In this document: one piece after another, positions 1-64,000 of the stretch | Position numbering within the stretch: position 1 is the stretch's first letter | Layout: every line of letters starts with the position of its first letter | Assembly (NCBI RefSeq): GCF_963921235.1 | Contig: NC_086108.1 | Span: 37,326,001 to 37,390,000 of the forward strand | Direction: 5' to 3' | DNA length: 64,000 nt | Source: Mobula hypostoma | Taxonomy: Eukaryota | The notes under the pieces: model-generated | What the model saw: only the letters and a program-made list of their open reading frames with translations | Database searches by the model: none | What the model was told of the DNA's origin: nothing | Position numbers and translations under genes: made by a program

Positions 1-576
1 TACCTCGTATCTTTAGCTGCCTCGTAGCATTAGAATTCACAGTGGAGTTGTCTGAGCTATAGGATGTGATGGGGAAAGAGCAAAATTAAGAACAAAACAA
101 AACAATGTGCATCGTGCTTCCATATAAAGACAGAGCTGAGATACTCTGCCTATTTTTGTCACAGAATTGCATTAATGGGATAATCTGTAGCTCTGGTGCA
201 CACAATCAGGCTTTGATCATTGGACAGATTTTTGTGTTACCTGCATAAATGGGAATTGGTGCAGATATGCCTAAACTTCCATCCAACAGGCCCCTGATCT
301 CTTCTTGCCTGGATAAGTTCATCATAGTGTTCTGGCAAGCCCTTAGAAATGCTGAGAGAAACTTAAATTAATAGCCACGGGGTGAACTGAACATTAGGAT
401 TTTAACCAGCTGGTCATGAAAAATAACTCATACAATATTGCACAGAGTTCTTTCTCCAAGTGATATGGCTGGAATGCTAATTCATGATTTCAGCTCTTTT
501 TCAGCCTGAAACCATTTCAGCCATAGAATCCCTGCCAAAATGTTGAAATTAATGCACAATGCAATTGTTGTACATA

Positions 577-927
577 GCACAATGGTGTAGTAGCTGAGGT
601 GCTGCCTTCACTGCTCCTGTGATCTAGATTCAATATTGACCTCCAGTGCTGTCAGTCTAGCATTTGCATCTTCCTTGTGACTGTGTTAGTTTTCCCAGCT
701 GCTTCAACTTGAGTCCACATCCCAATGACGTTGGTGGAGGGGAGCAGGTATAGTTGGTTAATTAGTCATTAAATTGCTAAATTGCCCCTTGTGTATAAAT
801 AAATACTAGAATTTGGGCTTGGGGGTGATTGAGATATTGAAAATGTGAGAAGAATTATTGGTATAATGAGATGTTTGGCACAGACTTAGTGGGCTGAAGT
901 TATGTTTCTATGCTACAGAACTCTATG
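577..927 (+). mobile_element. HE1-like V-SINE (tRNA head, V-domain, CR1-type tail), degenerate
   Basis: Degenerate tRNA-like head (gcacaatggtgtagtagc...gattcaatattgacc), V-SINE-like body (ccttgtgactgtgttagttttccc...ccacatcccaatgacg) and a CR1-type tail (gtgggctgaag...tgtttctatgctacagaactctatga). Confidence 0.65.
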
Positions 928-1052
928 ATAGCACTGCTTTCCCTCAAAGCTTATTATTAAAAATGCTTTGTTTACAATGGACATCTTAAAGGGTTTGTAT
1001 GATATTTAATCAAATATTTACCACAGTCAGTGTGGAAGTAACATCTTTTCCT

Positions 1053-1570
1053 TGCTGACCATCAACACTGGCGTACCTCAAGGATGCGTACTTAGCCCAG
1101 TACTCTACTCTCTACACCTGTGACTGTGTGGCTAGGCACAGCTCAAACACCAACTATAAATTTGCCAATGACAGTGGTGTCACAACAACATCCTTGCATT
1201 CAACATCAGTAAGACCAATTAATTCATTCTGGACTTCAGGAAGGAGCAGTTGAGGGGGCCAGTCCTCACTGAGTGATTAGCAGTGGAAAGGGTGAGCAGC
1301 TTCAAGTTCCCAGGTGTCAACATCTCTGAAGATCTATCCTGGGTCCAACATACTGATACAATTACAAATAAAGTATGACAGCAGTTATGTTTCATTAAGA
1401 GTTTGAAGAGACTTTATATGTCACCGCAGACTCCAGCAAATTTCTACAGATGTGCTATGGAGAAAATACTGTCTGGTTTCATCACTGTCTGGAATGGTCT
1501 GAAAACTCAGCCAGCTCAGTCAAGGGCACTAGCCTTCCCAGCATTGAGGACAACTTCAAAAGGCAGTGCC
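1053..1570 (+). mobile_element. Rex1/Babar-like LINE RT fragment, degenerate
   Basis: Encodes [15 protein letters not shown] and downstream SFKFPGVNISEDLSW motifs; homologous to the better preserved copy at 27711-29466. Confidence 0.8.
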
Positions 1571-2974
1571 CCTGAGAAATGACACCTGAGTTCCATATTT
1601 TTCATGTGAAAGAAAGTAGAAATAAAAAGTATTTTGTAAAATGTTAAGCGTAAATTCTATCTTCATTGTATTGTTTGCCTGAAAGACATCTGCTATTTTA
1701 ACAAGTATTTTGGGCAAACATCATGTGACCAATGATCACCAAATCCACTTCCTTACATCCCTTACCCTCCACGATTCACAGACCAAGCCAAATACCCTGG
1801 GGATAGCTAAGGTCCCACTTAGACAAAGTCTTCTCACCATCTAACCAGTCCAGTTGTACTAAACAACCTCAGTGGAACTGTATCAATGCATGGCATCACA
1901 AAGGCCAGAAGTATCCAGTCCCAGCTGTTAGGGACTGGCCTTGATGTCAAGTAGGTGGTCTTCAGGCAGTCAGCTCAGGGACCTACAAACCACTTCACTG
2001 ATGCAGCCGTCTTCTGACTGGATTTGAACAGTGGCTCCATCCATATCAACCAGTCAATGATATGGATGATCCAGCCCTTCATCTCCAACTTCTTCCATAC
2101 CTGAAATATTAACCCAGTTATTCTTTCCCTGGTATTGCTTCATCTGCTAAGCATTTCCAGTAATTTCCCCTTCTTTTAAAATGTTACTACCCTACAAGCC
2201 TCTGAGTAATTTAAATGAACTACCCAGAAGATTTTATCGGAAGAGGGAATGGAAAGGCAACTTCCATCTATAATCATTTTCCAACAGAGTTAGGGAAGTT
2301 GAGAGGTAGTAATTAAGAAATTATTTGATTCCATTGTGCCCACAGAGTTAAAATGAATGATGAAAGGATTGTTTTGATTTGATTTACAGTAAGTGCATAC
2401 TTCATTACAAAAATAATGTATAATGAGCCAGGAAAAACAGATGTTATTGGAACATTCGTGGTGTTCTTGACAATTGCTGCTTAAACAACTGTTCCTACTA
2501 CCTTTGGGTCACATTGGAACCATATGAGAATTTTTGCTTTCTCCTTCAACACTAGCAGTAGAGTGTTATTGATAGTAGACAATGTGACCAGTGTGTTACT
2601 TTACCCACTGAAGAACAACAGGGACACTACAAACCTGTCCATACTCACTACACTTCTCTGTTTCATAAAGCATGACTGATGATAACTATTGCTTTCTAGA
2701 AATCGATTGATCTCCTTTTACTGGAAGTGCAACATTCACTCACCACTGGTCTTGACTATCTGTTGGACTTCCAGATCTCAATGATCTGAACAGGTCCAGT
2801 CCTGCTAAATCCAATGGCAAGGGTCTCACAGAGTGGGCCATGGTCATGGCTGGTTACATAATTTTTATGTTAAGGCTAGAAGTTTTGCAAGGAGGGATAA
2901 ACTAATTTAGGCTTTCCACTTTTGGTCTGTACTCCTGTTTATCCTCTTTTGGACTCACAAGTTGGAGTTAGATT

Positions 2975-3775
2975 CATAGACTCACAGAGTCTTAGAGCTT
3001 TATGGAATGGAAACATACCCTATGGCCCAACTTGTCCATAACAACCAAGCTGCCTTAACTGAGCTAATCTCATTTGGCTCACAGACCGTCAAATCTTTCC
3101 TACACATGTAACTGTCCATATGCCTTTAAAATATTGTAACTGTATCCACCTTTACCACTTCCTTTGGCAGCTCAGTCAATGTAGTCACTGCCTTCTGCGT
3201 GCAAAACATTGCCCTTGAGGTCCCCTCTAAATCTTTCACCTCCCACTTTAAACCAATGCCCTCTAATTTTGATTCTCCCAACCTGGAGAAATGACCTTGG
3301 AATTTCACCTTACTTATGCCTGTCATTGTGATTTTAAAGGCTGATAATTCTATAAACCTCTATACGGTCACCCTTCAGCCGAATACATTCAAGGGACAAA
3401 ACTCGCAGCCTACCTAGTCTCTCCTTATTACTAAGACCTGTAGTCCCAGTGACATCCTTGTAAATATATATTTGCGCCATCTCCAGTATCATAGCGTTCT
3501 TCCTATTTCAGAGTGACCAGAATGCTTTACAGTAGTGTGTTATACTTTCATGGTACTTTCTACTCACAGCCCCAAGACTCTCTGTTCTTTAACACTTCCC
3601 AGAGCCCTACTATTTACTGTGTAACTACTGCCCTGGTTTTTCTTACTCAAATGCAACACATCATATTAATTAATCTCCATCTGCCATTCTTCTGTCCACT
3701 GGCCCAGTTCATCAGGATCATACTATAATTTTAGCAAATCATCTGCACCATCCACATTGCCATAAATTTTGGTAC
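2975..3775 (-). mobile_element. CR1 LINE 3' fragment, degenerate
   Basis: Reverse complement matches the 3' region and tail of the younger CR1 copies in this window (e.g. 54997-55600). Confidence 0.75.
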
Positions 3776-3869
3776 CATTCCTGGCCTCCTTTGGAACCTG
3801 TGACGGTCTGAATCTTTATAAAGGCATTGTTTCTCTTATTTGCTTGTTACCTATTCATCTATAACACTA

Positions 3870-4330
3870 GCCTCTTAAGAAGTAGTGGATTGACTGGAAT
3901 GAAATTGGAAAGCCATGGCCATGAAATCTTGAAGTGACATAAAAGTTGGTTAAGTAAATGTGAGGGTAGAAGTGGGCAGTCTTTTAATGGTCTTGGTGAT
4001 GGAGAGGATGTTGTGCTTAAAGTACAGCTACAGATCAGACAGCTTGTCTGCAGCCTGCTTCAAACTTGTAGAGGTGTCAGGAAGTTACAGATTAGTGTGC
4101 TGAGTTTTTTTCAGGGTCCAAATGCAACTGTTTTAATCTCCCTGCTGTTCAGTGGAAGCAAATTCAAGCTCAATCAAGACCAAATATCAAAGAGCCAGTA
4201 TGCCAGCAAGGAGCTGTCATCCTCTGCAACAATGATGGATGGAGAGAGTTGAGTATTTTCAGTTTACATGCAGAAGCTGACCCCATTTCTGCAGCAGGTG
4301 ATTGAGGAAGAAGAGATGACAAACAGGGAA
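3870..4330 (-). mobile_element. L2 LINE RT fragment, very old
   Basis: Minus strand reads as decayed L2 RT around the GVSFHMYADDTQL and DIQSWM...LN..KTEAIVFG segments (ggggtcagcttctgcatgtaaactgaaaatactcaactc...attaaaacagttgcatttgga). Confidence 0.55.
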
Positions 4331-4842
4331 GGATTTTACATCTCAAAAGACAGTGAATTCTCAGATCATTTTGCAGACACATGACCAAGATAGAAAGATT
4401 TCTGGACTTTAAGAGATCACTGGTTAAACTAATTTATTGAGAAATTGAATTTGAAGTAAAGGGACCTGCAATGTTTTGACTGAATATTAGAACAGGTTGG
4501 GTCTTTCATGAGTGGAAGTGGTTATATGATCCAGTCCTACTTCTTATACTCTTAACAATCCATCCCTAGGGAATTTCAGCTATGATCATACAGAAATGGG
4601 ATAAATAGCTATTCCTGGAGATATACAAGCTGCATTGTGACAGATGGAACTGTCCAAGTATGGGCCATGGACATGAACCTGCTGAGGAGATGGGGGAGGA
4701 TCAAGGCATGCCGAATGCAGGTTGAGAAAAAAAAGATGCAACAATGCTCCGGATTATGACAACAGGATCGATATACTTGATTTTAGCAGATGTTCTTTTT
4801 TTTTACTAATATGCAAGCATATGATTAAAAATTTTTTTTTAA

Positions 4843-4960
4843 AAACAGAAAATGTAAGAAGCACTTAGCGAGTCAGGCAGTATCTATATAGAGAGAAAAA
4901 GAGCTAACATTTCAGATTGAAGATATTTTATTATGTCTGGGGAAGTGAGAAAAAAAGTTA
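4843..4960 (-). mobile_element. Penelope-type terminal-repeat remnant
   Basis: Degenerate reverse-complement homologue of the 41346-41482 element (cacttagcgagtcaggcagtatctatatagagag...taacatttcag). Weaker remnants lie near 5160-5220 and 29790-29870. Confidence 0.5.
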
Positions 4961-7855
4961 GTTTTGAGTTGCTGTGGGAGTGATGGGGGTGAGTGGGAAG
5001 AACAAAAATAGGTGGTCTCTGATAAGGTGGGACTAGCATTGCCCAGGTGAACCCAATTTTAAGGAATCATCTAATTAATGGATTAAATAGGGAAGCAAAA
5101 GGGTGTTGGGAGCAAAGAAATGGGAATACTAAAGCTGTACAATATGGTTTACAGCTTTTGTTGAAACCAGGAAATCTCCAGCACGTTAGGCAGTGTCTAT
5201 GGAGAGGGAAATATTGAGTGATAATAAAGTAGAATTATGTAAGTAGAATTAATCACTTTGATGCAACTAGTAAAAGGTGAGTTATGTGAAATTGTTATTG
5301 AATTCTGGGAGCAGCAACATTACCAGAAAAAAATCAGGTGTTGTTTCTTAAGCTTCCATATTGCTTATTTGGGATTAGGGGGCATAAACAGAGTGAGAAT
5401 CAAGCATCTGATTTCCTGAATGATATTTTAGTTTTGTAAACAAAAGGCTGTAAGGAAGAATGGGTAATTGCAGTCAGTTGGATGGATTGATGTATGTACT
5501 TAGTACATGTAGTATCAGGAACAATGATGATGAAGTTACAACTTGGGTCAGTACATGGAATTATGATGTTGTAGCCATTACAAGGACCTGATCTGTCAAG
5601 AGGGCAGGAATGGTTGCTGAATGTTTTGAGATTTAGATGTCTCAAAAAGATGGAGGGAGATAAAAGAGGTGGGGGAATAGCATTACTAATCAGGGATAGT
5701 ATCACATCAGCAGAAAGGGAGGATGTTGGGGAAGGATTGTCTACTGAGCCAGTATAGGTGGAAGTCAGAAACAGGAGGGAAGCAATTGCTCTATTGGGAG
5801 TATTCTATAGACCCCCCCCCCCCCATACCAACAGAGATTGGGAGATCAGTACAGAGGAACAGATTGATGGGCAGATTTTGAAAAGGCACAAAAATAACAG
5901 GGTTGTAGACTTGACGTGGGTAACTTCTACTTCCCTAATATTGATTGGCACCTCCTTAGTGCAAAAGGGTTGGATGAGGTGGAATTTGTTGTGCAATTCC
6001 AGGAAGGATCCCTGACACAATATGTGAACAGGCTAACTAGAAGAAAGGTCATGCTGGATATGGCACTTGGTAATGTACCTGATTAGATGTCAAATCTCTT
6101 GCTAGATAAGAATTTTGGAGACAATGACCACAGCTCCCTGATCTTTACCATAGCCTGGCAAAGGATTGGAGCAGTTGGCATGGGAAAATATTTAATTGGG
6201 TGAGGAGAATTATGATGGTCTTGGGTAGGAATTTGGGAGCATATATTGATATAGATGTCCTCAGTGAAATGTACAGTGGAAATGTGCAGATTGTTTTGGG
6301 AGTACTTGCATTGGGTTCTGGATAGGTTTATCACATTGGCATAGTAAAAGAGTGGTACAATGGCATGGTTTACACTAGATGTGGAATATCTAGTCTAGAA
6401 GAAGACAAAAGCTTGCTTAAGGCTGAGGAAGCAAGGATCAAACAGGGCTGTAGAGAGTTATAAGGTAGCTAGGAAGGAGTTGGTGAATGAACTTAGAACT
6501 AGAAGGAGGCATGAGTGAGGGAAGAGATTACTGCACCTTCGGCAATGATCTTTGTATCTTCACTGGTCAGAGGAGTTATACCTGATGATTGTAGAGTGGT
6601 AAATATTATTCCTTTGTTTAAGAAAGGGAGTAAATAAAACCCTGGGAATTATAGACCAGTGAATATTACTTCAGTAGGGGGCAAGTTATTAAAGAAGATC
6701 CTTAGAGACAGAATTTACGAACATTTGAAGAAGCATAGCTTGATTAGAAACAGTCAGCATGGCTTTGTAAAGAGCAAGGCATGCTTTTCAAGGCTGATTG
6801 AATTCTTTGGGGAAGTGACAGAAGAGATTGATGAAGATAGAGCAGTAGATGTGGTGTATATAGATTTTAGAAAGGTGATTGATAAGTTTCCCATTGCTAG
6901 ACTCAAACAGAAAGTTAAGAGGTATGGGATCTAGGGAACCTTGGCTGTGTGGATTCAGAATTGGCTTGCAAATAGAAGGGATAGTCTGTGTTATACTGGA
7001 GATTTGTAACCAGTGGTGTACCACAAGGATCTGTTCCGGGAGCCCTGCTCTTCATGATTTTTGTGCAGTACTGTGCAAAAGTCTTAAGCAACTATATATA
7101 GCTAGGTTGCCTAAGACTTTGCAAAGAGCTGTCGTAATTTTATGCATTGCACTGTACTTCTGCCACAATAAAAAAAAACAAATTTCATGATATATGTGTG
7201 ATGAAAAAACCTGACTCTGATATGGGTCTCTTTTGTGGACGGAGAGTGGGAAGGGGACAGTGAGAAGGGAATCATGGTTGGGAAAAAGGGAAGGGAGAGG
7301 GGAGGGAGTGAGAAGCACTAGAGAGACATTCTGGAATAATCAGTAAACTAATTGTTTGGAATCAAATGACCTTACCTGGTGTCTTGGGGCTAGGGGTGTC
7401 TGTACCTATGTCAGCCCTTGCCAATAGCACTCCTTCGCTGCCACCTGTCAAACATCCCTCCCATGGTGCTCTGCCCTTGCCATTCCCAGCATCCTTTGCT
7501 CTGGTGGATTTACAAACTCACTCTCCACTTCAGGTTGACAAATAATACAATATTGTGCAAAGCCTTAGGCACCTCAGCTACAGTGAAATGCAAAAGTTTG
7601 GGCACCCCTGGCCAAAATTTCTGTTACTGCGAATAGCTAAGCGAGTAAAAGATGAACTGATTTCCAAAAGGTATAAAATTAAAGATGACACATTTCTTTA
7701 ATATTTTAAGCTAGAAAACATTTTTTATTTCCATCTTTTACAGTTTCAAAATAACAAAAAAGGAAAAGGGCCCGAAGCAAAAGTTTGGGCACCCTGCATG
7801 GCAGTACTTAGTAACACCCCCTTTGGCAAGTATCACAGCTTGTAAATGCTTTTTT

Positions 7856-9142
7856 TGTGAAAGGAAAATCATGTCTGACGAATCTCATAGAATTTTTTGA
7901 GGATGTAACTAGTAGAGTGGATAGGGGAGAACCAGTGGATGTGGTATATTTGGATTTTCAAAAGGCTTTTGACAAGGTCCCACACAGGAGATTAGTGTGC
8001 AAACTTAAAGCACACGGTATTGGGGCTAAGGTATTGATGTGGTTAGAGAATTGGTTAGCAGACAGGAAGCAAAGAGTGGGAATAAACGGGACCTTTTCAG
8101 AATGGCAGGCGGTGACTAGTGGGGTACCACAAGGTTCAGTGCTGGGACCCCAGTTGTTTACAATATATATTAATGACTTGGATGAGGGAATTAAATGCAG
8201 CATCTCCAAGTTTGCAGATGACACGAAGCTGGGTGGCAGTGTTAGCAGTGAGGAGGATGCTAAGAGGATGCAGGGTGACTTGGATAGGTTGGGTGAGTGG
8301 GCAAATTCATGGCAGATGCAATTTAATGTGGATAAATGTGAAGTTATCCACTTTGGTGGCAAAAATAGGAAAACAGATTATTATCTGAATGGTGGCCGAT
8401 TAGGAAAAGGGGAGGTGCAACGAGACCTGGGTGTCATTATACACCAGTCATTGAAAGTGGGCATGCAGGTACAGCAGGCGGTGAAAAAGGCGAATGGTAT
8501 GCTGGCATTTATAGCGAGAGGATTCGAGTACAGGAGCAGGGACGTACTACTGCAGTTGTACAAGGCCTTGGTGAGACCACACCTGGAGTATTGTGTGCAG
8601 TTTTGGTCCCCTAATCTGAGGAAAGACATCTTTGCCATAGAGGGAGTACAAAGAAGGTTCACCAGATTGATTCCTGGGATGGCGGGACTTTCATATGAAG
8701 AAAGACTGGATGAATTGGGCTTGTACTCGTTGGAATTTAGAAGATTGAGAGGGGATCTGATTGAAACGTATAAGATCCTAAAGGGATTGGACAGGCTAGA
8801 TGCAGGAAGATTGTTCCCGATGTTGGGGAAGTCCAGAACGAGGGGTCACAGTTTGAAGATAGAGGGGAAGCCTTTTAGGACCAAGATTAGGAAAAACTTC
8901 TTCACACAGAGAGTGGTGAATCTGTGGAATTCTCTGCCACAGGAAACTGTTGAGGCCAGTTCATTGGCTATATTTAAGAGGGAATTAGATATGGCCCTTG
9001 TGGCTACGGGGGTCAGGGGGTATGGAGGGAAGGCTGGGGCGGGGTTCTGAGTTGGATGATCAGCCATGATCATAATAAATGGCGGTGCAGGCTCGAAGGG
9101 CCGAATGGCCTACTCCTGCACCTATTTTCTATGTTTCTATGT
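7856..9142 (+). mobile_element. Young 5'-truncated CR1 LINE inserted in the Tc1 left arm
   Basis: Uninterrupted RT reading frame, short 3' UTR with the ggccgaatggcc hairpin and a (ttctatgt)2 tail. Confidence 0.95.
7857..9050 (+). CDS. CR1 ORF2 RT and C-terminal region, 5'-truncated, 397 codons without a stop (probably not expressed)
   Basis: [53 protein letters not shown] motifs. Confidence 0.85.
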   Translation: MKGKSCLTNLIEFFEDVTSRVDRGEPVDVVYLDFQKAFDKVPHRRLVCKLKAHGIGAKVLMWLENWLADRKQRVGINGTFSEWQAVTSGVPQGSVLGPQLFTIYINDLDEGIKCSISKFADDTKLGGSVSSEEDAKRMQGDLDRLGEWANSWQMQFNVDKCEVIHFGGKNRKTDYYLNGGRLGKGEVQRDLGVIIHQSLKVGMQVQQAVKKANGMLAFIARGFEYRSRDVLLQLYKALVRPHLEYCVQFWSPNLRKDIFAIEGVQRRFTRLIPGMAGLSYEERLDELGLYSLEFRRLRGDLIETYKILKGLDRLDAGRLFPMLGKSRTRGHSLKIEGKPFRTKIRKNFFTQRVVNLWNSLPQETVEASSLAIFKRELDMALVATGVRGYGGKAGAGF

Positions 9143-9252
9143 ATTACAAATGTTCAGGCAGTAGTATTTTGAGGTCCAATAGATAGTCAAACAGATCTTG
9201 TAAAATCACTGCCTGCAAGGTGCCACAACACAGGTAAGCATTCTATGTTTCG

Positions 9253-9745
9253 TTCTGTAGCCAGCCAAGAGTCTTTCAATTCTTGTTTGGGGGATTTTCG
9301 CCCATTCTTCCTTGCAAAAGGCTTCTAGTTCTGTCAGATTCTTGGGCCATCTTGCATGCACTGCTCTTTTGAGGTCTATCCACAGATTTTCGATGATGTT
9401 TAGGTCGGGGGACTGTGAGGGCCACGGCAAAACCTTCAGCTTGCGCCTCTTGAGGTAGTCTATTGTGGTTTTTGAGGTGTGTTTAGGTTCATTATCCTGT
9501 TGTAGAAGTCACCCTCTTTTCATCTTTGGCTTTTTTACAGACGGTGTGATGTTTGCTCAGAATTTGCTGGTATTTAATTGAATTCATTCTTCCCTCTATC
9601 AGTAAATGTTCCCCGTGCCACTGGCTACAACATAAGCCCAAAGCATGATCGATCCACCCCCAATGTGGTCAAAAAGTTCTATTTTATCTTCATCAGTCCA
9701 CAGGACTTGTTTCTAAAATACATTAGGCTTGTTTAGATGTTCCTT
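9253..9745 (-). pseudogene. Tc1 transposase C-terminal half (left arm, inverted copy)
   Basis: Minus-strand WPSQSPDLNIIENLWIDLKRAVHAR (ORF 9206-9430) and VLWTDEDKIELF near 9670-9705; the final codons continue at 7803-7850 on the other side of the CR1 insertion. Confidence 0.9.
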
Positions 9746-9759
9746 TGAACCTTTTGAAT

Positions 9760-10287
9760 GGAACTTTTTGGCCGCAGTAAGCAAAAGTATGTTTGGAGAA
9801 AAAAGGGTGCAGAATTTCATGAAAAGAACCCCTCTCCAACTGTTAAGCACGGGGGTGGATCGATCACGCTTTGTGCTTGTGCCAGTGGCACGGGGAACAT
9901 TTACTGGTAGAGGGAAGAACAAATTCAATTAAATACCAGCAAATTCTGGAAGCAAACATCGCACCATTTGTAAAAAAGCCGAAGATGAAAAGAGGATGGC
10001 TTCTACAACAGCATAATGAACCTAAACACACCTCAAAGTCAATGGACTACCTCAAGAGGTGCAAGCTGAAGGTTTTGCCATGGCCCTCACAGTCCCCTGA
10101 CCTAAACATCATCGAGAATCTGTGGATAGACCTCAAAAGACAGCCCAAGAATCTCACAGAACTAGAAGCCGTTTGCAAGGAAGAATGGGTGAAAATCCCC
10201 CAAACAAGAATTGAAAGGCTCTTGGCTGGCTACAGAAGGCATTTACAAGCTGTGATACTTGCCAAAGGGGGTGTTACTAAGTACTGA
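9760..10287 (+). pseudogene. Tc1 DD34E transposase, C-terminal half (right arm)
   Basis: ORF 9871-10287 has QQHNEPKH (second catalytic D replaced), WPSQSPDLNIIENLW and ends AVILAKGGVTKY*; frameshifted upstream; no DNA-binding domain. Confidence 0.9.
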
Positions 10288-10732
10288 TCATGCAGGGTGC
10301 CCAAACTTTTGCTTCGGGCCATTTTCCTTTTTTGTTATTTGAAACTGTAAAAGATAGAAATAAAAAAAGTTCTTTAGCTTACAATATTAAAGAAATGTGT
10401 CATCTTTAACTTTGTGCCTTTTAGAAATCAGTTCATCTTTTACTCGCTTAGCTATTCACAGTAACAGGAATTTTGGCCTGGGGTGCCCAAACTTTTGCAT
10501 GCCACTGTATACTTGTCCAAGACTTTTGCACGGTACGGTAAATGACTCAGAAGGGGAAATGAGAGGCTGGATTATTAAGTTTACATATGATGTGAAAGTT
10601 GCTGTGGGTGGCTGTTGAGGATTGTAATGGGACATTGATAGGATGCAGAGCTGGGCTGAGAAGTGGCAAGTGGAGTTCAACACAGAAAATTGTGAAGTGA
10701 TTCACTTTGGAAGATCAAATTTGAAAGAAGAA

Positions 10733-10981
10733 AAAATTTAGCCAGAGGGTGGTGAATCTGTGGAATTTGTTGCCACGGGCAGCAGTGGAGGTCAAGTCAT
10801 TGGGTGTATTTAAGGCAGAGATTGATAGGTATCTGAGTAGCCAGGGCACCAAAGGTTATGGTGAGAAGGCGGGGGAGTGGGACTAAATGGGAGAATGGAT
10901 CAGCTCATGATAAAATGGTGGAGCAGACTTGATGGGCCAAATGACCGACTTCTGCTCCTTTGTCTTATGGTCTTATGGTCT
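10733..10981 (+). mobile_element. Short CR1 3'-end insertion within the older CR1
   Basis: QRVVNLWNLLP coding end, (tcttatgg)2 tail, probable aagaa TSD at 10728-10732 and 10982-10986. Confidence 0.85.
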
Positions 10982-13464
10982 AAGAATGTAGGGTTAATGG
11001 CAGGATTCTTAGCAGTGTGGAGGAATATAGAGACCTGGAGTTCATGTCCATAGACTTTTCAAAGTTGTCGCAGAAGTCGGTAGGGTTATTAGTAAGGCAT
11101 ACAGTGCACTAGTCTTCAATAGTCATAGTTTTTGGCTCAAGAGTTGTGAGGCAACGTTGCAGTTTTGTAAAACCCTGATTAGACCACACTTGGAATGTTG
11201 TGTTCAGTTCTGGTTACCTTCTTATAGGAAGGATGTGGAAACTTTAGAAGGGGTGCAGATGAAATTTACCAGGCTGCGCCCTGAATTGGAGAGCATGGCT
11301 TAGAGAATAGACTGAGCAAGGCTGGGCTTTTCTTTTTTGCAGAGAAGGAGGACGAGAGATGTACAAGGTAAGAGGCATATAGTGATGAGCCAGAGAGTTT
11401 TTCCCATAGTGGAATTTGCTAATCTGCTAATACAAGGGGGCATAATTTTAAGGTGATTAGAGGGTAGCATGGGAGGATGTCAGAGGTGATTTTTTTTTAA
11501 GCTAAGTAGTAGGTACATTGAACATACTACCAGGTGTGATGGTAGAGACAGATACGCTAGGGACTTTAAGAAGCTCTTAGATAGTCACATGAATGATAGA
11601 AAAATGGAAGATGATTTGGAAGGGAAGGGTTAGAGTACTCTTTGTGTAGCTTTAAAGGTCCGTTTTTAGTCCAAAGGGCCTGAAGTGTGCTATAATGTTC
11701 TATGTTCTAAACTGCTACTCTTAGCTGCAGATATGAGGACTGATGTGAGATTTTTGTATGGTTTACGTCTGTTTCTGTATTATAAGAGAAAAACTTTTAA
11801 TTGGTGCCAATAAGAAAAGTGCAGTTTTTTGTACCACCACACTTACAATATTTTTGGATTTTGCTACCATCAGATCATTGAGACCTATGACATTTCATGA
11901 CCAAGAGGCAATAATTTCAAATGAGTACCCTTTGAAAGTTTTGAGGAAATGACAGCTTTCAGACACAAGATTAAACAGTACAGATATATATTGGTTTAGA
12001 AATCAACAATGTTGGTGTGTGGGGATTGTGTGAATCTGAAAGTAAAAACTTAAATTAATGCATTTATACTTTACATATAAAAGGCACCCTGCAATTTTTT
12101 TCAGACAACTATTGACTCATTTGAAAAGCTGTCACTTGAGTAATAGGCAACCCTAAAGGGATGTATTTCAATAGCTTATGAAGGCTAGGAAAGAAATAAA
12201 GAGAAAAAAAATGCTAAAAAGAAAATCAGCCAAGGTATGGATGCTGCTACAGACTCATGTAATAGCTGATACCATTGTTAAACATTTCAGTTGACTTGCC
12301 CTTCATTTCTATTCTAACCTAACAATTATTACAATAATTATATTTGGGATGTTAAAGCATCCTGAACGTAATAGTTATGTGCTTTACAATAAACCTCTAA
12401 ATTATATCTCAGTGAAGCATAATTGTCTGTCCAGTCTTGTGGATTTCTATTAAACTATCTGCATGGAAATTCTGTTCTTAATAGGTTCATAAACATATTG
12501 AACTTAAATTTTCTGTAGATTTTTGATTCCGTTATCCTTTTGTGCAAAAAAAAAATAATTTCAACAATCAATAATTAAACTCAATTAAATTCTACCAATT
12601 GCTTCCTCTGGTTATCTCGGTTTTTTCTTGTACAGAAGTGTGCAGCTTGTTTTATGAATTACTTTGAAGAGAAACATTATTTTTTTGCCAGCCCTGCATC
12701 ATATCTGAGCAGTATCCTCTTTTTCTGCATGTGTTAACATAATATGAGATTAGGTTTCCTCATTTAAGAAATAAATTGTCAACTCAAGACCTTAGAACTT
12801 CTATACTTATGAGGAATCAGAGAACCTGATTTTACGCAAGCAATGAGCCCTGATAAAACAAGGCCAGAGGAGATTGATGAAGATGCCCTTAAGAACAGAA
12901 AACATTACTAAGTCAAGTGCAAGGAATGAAGGTTACTTTCACAATAGAAATGGCAATATACAATCAGTTGCAACACTAAACCAGTGAGCAGAAATCAGTT
13001 GTTGTCGTGGTCTGGTCCGTGAAGTCCACATTCCGGTTCATGGTCCGGTCTATGGACTCAAGACTCCGGGTCATCCAGCTGTCCCTTGTTTGACTAAATC
13101 AAAGGCACCTGATTCCCATCTTTGGGCTTGCAATATAAGTAGCCTTGAGATTGAGTGGGGGCTTCTGGTTTGTTTTGTCACTCCCCCTTGGAGCAACCTG
13201 CTGGTGGAAGGCTAGAGCAGCCAATTGCCATCTTTAGGCCGTGTTGGGGAACCATCCCCTCATGTGAGCCTTGCTGTCTGTAGTTGGAGCTGTCTTTGCG
13301 GTATGGATTCAGCTGTTTCCTCTGCCAGCTGAGTGGCTGCCAGCCACTCCGAGCTAGGTAGGGATCTGGCTGTTTCCGTAGCCAGCTGAGGTTGCCGGCT
13401 GAACTGAGACTTGGAGCTACCCCAGAGCAGAGATGGAACTGTCTGTTGTTCTTTGGTGTTTGTC

Positions 13465-13725
13465 TCTTCCTGTCCTCGCCTCTGTGGGGTAAGTCAGGCT
13501 GTTCTGCCGTTGCCCCATGGGGGGGTCATGTCTTGTCTTGCCCTCACCTCTGAGGGGTAAGTCAGGCCATTTTTCCATTGCCCCGCAGGGGGTCAGGTCT
13601 TGTCTAGTCTTGTCCTTGCCTCTATGGGGTAAGTCAGGCTGTTTTGCCATTGCCCTGTGGGGGTTCATGTCTTGTCTTGTCTTTGCCTCTGTTGGGTAAG
13701 TCTGGCCATCCTGCCATTACCCCAC
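13465..13725. repeat. Minisatellite, about 4 copies of a ~65-bp unit
   Basis: Repeated gcctctgtggggtaagtcaggctgtt...gccattgcccc...ggggtcatgtcttgtcttg. Confidence 0.85.
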
Positions 13726-13954
13726 AGGTGGACCTGTCCCACCTTGGTGTGAAGGTGAAGTTGAGTCCCGGCTTGTCGTAGGATAAGTCCCGGCTCGATG
13801 TCTATATTCTGTCTTCTCTCATGTTAGTTTTGTGTTAAAGATGAGTCCTGGCTTGTTGAAGGATAAGGCCCGGCTCTAAGTTGATGTTCGGTTCCCAGTC
13901 TGTCTTTCAGCTCCAGCCTCCGAGTTATCAGCCTCCGCATTTCAAGACGTAGAT

Positions 13955-16062
13955 CAAGCAGCCAGGCTCCAAGAACCCAAGCCTTGACGATCCTGCAGCC
14001 AAGCTCCAAGAACCCAAGCCTCGAGGATCCCACAGCCAAGCTCCAAGAACCCAAGCCTCGAGGATCCCGCAGCCAAACTCCAAGAACCCTAGCTTCGACG
14101 ATCCCGCAGCCAAGCTCCAAGATCCCAAGCCTTGAGGATCCCTAACCAAGCTCAAGACCCAAGACCCTAGCCTGCAGCCAAGCTGAAGACCCAAGACCCC
14201 AAGCTTCAAGGATGCCAAGCCAAGCTCAATAGACAATAGGTGCAGAAGTAGACCATTCGGCCCTTCGAGCCTGCACAGCCATTCTGAGATCATGGCTGAT
14301 CATCTACTATCAATACCCGGTTCCTGCCTTGTCCCCATAACCCTTGATTCTCCTATCCATAAGATACCTAACTAGCTCCTTCTTGAAAGCATCCAGAGAA
14401 TTGGCCTCCACTGCCTTCTGAGGCAATGCGTTCCACACCTCCACAACTCTCTGGGAGAAGAAGTTCCTCCTCAACTCTGTTCTAAATGACCTACCCCTTA
14501 TTCTTAAACCACGTCCTCTGGTACTGGACTCTCCCAGCATCTGGAACATATTTCCTGCTTCTATCTTGTCCAATTCCTTAATAATCTTGTATGTCTCAAT
14601 CAGATCCCCCCTCAATCTCCTCAATTCCAGTGTGTACAAGCCCAGTCTCTCTAACCTCTCTCCATAAGACAGACCGGACATCCCAGGAATTAACCTAGTG
14701 AACCTACGCTGCACCTCCTCCACAGCCAGGATGTCCTTCCTTAACCCTGGAGACCAAAACTGCACACAATACTCCAGGTGTGGTCTCACCAGGGCCATGT
14801 ACAAATGCAAAAGGATTTCCTTGCTCTTGTACTCAATTCCCTTTGTAATAAAGGCCAACATTCCATTAGCCTTCTTCACTGCCTGCTGCACTTGCTCATT
14901 CACCTTCAAAGACTGATGAACAAGTACTCCTAGATCTCTTTGTATTTCTCCCTTACCTAACTCCACACCATTCAGATAATAATCTGCCTTCCTGTTCTTG
15001 CTCCCAAAATGAGTAACCTCACACTTATTCATATTAAATGCCATCTGCCAAGTATCTGCCCACTCACCCAGCTTCACCTTGAATTCTCCTAACTATCTCA
15101 TCACATGTCATACTGCCACCCAGCTTAGTATCATCAGCAAACTTGCTGATGTTATTCACAATGCCTTCCTCTAAATCATTGACATAAATCGTAAACAGCT
15201 GTGGTCCCAATACTGAGCCCTGTGGCACCCCACTAGTCACCACCTGCCATTCCGAGAAACACCCATTCACTGCTACCCTTTGCTTTCTATCTGATAACCA
15301 GTTTTCTATCCATGTCAATATCCTCCCCCCAATGCAATGAGCTCTGATTTTACCCACCAATCTCCTATGTGGGACCTTATCAAATATCTTCTGAAAGTCA
15401 AGGTACACCACATCCACTGGATCTCCCATGTCTATCTTCCTGGTTACATCTTTGAAAAACTCCAATAGATTAGTCAAGCATGATTTGCCCTTGGTAAATC
15501 CATGCTGGCTCGGCCCAATCTTATTACTGCTATCAAGATATGCCGCTATTTCATCTTTAATAATGGACTCTAGCATCTTCCCCACTACTGATGTTAGGCT
15601 AACAGGGTGATAGTTCTGTGTTTCCTCCCTCCCTCCTTTCTTAAAAAGTGGGATAACATTAGCCATTCGCCAATCCTCAGGAACTGATCCTGAATCTAAG
15701 GAATATTGGAAAATGATCACCAATGCATCTGCAATTTCCAGAGCCACCTCCTTTAGTACCCTAGGATGCAGACCAGCTAGACCTGGGGATTTGTTAGCCT
15801 TCAGTCCCATCAGTCTACTCATCACTGTTTCCTTCCTAATGTCAATCTGTTTCAATTCCTCTGTTACCCTCAAGACCCAAGACCCCAAGCTTCGTGGATC
15901 CCAAGCCAAGCTCAAGACCCAAGACCCCAAGCCTCGAGGATCCCAAGCCAAGCTCAAGACCCAAGACCCCAAGCCTCGAGGATCACAAGCCAAGCTCAAG
16001 ACCCAAGACCTCAAGCCTCGAGGATCCCAAGCCAAGCTCAAGACCCAAGACCCCAGCCTCAA
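13955..16062. repeat. Minisatellite of 36-42-bp units, split by the CR1 at 14230-15868
   Basis: 36-bp units (gcagccaagctccaagaacccaagcctcgaggatcc-like) at 13955-14140 grade into 42-bp units (ctcaagacccaagaccccaagcctcgaggatcccaagccaag) at 14150-14229 and 15869-16062. Confidence 0.9.
14230..15868 (-). mobile_element. 5'-truncated CR1 LINE, fairly young
   Basis: ORFs 15064-16062 and 14310-15077 give the RT and C-terminus with one frameshifting deletion near 15075; ctattgt-type tail; TSD ctcaa at 14225-14229 and 15869-15873. Confidence 0.95.
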
Positions 16063-16469
16063 GCCTTGTCATGTCCTTGCCTGGTTCTGGGTCCTTGTCC
16101 AGTCTCGGGCTCGGAGTCCAAGCCTTGTCTTGTCTCCAAGTCCGGACCTCTAGACCCCAGCCATGTCCTGTCCTGAAGCCATGTCATGTCCTTGCCTGGT
16201 TCCAGGGTCCGAGCCCGAGGCAAGACCCAGGTTCTGGGTTCTTGTCCAGTCTCAGGCTCGGAGTCCAAGCCTTGTCTCCTAGTCCATGATTCCTAGTTCT
16301 GGTTCTGCTTTCCCTAGCCCAAGTCTGCGTTCTTGTCCCTGCTCCTTGCCTGTATCCTGTCACGTCCCTTCTCCAGTCAAGTCCTGTTCCTTGTACTTCA
16401 GGCCCTGTGTCTTGCATTTGGGTCCATTCCCAGCACCCCCTGTGACAGTTCTTTCAGTCATGAGGTTAA

Positions 16470-17130
16470 TGTCTCCTTTTTGGGCAATTCCTTGGGGTTG
16501 AGGAAGGGCTGCTACCACTCTAATGGAAGGTCTGTTCTCATTAATGAATTCTGTGTGGGATTCTTAGGCTCTGACATTTATGGAGTGGTGGTGGGGGGGG
16601 GGGGGACACTGACAGGAGAGGCTTAGTGCACACATTTTCTGAACCCAGTTGTTTTTTTTTGCTTCTGTGGGTTGGTAATTTTAGATGTTCTGCAAACCTG
16701 CAATTTTCCTTCAGCTTCTATGTCCTTTCGTCATATACATGAGGTTTTTAGAGCCCTCACAGCTGCTCCTCTACTGTGAGCAGTTATAAGTCAGTGAGAA
16801 TTTCCATTTTTTGTGTAAGAAAGCATGAGAACCCCATGAAATAGTTTCTCCTGGAGATCTTTTGCTGTGATGGAGTTTGAAGTGTTGGCTTTGGGAGTCT
16901 ACTGCCAAGAATGAAGATGATGTTGCCAACCAATGTAGCTTAAGGTTGATTGAAGCTTTGGTACAGGGAATAATGGCTTGGGAAAGCATGGTAATGTTGC
17001 TTTGTCTGTTACTGTCAATGAATTGTATGGAGAAATAGTTTGGGCTATCTCCCAGTACTTTGAAGTGCTTATTTTAGACTTTCCATGTCTTTGAAGCACA
17101 TTGGAGATGGGTTCAAATCTGCTCAACAAA
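16470..17130 (-). mobile_element. RTE-clade LINE 3' fragment, old
   Basis: ORF 16771-16989 (MLSQAIIPCTKASINLKLHWLA...LHHSKRSPG) resembles the RTE C-terminus; its 3' end resembles the copy ending at 36355. Confidence 0.6.
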
Positions 17131-17895
17131 CCAGACTTTGTAGTTTAAACAAGTGTGTAGCTGGTGAAAAAATACATGAAGCAATATAAATAGGAAATGC
17201 TTTATACAAAAAATAAGCTAGACAACAAAGTCTGCTTTTGCTTTGTCAATTGACTACAAACCTTATTCATAGAACTTTAATACATACAACCTTGTCAAAA
17301 GCAGGATTTAGTTAAGTTCTTCACCAGAAGTCAAGTGCTTACAGGTTGAAATCATGTTGCAAACTCACTGCTCAATTACATAGGATTGCTGCATTGGGAA
17401 ATGAAAAGAAAACACATGGCTTTATTTCACTGTACATCTGCACAAAATCTATCAAAAAAGATTTGAGAAAAAAATTCATAACATGTAGTGCAGTGACATC
17501 TGATACAGTGTAATCACATTTCACCTCCTCACTTTAACCCCCAATGTGCTGACTTTTGCCAATGGCGATAATCAGCAACATTTGCATTCAGCTATAGCAA
17601 CTGAAGCATGCCCAAAATTTCTGTGCAGACACTCTGGAAAGCTGGAGACTGGGACTTCTGCGTGGATTCAAAGCATGCAAATCTCTCAACCTCCACTTTG
17701 CAGCTGGGAAATCACCTTTCATTTCAAACCTGGTGAAGGATGGAAAGTCGCACTTGAATCTGTGGGGAATTGCAGGGCAAAGATTTAGGAGGCAAAAGGA
17801 AACACAATTCATTAGAAGACTTTGCTTTAGTTTAATACTCCATGTGTCCTTTTAGAAAGCCTTTCAGAAGTACAGAACCTAGCAGAAATAAAATA

Positions 17896-18726
17896 CTGTA
17901 GATTCTGGTTAATTAGGCTATCAGTTAATTAGGGAAGCTGCTTATTTGGGACAACTATTAAAGATCAAGAATTAATTAAGAAAATAGCTGGGATTCTCTT
18001 CACTTTATTTGGGAGATAATGCCATTTAGTTGGGATAGTTTCCAAATAGTGTCAGTCAGATGCATTTGTGTGGCATTAGATAATACACCATGCTTAGAGG
18101 AAGCAGTTTTTACATAGCTTCAATTGTGTCTGTTTGTGTTCAAAAATCAATAATTCTTGTCACTGCTATTTGGTGAGAAATAAGCAGTAAGACAATTTGG
18201 AACTGTTTTGCTCATGGTAGTTTCAAGCATTCTGGTTTGGAGGTGCCAGAAAAAAGCTGGGAGTAAAAATGAAACAATTTCATCACTTCAAAAAGTTAGG
18301 AACTACAAAGAATTTGAAGGTATTGATAATCATCTTTAATGTTACAATGCAAATAAAGATTTCTAAAGGATACAATCATTGAAAGTTTTGTACAAATGTA
18401 GTCCATTATCTGTACCAGGTGTCTGCACTGCTTTTATTCATTTACTGTCAATCAAAAGAACAAAGCAGCATACACAGGATGAATTCCTCTGTCAATAACT
18501 ACTAGGAACTAATACACAATTTTATAGTACTGTAGTACTATTGTTCGTGCTAAAATTTGTTCTGTATTCAATGAAAGACATAATTTGCTACTCAGTTCAC
18601 CTTTGTAGTTCATCTTTTTTATACCTTTTTAACTATTTCTATGAAACTTTAGCTAAATGGTACAGCTGCTTAATTGGGCCAAAATGCACTGGTCCCAATG
18701 TGTCCCAATTAACCAGAAATCCACTG
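17896..18726. mobile_element. Tigger/pogo-like non-autonomous DNA transposon
   Basis: TIRs ctgtagattctggttaattagg and cccaattaaccagaaatccactg, TA on both sides (17894-17895, 18727-18728), repeated subterminal taatt(a/g)gg motifs. Confidence 0.85.
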
Positions 18727-19771
18727 TACTTGCATTTTTCATTGTTGGTTTATGTACGAAAAGTTTTAAATGCTTATGATTGAGAGCAGAAAAAAAGCTA
18801 ATGACTGATGATAAATTTCAGAGGCAACAAACCCTGCCCCACCCAGACAGATGGAGGTCATTAGCTGACAAGGGGAGTGCTGTTGCTTGGCTTCTTCTAA
18901 ACACTGTCTTGGCTTAGGAACTGCCCAGATAACGATGTTGGACCCTTATAGGAGGACAGAAGCTCACAGTGTGGTGTCCTGTCATGAGCACTTTGGGACT
19001 GTGCGGCCAGCTGTTGAGGGTTGGGTCCAGGTTTCTAGAGCATCTGTATTTGTTAATTGTCGTCTCAGCTAGAGTTGTTAAGCCCTTGCGCTTTCTGTTT
19101 TCTGCATACTGTGATCAATTAATGCAGACCCCTCAATTAGCAATTTGGGGTCCTTGTGTTGAGAATAATTCATCTTGCCTTGTCGCTTGTTGGAACCACC
19201 AATCTTCTGTTGGAATTCAAAAGTGTAAACTCTTGTTTCTGTCTCTGAATGGGAGTCTGTCATTCCTTCGCGCCTGGGTTCAGTCGTTTGCCAGTGCACA
19301 CAGTGATAGATGGCCATGACAATTATGGGCAGAATACTTGGTCACTTTGAGCTGATACATCACACTTGAGTAGAATAAAGCTTAGTTCTCTTTACTTCAT
19401 TTTGTTAAAAAAGATGAAAGACAGTAATTCTCAGTTAATTTACATAATTCAAATTAGTGCTTTGACTACCAGTGATATATAATTATTAACAACACTACAC
19501 AGTTACCGTTGAAAATTACTTGTGTAACAGAATCTAAAAGTTAATGTCACCAGTACACCTTAAATTTTCAACCTGGTCTACCTTAATCTTTAGCATAATT
19601 TATGCCTATAAGGCTGATGATCAAAATGAAGCACATTTTTTTTTCAGTTTGCACGTCGAATAGCTCTAGAGTCATTGTAAGTTAGATATACTGTGGCATG
19701 ATTTTAAATTCTGAACAAACTTTGAATCTTGTATTAAACACTGCTTAAGTTGCACAGAAGCAAAGTGACTG

Positions 19772-19890
19772 TGTAACACTCATCTCGCCTAGCGGCTTAA
19801 TATAAGGGGTGATAACTCCCTGCCCAGCCAAACATAAGAAATCTTGTTTGGGTGGATGCTGCACAATGTGACCCCTGTTACAAATCAGTA
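19772..19890 (-). repeat. Remnant (U5 end) of the 3' LTR
   Basis: Direct repeat of 24864-24982; joins integrase zinc-finger codons directly at about 19890. Confidence 0.85.
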
Positions 19891-22800
19891 CTTGCAGTAT
19901 TCTTCAACCTCCGACTTCGTTTGGGGCCAGTAAAACTGGTCTCTGAGCAATCCATAGGTCTTTTCCACCCCCAAACGTCCAGAATCATCATGAAGTGACT
20001 TCAGCACAATCCTCCGATACTTCTCGGGCAGAACCAGCCGGCAACGCTGAGGTTGGTCCGGGGGTGATGTGATCCGGGATAAGATCTGGTTCTTCAACTC
20101 CAACCGAGGCCATTCTTTCAGTAATGGAGGCACCGAAGCGTGTTTCGTCTTCTCTGCCTGAGCCATGTCTCCCTTTTCAATCGCGGATCAAATGGTATCG
20201 ATGCATGGGTCATCTCGCCGAGCAGCTGCCACTTCCCCAGAACTCAATTCCGGCAGCTGATTGGTCTTCAGAGTGGTCAGGTTACAGTAAACTTGGAGTA
20301 TGGCGTCATTAGAGCCCCCAATTGATCCACCGCTCAATCTGGCCTCTTCTTTTCCTCTGCCTTCACGGTGATGTCAATCTAACACATGGCCTTCACCCCA
20401 GGGGCAGGAATGCTCTCCCACACCTCAACCCTGTCCAGTCTCTCATGCATCCTTTGGGGCCAAGCTTCCACATCAATGTTCCGGCTCCCTAGCCGGTACT
20501 TCAGTCTGAAATCATAGGCCGAAAACACTGCCAACCTGTGGCATCCAGTTTCGCTGATGTCAGGATATAAGTTAGGGGGTTGCTGTCCGTCCTCACCTCA
20601 AACTTGGCCCCGTAGAGATAGTCACTCAGCTTATCCACCACCGCCCATTTCAACGCCAGGAATTCCAACTTGTGTGTGGGATAGTTTCTCTTGGGCAGCG
20701 ACAAACTCCGACTGACAAGCACCACAGGCCTCAACCCGATGCCCTGATCCTGATACAGGACGGCCCCTAAACCCTCTTGGCTGGCATCTGTGTGCAGTAC
20801 ATATGGCAATCGGGGGTCCACAAAAGCCAGCACTGGTGCCTCGGTCAGCAGCTCCTTCAGCGACTGAAATCAGTGATTTTACATCCCACCTCTGTCCAGA
20901 GGGCTCCGACGGGTTTAGATATTCTCCACCCTCCTGTCCTTTCTCCCCCAGGGGAGCAGAACCACACAGAAGCTGGTTCAAGGGGTGACTCACTTTGGTG
21001 TAGCCCTTTACGAATCTCTGATAATAACCACAGAACCCAAGGAACGAGCGCAGAGCGCTCACAGTCTGGGGCCTTGGCCAAGTGGTCACCGCTTCTATCT
21101 TAGCCGGGTCTGTAACTATTCCATTCTGTGAGATTATGTGTCCAATATAGCTACCGAACGTTTGGCAGAACTGGCACTTGTCCAGGGAAAGTTTTAACCC
21201 TTCAGCTTTCAGGTGACCGAGCACCTTCAGTAGCCTCACTTCATGTTCTTCCAAGGTGGATCCAAATACTGTGAGGTCATGCAAATACACCAATACAGTC
21301 GGCCCTCCTTATTCGCGAGTTTCGTATGCGCAAATTCAACCAACCGCAAATCGAGAAAACCCGGAAGTGCTCTTCCAGCACTTGTTGTTTGAGCATGTAC
21401 AGACTTTTTTTCTTATCATTATTCCCTAAACAATGCAGTATTACAACTATTTACATGGCATTTGCATTGTATTAGGTATAAGTAATCTAGAGATGATTTA
21501 AAGTATACGGGAGGATGTGCGTAGGTTATCATGGATCGGGAATCGATAAAAACTTACTAAGTAAGTCAGAACACGTACATCCGGTATTATTTAGCGCCAG
21601 TTAGTCAAAAGTTTGTCTTAGTATATAGTATATATTTTACCCTTAAACACTTAAGAAATGTATGTTTCAGCACTCAGTTCGATCCAGTGACAGATCGCTC
21701 CCAAATGCACTCTACATCCGTGCCAGGTTGATGTGGAAGACCAAAACCCCAAAACCCAATAATTAAACCACTGTGTTGCTTAGTAATCATTGTAGCTTTC
21801 ATCAGGGCAGGGCCTTTCTCACTTTATCCTTTAAAATTGTTCCGATCGTTGACTGACTGTAGCCTAACGCTTTTCCAATGACTGATGGCATTTCACCTCT
21901 TTCCGATCATTTTGTTAGTTCCACTTTATTTTCAATCGTGATCGTGATTATTTTCGTGAACAGAAACACTGTGGATTCAGAGCTCCGCCGCTGAGTCCTA
22001 ATGTCCACCGCACTGAGACAGGTTGAATAAGGTCCAGGGTTCTGCTGGGTCCTAAGGTCCACCGCATTGAGACAGGTTGAATAAGGGACTGGAGCATCCA
22101 TATTCTTTGGTATCCGCGAGGGATTGGCTCTGGAACCAATCCCTTGCGTATAAGGAGGGATGACTGTACCTCAAGCAAGTTCATATCCCCCACTGTCTTC
22201 TACTTGACCCGCTGGAAGGTTGCCGGGGCTCCCGAGATGCCCTGGGGCAACCTTTCGAACTGGAAGAATCCCAGGGTACATATAAATGCCGCCCTCTTTG
22301 CCAGCCTCACTCATCGGGATCTGGTAATATCCACTCCTCAAATCCAGCACACTAAACCACTTCACAGCACTCAGACAGGCCAGCGCATCTTTGACCCTCG
22401 GGACCATATACTGGTCATGGACGGTGCGCCTGTTCAGAGTCCTATAGTCGACACACATGCATACCTTCCCATTCTTCTTTCGGGCCACTACTACTGGGGA
22501 TGCATAGGGGCTTCTGGACTTAGTGATGATCCCAGCTTCCTTCAACTTACACAAATTCTGCCGCATGGCTTCCACCTCTGCAGGAGCCAGTCTCCACGAC
22601 CTGTCTCTAAACGGGGTGTCCTCGGTCACCCTGATAGTGTGACAAGTGCTCTTGGAACAGCCCACATCAAACTCGCCAATGGAAAAGACACCTTCCAGCT
22701 TCAACATCTTTTCTACCAGCCTCCTTTTCCAACCCGGCGGCACCGGGGAGTCCCCAACGTTGAATGTCTCAGTGGTCAATTTTCCCCCCATTTCCAATAG

Positions 22801-23563
22801 TTTCTGCCCGGCGTGCCTCACAGGGACACTAGACATTACTGTTACTGGGAACAAATGCACCAGGGGCATCCCCCGCTTGAAGGGGCACCTTCCTGTTCGT
22901 AGTGTTCCTGATAATCACTGCCATCCTGTGTCCTGTACAAGCGAGGGCTTCTGCATTTCGGGCCTCACCAGTACCCCAGCAGGAAATCCCAACTCCTCCT
23001 TGTGGTTTTCTGGAGCGTCCACTAAGAGGGCCCTGCCCTCAGGCACTCTGGGAAATTTGGGGGTCCCCATCACTCTTGCTACTTCCCCGGGCCGTACCAC
23101 CATTGGCTTCGACTGGGTGAACCACACAAACCCTGTTTAAGTTCAGTATCCGGCCCAGTGCTGCCACGCACTTCCTCAAACGCAGTTCGAAACACCGGGT
23201 GCACGGAAAATGTTCCCAAAAAGCTCTCACCTGCCTTTTCCTCGTAGGCCCCCATGACCCTCCTCACAAGAGGGTGTTGGTCCCCACCAGAATTGAAACA
23301 CCGCCCTTCTCAACAGGGTCTGGACAAACCAGCACTAATGTATCAAGGACCTCAGACACTCCCTCCGAGAACTCCAGCTTCACTGACAAATAACCGTTGT
23401 ATCGATAATCAACAGCACTGAGACCCCAAATCTCCAGTACATTAAATGGTGTCAAGGGTAAATGCTTCAGAAAACAGTTATAAAATGAATGGTATTGTAA
23501 CGTGACCTGTGAACCGGTGTTGAGTATGGCTTTAGCGTAAATACCCTCTATTTGTAGTGACAC
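19890..23563 (-). pseudogene. Gypsy pol (PR, RT, RNase H, IN zinc finger), multiply disrupted
   Basis: PR AILNTGSQVT (DTG to NTG); RT SPYASPVVV...CVDYRTLN...LDLRSGYYQI...VYLHD; RNase H LHTDAS...HKLEFLALKWAV...RTDSNPL; IN zinc finger LHDDSGRLG...FYWP...YCK. Confidence 0.92.
21296..22166. mobile_element. Tigger-family MITE, MER2-like, inserted in the Gypsy RT
   Basis: TIRs cagtcggccctccttat / ataaggagggatgactg; TA TSD at 21294-21295 and 22167-22168; removing it restores the RT peptide MNLLEV-LVYLHD. Confidence 0.92.
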
Positions 23564-23699
23564 ACTGGATGTGGTCCCACTGACCCTTCAGGAATAAGGT
23601 CTTTTGCTTTTGGGAGTTCCTTGGTACATTGCTGGGAACGTCTCCTCCAGAGACACCAGGCCATTTCCTCACCGGGTCCCCTCTAAGTTTTCCCAACCA

Positions 23700-24790
23700 C
23701 TCTCCCTGCTGAGGTACCCGAGGGCTCACGCTCCTTCTGGTGTGACACCTGCTGCCAGCAGCCCTCCGCATTGTTCGTCCCCTTGGGGAATCCACCCCCC
23801 CATCAGCTCCACCATATGGGGGGGGGGGTCACACCCACTGATAACAGCTGACGTATCTCCGTTCTTAACTCTGCCGCAATCTCTTCTACCACTCCCCAGC
23901 GTAGACTATTTGTGGTCACTTCACCGCAGGGGAATACTACTGAGGACTGTACCCTGCTGACTGAGTCCTCCCACGTCTCCGCCATGTTCTCCTCTTCCCG
24001 TACCTCTCTGATCAGCTCAACAAAAGATGGAAGGGCATATCTTACGAGACTGTCGGAGACCCTACGCAATCCAGTCATGGGATTGGACACCTCTAGCTAT
24101 CTGGTCCATTCTTAACTGATCCACCTCAGCCGCTTGAATGACCTCTCCGCGCTGCAAGTAATTTAGCTGCCTCTCTAGCCGAAAAATAAAAGCAGAAAGC
24201 TTTTCCCCCTTCTCCTGACATATGTTCTGAAACCCCACCATGAGCTCCAGTGGGGTTCCAGCCGGACCAAACGCATTGTCCAGTGCTTGCGGATAATTTA
24301 ACCTGACAGTTCTGACAATGTCAGCGGCCCTCCCATTCAAACTTTCAACCAATCTCTGTCGCTTTTCAACATCCGAGCACTGCCACTCATCTAACAACTG
24401 CCTATTCTCTGGAATAACGCCCACGTCTCACACGCCTCCTCCCCTTTACGGGTGGGCATTATTCCAGACAATAAGCAGTGCTTGCCATAGCTGGGACTTT
24501 GAATCTGATTTTTCCATTTATTCGCCAGAGAAGTAAGGGCGGATACTACTTCAGAATTCTTACTCTTCACCGGGGTCATGGACTAATTGGACATTCCAAA
24601 TCTGACCACTCTTTCCCCTCACTCCTCAGAAATGAGAGGACCCTGTCTTTGAAATCTCTGCCCCCAGCTACCTCAGTGCTGGTCTGCATTAAAATGAGAG
24701 CTGTGTCCGCCATTTTTATCAAACCTCCGTTCACAATTGCAACCTTAACAGTCATTAACAATTAACAATTCATCCGGAGAACAAATATCT
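23700..24790 (-). pseudogene. Gypsy gag, PNMA/Ma-like capsid, frameshifted
   Basis: LLDEWQCSDVEKRQRLVESLNGRAADIV...ALDNAFG...QEKGEKLSAFIFRLERQL and PSFVELIREVREEE resemble the PNMA-type capsid. Confidence 0.8.
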
Positions 24791-24840
24791 GCCCCACTGG
24801 TTCATTGCTCAGGGTAATCACACAGCATCCAATGGAATCA

Positions 24841-24859
24841 ATCCCGAATGTAGCCCTCA
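24841..24859 (-). promoter_or_regulatory. Degenerate primer-binding site, tRNA-Pro-like
   Basis: tgagggctacattcgggat, 4 nt after the LTR end, resembles TGGGGGCTCGTCCGGGAT with CpG decay and one extra base. Confidence 0.5.
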
Positions 24860-24863
24860 CAAT

Positions 24864-25389
24864 TGTAACACTCACTTCGCCTAGCGGCTTAATATAGGGG
24901 GTGATAACGCCCTGCCCGGACAAACTTAAGAAATCTCGTTTGGCTGGATGCTGCGCGATGTGTCCCCTTTTACAAATCAGTACCCCGAAATAACAAACAG
25001 TACAGAATATGCAATTAAACAATTAAGCTTTATAACTCTTACTTTGAATATATGGTTAGTAGAGAAACAAAATATAAAAGAAAAAGGGCCCAAATCATAA
25101 GATTTAATAATAAACAGTCTGTGCACAAAGTTGAAGCTCACGGTTTCTCCTTCGCCAATCCTCTTTCGATCGCCGCTGCATCTCAGACCCTGTTCGCATC
25201 TTCTCTCTTCATCTCTCTTAGACAAAAGACCGTGAAAAACCTTGCTCCCAGACACAGAAGAAAGAACAACATTTCCTCATTGGCTAATCCCTGTATTCCA
25301 AAGCCCTGTTATCTCTAGCCAAAACCCAAACATTGCTGCTACAGAGAAACCATTACCGCAGCAGTGAACATTACAGAGAAGCTATTACA
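24864..25389 (-). repeat. 5' LTR of the Gypsy element
   Basis: Minus-strand termini tgtaatagc...gtgttaca; the terminal ~119 bp is repeated at 19772-19890. Confidence 0.85.
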
Positions 25390-26694
25390 CATATATTCAA
25401 TTTTGCAAACCTGAAATCCTTGGCATTACTCAAGGACCTTTGTTTCAAAACACAGAACGTAATAGAAATAAAGTACAAAGAGATAGAAAATTCTTTAGCC
25501 AATTATTAGGAGAGTGGTAATTCAAGACCAGAACACCACAAACCCTTTGTTCTTGGTGATATCAAATTGTTGTGTTTCCTCAGTTCTGTGACCACTATAA
25601 GCTACATCCTTTTTGAGTAAAGCTGTGTAGAGTCTTCATTCCCCACTACTACCTGGGTTACAAAAGCATCAGCAAGCAGGGACTATTATTTCAGGAAGAC
25701 CCTCTCCAAAACTTCCTTATATGATACTCACTTTCCTAACATCAATCCCTTCTAACCTTCTGCTTCCTCCAGTATTGATCCTTGCTGATGAATATTCCTG
25801 AAATATCTATCACACTTCCTTTCTGTATTAGAAATTTCCTCTGTTAAAAAAATGCAATGTAAATACAAGGCCGTGCTGCTAATTCCATTGGTGCAAGCTT
25901 GGCTTGCAATGTAATATAAACAAAAGGACAGATTGACAGATTACGCTTTTGATTTTGCTTTATCCCTAGGTCCATAGAAGAATGCATAAGAAGATTCATT
26001 GGCAGGAATGAGAGCAGCTTCAATTCATTGAGGGATATCTTCCTGATGTATTTGTGAAAACACGACTCTGACCCAAATAAGATGGGGGTACATTCAGGGA
26101 AGGAAATAAAGGGATTGTTGAGAATTGCTGTGTACTTTGCTTAATGGTATTTTTGAGCTTCTTTCCATCTCATGTTTGAAAACATCACAAGCTATTATGT
26201 TACTGGGTGAATGAATGTTAAATGTTGTCCTTCACCAGTGTTGCAGTCATTCCAGCCATGACTAATACTAAAAAAACTACTGATATCAGTGAATGGTTAT
26301 GGATATATTGTACATTTTGTCAAATTAATTGTAAACCACTGCCAAGCTAAACTCAGAGAAACTGAGTATAAGAGTTTCAAGTATTTAATCTGATAAATTT
26401 GAGCAAGACACTGTATTTGTGTTAAACATTTGTAGAGGTTTAAGACAGTATTGGGACTGAGCATAAGTTGACTGAATTATTATATTTTTGTAATTACATA
26501 TTGGGTCCATTGATTGTAAAAGTTATGGAATTATGTGGAAGAGGTGATGGTAATATTTAAACACACCATATTAAAGTTGGTAACATAGGAGTGGATATAA
26601 TGGAACTAATGATATATCATGGCTCTTACCTTAACTCTGACCCAAGGGCTAGTTTTAAATAACCTAAGACCTGGTGTTAGCTGAGGATTTTCAC

Positions 26695-29575
26695 TCAGTT
26701 CGGATTGGCAACAGCATCTCCTCCACAATCACCTTTAGCACAGGTGCACCACAAGGCTGTCTGCTTAGCACCCTGCTCTACTCACTTTGCATTTAACCCT
26801 TGCAGTCATAAATACAATCTAATGCAATTGTTAAGTTTGCTGTTGACACAGTTGTTGTGGGTCGAATCAAAGTTTGTGATGAGTGAGCATATGGGAGAGG
26901 AGTTGAGAATCTGGCTGAATGGAGCCACAACAACAAACTGTCGCTCAATGACAGTAGAACCAAAGAGCTGATTATTGACTACAGGAGGAGGAAGCTGGAG
27001 GTCTATAAGCCAGTCCTCATCAGGTGATCAAAGTTGGAGAGAGTCATCAAATTTAAATTCCTTGGTGTTATCATTTCAGAGGATGTGTCCTTGGTCCAGC
27101 ACCTAAGTGCCATTACAAATAAGTACAACCGTGCCACTACTTAAAAGTCTGTACAATTTCAGCATGTCATCTAAAAGTTTGACAAACTTCTATAGATGCG
27201 TGGTGGAGAGTGTACAGACTGGTTGCATTATGGGCTGTTTGTAGAAACACCAATGACCTTGAATGGAAAATCCTACGAAAAGTAGTGGATACCGCCCAGT
27301 GCATCACAGTTAGAGACCTACACAACTCTGAACACATCTACAAGGAGCACTAATGCAGGAAAGCAGCATCCATCATCAAGGGCCTCCTCCATTCAGGTCA
27401 TGCTCCCTTTTAGCTGCTGCCATCAGGAAAGAGTACAGGAACCTCGAGTGCAACACCCCCAGTTACAGAAGCGGTTACAATCCCTCGACCATCAGGCTCT
27501 TGACCCAGAGGGGTATTACCTGTTCATCACTCACTCCAACACCGAACTAATTCCACAATCTATGGAGTGACTTTGAAGGATTTTACAACACATGTTCTTG
27601 ATATTTGTTGCCTATTTAATATTATTTTCTTCCTTTTTTGTTTTTGTACCATCTGTTGTCTTTTGCACGTTGGCTATTTGCCTGTCTCTGTCTTGTGTGT
27701 CTTTCCATTGATCAGAATCAGAATCAGGTTTATTATCACAGGCATGTGATGTGACATTTGTTAACTTAGCAGCAGAAGTTCAATGCAATACATAATCTAG
27801 CAGAGAGAGAGAGAAAAATAAAATATAATAATGAATAAAGTAAATCAATTGCATATATTGAATAGATTGTTTAAAAACCTGCAAAACAGAAATACTGTAT
27901 ATTAAAAAAGTGAGGTGGTGTCCAAGGGTTCAATGTCTATTTAGGAATCGGATGGCAGAGGAGAAGAAGCTGTTCCTGAATCGCTGAGTGTATGCCTTCA
28001 GGCTTCTGTACCTCCTAACAGTGAGAAAAGGGCATGCCCTGGGTGCTGGAGGTCTTTAATAATGGACGCTGCCTTTCTGAGACACCGCTCCCTAAAGATG
28101 TCCTGGGTACTTTGTAGGCTAGTGCCCAAGATGGAGCTGACTAGATTTACAACATTCTGCAGCTTCTTTCGGTCCTGTTCGGTAGCCCCTCCATACCAGA
28201 CAGTGATGCAGCCTGTCAGAGTGCTCTCCACAGTACAGCTATAGAAGTTTTTGAGTGTATTTGTTGACATGCTAAATCTCTTCAAACTCCTAATGAAGTA
28301 TAGCCATTGTCTTGCCTTCTTTATGACTACATCGATATGTTGGGACCAGGTTAGATCCTCAGAGATCTTGACACCGAGGTACTTGAAGCTGCTCACTCTC
28401 TCCACTTCTGATCCCTCTGTCAGGATTGGTATGTGTTTCTTCGTCTTACCCCTCCTGAAGTCCGCAATCAGTTCTCTTGTGTTACTGACGTTGAGTGCCA
28501 GGTTGTTGCTGTGGCACCATTCCACTAGCTGGCATATCTCACTCCTGTATGCCTTCTCGCCACCACCTGAGATTCTATCAACACGTCAGCAAATTCGTAG
28601 ATGATTTTTGAGCTATGCCTAGCCACACAGTCGTGTATATAGAGAGTAGAGCAGTGGGCTAAGCACACATCCCTGAGGTACGCCAGTGTTGATCGTCAGG
28701 GAAGAGCATATGTTATCACCAATCCACACAGACTGTGGTTTTCCAGTTAGGAAGTCGAGGATCCAATTACAGAGGGAGGTACAGAGGCCCAGGTTCTGTA
28801 ACTTCTCAATCAGGATTGTGGGAATGATGGTATTAAATGCTGAGCTATAGTCAATGAACAGCATCCTGACTTACTGTAGGTGTTTGTGTTGTCTAGGTGG
28901 TCTAAAGCCATGTGAAGAGCAATGGAGATTGCATCTGCTGTTGACCTATTGTGGTGATAGGCAAATTGCAATGGATCCAGGTCCTTGCTGAGGCAGGAGA
29001 TCAGTCTAGTCATAACCAACCTCTGAAAGCATTTCTTCACTGTCGATGTGAGTGCTACCGGGCGATAATCATTAAGGCAGCCCACATCATTCTTCTTTGG
29101 TACTGGTATAATTGTTGCCTTTTTGAATCAAGTGGGAACTTCTACCCGTAGCAGTGAGAGGTTGAAAATGTCCTTGAATACTTCCGCTAGTTGGTTTGCC
29201 AGGTTTTCAGAGCCTTGCCAGGTACTCCATCGGGACCTTCTGCCTTGTGAGGGTTCACTCCCTTTAAAGACAGTCTAACCTCGGCCTCTGAGACGGAGAT
29301 CACAGGGTCATCAGGTGCAGCAGGGATCTTCACAGCTGTAGTTGTGTTCTCCCTTTCAAAGCGTGCATAGAAGGCATTGAGTTCATCTGGTAGTGAAGCA
29401 TCGCTGCCATTCATACTATTGGGTTTCATTTTGTAGGAAGTAATGTCTTGTAGTCCCTGCCAGGGTTACCGTTCTGTTGTTTCTTTGTATTTACTGTGAA
29501 TGCCGACAGGAAAATGCATCTCAGGGCAGTATATGGTGACATATATGTACTTTGGTAATATATTTATTTTAAATG
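26695..29575 (+). mobile_element. Rex1/Babar-like LINE 3' half, with a younger copy nested in its 3' UTR
   Basis: STGAPQGCLLS and KFKFLGVIISED motifs at 26700-27500; 3' UTR breaks at about 27710 and resumes at about 29470. Confidence 0.8.
27711..29466 (-). mobile_element. Rex1/Babar-like LINE, 5'-truncated, relatively young
   Basis: ORFs with [64 protein letters not shown]; (tgattc)n tail at 27711-27727. Confidence 0.92.
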
Positions 29576-30412
29576 TAATCATGGTGAGGCCAATAATGCC
29601 AACTCATTGGATTGTTGAATAAAAGGTGGATGTATTAATGATGGTGATTACTATTATTAGGAATTTCCTTAGCCCAAATTATTAGTACTAATAGTAAACT
29701 AGAAGTTACTGCATCAAGGTGAGGTGAGGTGCAGTGGTTCCTGAATATTGGTAAGTTTTCCCAGGAAGCAGTCTGAATTTCCAGTCACAAAACACACTCA
29801 GCAAGCCAGGTAGCGCCTGTGGACAGAAAAATAAAATCGCTATTTCAGGCTGATTTGTTTTTATCACAATCTAGTCATCAGCCTTGTTGTATAATCTCTC
29901 AATTTTGATTAAAGGCAAAAATCATTCTCCAAATTTGACTTCCAACAACTGACTTGCAATAGAGTTAAAAAGCTTCCAACCCTGAAATTGTTTTAACTTA
30001 GTCCATGTATTCTGGATACCAAACAAGAGCACAACAGGATCACTTCAATCTCCGAAACAAGGTTTTAATTTGCAATTGATAGAAATGTTATCATTAATCT
30101 TTACAAATAAAAACATAGCACTTGTGGATCCATTGTGGTGTCAGAGTACTCATTTTGCAACCTAGCAGTAGTCATGATCTATTTATCTTGTGTCTGTCTT
30201 TATGCTGCCTTCATTCCCATCAGATCCTAGACTTACTTCTGGATGACAAGAGTGTTTTGCTTCAAACCTGGCTGAAGACTCCTGTCAGGATCTGTGTAAT
30301 GTTACAAAGCAAAAGTTCATCAAGTAGACATTTAGTGAGCTCAAGCAAAGCTAACAGTGCCGAGATTAATCAGGGGTTGTTCTGAATGTGTGCATGGTGA
30401 ATAACCTCGTCA

Positions 30413-31640
30413 TTGTGTGAGACCAGCCTTGCACAGTCTCCTCAGTACTAATCAGCAAGCTTCAAAACCTGGGCCCCAGGGCCTCTGTACCTCCGTCTGC
30501 AACTGGATCCTTGACTTTCATACTGGGAGACCGTAGTCAGTGCTGTTAGGTAATAGCATCTCACTGTCAATCAACACAGGCCGGCTTAAGGATGCATATT
30601 TACCACCCCCCCCCCCCCCGCCGTTCTGTTGTTGACACGCATGATTATGTGGCTAGGCACAGCTCAAATGCCATCAATAAATTTGCCGGGGATACCACTG
30701 TTGTGGTCGGATTCTCAGAAAATGACAAGTACACGTACAGAAATGAGATACAGTAGATCGGCTGGTTGTGTGCTGTTGCAACAACAAACTCGTACTCAGC
30801 ATAGGATCAGCAAGGAGCTGATCGTGGACTTCAGGAAGGGGAAGTCTGGAGAGCACACACAAGCCCCCATGGTGGAAAGCATGAGCAGCTTCAAGTTCTT
30901 GAGAATCAGCATCTCAGAAGATCTAACCTGGGCCCAATGAAATGCAACCACAAAGAAGACACACTTGTGGCTCTACTTGATTAAGGGTTTGAGGAGATTT
31001 GGTATATCAGCAAACATTTGAGCAAATTTTTACAGATATACAGTAGAGAGCATTCCGACTGGTTGCCTCTGCCTGCTACAGAGGTTCCAGTGCACAGGAT
31101 CAGAAAAGGCTGCTGAAGGTTGCAGACTCAGCTGGCTCCCTCACAGGCATAATGGTCCACATCAACAAAGCTATTTTCAAAAGAAGATGCTTCAAGAAGA
31201 TGGCTTTAATCATTAAGGACTTTCACCATCTGGAGTTAGACCATAAGAGCGGAGGTGCAAGAGCCTGAAGACCTAAACTCAATTTCTTCCCCTCCAGCAC
31301 CAAATTTCTGAACGGTCTGAGAACACTAACTAAATATTTATACTTATGTCTGTGAGGCTAAACTCCAATGCCATATTTAAGTTTGTTGATGCCACCACTG
31401 GTATTGGCCAAATCAAGGGTGGTGATGAGTCAGAATGTAAGACGAAGTTTGAAAATCTGTTTAAATGGTGACACAACACCAATCTCTTACTCAATGTCAG
31501 GAAGACCAAGGAACTGATTATTGACTATAGGAAGAGGAAATAGAGGTCCATGAGCCAATACCCATCGGAGGATATGAGGTGGAGAGGTCAGCAACTTTAG
31601 ATTCTCCAGTGTTATCATTTCAGAGGATCTTTACTATGTC
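30413..31640 (+). mobile_element. Two adjacent degenerate Rex1/Babar fragments (about 30413-31330 and 31335-31640)
   Basis: KELIVDFRKGK and SFKFLRISISEDLTWAQ in the first; the KFxDxTT...KTKELIIDYR segment recurs in the second. Confidence 0.75.
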
Positions 31641-34600
31641 CAGTTCTGTGTCTAGATCTGTTGTATTACACGCACTGCAATCGGCAGCAATGTAATTTTA
31701 AGCAACAAACGTTTAAATTGATTTAATCAACTGCAGAACTTCTGAAGGATTTGGTGGACTTAACTCTCAAGCATAGTCATAGTCATAGTCATATTTTATT
31801 GAGCCCGGGGGAAACTAGTTTTCGTTACAGTTGCACCATAAATAATAAATAGTAATAGAACCATAAATAGTTAAATAGTAATATGTAAATTATGAAATAA
31901 GTCCAGGACCAGCCTATTGGCTCAGGGTGTCTGACCCCCAAGGGAGGAGTTGTAAAGTTTGATGGCCACAGGCAGGAAGCATGCAGGTACATCACTTTTA
32001 AGCAGATGAAGGTTTATCGCCATGGCCTGAAGTGAGGCAGGCGTGACGGGAGACTCCAAGCCAGGCTGAAACACAATGGGATAAAAACTCCTGTATTCAG
32101 TGTCTTGTTAGCAAATGTGAAGTCACTGGATAACAAAATTGAAGATCAGAGGGCAAGAATGCTATATCGAAGGGAAATGAGAAATTGTTTGTGTTTTCTA
32201 TGTTTTCTTGAGACGTGGCTTAATCAGAGTACGCCAGATACAGCAATTAGACCTGAAGGCTTCTTGATACATGGGATGGACTGAACTGCTGATTTAGAAA
32301 AGGGAAACGGTGGATGTGTGTGTTTCATGATAAACTCTCTCTGGTGCTCTGATCTGGCAGCTTTGTTGTACTCTTGTTCCTCCAACCTTGAGCACTTAAC
32401 AATCAAATGTCATCCATTCTCCTCCGTGATTCTGGCCACAGTTTATGCATATACCACCAGCAGCCGACTATAATCAAGCGCTTGAGATACTGCATGATGC
32501 CATCACCAAACAAGAAACAGTCCACCCTGATGTATTTCAAATCATAGTTGGGGACGCATTCGGGCTTGTTTGAAGAAATCTCTGCCCGATTACCATCGGT
32601 GTATAATCTGTAGCACTACAGCTCCCAACATACTAGATCACTGCTATATTAAGATAAGGAATGCCTACTGTTCCATGCCCAGACCGCACTTTGGGAAATC
32701 TGATCCCTTGGCTGTCCTTCTACCTGCAGACAGGCAGAGACTAATGAGCAAGGCTCCAGAGATGAGGACAACAAACAGGTGATCATGGGAGGCAGAAGGG
32801 CAGCTGTAGAATTGCTCTGAGTTGGTGGATGGGGCTGTGTTCAAGCAGCCATCTGTGGACCTGAATGAATACACCACGGTTGTCATGGACTTCATTAAAA
32901 TGAATGCATCTCCACAAAATCATTCAGCGTTTTCCCCAACCAGAAGCCCTGGATGAACCAGGAGATCCACAACCTGCTGAAGGCCGGATCATAGCATTCA
33001 AGTCTGGCGACCACAAAAGTTACACGAGATCCAGGTGTGATCTCCGGAAAGCCATCTCATGGGCAAAGTGACAATTCTGGATTAAATTTGAATCAATGAA
33101 GGATGCTCAACAGCTGTGGCAGGGCTTGAAGGCTATTACCTCTTACAAAGTGAAACCAAGTGACAGTGATGACCACAGAGCTTCGCTTCCAGATGAGCTC
33201 AATGCCTTCTCTGCTCGCTTTGACCATCAAATCATGGAGGAACCATCACAAGCTCCCACAGCCCCCATTGATCCTGTGATTTCAGTCTCTGAGACCCGTG
33301 TTTGAGGATCCTTCAGGAGGGTAAACCCATGGAAAGCATCCGGCCCCAGCTGGTGTACCTGGCCCAGTACTAAAGACCTGTGCTGATCAACTGGCTAGAG
33401 TGTTCACTGAGATCTTCAACCTCTCGCTTTGGCCGTCTGAGGTAGTCACCTGCTTTAAGCAGGCTTCAATTATACCAGTGCCTAAGAAGAGCTTGAGGAG
33501 CAATGATTATCGTCCAGTAGCACTTAGATCCAAAGTGATGAAGTGTTTTCAGAGGTCAGTGATGAAACTTCTCTGGCTGAGAAGTGACTTGGATGCACCC
33601 CAGTTTGCCTGCCAGCACAACAGGTCTTTAGCAGATCCTTTTTCATTGGCCCTTCACTCAACCCTGGGTCATCTGGACAGCAAGGGTGCATACGTCAGGA
33701 TGCTCTTTATCAGCTACAGGTTGGCATTCAATAGTATCATTCCCTCAAATATAATCAATAAAATAAGCTTCAAGACCTTGGCCTAAATACCTCCTTCTGC
33801 AATTTGATCCTCGATATTCTCATTTGTAGACCCAGACAGTTCAGATTAGTAACAATATCTCCATCCGCACAGGTGCACCACAAGGCTGTGTGCTTACTCA
33901 CTTTACACCTATGACTGTGTAGCTAAGAACAGTTCCAGTGGCATATTCAAGTCTGCTGATAACATCACCATTGAAAGTTGAATCAGAGGTGGTGATAAGT
34001 CAACATCTAGGAGGTAGATTGAAGATCTGGCTGAGTGGTGCTGCAACAACAATCTCTTACTCAGTGTCACCAAGACCAAGCAGCTGGTTATTGACTACAA
34101 GAAAAGGAAACCAGAGGCTCACGAGCCAGTCCTCATTGGAGGATCAGAGGCAGAGAGGGTCAGCAACTTTAAATTCCTCGGTGTTATTACTTCAGAGGGC
34201 CTGTCCTTGGCTCAGCACGTACACACAGTTATGAAGAAAGCACAGCAGCTCCTCTAATTCCTTAAGAGTTTATGAAGATTCAGCATGACATCTATAACTT
34301 TGACTAACCTCTAGGTGTGATGGAGGGTATATTGATTGGTTGCGTCACAGCAATACCCTTGAACAGAAAATCCTACAAAAAGTAGTGGATATGGCACAGT
34401 CCATCACATGTTAGGCTCTCCCCACTGCTGAGCACGTCAACATGGAGCTTTGTCGCAGGGAAGCAGCATCCATCATCTGAGACCCCCACCAGCCAGGTCA
34501 TGCTCTTTTCTCACTGCTGTCATCAGGAAAAAAAAGATATAGGAGCATCAGAGCTCACACTACCAGGTTCAGGAACAGTTATTACCCTTCAACCATCAGG

Positions 34601-34970
34601 CTCTTGAGCTGGAGAGGAAAACTTCTCTCACCCCAAAATTGAAGTGTTCCCACAATCTATGTACTGACTTTCAAAGACTCTTTGTCTCCTGTTCTTGAAA
34701 TTTATTGTTTATTTGTTATTATTATTATTGTTATTATTTTGTTTGTTGTTTTTGTTTCTTTGGATTTGCTGTGAATACCTGCAAGAAAATGGAACTCAGA
34801 GCTGTATATAGTACTTTGGTGACATATATATACTTTACCTTAAACATTGATATTTCTCTTTTGCAGTATTTGTTTTTGTAAATTGTCATAAGTTTTGTCC
34901 TGCGCAGTACAGTTGCTGCAAAACAACAAATCACATTGCATATGTCAGTGATAATAAACCTGATTATGAT
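31640..34970 (+). mobile_element. Near full-length but decayed Rex1/Babar-like LINE (EN + RT + 3' UTR)
   Basis: EN LLANVKSLDNK (about 32105), LDHCY and PRPHFGKSD; linker SLPDELNAF; RT NDYRPVAL and TGAPQGCVL; tail ataataaacctgattatgattc at about 34970. Confidence 0.85.
31775..31976 (-). mobile_element. Short LINE 3'-end insertion with (gactat)n tail
   Basis: Tail repeats (catagt)3 next to a reverse-strand aataaa; TSD aagcat at 31769-31774 and 31977-31982. Confidence 0.75.
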
Positions 34971-36354
34971 TCATCTCACTAGACAGGATGGAGTTGCATT
35001 AAGTTGTGCTTTATTCTCCTTAAAAGGTGACATTGATATTTGATGTTGGAGCAAAGAGTTGACACGGTGAACTGAGTCACAGCCTCCACTTGCAGAAATA
35101 ATTTGTCATTTTTGACACCCCAAGTGGAAAGATGACACTCTGTTATGTGAAATATTAAAATTAATGGTATCCACTCCTTATGTTGTCTCAATGGCAACCT
35201 TATTAATGGAGCAACAACCATGGTGAGTACTTATTTATTCACAAGGTGCTCAATCATGTGACCTCTATGTTTTGCAGTAGCCCTGGAGTTGAGTTGCAGC
35301 TGGATTTTGCTGGGGGAACAGCTGGGGTAACATAGATAGTGTGTGCCACCTTAACATAACATAGATAGTGTGTGCTACCTTAACTAACCCAACTTCTGAG
35401 CACTCATGTTCCACCTCCGAGTCAATGTAATTATTTTCTCTCATTGACTGTTCTGAAGTCATAACAATTGACCTCTTTTAAGATTCTATGTTAATTAATC
35501 TAAATGTTGATGAAAGTCTCTTCTTGAGGAATCCAAATGGGTTGAGTATGAGGAGAAAAAAAATTGTAAGTAGTAGGGTTTAGGATTACTCCTCCCATGA
35601 GGTGAATGTACGTTTTCAGAGCAAATTTCACCACAACCTACAGCAGACTTAATTCTATCAGTGTGTGAAATATTAGCAATTAATTTCTGCTGAATAATTC
35701 CTATCCTCTAAAAATAATGTAGTCAGCTCATCTACCCTGATTATATGGTTTTGCTCCTTCCCGGTCACAGAGAACTTTTCCAGAGGGCAGTATAAGTAAA
35801 TATTGAAACGGAGATTTGTTAGATGTGAAGGCACTAGCAGGTGGGGAGTGTTCACCACAAGGGAGTTATACTGTTTAAGGAAAGTAGTGGGAATGGGAAA
35901 TCATGTGTATTAGGAAGGAAACAAGTATGATTCTGCTGATATGGAAATTAACTGTGCTGGACTGAAATCTTTAAGTTTCTGTTGGAGTACACAGCTGGCT
36001 CTTTAGCAGTAATCAAACAGAGAAAAAATAACTTTCTCCATTTCCCAGCCCCTTTGCGATGCTCAGTGTGTGGTGAAAGTCAATCAGAGTTTTGAAAATA
36101 GTAGACAGAAAACATTTGTCAGTTTTGTCGCAAGGCTTGAGTATTTCTACAGATAGCATTTCATGCACCCACGTTTGTCCTTCATGTAAGAGAAAAGCAC
36201 CAGGTTGTCCCAGTAATGGGAACCATTGCTCTCCTGTTCAGCAATGCCTCTAACATAAAAATAAACGCATTATTTTTGTTTGTAGCAGTACTCCTTGTTG
36301 CAGTCATCTTTTGCGATTTCTTGGACTTCAGTGTGTCATCTAGTGATTTTTTTA

Positions 36355-38210
36355 CCTTTAGGCAATCCCTCAGATGACTTGTTTCTTCTCCAGTTGAGGT
36401 CAGTAGGGAGGACCTGCTCACTCTGCCACAGATGGGCCAGGAGGAATAGGTGGGTGGCTGATCTGGTGATATTGTGCTCCTCACCTCAGTTTTGCTAGAC
36501 ATCCTTGTGCTCCTTGTCTCTGAAACTTGCCTCAGTTCCATCTTGGATGTTCTTTCTCTTTGAGCAGTCCTGGACCAGAGGAGGCTACTTTGCTTTAAGG
36601 GTGCTTCAAGAGCATCTCTGAAGCGTTTCTTCTCTGCTCTTTGTAATCTGTTGCCATTTTAGAACGTGGAGCAGGAGTGAACATAACATAGGAACATAAG
36701 AAATAGGAGCAGGAGTAGGCCATCCGGCCCATCGAGCCTGCCCCACAATTCAATAAGATCATTTCTAAATGCTTTGCTATTTATTTCTTAATAACAGTTT
36801 CAAGCATTTTCCTGACTACCGATGTTAAGCTAATTGGCCTATAGTTGCCCGTCTTTTGCCTACATCCTTTTTTAAAACGTGGCGTGATATTTGCTGTCTT
36901 CCAATCTGCCGGTACCTGCCCAGAGTCTAGAGAGTTTTGATAAATGATTACCAACGTGTCTATTATAACCTCCGCCAATTCCCTCAGCACCCTGGGATAC
37001 ATCCCATCAGGACCAGGGGACTTATCTACCTTCAGGCCCTCTAATTTGCTCATCACTAGCTCTTTAGTGACAGTGATTTTATCGAGGTCCTCACCTCCCA
37101 TTTCGTCCATAACATCCTTCTTTGGCTAATTAGACGTGTCCTCCACCATGAAGACCGACACAAAATAGTCGTTCAATGCCTCAGCCATTTCCTTTTCACC
37201 CAATATCAATTTCCCCTTCTTGTCTTCCAAGGGACCTACATTGACTTTAGCCACCCTCTTCTGCTTTATATATTTATAAAAACTTTTGTTATCTGTTTTT
37301 ATATTTTGTACTAATTTACTTTCATACTCTATCTTCCCTTTCCTTATTTCTTGTTCAGTTGCTTTTTGTTGCTTTTTAAAGTTTTCCCAATCCTCCCGTC
37401 TCCCACTACTCTTTGCGACTTTGTACACATGAGCTTTTAATTTGATACTATCTTTTATTTCCTTAGTTATCCAAGGCTGGCTCTCCAAACACTAACATGC
37501 TGCTCAAGAAAGCCATCATGGATGCATTCTATGAAGTCCTCCTCAAAACTTCCTTGATCAACCTGATTCACCGTGTGGAAGTTAAAATCCCCCATGACAA
37601 CTGCCGTTCTGTTCTTACAAGCCTCAGTTACTTCTTGGTTAATTGCCTCTGCCACTGCAATATTTTTATTAGGTGACCTATAGACAACTCCCACCAGTGA
37701 TTTTCTCCCTTTACTATTCTTAATTTCTACCCAGATGGACTCAACATTCTGCTCCATAGATCTTATATCGTCCCTCACAATCATCCTGATCTCATCCCTA
37801 ATCAAGACCGTCACCCCAGCTCCTTTGCCTTCCTGCCTATCTTTCCATATTACCTGATACCCTTGGATATTTAATTCCCAGTCGTCTCCACCTTGCAACC
37901 AGGTGAGTCTTGAAAGACTGGTATCTAGCAAATAGATGATTTGGTCATCGTTGGAGCCGCTGAATATAATTGGAGCCTCAATGACAGAGATGTTGGCCTG
38001 GGAGTAGATGCTGTCCTTGGTTCACTTATTCTGCCAATGGATTTGGAGGATTTTGTGGACACACCATTAGTGGTGCTTGTACAGTGCTTTGAAATGCCTC
38101 TGCAAAGTAGTTCATGTCTCAGAAGGAGAGAGGAGGGCAGGGATCACTGCTGTCATGATGATCATGAGCTTTGTGTAAGGATTGAAGCCTTGATATTCAA
38201 CCACAGTACT
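36355..38210 (-). mobile_element. RTE-clade LINE 3' fragment split by a CR1 insertion
   Basis: Minus strand 38200-37905 reads TKLMIIMTAVIPALLSPSET...KILQIHWQ...SQANIS...LDTSLSRL and continues at 36680-36355 with EKKRFRDALEAPLK and PICGRVSRSSL. Confidence 0.75.
36681..37903 (-). mobile_element. CR1 LINE with two large internal deletions
   Basis: EN fragment (37490-37903), linker to RT start (36761-37488), then direct join to the 3' UTR and tail (36681-36760); possible gtga TSD. Confidence 0.88.
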
Positions 38211-39027
38211 GAACATGATGTGATGCCTCAGTATTTGTGGAACTCAGGGTCTGAATACAGATGAGTCCTTAAGAAATTTATAAAAGTGGAATTAGTGTGT
38301 AATGGAAGTTTCCAATATGTGGTCACCTGCTTATCATGCGACCTCAATGTTTCTTCAGTAATCACAGTACATACTGGTGCTTGGATATTGACGCGGGTAG
38401 CTGAAGCTTTTGAACAGTTCATACTTTGTGGTGTAGTAAGCCATAAGTAAACACTTCCTTTTTTACTGATGCCTTTGTGAATGATTTTGGGGCATTTCTT
38501 CCTGAATATAAATCTTTACAAATAAAATTTCCAGGCTTTTCTTTTAAATATAATCAACATCCAGTCTCAACTTTTCAATGACAATAGTCAGTTCTTAAAT
38601 CTCAGTCCTCCATTTTAGCAACATTTTCAGATTATTGTAGAATGGCATCAGAATCCCAAGCACCAGATTGACTCTAAATTCCAGAACTTGATGAAGGAGG
38701 GCTCCAGATCATTTGAAATTGGAACGTTCAGACTGGGAGACTTATTGTTGATACAAGAGAAATGATGTACAACTCCAATACTTAGTCCTGCAGATTCTTA
38801 AGAGGGTGTGGAACTTTGGTTTGGTCAGTTTGCAACACAGGCATGGTTGTTTTTATTAAAATTATCAACAAAGGCTGCAAGGGATCTGAGAAAAGTGGGT
38901 AGTGGAATGGAAAGCTATTCCCAATAGAGATAAGGGCAACATTCAGAAAGCAATACAGAATAAGTTTTCCAAATATTAAAGGTCCATGATTTTCTTCCAT
39001 TCCTGTAGTTGTTGCACCTTTGCATCA

Positions 39028-39455
39028 TTCAAGATCTTTTAAAGTCATTTTCAATACACAAGTGTAAAGCAGAACAAAACAATTGTGACTCTGGAACTGA
39101 TGCTGCACAAAAAAAAAGTTAATATAATAATGAACACAGTAATAAAAAATACACAGTCAATATGTATATATAAGATAGCTTATAAGCCAAGATAAATTGT
39201 ATGTGTATTAAGTGATGCTAGGTACAGGAGTGTCTGCACATAATGTGACTGACAGGTAATAATAAAATAGATAAAATAGTCGTGCAGCTAGTGGGTGGAG
39301 GTGTTGATCAGTCTTACTGCTTGGGGAAAGTAATTCTGTTTGAGTCTAGTGGTTCTGGTGTGGATGCTACAAAGCCTTTGTGAGAAGGGTGGGTGGGATC
39401 CTTTCTCTGGCACCATTTTGATTATACGTAGTTGATTTTGGGTAGGCTGGTTCCC
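39028..39455 (-). mobile_element. Rex1/Babar-like LINE 3' end, old
   Basis: Same layout as other Rex1 3' ends here (cagtcttactgcttggggaaagtaattctgtttgagtctagtggttctgg...gggtgggatcctt) plus an AT-rich UTR. Confidence 0.5.
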
Positions 39456-41345
39456 ATAATTACCTAAATTAAACTTTAGTCTGCACTGGATCCCAATCCA
39501 TTCCTCAGCTGGTAGCTATCCTTAAAGATCACCATGGCAAAAAGACAGCAGAGCAAGCTTCTACACACTCTCATCCATTGGAACTTACACCCGCGACTGG
39601 AGATAGCTAACCTAACAACAGCTAGAGAGCAAACCCTGATCTGAACCGCATTTCCCTAAAGATACCTTGCTTTATTGTGAGCTAAGTATTAAAACCTTCA
39701 AATATAAAAGTATTTCACACAGTTTTAATTCTGCAAATTACTTTTGGTTTCTGTTATCATACTGAGTTTTGTACCATCAAGAGACAACCTTATTATTCAG
39801 GATTAGTTTAACAGCAGTGAAGTTTTATAGTATCTCCGTGTAGTGTTAGATTTCAGCACTGTCCTAATGAATAACAAATTCTGTTTCACAAATCTTGAGG
39901 AAAACATGCAAAAGGTGAAATTATCTTGAAAATTCTTCAGTGAAAGAAAGAATAAAACAAAACTTCTTATGGCAATAAAAATGCATAGCTTCCGAAGGCA
40001 AACCCCTGGACAGTCTTATGTCTTGGCAGTTTGCAGCTCTCTGATTGTACTTGGAGATTAGTACCAGCTAAAAGGAATCTGTCATCATTGCAAATCCGTT
40101 TTAACCTACTGGCCTGAGGAATTGTTTTTCTTTTAACACTGATGGAATTTTCTTCCAATGTGAATTGATTGGAATTTTGATCTTGTCTAAGGCAGAAAAA
40201 TCACAAGAATTGTTGCAGTACTTCTGAGCTCTATGTTTCACCAATGCTCAGTGTTCCAGCCAGACACAATGTGGGGCATTAACTCGAAGCATAGAATTGC
40301 CAATTAGGATTGAAACAGCTGTAAACCAGTTGCACAGTGCTTGACTTCACTGTCGTCCTGGATGTGCGCTTTTTCTCAACTATCCCAGGAAAAGGTTGGA
40401 AGCAGTCAGATGCTGAGAAATGCTGGCTGGTTGTTGGTGCCAGCGCATAGCAGAAGGGACTTCCAATCAGTGATGTCATGTACCCAGCAGGCAACTGCAT
40501 TAAATTTATGGCAGGTGTCAAAAGTAATCAGATGCAGAGAAATTCTAAGTGCACCTTTGTCTCTTTCTATAAAGACCTCCACAAAACAGCAAATATTACT
40601 GCTTTAATAGTTATATCCTGACAGGATTAATAAGGGTTCCCTCAAGGAAAGTCAAATTTCATGGATGTCCAGTTTGGAATAGTCTATTTGTGTCATTGAG
40701 GGCACCTCCACTCAAGACTATTCAAGCAGGACCATTCAAGTATGTAAGGGAGCATAAATAGGATACTGTGTTTTGCTAGGTGACTGCATAGTTATGTTGT
40801 GCATGGGATACTGGGTGGACTTAACAAGAAGTAGAAATTGTTTGCCTTGTTATTCCAGTTCCACAGTTATGTTAACTGAGCTTCCTGGCCTTGAAATAAT
40901 CTTGCAGCAAAATGAATGCAGGAAGCATTGAAGTGAATGATTCTATTTTTCTATAAAGCAGCTAAATGTAATGAAATGAAAGTTCCTGCAGAGATTAATG
41001 GTGAGATTAGGAACTCATATTCTGAATGCAGTATCCTGTCCTGTTGCAATATGATTAAAGGATGAGTCCAGCTCCAGGCACTGCAACTTAGGGCAATAAT
41101 GAGACATGGAGGATCATCAAGGCCTTGAATCAAAATTGGGACAAAATTTCTAAAGGTCTGAATTCCCTAAATATGGGACATTGTGGGGTAACTTGATTAA
41201 CATTTTAGGGCATCAAATGGAATTAATAGGTAGATATGATCAAATGGTTAGGAGGGAATTTTTTTCAAGTCATCGAAATGTAGAATAAGGGAATATAATT
41301 TTGAAATTCCACCCTGGAGTTTCAGAAAGGAAGTTAAGAATCAGA

Positions 41346-41482
41346 CGAAGAATCCTGACGAAGGGTCTCGGCCTGAAACGTCGACTGCGCCTCTTCCTAT
41401 AGATGCTGCTTGGCCTGCTGCGTTCACCAGCAACTTTGATGTATGTTGCTTGAATTTCCAGCATCTGCAGAATTCCTGTTGT
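41346..41482 (+). mobile_element. Penelope-like element terminal-repeat fragment, young
   Basis: Perfect 12-bp TSD ttaagaatcaga (41334-41345, 41483-41494); CpG-rich; hammerhead core followed by gatgctgcttggcctgctgcgttcaccagca...ttccagcatctgcag. Confidence 0.8.
41351..41387 (+). ncRNA. Minimal type I hammerhead ribozyme motif
   Basis: CTGACGA (41355-41361), stem II agg/cct, GAAA (41375-41378), palindromic ACGT, GTC triplet ending 41382; stem I aatc/gact has one mismatch. Confidence 0.7.
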
Positions 41483-42299
41483 TTAAGAATCAGATTTTCT
41501 AACAAAGTGTAGCAGGCATTAAATTCTTGCTCAATAACCACTAGCTTCTCACTCAATCAATAATTTTAAATCTGATATAGCCAGATGTATACTAGCTTTT
41601 AATATTAAAAGATATAAACCAGAGCTAGTCAATGTTTGCAGTCATAGATTTGGTTGAATGACAAAAAATGTCCAAATGTCTGAATGATCTGTTTCATTGT
41701 GTTAAGTTCCTCAGCTCATCATCGGAGTAAACTAATCATCTGGTTTGAATCCTGTGCTGATTAATTACAATCTGGAGGCTTTGTCACCTGTTGTTACATC
41801 ATCTTCAAAGCACCTTCAGTCTGACAGCCGCTGATTGTGTCATTGCTACCTTGGAAGATGAATTCCAGGTCAGACTGTTTATTCCCTATCTTCCTTACAC
41901 ATAATCCACGAGAAATAATAATCTTCATTTATATTATTTTTGCTTAAGAAGCACAGTAAAATGCTGAGCATTCTTTATTGGAGTGATTATCATCAGACAT
42001 GTGAGGTGATACTACATGGAGTTAGAAAATATTTGGACAAATGAGCAAGCATACGGTCAATACGACAGGTTTTAAGGAACATCTTTAGACGGGGAAGACA
42101 CGTAGTGAGCGAGAGGGGAAAGGCAAAGTAGTTCCAGAACACAGGGTGTCAGAAGCCAAAGCCACTGTTCCTTTCATCAGTGCACAAAAAGTCAGAATTA
42201 GGCCCATGTAGAGACTTTGGAAGATCGCAGGACTGGAGGAGGATACAGGAGGAACAGTTGGGGCAAGGCCATGGAGAAATACAAATCGAGTATGAATTT

Positions 42300-42594
42300 A
42301 TTGTCTTCAATATCTAATTCCAGCTAATTCTCATTAAGTGCCTGAGGGAGACAAGATCAAACTTTATCCTGATTGAGGTTTGTCCAAACTGTGACCCAGG
42401 ATAGTCACCAGGGAAAGTAGAGGGTGAACTAGAATTCCCCAGCTTCACTTTCAGAAGGAAAGTTTGGATGTTTCACTTATAGGATTCAGCTGAAACTTTG
42501 CTGCAGCAATAGTGATTGATCAGGATAAGGTTTGACTTGGTTCCCGTAGGAAATTACTGAATATTTAGGTGGAATTTGAAATTAAAAAGATAAT
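42300..42594. repeat. Imperfect inverted repeat with ~75-bp arms, probably an old MITE
   Basis: 42300-42375 pairs with 42517-42594 (for example tcaaactttatcctgat against atcaggataaggtttga). Confidence 0.65.
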
Positions 42595-42659
42595 GTCCCT
42601 TTATATCTTGGCTACTTCATCTGCTGAAAAGCTGAGCAAATAAATCAGAGTGATACTAG

Positions 42660-44380
42660 AAATATTGGAACACATTATGGTAGGAAATTCTCCAGGGCTA
42701 GATGAGATGTATGTCAGTTTGCTTATGGAGGCAGCTAGGGCTTGCATCCTTGTTAACCATAGGTGAAGTACCAGAAGACTGGAAGACAGCTAATGCTGTC
42801 CTTTGTTCTAAAGGGTTAGTGGGGATAAGCCTGGAAACCAGTGGTAACAAAGTTGTTGGAAAAGATGCTGATGGAGAGGATCTCTTGGAAAAACAAAGAC
42901 TGAACAGCAGGAGTCAGCATGGTTTTGTGCAGGGAGAGCACGTCTCACAAATCAAATTATTTTGAAGAGCAAACCAAAGAGACTGATGAAAATAGAGTAA
43001 TAGATGTTGTCTTCAGTAAGGATATTGATAAGTTGCACATGGTAGGCTGGCTCAGAAGGGTTCTGAGGTATGTTGGCAAATCGGATCCAAAATTGACTTG
43101 ATGATGGGAGGAAGAGGATAATAGTCAAGGGGTATTTTTCTGACTGTAAGTGTAGAACCAGCAGGAATTGATGCTGGGGCAGGTGCAGTTTATAATGTAT
43201 ATAAATGATGAGAGTCTGGGAACGTGGTCAAGTGGTTAAGGCATTCAACTAGCGGTCTGAAGGTCATGAATTTGAGCCCCAGCCAAAGCAGGGTGTTGTG
43301 TCCTTGAGCAAGGCACTTAACCACACAGTGCTCTGCGACAACACTGGTGCCAAGCTGTATCGGCCCTTGCCCTTCCCTTGAATAACATTGATGTCGTGGA
43401 GAGGGGAGACTTGCAGCATGGGCAACTGCCGGTCCTCCATACAACCTTGCCCAGGCCTGCACCCTGGAGAGTGAAGACTCTCCAGGTGCAGATCCATGGT
43501 CTCGCAAGATTAACGGATGCCTTTAAGTTAAATGATGAGATGAGGAGGTAGTTATGCTGAACAAAAATAGTTGGTTTAAGATACAGTGGGACATAGATCT
43601 ATTGGAGAGATGGGTGAAATGGTCACAGATCGAATTTAATCTACAAGTGTAAAGCAAAACACTTCCGAATGACAATTTTTTGTAGGACACACAGAATAAA
43701 TGGAAATGATCTTAGGAGCATTAATTGTACTGAGAGTCCTTAGGGTGTAAGTCCAAAGCTCACTGAAAGTGGTAACATAGTGGATAGGGTAAAGAAAAAG
43801 GTATTTGCTGTGCTTTTCTTCATTGGTTGAGGCATTGATTATAAGATTTGAGCAATGTTGCATTTGTACAAGCCATTGGTTGGACTGTAGGAAGGATAGG
43901 GTAGCAACAGAGAGAATGCAGAAGAGATACACAGGATGTTGCTGGAATGGAGGAATGCAATTAAAGGAGAGGTTAGATAGGTGTGGTTTATTCTCACTAG
44001 GATGTATGGGGCTTAGTGGTGATCTAAAAGAGGTCTACAAAATTTTGAGGGGGTACGTAATCAGAAGTTTTTTTCTTACAGCAGAGAAATCTATAACCAG
44101 AGGTAACAGGTTTATGGTAAGACTGAAAAACTTACAGGAGAGCTAAGGGGTTGATTATTTTCACACAGAGAGATGAATATCTGGAATGAGCTGCCAGGGG
44201 AGGGTTTGCAGGCAGACACTAGTTCAAAGTTTTAAAGGCAGATACTTGAATAGGACAATAATAGGGGGATATGGGCCTACTGCAGGTAAATGTGATTATC
44301 ATAGATTGGCATCATGGCCAACATGAATTAGATGGGCTGAAAGGCTCATGTCTATGCTATATACTGTACTTTAATGATTC
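42660..44380 (+). mobile_element. Old CR1 LINE RT to 3' end
   Basis: GEVPEDWKTANAV, SQHGFVQG and LSGDLKEVYKIL motifs, and a decayed tail near 44330-44380. Confidence 0.8.
43214..43528 (+). mobile_element. tRNA-derived SINE with a CORE-like box and RTE-like tail
   Basis: A box tggtcaagtgg (43225-43235), decayed B box near 43268-43279, gtgtccttgagcaaggcacttaacc box, tail ccatggtctcgcaagattaacggatgcc; perfect 12-bp TSD taaatgatgaga (43202-43213, 43529-43540). Confidence 0.9.
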
Positions 44381-44979
44381 TTTTTAAGTCCTGGCTGCAA
44401 TTATTTATGCTAAGCCAACAAGAGAACATCCAGAACAATATCACTGAGGGGAAAATAAGTGGACTGGTGGAAGCCAACTCCAGAGCTACTCCATAATGTT
44501 CATAAATCTGTCTCTTCATTCAACCACTGACCACTTCCATATGGTTGGAATAAACAGGGTCTGAAGGAAGTTCACAAGTTGGCTGGTGTCCAGGTCATTA
44601 AATAATAGATGAATGATCCAGCACAATGGAAGGAGTACAGACTGAATCAAGCAGCAAATAATATGTAAGCTTCATAACACCTGGGGCTCCCTATTAGAAT
44701 AGGCACAGGACAGAACTTGGCCAGAGTGCTGCATACATTTGCCCCCCTGCATCTCCTGACCCAACTTCAAGGCCAGCTATTCAAGGTAACAATCCATTGA
44801 AGTTCCATTTCATCTCTGTCCATGCTCATGAGGTCTGCTTTTCTGGATGGGAAGACTATTAGACATACAGAGCCTGGTAAATTGATAACAACAAACTTGA
44901 AACAAGTTCAACTGAGAGAGATGAACGAATTGCTTTCTTTAAGGCTGGGAGTAATGGTCTGAGGTCTGAATGGCAGTCA

Positions 44980-45500
44980 AAATGGGACAGTTCTGGTCAC
45001 TGCATTGAGAAGAAAGTAATTGCACTTGAGAGGGAATAGGAGACTCAGCAGGATGCTGGCAGATTATCGGTATAAGGTCGGACTATAGAGGCTTGATTTG
45101 TTTTCTTTTGAGCAGAAGAAGCTGGCAAAGGATCTTATCGGGGTTTACAATGTCATGAGCAACATCAATAGGATGGATAGTTCAAACTTTTTCCCATAGA
45201 AAATATGCCTGAAACCTTAGAGGTTTAAGGTAAGAGGTGGGAGGTTTGGTAGATGGATCTGAGGAAGAATTTTTTCCACCCAAAGTGTGGTTGGTATCTG
45301 AAATACACTGTCTGAATGGGTGGTGGAGGCAATTCACAATATTTATTAACTGTGCAGTCAAGCACTAAATTGTCAGGGCATAGAAGGCTGGGGAAAAGAG
45401 ATAGCAGATGGGATTAACATATATATTGGTACTTCGGCTGGTGAGGGCATGGTGGTCCAAAAAGTATGTGTTTGCAGTGTATGACTGTTATGTTCTAAAA
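44980..45500 (+). mobile_element. Old CR1 3' fragment
   Basis: cagttctggtcac..., ctgaggaagaattttttccacccaaagtgtggttggtatctgaaatacactg, decayed tail. Confidence 0.7.
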
Positions 45501-45634
45501 CTGTGCATGATGAAGTTATCTAATTATGTGTGTCTTTGTTAAGTTAAACTTGTAGATCAGTAACTAAATTCCAAGTCCCAGAACTTAGCCCTGTTGCAGA
45601 GCAAACTAGTGAGACACTGAGCTATCAGGCTCAG

Positions 45635-46060
45635 AGAATCATACAGCTGAAGTAGGCCCCTTGGCCTAACTAGTCCACAACAACCAACATGTCCATCCAG
45701 GCTATTTGTCCATATTTGGCCCATACTTTCTAAGTCTTTCCTATCCATGCACCTGTCCAACAGTCTTTTAAATATTTTTATTGTACCTGCCTCAACCACT
45801 TACTCTGGCAGATCATTCCACATACATGCCACACACTGTGTGTATATATAAAAAAAATTGTCCTTCAAGTTCTACTTAAATTTTTCTCCTCTCATCGTAA
45901 ATCTATTCCCTCTAGTTATTGATTCTCCAACAATGGGAAAAAGAGTAAGTGCATTCACCCTGTCTATACCCCTGATGATCTTATATACCTCTATTAAATC
46001 ACCTCTCAGTCTCCTACATTCCAAATCCTAGTCGTCCATCTTCTCCCTATCTCAGTCCTT
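45635..46060 (-). mobile_element. Old CR1 3' fragment
   Basis: ORF 45557-45799 begins VEAGTIKIFKRLLDRCMD, the CR1 ORF2 C-terminus; tail near 45640. Confidence 0.75.
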
Positions 46061-47120
46061 TGAAAGCTTTCTTTACCACACGTACAAAGAAACTTACAGT
46101 GAAATGTGTTATTTGCATAAAATCAACATGGACTGTGCTGGGCAACCCTCAAACTCTTTACAGAGAGTGGCAAGAAATTTTTTTCAAGGTCTTGTTAAAC
46201 TGAGTTGACTTGTTTCTTGTACCATTCTTGCTTACGTACATTTTCAGATTTCTGCTCTGATATATGCAATGTTGGGGGAAAAAACAGCATTGGCATAATG
46301 GTAGGCCCTTGTGTGTACTTTCTGCCTGCTAATGAAACACAATCAACGCAGCAAGACTACCTCAGAATGTATCCAGATCAAATATAATAAGATTGATTAC
46401 ATATTAAGTAACTTTGTTGATCTGTGATTGTTACTGCAGGGTGCTTGACTGTGTAATTGTGAGGTACGAGTTCCTGTTGATGCCCTTATTTTCTCCTTCT
46501 CATCTCCTACTCCTTGTCACCAAATTACTTGTTGTGCCTCATTTAGTTTCCAATACAAAACTATCATTAGTCACAGTGCAGAAAAAAGATCATTTATCTG
46601 ATCTTTGATGTTTCCAGTGCATTTTCACAGTGTAAGTTCCTCATTTTATTTTGAACATGGGTTTAAAAATTTTATTGTTTTACTGTTTATTAAAGCATCC
46701 AATAATGCTTAAGTATCTAATGTAATAAGCACTGTACTCTCACTAGTTTGTTTTGTGCCGGAATTATGATAGTCACTGCATCGAACCATGCAGCTTTCTG
46801 GCTGTCTAGACACATTATGGAACAATTCAGCAAAGTAGTAATATTTAAAAATAAACCCAATACATGTTGTACAACCTCTTTGAGACTGGCCTACTTGGTT
46901 TGTCACATGAAAAATTGTCCAAGAACTTGTGGTGCTAACTTCCAGCATGGACAATATTAAGCACAATATGAATTGCTTATTCCACGGTAGAGGTTAAATT
47001 TTGGTTGCATCTTTAGGTTCCTGTTTAAATTCTAAGCCTTCCTCTGAACATTTTTTATTTTCTGCATTTTGTAGTAACTTTCATTTCCATGCTAAAGTGT
47101 GTTTGTCTACTTTAGCACAG

Positions 47121-47246
47121 TCATGGTTGAAGTATCTCTTGGAATCTGGTAAAGCACCATTGAAGAAGAGTGACCTGGTTCATGTCAAAGTGGAGTGTGG
47201 TCTACAGGAGACTTTCAATGAACACTTTTTCAACAAGAAGGAACGG
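47121..47246 (+). CDS. Candidate isolated internal coding exon of an unidentified host gene (SWLKYLLESGKAPLKKSDLVHVKVECGLQETFNEHFFNKKER)
   Basis: Acceptor gtttgtctactttagcacag (alternative AG at 47114-47115), donor CGG|gtgagt at 47247, 126 nt, one open frame in phase 0-0, no repeat motif recognised. Confidence 0.35.
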
Positions 47247-49608
47247 GTGAGTTGTTTTCACTACCCCACCATGGTAGTCTACTAAGCTCTGGCACATATG
47301 GTAGCTACAATTTCTGTCTCAAACCAGCTTCTGACGGGTACGTCCTAACGGTGGAATGTCAACATGGTTCCAGTCTGAGATAGAGCCAGTGGTGTTTGCA
47401 TTAATTGTTTCTGCCAGACTGAGATTGAGATATCTACAGTAACAAAGTAACAATGGTTTGTGTCCTGTTTGGTAGTATTAGTGATCAGAAGCAATCCATA
47501 GTAACTGGTGTTTTGGGCCTCTTCCACTATTCTATAAGATCATGACTGATTATCTCCCTCACCAAACTTAAAATCCCTTGATCCCTTCACTATCCATAAA
47601 ACTAACTTCATGTTCAAGATGGCTTGTTTATCCTTTTCACGCAGAAGGAGGTGGTCAGGAGCCATTTACTTCTTTAGTTCCCCCTTGGTGGTAATGTTGG
47701 GAGACAAAACTTCTATTTGATGCAGTTATACGATATTTTGCCAAGGCCAGCATTTATTGCCCATCTTTAATTTACTGCTGTGTGTCTGATTAAGGTTCTC
47801 CTGGATGGGAAGATCCAGGAGTAATAGACCTGATGATGTTGAAGTATTTGGACCAGCCTGTAGCTTGGAGAAGAAGTTTTGGGAGATGCCATTGGGAAAG
47901 TTTTGCTGAGTAACAACAGTAATATTGAGTAATATTGTGAATGTAGGGACTATAGTCATGGTGCACCAGCAATTGAAGGAATTAATCTTCAGCTGGTGGA
48001 TATGATGTTGAATAAATTGACCATAATTTCAAAAGTCATTTCCTTTATACATCACTCTCTTGCATGCTCTGCTTTCAAATGTCCTTTCCTTTGCATATGA
48101 CTTCCTCAAAAAATGTTCTCCTTTCTCACCCCTCTCTTTGCGCAAACTTCCACAGCGTACCTTGCCTCTGCAACACCACTCTACTGTATTTTGGAAATGA
48201 CATTGAACAAAATGTTGCTTGCACTCTTTACACACACAATAATGTCATCATCATCTGTATCTTCTGCTTATTTATAAGCTACACACACGTGGTCCGTGTC
48301 CCATTCCCTAGGTGCCGCTTTCCCTGCATTCTTTACTTGTACTCTCCTGCACTTAGTTTCCATGTACTTCCTTGGGAATAAACCTCTTTTTTTCTTCCCT
48401 TGCCAATCCTGGAAAGTTATCCCTTGAATAAGCCTTCTCTTTACAACTCCTGACTCCACCCAGCCCTTTGATGATGTACTCCTACCCTAATTCCTTTCTC
48501 TTTAATCCATCTCCTCTGCATAACCTCACATCTACTGAACTAAATTTTTCATTTCACAGCCTCTGGGTTTTCATGTATCCCTTCTGTTTAATGCATAAAG
48601 TGAATTTAACAAACCTTTGATAGATGCAGCATATCAAAGCAAATGGAGTCAATCTTCCAAATGCTGCAAGGGTATTTTACTAACTGAATATCTTAAACTC
48701 TATGCATCTGAGAGTTGCACAGAAGTGTGAAGACAGAAATCCCTTTATATCTTCTACAAAAAAAAGAACTCTTTATTAAACAAAAGCAATCTTCGGAGGT
48801 TTCTCACCATTGATGAACAGCAGTATATAATCCTTAGAAATCCAGTTTAAAACATGATTGGTGGCATTTGTGATCTTCTATAATTACACCATTACTTTGG
48901 TTAAGCTTTGGTCATTACTGTCACACTCCAGTAGAGTGGAAGACACCTTTCCAAATTCTCCATATTCCCACAAAATGTATATCATGGTTTAAATCCAGAA
49001 GAACCACAAATCCCATCCTATCTGATGTCTGTGGTCACAAAGGGCTATTTGTTAGGGAATTAATCTGCATAAATTATTCATAAAGACTGCCACTCTTTAT
49101 CCACTATGTCAGCTCTTGCTTCTTCCAGGAGCTCAGGCTCTGTGACCCAATTCAAATCATGTGCTTATGTTCAATACATGGAAATGTAGAGAAGATTGAT
49201 GGTTACAGCAGCTGAACTACTTACAGTCATTGTAGCTTCTTATTTCCAGGATTAGGACACACAGCCCTCTACCCATTTCATACTTGATCTGTGTGTACGT
49301 TACTGCAATATATTTCCTCTTTCTTTTTTTTTAATTTAACAACTGGCAGGGATAGCACAGCTGCTCTTGATCAGGATTAAGTCCCGGTGTACGTGAGTGG
49401 AGAGTAAACACCATTGATAAGAAATTTTGTTTTTCATCAAATGCTGTAAAACAACAAAGTGGGAATGATTACAATTTTGAACCCTACCAAGAATTACTGA
49501 ACACCCTGAAATAACAGGACAATCTGCAATCTGCACAACAGAAAGTACTACCATTTATTTAATGAGCATAGTATTGAAAAAACACATTTCCAGCTGATTT
49601 TAGCCTAA

Positions 49609-51905
49609 AAGACATAAGACCATAAGACCATAAGACAAAGGAGCAGAAGTAGGCCATTCGGCCCATCGAGTCTGCTCCGCCATTTTATCATGAGCTGATC
49701 TATTTTATCCTATTTAGTTCCACTGCCCCGCCTTCTCACCATAACCATAGATGCCCTGGCTACTCAGATACCTATCAATCTCTGCCTTAAGTACACCCAA
49801 TGACTTGGCCTCCACTGCTGCCTGTGGCAACAAATTCCATAGATTCACCACCCTCTGACTAAAAAATGTTTTTGCATTTCTGTTCTGAAAGGGCGCCCTT
49901 CAATCCTGAAGTCATGCCCTCTCGTACTAGACTCCCCCATCATGGGAAACAACTTTGCCACATCCACTCTGTCCATGCCTTTTAACATTCGAAATGTTTC
50001 TATGAGGTCTCCCCTCATTCTTCTAAACTCCAAGGAATACAGTCCAAGAGCGGACAAACGTTCCTCATATGTTAACCCTCTCTTTCCCGGAATCATTCTA
50101 GTGAATCTTCTCTGTACCCTCTCCAACGTCAGCACATCCTTTCTTAAATAAGGAGACCAAAACTGCCCACAGTACTCCAAGTGAGGTCTCACCAGCACCT
50201 TATAGAGCCTCAACATCACATCCTTGCTCCTATACTCTATTCCTCTAGAAATGAAGGCCAACATTGCATTCGCCTTCTTCACTACCAACTCAACCTGGAG
50301 GTTAACTTTAAGGGAATCCTATACGAGGACTCCCAAGTCCCGTTGCATCTCAGAACTTTGAATTCTTTCCCCATTTAAATAATAGTCTGCCCGTTTATTT
50401 TTTCTGCCAAAGTGCATAACCATACACTTTCCAACATTGTACTTCATTTGCCACTTCTCTGCCCATTCTTCCAATCTATCCAAGTCTCTCTGCAGACTCT
50501 CCGTTTCCTCAGCACTACCGGCCCCTCCACCTATCTTCTTATCGTCAGCAAACTTAGCCACAAAGCCATTTATTCCATAATCCAAATCGTTGATGTACAA
50601 TGTAAAAAGAAGCGGCCCCAACACTGATCCCTGTGGAACACCACTGGTAACCGGCAGCCAACCAGAATAGGATCCCTTTATTCCCACTCTCTGTTTCCTG
50701 CCAATCAGCCAACGCTGTATCCACGTATGTAACTTTCCTGTAATTCCATGGGCTCTTATCTTGTTAAGCAGCCTCATGTGTGGCACCTTGTCAAACGCCT
50801 TCTGAAAATCCAAATATACAACATCCACTGCATCTCCCTTGTCTAGCCTACTAGTAATTTCCTCAAAAAATTGTAATAGGTTTGTCAGGCAGGATTTTCC
50901 TTTAAGGAATCCATGCTGAGTTCTGCCTATCTTGTCATATGCCTCCAGGTACTCTGTAACCTCATCCTTGACAATCGACTCCAACAACTTCCCAACCACT
51001 GACGTCAAGCTAACAGGTCTATAATTTCCTTTTTACTTCCTTGCCCCCTTCTTAAATAGCGGAGTGACATTTGCAATCTTCCAGTCTTCCGGAACAATGC
51101 CAGAATCAATCAACTTTTGAAAGATCATCGCTAATGCCTCCGCAATCTCCACAGCTACTTCCTTCAGAACACGAGGGTGCATTCCATCTGGTCCAGGAGA
51201 TTTATCGACCTTTAGCTTATTCAGCTTCCTGAGTACTTTCTCTGTCGTAATTGTGACTGCGCGCACTTCTCTTCCCTGCCACCCTTGAGTGTCCGGTATC
51301 CTGCTGTCTTCCTCAGTGAAGACTGATGCAAAATACTTGTTCAGTTCCTCTGCCATCTTCTCATCTCCCATTACAATTTCTCCAGTATCATTTTCTATCG
51401 GTCCTATATCTACTCTCACCTGTCTTTTACTCGTTATATACTTGAAAAAGCTTTTAGTATCCTCTTTGATATTATTTGCTAGTTTCCTTTCATAGTTAAT
51501 CTTTTCTCTCTTAATGACCTTCTTGGTTTCTTTTTGTAAGGTTTTAAAGACTTCCCAATCCTCTGTCTTCCCACTAATTTTTGCTTCCTTGTATGCCCTC
51601 TCCTTTGCTTTAATTTTGGTTTTGACTTCTCTTGTCAACCACGGTTGCATCCTTTTTTCACTCGAAAATTTCTTCTTTTTTGGAATATACCTGTCTTGCA
51701 CATTCCTCATTTCTCGCATAAACTCCAGCCACTGCTGCTCTGCCGTCATTCCCGCCAGTGTCCCTTTCCAGTCAACTTTGGCCAGTTCCCCTCTCATGCC
51801 ACTGTAGTTTCCTTTACTCCACTGAAACACCGACACATCAGATTTCGGCTTCTCTTTTTCTAATTTCACAGTGAACTCAATCATGTTATGATTACTGCCT
51901 CCTAA
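49609..51905 (-). mobile_element. Young 5'-truncated CR1 LINE
   Basis: ORFs 51033-51884, 50319-51008 and 49845-50288 share one frame and are separated by single stops; (tcttatgg)3 tail; probable cctaa TSD or microhomology at 49604-49608 and 51901-51905. Confidence 0.95.
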
Positions 51906-52089
51906 CTTTCTTGGTTAGAAAGTTAACCAAGTTAGAAACTTGGTTAAGTTAGAAACAAGTTAAAACAAAATAGAAATTAATATATAATGAGCTGCAACTT
52001 CCAGATTGTACAATACAAAACCCTTTAATTTCTTCTTTGATTCTTTTAGAAGAAAAAACTGAAACCAAAAAGGAGCTGGAGTCACCTTA

Positions 52090-54620
52090 ATATTAAAGAA
52101 TGGGTTAAAATGAGCAGGGAGAAAAGAATCTTAACGCAAGTCAACAAGTAAAGTGAAGCTTAGAAATGGGTAGACAATATGAATGGGAGTTACATATGGA
52201 TTTCATTCCATAGCAGTAATGTAGGGCATCATATCATTTGGGAAGTTAAAGGTTCATGCAACAAGAGAAATAGAGTAAAGGTGCAGGATTTTAATCAAGA
52301 AACCTGAATATGGAGGATGAGTACCAGGATGTGCTTAAGAGATGGTTCTGGTTCCAGATCATCATTTTTTTTAGTGCAGGTATTGTGTACTAAAAGGGTT
52401 TAATTAATAATCTGGTAAATAAAGGCCCTTTTGTGAATAATAGTCACAACATGAAATAGGGCAATTTAACCTGGATGTTCACCCTTCAATCTGAATAAAA
52501 CAAACTAAGAAGACACGAGGTATGATTGGAAAGCTGAATTTAAAGGTATGGCTGAAACCAAGCAATGGCTTCTGGAAGTGTTTAGGACCAGAGGGTACAG
52601 CCCCAGAATAGAAGTTACTTTAGAATAGAGAGGAAGAAGGTGGCAAACCTGTGGAATTCATTGCCACAGCTGCATAGGCAAAGTCATTGGGTATATTTTT
52701 TATGTGGTACTTAATTAGTAAAGGTGTCAAAGATTACAAAGAGAAGGTAGGAGAATGGGGTTGAGAGGGAAAATAAATCAGACATGATCGACTGGTTCAG
52801 CAGACTCAATGGGCTGAATGGCCTGAATCTGTCCATATGTCTTATGGCTAAAATTTAAAGAGTTAATATTTAGTTTGCAATGTTTCCTCCTTACAGTAAA
52901 AGTAAGAAAAATAATCCAGCCATGGTTATATAAAAAAAAGCGAAAGATGGTATTAGATCGGAAAAGGTATGCAATTTTGCCTGAGGATTGGGATCATTTT
53001 AGAACTCAGCAGATGAGGATTAAAACATGATAAAGAAAGGAACAGAGAAAAATATAAAAAGAGATTGTAAGAGATTTTATAGATAAATACTGTATGTACA
53101 AAGAAAAATATGCTAAAATTTCAGAGAGTGAGATATGAGAAAACATAATGTGGAATAGAAATTATAATGTGGCAGAGAACTTAAACATCTTGCGTTCACA
53201 GAAAAATAAATGAAAAACCTCCCAGAAATACTGAACTATAGGCTCCGAGAACAAGGAGCTAAAAAAACGATTAATAAAAGAAAATGTTAGAGAAATTAAT
53301 AGGATTAGAAGGCAATAAATCCCCAGCCTCTCTCCTAGGTTTTCAAAGAGATGTAGATGATGGATGCATTTGTTGTCAACTTCCACAATTCTAAACATCT
53401 AAGAGCAGTTTGCAGATTAGAAGGCTGCAAATATAACCCCACCAGTTTTAAAAAGAGGAGAGTTAATAGGGAACAATATACCTGTTAGACTGGTAACAGC
53501 AGGAGGAAAATGCTGAGAGAGAGAGATGATGCTAAGGAATTGGTAACAGTGCAGTTAGGCAAATAGTAATTGATTTGGACAAAGCATAAAAGAGAAATTA
53601 TGTTTAACAGATTTGTTTTGAGTTTCTTTTGAGAGAATTCGTAAGAGCAAACCAGTTGATGTGTTGCGTTTACATTTTCAGAAGACTTTTGATATGGTGC
53701 TCCATGATAATTTATTTAACAAAATTAAAGCTAATGGAATTGGAGATCATATACTAATATGAATATAAAAATTGATTTATGAACAGAAAATATGATAAGA
53801 ATGTACAGAATGTTTTTGGTTTGGGAGATTGTGATTATTGAGATGCAACAAGGATAGGTGCCGAGACCCCAGCTGTTCACAATATGTGAGCTGTTGATGG
53901 TATATATCATTGAGTTGTGTCATTGAGTTATGTAAAGGATCAAGTGTAATATATACAAATTTGATGTGAGAAGGATGCAGAAATGGACAAGGAAAAGCAG
54001 ATGAAATGTAATGTAGAATGTTTCATATCATCTAATTTGTTAGAAAAGCATCTGAGTAGCAAGGTACTTTCTTGTGAGAGGTTAAAACATACTAATGTTC
54101 AGAGGAATCTAGTGTCCTTGAATTATAAATCATTGAAAGATTATACAGAGGGAGAGCAAGACTTTAAGAAGGTAGATGCAATTTTGCCTTCATTGCAAGA
54201 GGATTTACTTAAAAGTACAGAGATTTCATGGTCTGATTGTATAGGGAATTAGTGAAAAACAACTGAAATACTTTGTATAGATGTGGCCTCCCTTCCTATG
54301 GTAGGATATTCTTTCAACTGAAAAAGTGTCCGGAAGGTTCATCAGATTGATTCCTGAGACGATGGATTTGTTAAATAAGGAAAGATTAAGAATAGCTCTG
54401 TTGAGTTGTCCACTTTAGTTTAGAAGACTGACAGGTGATCTCACTGGGAGAGATACAAGTATATAATTCTTAAGAAGTGCAACAGCTTAGAGTTGGGGTG
54501 ACTAGAACCAGGGATCACTATCTCAAAATAAAGGATAGACAAGAGATGTTTTTTACTCTGAGAATAGTAAGTCTTTAGATTTCTCTATTGGAGAAAAATC
54601 TGAAGGCTCTGTTGTTTTCT
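52090..54620 (+). mobile_element. Very old CR1 LINE, with a CR1 3' fragment nested at about 52575-52850
   Basis: Decayed RT motifs (ccagttgatgtgttgcgtttacattttcagaagacttttgatatggtgc; agattgattcctgagacgatgg); the nested fragment ends atgtcttatgg. Confidence 0.7.
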
Positions 54621-55109
54621 GGTTCTTGTAAGACTTTGCCTTCTTTGATATCAGATAAGTCTTAGCAAAAGCATGTTTAAAGGTAAGTTATTGTAAGGAT
54701 GGTTTATGTGCATCTGGATCATGGATGTCACCCAGAATACAAACTCTATTCCTTTAAGTTCATTTTACCATACTTCCGAGTCCATGCTTGATTTTGAACT
54801 AATGTTATTGACTCTTATATCCAAAAGGCTTTTAGGTGCTGTCAGATAGAGGTGAGAGCATTCACATGTCTAAACATTCATCAAGTGGTCTAATTCTCCT
54901 TAATGAAGAATGCAGATTGATTAGTATGATCAAGTAATTATTGCCCACCTAGTTAGTCCCATTATTGTAACATGCAACTATTAAAATCAAAGCTACCATA
55001 GAAACCATAGAAAAATTATAGCACAGAAACAGGCCTTTTGGCCCTTCTTGGCTGTGCTGAACCATTTTCTGCCTAGTCCCACTGACCTGCACACGGACCA
55101 TATCCCTCC

Positions 55110-57890
55110 ATACACCTCCCATCCGTGTATCTGTCCAATTTATTCTTAAATGTTAAAAAAGACCCGCATTTACCACCTCGTCTGGCAGCTCATTCCACAC
55201 TCCCACCACTCTCTGTGTGAAGAAGCCCCCCCCCCCCAATATTCCCTTTAAGCTTTTCCCCCTACACCCTTAACCCATGTTCTGGTTTTTTTTCTCCCCT
55301 TGCCTCAGTGGAAAAAGCCTGCTTGCATTCACTCTATCTATACCCGTCATAATTTTATATACCTCTATCAAATCTCCCCTCATTCTTCTACGCTCCAGGG
55401 AATAAAGTCCTAACCTATTCACCCTTTCTCTGTAACTGAGATTCTCAAGTCCCGGCAACATCCTTGGAAACCTCTGCGCTCTTTCAACCTTATTAATATC
55501 CTTCTTGTAATTTGGTGACCAAAGCTGAACACAATACTCCAGATTCGGCCTCACCAATACCTTATACAACCTCATCATAACATTCCAGCTCTTATACGCA
55601 ATACAGTACTTTGATTAATAAAGGCCAATGTACCAAAAGCTCTCTTTATGACCCTATCTACCTGTGATGCCACTTTTAGGGAATTTTGTATCTGTATTCC
55701 CAGATCCCTCTGTTCTACTGCACTCCTCAGTGCCTTATTATTTACCCTATATGTTCTACCTTGGTTTGTCCTTCCAAAGAGCAATACCTCACACTTGTCT
55801 GTATTAAAGTCCATCTGCCATTTTTCAGCCAATTTTCCAGCTGGTCCAAGTCCCTCTACAAGCTTTGAAAACCTTCTTCACTGTCCACTACACCTCCAAT
55901 CTTTTCTATCATCAGCAAATTTACTGATCCAATTTACCACATTATCATTCAGATCATTGATATAGATGACAAATAACAATGGACCCAGCGCTGATCCCTG
56001 TGGCACACCACTAGTCACAGGCCTCCACTCTGAGAAGCAATCCTCTACTACCACTCTTTGGCTTCTTCCATTGAGCCAATGGCCAATCCAATTTACCACC
56101 TCTCCATGTATACCTAGCGACTGAATTTTCCTAACTAACCTCCCATGCGGGACCTTGTCAAAGGCCTTACTGAAGTCCACGTAGACAACATCCACTGCCT
56201 TCCCTTCATCCACTTTCCTGGTAACCTCCTCGAAAACTCCAATAGATTGGTCAAACATGACCTACCACGCACAAAGCTATGTTGACTCTCTCTAATAAGT
56301 CCCTGTCTATCCAGATGCTTGTAGATTCTGTCTCTTAGTATTCCCTCCAATAACTTACCCACTACCAACGTCAAACTTACCGGCCTGTAATTTTCCGGAT
56401 TAATTTTCGATCCTTTTTTAAACAACGGAACAACACGAGCCATTCTCCAATCTTCCGGCACCTCATCGGTAGACACCGACATTTTAAATATACCTGCCAG
56501 GGCCCCTGCAATTTCAACACTATTCTCCTTCAAGATCCGAGGGAATACCGTCAGGTCTTGGGGATTTATCCACTTTAATTTGCTTCAAAATAGCAAGCAC
56601 CTCCTCCTTTTCAATCTGTACAGTTTCCATGATCTCACTACTTGTTTCCCTTAATTCAATAGACTTCATGCCAGTTTCCTCAGGAAATACAGATGCAAAA
56701 ACCCATTTAAGATCTCCCACTTTTCTTCTGGTTCCGCATATAGTCGACCACTCTGATTTTCAAGAGGACCAGTTTTATCCCTTACAATCCTTTTACTCTA
56801 AATATACCTGTATATTTAGAAGCTCTTTGGATTATCCTTCACTTTGACTGCCAACGCAACCTCATGTCTTCTTTTAGCCCTCCTGATTTCCTTCTTGTAT
56901 TTTCTTGCACTTTTTATACTCCTTAAGCACCCTATTTACTCCGTTTCCTATACATGTCATACAACTCTCTCTTCTTCTTTATCAGAGTTGCAATATCCCT
57001 TGAGAACCAATGTTCCTTATTCCTATTCACTTTGCCTTTAATCCTGACAGGAACATACAAGCTCTGCACTCTCAAATTTTCTCCTTTGAAGGCTTCCCAC
57101 TTACCAATCACATCCTTGCCAGAGAACAACCTGTCCCAATCCACGCTTTTTAGATCCTTTCTCATTTCTTCATATTTGGCCTTCTTCCAGTTTAGAACCT
57201 CAACCCTAGGACCAGATCTATCTTTATCTGTGATCAAGTTGAAACTAATGGTGTTATGATCACTGGAACCAAACTGCTCCCCTACACACACTTCCATCAC
57301 TTGTCCTAACTCATTTTCTAATAGGAGATCTAATATTGCACCCTCTCTAGCTGGTACCTCTATATATTGATTTAGAAAACTTTCCTGAACACATTTTACA
57401 AACTCTAACCCATCTGGACCCCTAACAGTATGGGAGTCCTAGTCAATATGTGGAAAATTAAAATCCCCTACCACCACAACTTTATGTTTCCTGCAGTTGC
57501 CTGCTATCTTTCTGCAGATTTGCTCCTCCAATTCTCGTTGACTATTGGGTGGTCTATAATACAATCCCACTAATGTGGCCATACCTTTCCTGTTTCTCAG
57601 CTCCACCCATAAGGACTCAGTAGACAAGCCCTCTAATCTGTCCTGCCTCAGCACTGCTGTAATATTTTCCCTGAAAAGCAATGCTACCCCCCCACCTTTC
57701 ATTCCTCTGCCTCGATCACATCTGAAACATTGGAACCCTGGAATATTAAGCTGCTAGTCCTGCCCCTCCTGTAGCCAAGTTTCACTAATTGCTATAACGT
57801 CATAATTTCACGTGTCAATCCACACCCTCAACTCATCTGCCTTCCCCACAATACTCCTAGCATTGCAATACATACACCTCAGAAGATTTT
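55110..57890 (-). pseudogene. CR1 ORF2 (APE endonuclease + RT), multiply frameshifted
   Basis: [72 protein letters not shown]. Confidence 0.92.
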
Positions 57891-57989
57891 TACCACCACT
57901 CACAACCTTTCTATTAGCGGATTTGCTTGAACTTTTAACATCATTTATTTTCACCCCAGCCACACTGTCAGCTCTGGCACTCTGGTTCC

Positions 57990-58935
57990 CATCCCTCTGC
58001 AAATCTAGTTTAAAGCCTCCCCAACAGTACTAACAAACCTCCCTGAAAGGATATTGGTCCCCTTGTAGTTCAAGTGTAACCCGTCTCTCTAGTACAGGTC
58101 CCACCTGCCCCAGAAGAGGTCCCAATGATCCTGAAATCTGAAACCCTGCCCCCTACACCAGTTCCTCAGCCACTTGTTCATCCTCCAGAGCATCCTATTC
58201 TTACCCTCACTGGCACGTGGCACAGGTGGTATTCCTGAAATTACCACCCTCGAGGTCCTGCTTTTCAGCTTCCTACCAAGCTCTCTATACTCACTCTCCA
58301 GGACCTCCTCACTCTTCCTTGCTATGTCATTGGTACCGATGTGCACCACGACATCTGGCTAGTCACCCTCCCACTTCAGAATGTCATGCAAGCGATCAGA
58401 GACATCCTTGACCTTGGCACCCGGGAGGCAACAAACCATCCTGGATTCTCTGTCACGACCACAAAACCTCCTATCTGCATCTCTAACTATCGAGTCCCCT
58501 ATCACTACCGCTCTCCTCTTTTTCCACCCTCCCTTCTGCACTGCAGAACCAGACTCAGTGCCAGAGATCTGGCTGCTGCAGCTTGTCCCAGGTAAGTCAT
58601 CCCCCCAACAGTATCCAATGTGGTATACTTGTTGTTGAGGGGAATGGCCACAGGAGAACCCTGCTCTGCCTGCCTTTCCCCTTCCCTCGCCTGACAGTGA
58701 CCCAATTTCCTGTGCTCTGCTCCTTTGGCATAACTACCTCCCTGTAACTACTATCTATAATCTCCTCATTCTCCCGAATAATCCGGAAGTCATCCAGCTC
58801 CTGCACCAGTTCCCTAACGCGGTTTGTTAGGAGCTGCAGCTAGATACACTTCTTGCAGGTGTCGTTGTCAGGGACACCGGAGGGCTCCCTGACTTCCCAC
58901 ATCCTGCAAGAGGAGCATTCCAACATCCTGTCTGG
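57990..58935 (-). pseudogene. CR1 ORF1: zinc finger/coiled coil plus SGNH (GDSL-like) esterase domain
   Basis: SCRMWE...TCKKC, ELDDFRIIR, AVVIGDSIVR, VCCLPGAKV, VHIGTND, VVISGIPPVP, HWDLFWGR motifs; contains stops and frameshifts. Confidence 0.88.
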
Positions 58936-59569
58936 CATTCTCTCTACTCTAAACTATCTGGACAAAAAACTTACTGGAACCTACCCTGGCCTCTGCCTGT
59001 TCTCGCCAAAGCCTGTTGAGCCAAAGCCATCCCACTCTGCTCCCTCTCACTCTGCTGCCCGCTCACAACAATGCCCGCTGTGTATGGTGGTCTGTTTTTA
59101 AACCTTGGCGCGCTACGTCATGCACCTGCGCAGTGCAAACCCTTCTCCCTAAGCAGTGTTTAAAAAAAAGACTTTTTGTACCCGATTTCTTCTCTCCCTT
59201 CTTCGCAGTTGCTTGCTTCGACTGAAACAAGAACCACTGAAAATTTCTCTTTTTAAACCTTGGCACGCTATGTCACACACCTGCACAGTGAAGACCCTTC
59301 TCCCCAGATTCGTAATCTTTTCCTTTGGTCCTTGATCACTCCAATGGCAAATGACGCTTTGATGCAGAAACAGAACTCAATTGCTAAAATTTCTACTGCA
59401 CTGGAAAAATCAATATAAAGCAGCATATAGCAACTTTTCTTGTCACTTCCAGTAAGCAGGACACTTCTCAGCTTATCTTCAGACATGAACTTTCAAAGAT
59501 CTCCCTTTTTATAAACTGCAGAAATTTAGCCAGTTACACCCAATGTGAGAGGCAGAATAGGAATAAATG

Positions 59570-60000
59570 GGTATTGGTATTGCTTTATTATTGTCACTTT
59601 TACCAAGATACAGTGAAAAGCTTGTCTTGCACACTGTTCATACAAATCAGATCATGACACAATGGATGAGGTAGAACAAGGTAAACAATAACAGTGCAGA
59701 ATAAAGTGGAACAGCTTCAGAGAAAGTGCGGTGCAGGTAAACAATGGAATGCAAGTTCATAGCAAGGTAGATTGTGAGGTCAATAGCCTGGTAGTAGGCG
59801 TTTGTATTTTCTGCAAGATGGTAAAGGGGAGAAGAGAGATGGGGTGGGTGGGGTCTTTGATTATGCAAGTTGCCTTAATGAAGCAGCAAAAGGTATAGTC
59901 AGAGTCAATGGAGGGGTGACTCGTTCCTGTAATGTGTTGAGCATGTCACCAGTTCTCCACAGTTTCTGGCGGTCACATGTGGAGCAGTTGCTATAACAAG
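59570..60000 (-). mobile_element. Rex1/Babar-like LINE 3' end with (aatacc)n tail
   Basis: ggtattggtattgctttattattgtcac terminus; decayed C-terminal coding sequence homologous to 28000-28200. Confidence 0.65.
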
Positions 60001-60139
60001 TTTACAGCTTGATACATGGGGTACTGCAGGGATGAGTGCTTGGTTTTCTGCTATTCAGGATATGATGATTTGGATGTAGGAACGCAATGTAATAGTTCAA
60101 AGAACATTTGCTGACAACAACAAAATAGTGGGGATTGTG

Positions 60140-60820
60140 AGTGTACTTGGATACCAGTCGCTGAAAACAAACATGGATTTGTAGCAAGTAGACTGATCTT
60201 CATAGCAAGAAGTTTGAGTACAGGAATACTGATGGCTTTGACACAGTAACAGTGGCTTTAGTGAGACTATCATTATAGTATTGTGTGTGGCTTTAGTTTC
60301 CCTACCTCAGAAAGGATATACAGCAGTAGCAAACAAGAGAAATTCACTTGACTGAGTCCTGAGGTGAGTGGAATTGTTGTATGAAGAGAGATTAGGTGGG
60401 CTAGTTTCTAGATTAGAGTTTAAGGGCCTTGCACACATTATGAGCAAAACAAAGGATAAAAAGAGGATGCAAGTTTGGCCTCTTCTCTCAAAAACAGATT
60501 TTAATTTTTGATGGCCTGCCTTGCCAGCAGCAGGGATGACCTTGAAGAATTGTTTAAATTTTGCGTGGCATAGATAATGGGGATGGTAAAGGACTTTTCA
60601 CCAAGAGTAGAAGCATCTGAAACTGAGGGGCATATGGAATGAGCTGCCAGAGGAATTGTTTGAGGCAGGTATAGTAACAATAAATTATATCATTGCACTT
60701 GGAGTATGGAGGGATATAGGCCAAACTCAAGAAATTGGGACAAGGTAGGTGGGCAATGTGGTTAGAATGGTCTTGTTGGGCCCAAAGTGACTGTATCTGT
60801 GATGTATTGCTCCATGACTC
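60140..60820 (+). mobile_element. Old CR1 3' fragment(s)
   Basis: catagcaagaagtttgagtacagg, cctacctcagaaaggatata and tggaatgagctgccagagg motifs, and a tail ending ccatgactcta. Confidence 0.65.
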
Positions 60821-62517
60821 TAGGGACCAGCGTTTGTACAGATTGGTTTCAATGCATTCTCATGTTGTCTGGATATGTTTTTCATGGCCAATAAATGATG
60901 AAAGAATCTCATGACAGAGAAGACTCGAGGAATGCTTTTGTATCTTGAAGTACTTCTGTCCTACGAAGGCAACTTAATAACCTAAAGCAAAGTGGATAAA
61001 ACATTATATTTAATCAAGGAACATGTCTCCTTCAGGGGAAGAAGTGGGGAAATGTTTGATAGCTGCAGGGTAGTGAAAGCAAAGGAGCTTGTCACAGCTT
61101 TTGGATATCTTGCAGATGTGAATGTGGCAGATTCTATATGATTCCTTAATCGTTCTTTCCCTGTCTTGTGATCACTTGCTCCCTTCCATTTTCTTTTTCA
61201 CCTTTTCTTTCATCTCTCTAGCCAGACTTCTCTTTGGCATGTTGTAAAATCTGTCTAATTTAGGAGTGTAAAATATGCCATTGTCACCTTCAAAGGTTGT
61301 GTTAAAACTCGCAGAGCTGTTTTAGAATTAGAAAAGAATTATAAGGATTATCTTAAACACTTATGCAAACGTCAGAGTAAGATGACTGACGCATGCAATT
61401 TGGTGATAGAATAAGATGCAGAATTTAAAATGGTCATTTATTTTATGCCATCAACATTTTTTATATTTGTATAGTCTGAGAGGGAATAACTGAGTAATCC
61501 ATCAGCTTTAAGTTTGCCAAAAATAGTTAGGTAGCAAATAAGTGTTTCTTTTCTGACATTAAATGTCAGCCGAATGGGTAAGCATCTAGCAAAAAAGAAA
61601 TCACCAGAGACTTGATTTCAGAGCCACCAAAGAGCAGGTTAGCAGAAATATTGTTGCCTCTGTCACAGTCGTCAAAGACTAGGTCTAGGCTTACACCTGT
61701 CTAATCCCACCTGAGCTACCAGCTAATGCATTTGTAGTATAAATCAGCCCCTCCAAAGAGCTCTCCTATTGGTATTCTGCCTCACATGGCATATTTACCC
61801 AATACCTCTACATCTGCAATATGCACTGACTTCCAGTGCAGCATTGCTTGATTTTTTAAATCCTCATCCTTGATAACAAACTTTTCTCTGTCCTCCCCTC
61901 TCCCCTATTCCATGCATCTTCCAGCCATTTGAAAATCTGTTTCCCTGCAATTCAGACATTTAGTAAAGCTTGTTTCCATGGTTCCAGTGTTCGCCGTGCT
62001 TTCATCCCTCAGGGGCATGAACACTGGAATCCAGCCCATTTCTCAAGTCACTTTGTAAAACCTACCACTGACTCAGCTTTATCTGAACCTTTTTTTACAA
62101 GGCTCATTGATAAATTGTATTTATGAAGTAACATGGATATGATTACCATGTTACAGATGTTCTATTTTATATACACACACTATTATTGACATAGTGCAGA
62201 CAAATTTGACAAGGTAATGACAAATACTCTGAATTTTTCCTGAGCTTCAGTTTGCATAGTTCTTTAATTTCCATTTGTACTGATGATTTTAGCCTTGAGC
62301 ATGATTTTCTTGATTTTCAAGGACTTACAATGCTTTTTAGTGATGTGACCTTAATTTTCTTGGAACTTACAATGAAATAAATATTTCGTGTCAGCACAAA
62401 ACTGGAAATGTATTTAAATGGAACACCTACTGCATCCCATTGTGTGAGATTTGCTATTCATTTGCTAGGATACCATCTATTTGGCTGTGATTTGTTCAGA
62501 TCTGTATAGAGTTAAAA

Positions 62518-63294
62518 AATACACATGGACTAAGATGGTAACTGTCCTGTGCTATCACCAGTGGGATCATCAGTTGATTTGCCACCTGTCTTCAGGAGTT
62601 TCAGCCCGCTTATGGTCAAGACTCCCTCGAGGTGGTGGGCCAGCAGTGCTAAAGCACCACCTCCCACCGGTGAGCTTAAAAACTTGGCATCTGCCTCTAT
62701 CAGAGTTGTTGGTCACTTCCATCCAATAGAGAGTCTGCTCTTCAGGTGTCTATGCAACTACTGAAGGGTTTGCAAGATATGTATACACTGTCTGACTATC
62801 TGCCCCTCTGGACATACTTGGTCCACACCCATGCTGGTCCTTTCTCTGCTGCCTCAGCTACAGCCCTGCTGGTTGACTTGATCTCTCTTCTAGTGAAGTC
62901 AAGGTCATGCAGCCACTTCTGGAGAGTGAACACAATAAACCCACGGCAGCCTACTTCGAATGGATAGCATGAGACCTTCCACCCTCTGTCTCTGCACTCT
63001 GGTCTTAATTCTGCATACTTGGTTAACTTGCGCTCATGGGCTTCATCGATGTTGTCTTCCCAGGAGACTGTGAGTTCACCAATAACCACTTCTCTACTGG
63101 TGTCAGACCATACGATAACATCTGGATGCAATGTGGTGATAGCTATTTGCTCCGGGAAACAGCCTTTCCCATCCAGGTCGGCCTTGACACACCAATCATT
63201 GGCTGATGAAAGTATGCTTGATCGTGAGCCTGTGCTGTACACCCTTGACTTGGAGCCTTCTTTCACAAATGATATGCGATGTTCTGTGCAGCAT
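62518..63294 (-). mobile_element. 5'-truncated HERO-like (R2 group) non-LTR retrotransposon
   Basis: Restriction-like endonuclease ORF plus a ~280-bp 3' UTR; possible TSD agttaaaa at 62510-62517 and 63295-63302. Confidence 0.8.
62796..63266 (-). CDS. PD-(D/E)xK restriction-like endonuclease domain of a HERO-type element (truncated, open frame)
   Basis: DW...DL...FP..I..TTLHPDVIVWS...VVIGELTVSWE....AHERKLTKY...GWK...PFEVGCRGF...AAEK...WVW. Confidence 0.82.
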   Translation of the reverse strand: MKEGSKSRVYSTGSRSSILSSANDWCVKADLDGKGCFPEQIAITTLHPDVIVWSDTSREVVIGELTVSWEDNIDEAHERKLTKYAELRPECRDRGWKVSCYPFEVGCRGFIVFTLQKWLHDLDFTRREIKSTSRAVAEAAEKGPAWVWTKYVQRGR

Positions 63295-63445
63295 AGTTAA
63301 AACTAAAGTGGAGGCTTTCTAACACGCTGAGCATGAAGACTCACTATTAGCTACAGACCTTCAGCAGTTACTAAATTAAGTTTATGAAATGCGCATTAAC
63401 TAAAGAATCACATCAAACGAAGTTTGTCAAAACATTTGGTATGAA

Positions 63446-63708
63446 GTTTATTTGTTTATTTATTGAGCTACAGCGCGGAATAGGCCTTTGAGCTACGCCA
63501 CCCAGCAAATCCCACAATTTAATGCTAGCCTAATCAGGAGACAGTTTACAATAACCAATTAACCTACCAACTGGTATCTCTTTGGACTGTGAGAGAAATC
63601 CAGAGCACCTAGACGAAACCTACGTGGTCATGGGGAGAAGATACAAACCCCTTACAGACAACAGCAGGTTGCTGGTAACGTAATGCCTTGTGCTTACCAC
63701 TATACTAT
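63446..63708 (-). mobile_element. V-SINE-like element
   Basis: Reverse V-domain (tttggactgtgagagaaatccagagcacctagacgaaacctacgtggtcatggggagaa) with a CR1-like tail and (aata)n end. Confidence 0.7.
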
Positions 63709-63715
63709 TAGATCA

Positions 63716-64000
63716 GAAGACCGTAAGACATAGGAGCAGATTAGGCCATTTGGCCCATTGAGTCTGCTCCACCATTCAATCATAGCTGATACCTTTTGTC
63801 CTCTCCTCAACCCCATTTCCCCGTTTTCTCCCTGTAACCTATAATGCCATGTCCAATCAAGAACCTATTAATCTCTGCCTTAAAAACACCCAATGACCTG
63901 GCCTCCACAGCTGCATGTACTAACAAATTCCACAAATTCACCACTCTCTGGCTAAAGAAATTTCTCCGCATCTCTGTTTTAATTTGACACCCCCTATCCT
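63716..64000 (-). mobile_element. CR1 3' end, running off the window
   Basis: aagaccgtaagacataggagcag...ggccatttggccc tail, then reverse FFSQRVVNLWN coding sequence. Confidence 0.9.

Follow-up and report, generated by a model that had tools for sequence, protein, structure and literature searches.

The insert at 41334-41494

The window (the whole stretch of DNA that was analysed, 64,000 nt from Mobula hypostoma) contains at 41334-41494 a short insert between two copies of a target site duplication (TSD). The features of this insert, and of one old relative elsewhere in the window, are listed below. Position 0 is 41354, the C preceding the hammerhead core, and the predicted ribozyme cut lies between +28 and +29.

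41334..41345, plus strand: left TSD copy, TTAAGAATCAGA, read from the sequence
41346..41352, plus strand: 7-nt junction insert CGAAGAA, probably left by templated repair
41353..41484, plus strand: pseudo-LTR (pLTR) and long tail of a Neptune-type Penelope-like element, -1..+131, matching the tandem copy L243 at 132 of 132 positions
41353..41387, plus strand: minimal type I hammerhead motif, from a 2-nt remnant of the 5' arm of stem I to GACTG
41448..41484, plus strand: tail of about 35 nt, running from the short 3' end (about +93 to +98) to the long 3' end (about +130 to +133)
41483..41494, plus strand: right TSD copy, TTAAGAATCAGA, of which the first TT is common to the end of the element
29796..29881, minus strand: pLTR-like relic, old and diverged, whose CTGATGA...GAAA core starts at 29881; the part 29796-29853 scores E=0.0085 in nhmmer

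The motif consists of the core CTGACGA (41355-41361), stem II AGG/CCT (41362-41374) and GAAA (41375-41378), followed by CG-TC, with the predicted cut after C41382. The boxes of a minimal type I hammerhead, its stem III reduced to a palindrome, are present as described in the first-pass annotation, and the stutter at the 5' junction reads as reported there. Two of its measurements were amended. The perfect 12-bp repeat is present, yet the duplication is 10-12 bp in length since TT is shared with the element end. The insert described as 137 bp is likewise present, but the element proper comprises 132 nt (41353-41484), to which the 7-nt junction insert is added. Within the junction, CGAAG equals element positions +5..+9 and AAGAATC repeats the target. 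Inserts of CGAA(G) directly 5' of the core were also seen at 4 of 76 sites with a short start and at 6 of 30 loci of the class starting at -3.

Stem I had been called imperfect, which is true of this copy, where 2 bp of the stem are left, but not of the family, in which TAGTC pairs with GACTG. Of 43 unselected copies reaching 25 nt upstream, 41 carry TAGTC in the 5' arm, 36 carry GACTG in the 3' arm and 27 have both boxes intact. Both the core and the stem I pairing are conserved in the family. Because stem I pairs fully in copies that reach upstream, its mismatch arises at the junction of this particular copy, and the RNA of this copy is predicted not to cleave. In RNA folding predictions the monomer forms an inactive hairpin, in which GACG pairs with CGUC; inactive forms were favoured for monomer and dimer alike, and this copy was the least able to adopt the active fold. 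One predicted hairpin spans -3..+32, and a second, formed from upstream sequence at -16..+11, covers the core. Rfam gave no hammerhead match in the window or in one intact copy of the family; minimal hammerheads of this kind have been defined with a dedicated descriptor (excerpts of PMC4209133).

The minimal type I hammerheads of Penelope-like elements, as presented in the same excerpts, share with this motif the conserved boxes, a short helix I, a palindromic 15.2/16.2 and almost no helix III, and they too are mostly single motifs in truncated copies. Helix II is 3-4 bp here versus 7-8 bp in Schistosoma (excerpts of PMC4209133), and most of helix I is gone from this copy. Decayed relatives had been proposed at 4843, 5160 and 29790. 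When the window was searched by nhmmer with a profile built from 18 copies, only the last, at 29796-29853, was significant; the segments at 4863-4895 (E=0.72) and 5179-5202 (E=4.9) were not.

Two further observations concern the motif and its surroundings. A second pyrimidine tract with a YAG, resembling a 3' splice site, lies 3' of the hammerhead at +36..+48 (41390-41401); this tract repeats CTCTTCCT of -17..-10, and locus L135 has a deletion near these repeats. In 3 of 100 listed copies (C1:50360383, 98170412 and 103023575 are examples) the hammerhead core is wholly absent, owing to a deletion between two GTC words of stem I.

The autonomous element and its family

Exact searches of the 3.48 Gb genome returned 37,833 matches of a 34-nt core; a shorter core of 20 nt matched 67,869 times, and a 30-nt piece lying further 3' matched 64,181 times. 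The reversed controls of the core and 3' pieces gave 0 matches, so that the abundance of the motif is not due to chance; counted by the exact hammerhead core, the family has about 68,000 copies in the genome. The first 30 core matches on contig C1, from which all of our samples were drawn, have upstream sequence in common for up to 1.1 kb, entering RT and GIY-YIG coding sequence. The search for an RT/GIY-YIG partner with the same terminus, which the first-pass annotation had recommended, succeeded, as an intact 1014-aa ORF lies between two pLTRs (L200/L201). The autonomous unit is 3.5 kb long with this single RT and GIY-YIG ORF (protein P0001). In tandem copies the order is ORF stop (-300), pyrimidine-rich 3' UTR, hammerhead, tail and ATG (+167).

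In Pfam searches P0001 matched RVT_1 (E=9.8e-6) and GIY-YIG (E=7.6e-4), both below the Pfam cut-off, and GIY-YIG scored above the cut-off in locus L060. NCBIfam gave no match to P0001, and neither did tblastn of P0001 against the window. Among 7,988 proteins scored, 538 were related to P0001 at E<=1e-30, and the best named relative is a shark protein with 71% identity. The linker between the RT and the endonuclease (EN) in P0001 reads CKQNKCYTC (CX4CXXC), which agrees with the CX2-5CXXC pattern used for Neptune; a CX2-5CXXC linker is also present in Nematis (excerpts of PMC8557442). The DKG motif is present in L193 and L197 and altered in P0001.

Several properties of EN-bearing Penelope-like elements were found together, namely a single ORF with RT and C-terminal GIY-YIG, pLTRs from partial tandems, inverted 5' copies, a tail of 30-40 nt and a hammerhead motif in the pLTR. 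Motifs, rather than a tree, point to an EN-bearing Penelope-like element of the Neptune type. As described in excerpts of PMC8557442, the Neptune clade has the same ORF organization, CX4CXXC linker and partial-tandem pLTR, and shares heavy 5' truncation, inverted 5' copies, a 30-40 nt tail on one end and the pLTR hammerhead. The 5' truncation described there is general, whereas the stop recorded here falls on one base at the 5' margin of stem I. Poseidon belongs to another clade by its linker motif, and its ORF starts inside the hammerhead, while the ATG here lies 167 nt after the core, past the tail (PMC11167929).

The 132 nt at 41353-41484 align to L243 with 0 mismatches, and L243 continues from there to the ORF ATG at +167. 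The Penelope-like origin and the mobilisation by a Penelope RT that had been suggested for the insert are both borne out. The further claim of a separate non-coding family bearing a ribozyme was abandoned, as the insert is the 3' end of an autonomous element and identical to it. Among the tens of thousands of stumps that this known class of retroelement has left in the genome, it is an ordinary and young one. Very probably it is a 5'-truncated copy of the pLTR and tail of an autonomous Neptune-type Penelope-like element, and it was likely made by that element's RT/GIY-YIG protein up to a fixed stop before the core. The evidence consists of the identity to the element end, the intact ORF of the partner, two discrete 3' ends, the TSD, and the clustering of 5' ends at -2/-3 and not at +29.

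Much of what surrounds this stop has been described before, including 5' truncation, pLTRs, tails, inverted copies, TSDs, microhomology junctions and solo pLTRs (excerpts of PMC8557442, PMC3846280 and PMC6765202). No fixed stop or truncation hot spot at the stem I of a hammerhead was found within the limited literature searched. The single-base stop at the 5' edge of stem I is a modest addition to a known kind of element. The family-wide record bears on three matters: the completion of 5' ends in Penelope-like elements, the origin of their pseudo-LTRs and inverted pairs, and the role of the hammerhead (excerpts of PMC8557442; PMC11167929). The family is young and has intact ORFs, and together with the sharp stop, the scarcity of ends at the cut and the asymmetry of tails this provides exact coordinates for an existing in vitro system.

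Older pLTR subfamilies, about 68-80% identical and with other sequence 5' of the core, were seen at L026, L035, L096, L408, L417 and L425, and could tell whether the stop follows the initiator-like word considered below or the stem. The two loci of each of the pairs L381/L382 and L104/L148 have the same flanks and the same insertion, as would local segmental duplications or copies inside another repeat.

Ends of the copies

An unselected sample was formed from the first 100 matches of the 3' 30-mer on C1. Their 3' ends fall into two classes about 35 nt apart, with 47 short, 52 long and 1 that runs on. Their 5' ends range from within the motif to more than 1 kb upstream: 26 lie at +4..+59, 22 at -7..+3, 12 at -31..-8, 7 at -131..-32, 4 at -303..-132 and 29 in the ORF. 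Expressed as loss per nucleotide, this amounts to 0.46% over +4..+59, 2.7% over -7..+3, 0.96% over -31..-8, 0.17% over -131..-32 and 0.07% over -303..-132. The first-pass annotation named random truncation of a long element as a finding that would count against its own reading. The copies are indeed truncated, the insert being the 3' end of the autonomous element, but their ends are not random.

Starts within -12..0 were resolved with a pattern that matched 5,469 of the 67,869 core-bearing copies. By eye, the first 100 listed starts were distributed as 5 at 0, 6 at -1, 23 at -2, 26 at -3, 7 at -4, 5 at -5, 15 at -6 and 13 at -7..-12. Ninety of these 100 loci were examined and comprised 34 simple, 55 inverted and 1 direct; half of the simple insertions (17/34) start at -2/-3. 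Exact counts of 3,006 at -2 and 2,956 at -3 scale to about 6,000 and 4,300 copies, together about 15%. Among 30 loci of the -3 class, 3 seem to belong to an older subfamily without a truncation at this position and 1 has an internal deletion, so a range of 13-15% is safer than 15%. About 13-15% of core-bearing copies, or about one in seven, start at G(-2) or A(-3). In simple insertions -2 dominates, with about 4,200 copies versus about 600 above chance at -3. Several -2 starts (L371, L376, L381, L392 and L399) adjoin the TSD without shared bases, which argues that the 5' end is set by the cDNA and not picked by microhomology.

The predicted cleavage site presents a different picture. Its pattern window matched 2,942 of 115,628, and 17 of 100 listed starts were at +29, corresponding to about 0.8% of copies. 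These 17 form a small local peak against 4-5 at adjacent positions, and 13 of them are, by eye, inverted, deletion or tandem junctions. Ribozyme cleavage may contribute a small real share of ends. The cleavage site as the feature defining 5' ends was rejected, as less than 1% of copies start there.

Neighbouring copies in the unselected sample are inverted in 46 cases and direct in 5. In head-to-head pairs with both partners sampled (n=10), one partner has a long and the other a short tail in 9 of 10 (p=0.011). In Poseidon of Anolis carolinensis 3' ends of this sort correspond to a pair of internal sites at which the RT starts, one at either limit of the tail; both strands are cut and extended there, and hammerhead cleavage is unneeded (PMC11167929). 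From that biochemistry we infer a staggered cut of both strands in the present element, with internal initiation at two sites about 35 nt apart.

At the junction of an inverted and a forward copy in L224 (1310-1363) lies a 5' fragment of a tRNA (Rfam tRNA, 28.4 bits, E=0.0089, GUC anticodon), which suggests that the template was switched to a tRNA. A complete tRNA was not detected in L224 by ARAGORN.

Formation of the stump and the cause of the stop

The insert most likely formed as follows. The element's protein would cut the target with a stagger of 10-12 nt, and target-primed reverse transcription would begin at the long internal start site on an RNA that was probably uncleaved. The cDNA would end at about -2, the fixed stop just 5' of the core, and then lose one base. 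At the junction, GA of the target would anneal to GA of the element, CGAAG would be copied, and the target AATC would be re-copied before rejoining at TC. The earlier suggestion that the 5' end was resolved by annealing to the target is upheld, with a 7-nt junction that appears to be templated. We take this junction to be a product of end-joining repair, for which no paper on Penelope-like elements was found in the literature searched.

The cause of the stop is a separate matter. Penelope has an internal TATA-less promoter (excerpts of PMC2377424). The family sequence has TTAGTCC at -3 and TTCAGTT at -7, and the stops at -2 and -6 each follow the A of these words. Both words are initiator-like. 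The cause that we favour, at somewhat less than even weight, is that the RNA starts at the initiator-like A(-3) and the RT ends one base short. Because the RNA would begin at A(-3) with the RT one base short of it, the stumps would be the Penelope counterpart of strong-stop DNA. Against a start of the RNA at this point, the main peak of simple insertions is G(-2) and not the initiator A(-3). A downstream-promoter-like match is poor. No excess of a cap-derived G was found at -4 (23 of 100 listed copies by eye versus about 30 expected). It also counts against an RNA start that few ORF-proximal pLTRs, 2 of 18, stop there.

It is possible, if more tentative still, that a strong-stop step in the replication of Penelope, falling on a single base, is recorded by some ten thousand copies in the genome, with the start of the RNA as its fixed point. 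The RT would run about 100 or 135 nt from the pLTR to the 5' edge of stem I, and then jump or fail. Of the two subunits of a dimer, one would start at the long site and the other at the short site of the opposite strand, with the ribozyme cut rarely in use. The upstream hairpin at -16..+11 would, according to the folding model, close over the core and silence the downstream hammerhead. Only an RNA starting at the stop point could then form the hammerhead, because upstream sequence covers the core.

Rather than an RNA end, a block on a longer RNA at -2 and -6 might halt the RT one base before an occupied or modified A, as at a 3' splice site bound by splicing factors or at a branch-point A. We place this second and regard it as somewhat unlikely, although a number of details agree with it. 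Both peaks are the G of an AG 3' of a pyrimidine tract, and the order is that of branch-like CTCAC/CTAAC, tract, and then CAG/TTAG/TCC. The lack of an excess of cap-derived G fits such a block, and in D. virilis the intron ends at the 5' end of helix I (excerpts of PMC4209133); introns are retained by Penelope elements. On ORF-proximal pLTRs reaching the core, 2 of 18 stop at -3/-4 (by eye), a similar rate that suits a leaky block as well as an RNA end. None of the joints listed, from sequencing-run contigs of guessed type, is a spliced joint ending at these sites, and copies starting at -2 or -6 are without a common upstream exon. An origin of the 5' flank as a spliced exon was itself rejected, there being no upstream sequence in common.

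The cDNA could alternatively fold back on the inverted repeats of the hammerhead and be trimmed or cut to the edge of the hairpin. The two RNA hairpins predicted at -3..+32 and -16..+11 would allow this, and about 19 of 100 listed head-to-head junctions are, by eye, near-perfect palindromes around -2..+1. Since many head-to-head junctions are of this kind, self-complementarity shapes the inverted junctions. As the cause of the stop, however, fold-back is improbable. With DNA parameters the cDNA end pairs weakly and stem I is not formed (-5.2 to -6.7 kcal/mol, with a separate hairpin counted in, when the end lies at -1 to -8), and the peak of simple insertions is on one base, with no bases shared.

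Short copies with TSDs, near-uniform and present in the thousands, could also be taken for a separate non-autonomous ribozyme mini-element or retrozyme that is transcribed and moved again as one unit of about 135 nt. The pLTRs of Penelope are able to act in trans (excerpts of PMC3846280) and to give rise to retrozymes (excerpts of 10.64898/2026.07.22.740005), and an internal promoter might in principle survive in a copy that starts at -3, which could then copy itself. Non-LTR retrozymes share with the insert a derivation from pLTRs or a relation to them, a hammerhead and dispersed monomers. They are tandem units each with a full hammerhead (excerpts of 10.64898/2026.07.22.740005), whereas the insert consists of one pLTR stump left by a coding element. 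We found no tandem arrays of short units with a full hammerhead among the 100 unselected copies. A SINE-like element should have a diagnostic 5' sequence of its own; no base of the insert differs from the autonomous element, and a GAAT start was seen by eye in 1 of 100 listed copies with a non-consensus start. The 5' ends range continuously to the ORF, and short copies share the variants of long copies. A mini-element of this kind is thus very unlikely. Two candidates from the first search were discarded as products of query bias: a family of its own with a GAATC start, which had appeared at 30 of 30 loci, and a circular unit joined at AGAAT(T)CCTG.

That hammerhead self-cleavage makes the RNA end defining the insertions is highly unlikely: the core and stem I are conserved in the family and a small local peak lies at +29, but the cut lies about 30 nt downstream of the point where this copy and those of the main peak begin, and in Anolis cleavage is unneeded for insertion and no reads end at the site (PMC11167929).

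The rest of the window is rich in retroelements. LINE-type RT fragments were identified at 7815-9050, 14310-16068, 33325-33786, 49845-51914 and 56932-57438, with RVT_1 matches for 7815-9047 and 33325-33783. Broken polymerase fragments with RVT_1 occupy 20631-23140 on the minus strand, and are presumably of a retroelement of the LTR type, judged from their motifs. Open frames occur on both strands of 36141-36658; the minus frame is without a Pfam match, and the plus strand, which resembles a hydrophobic leader, could be an exon of the host. At 13485-14184 and 16067-16277 the sequence is repeated in tandem or nearly so, with a spacing of 100-200 nt.
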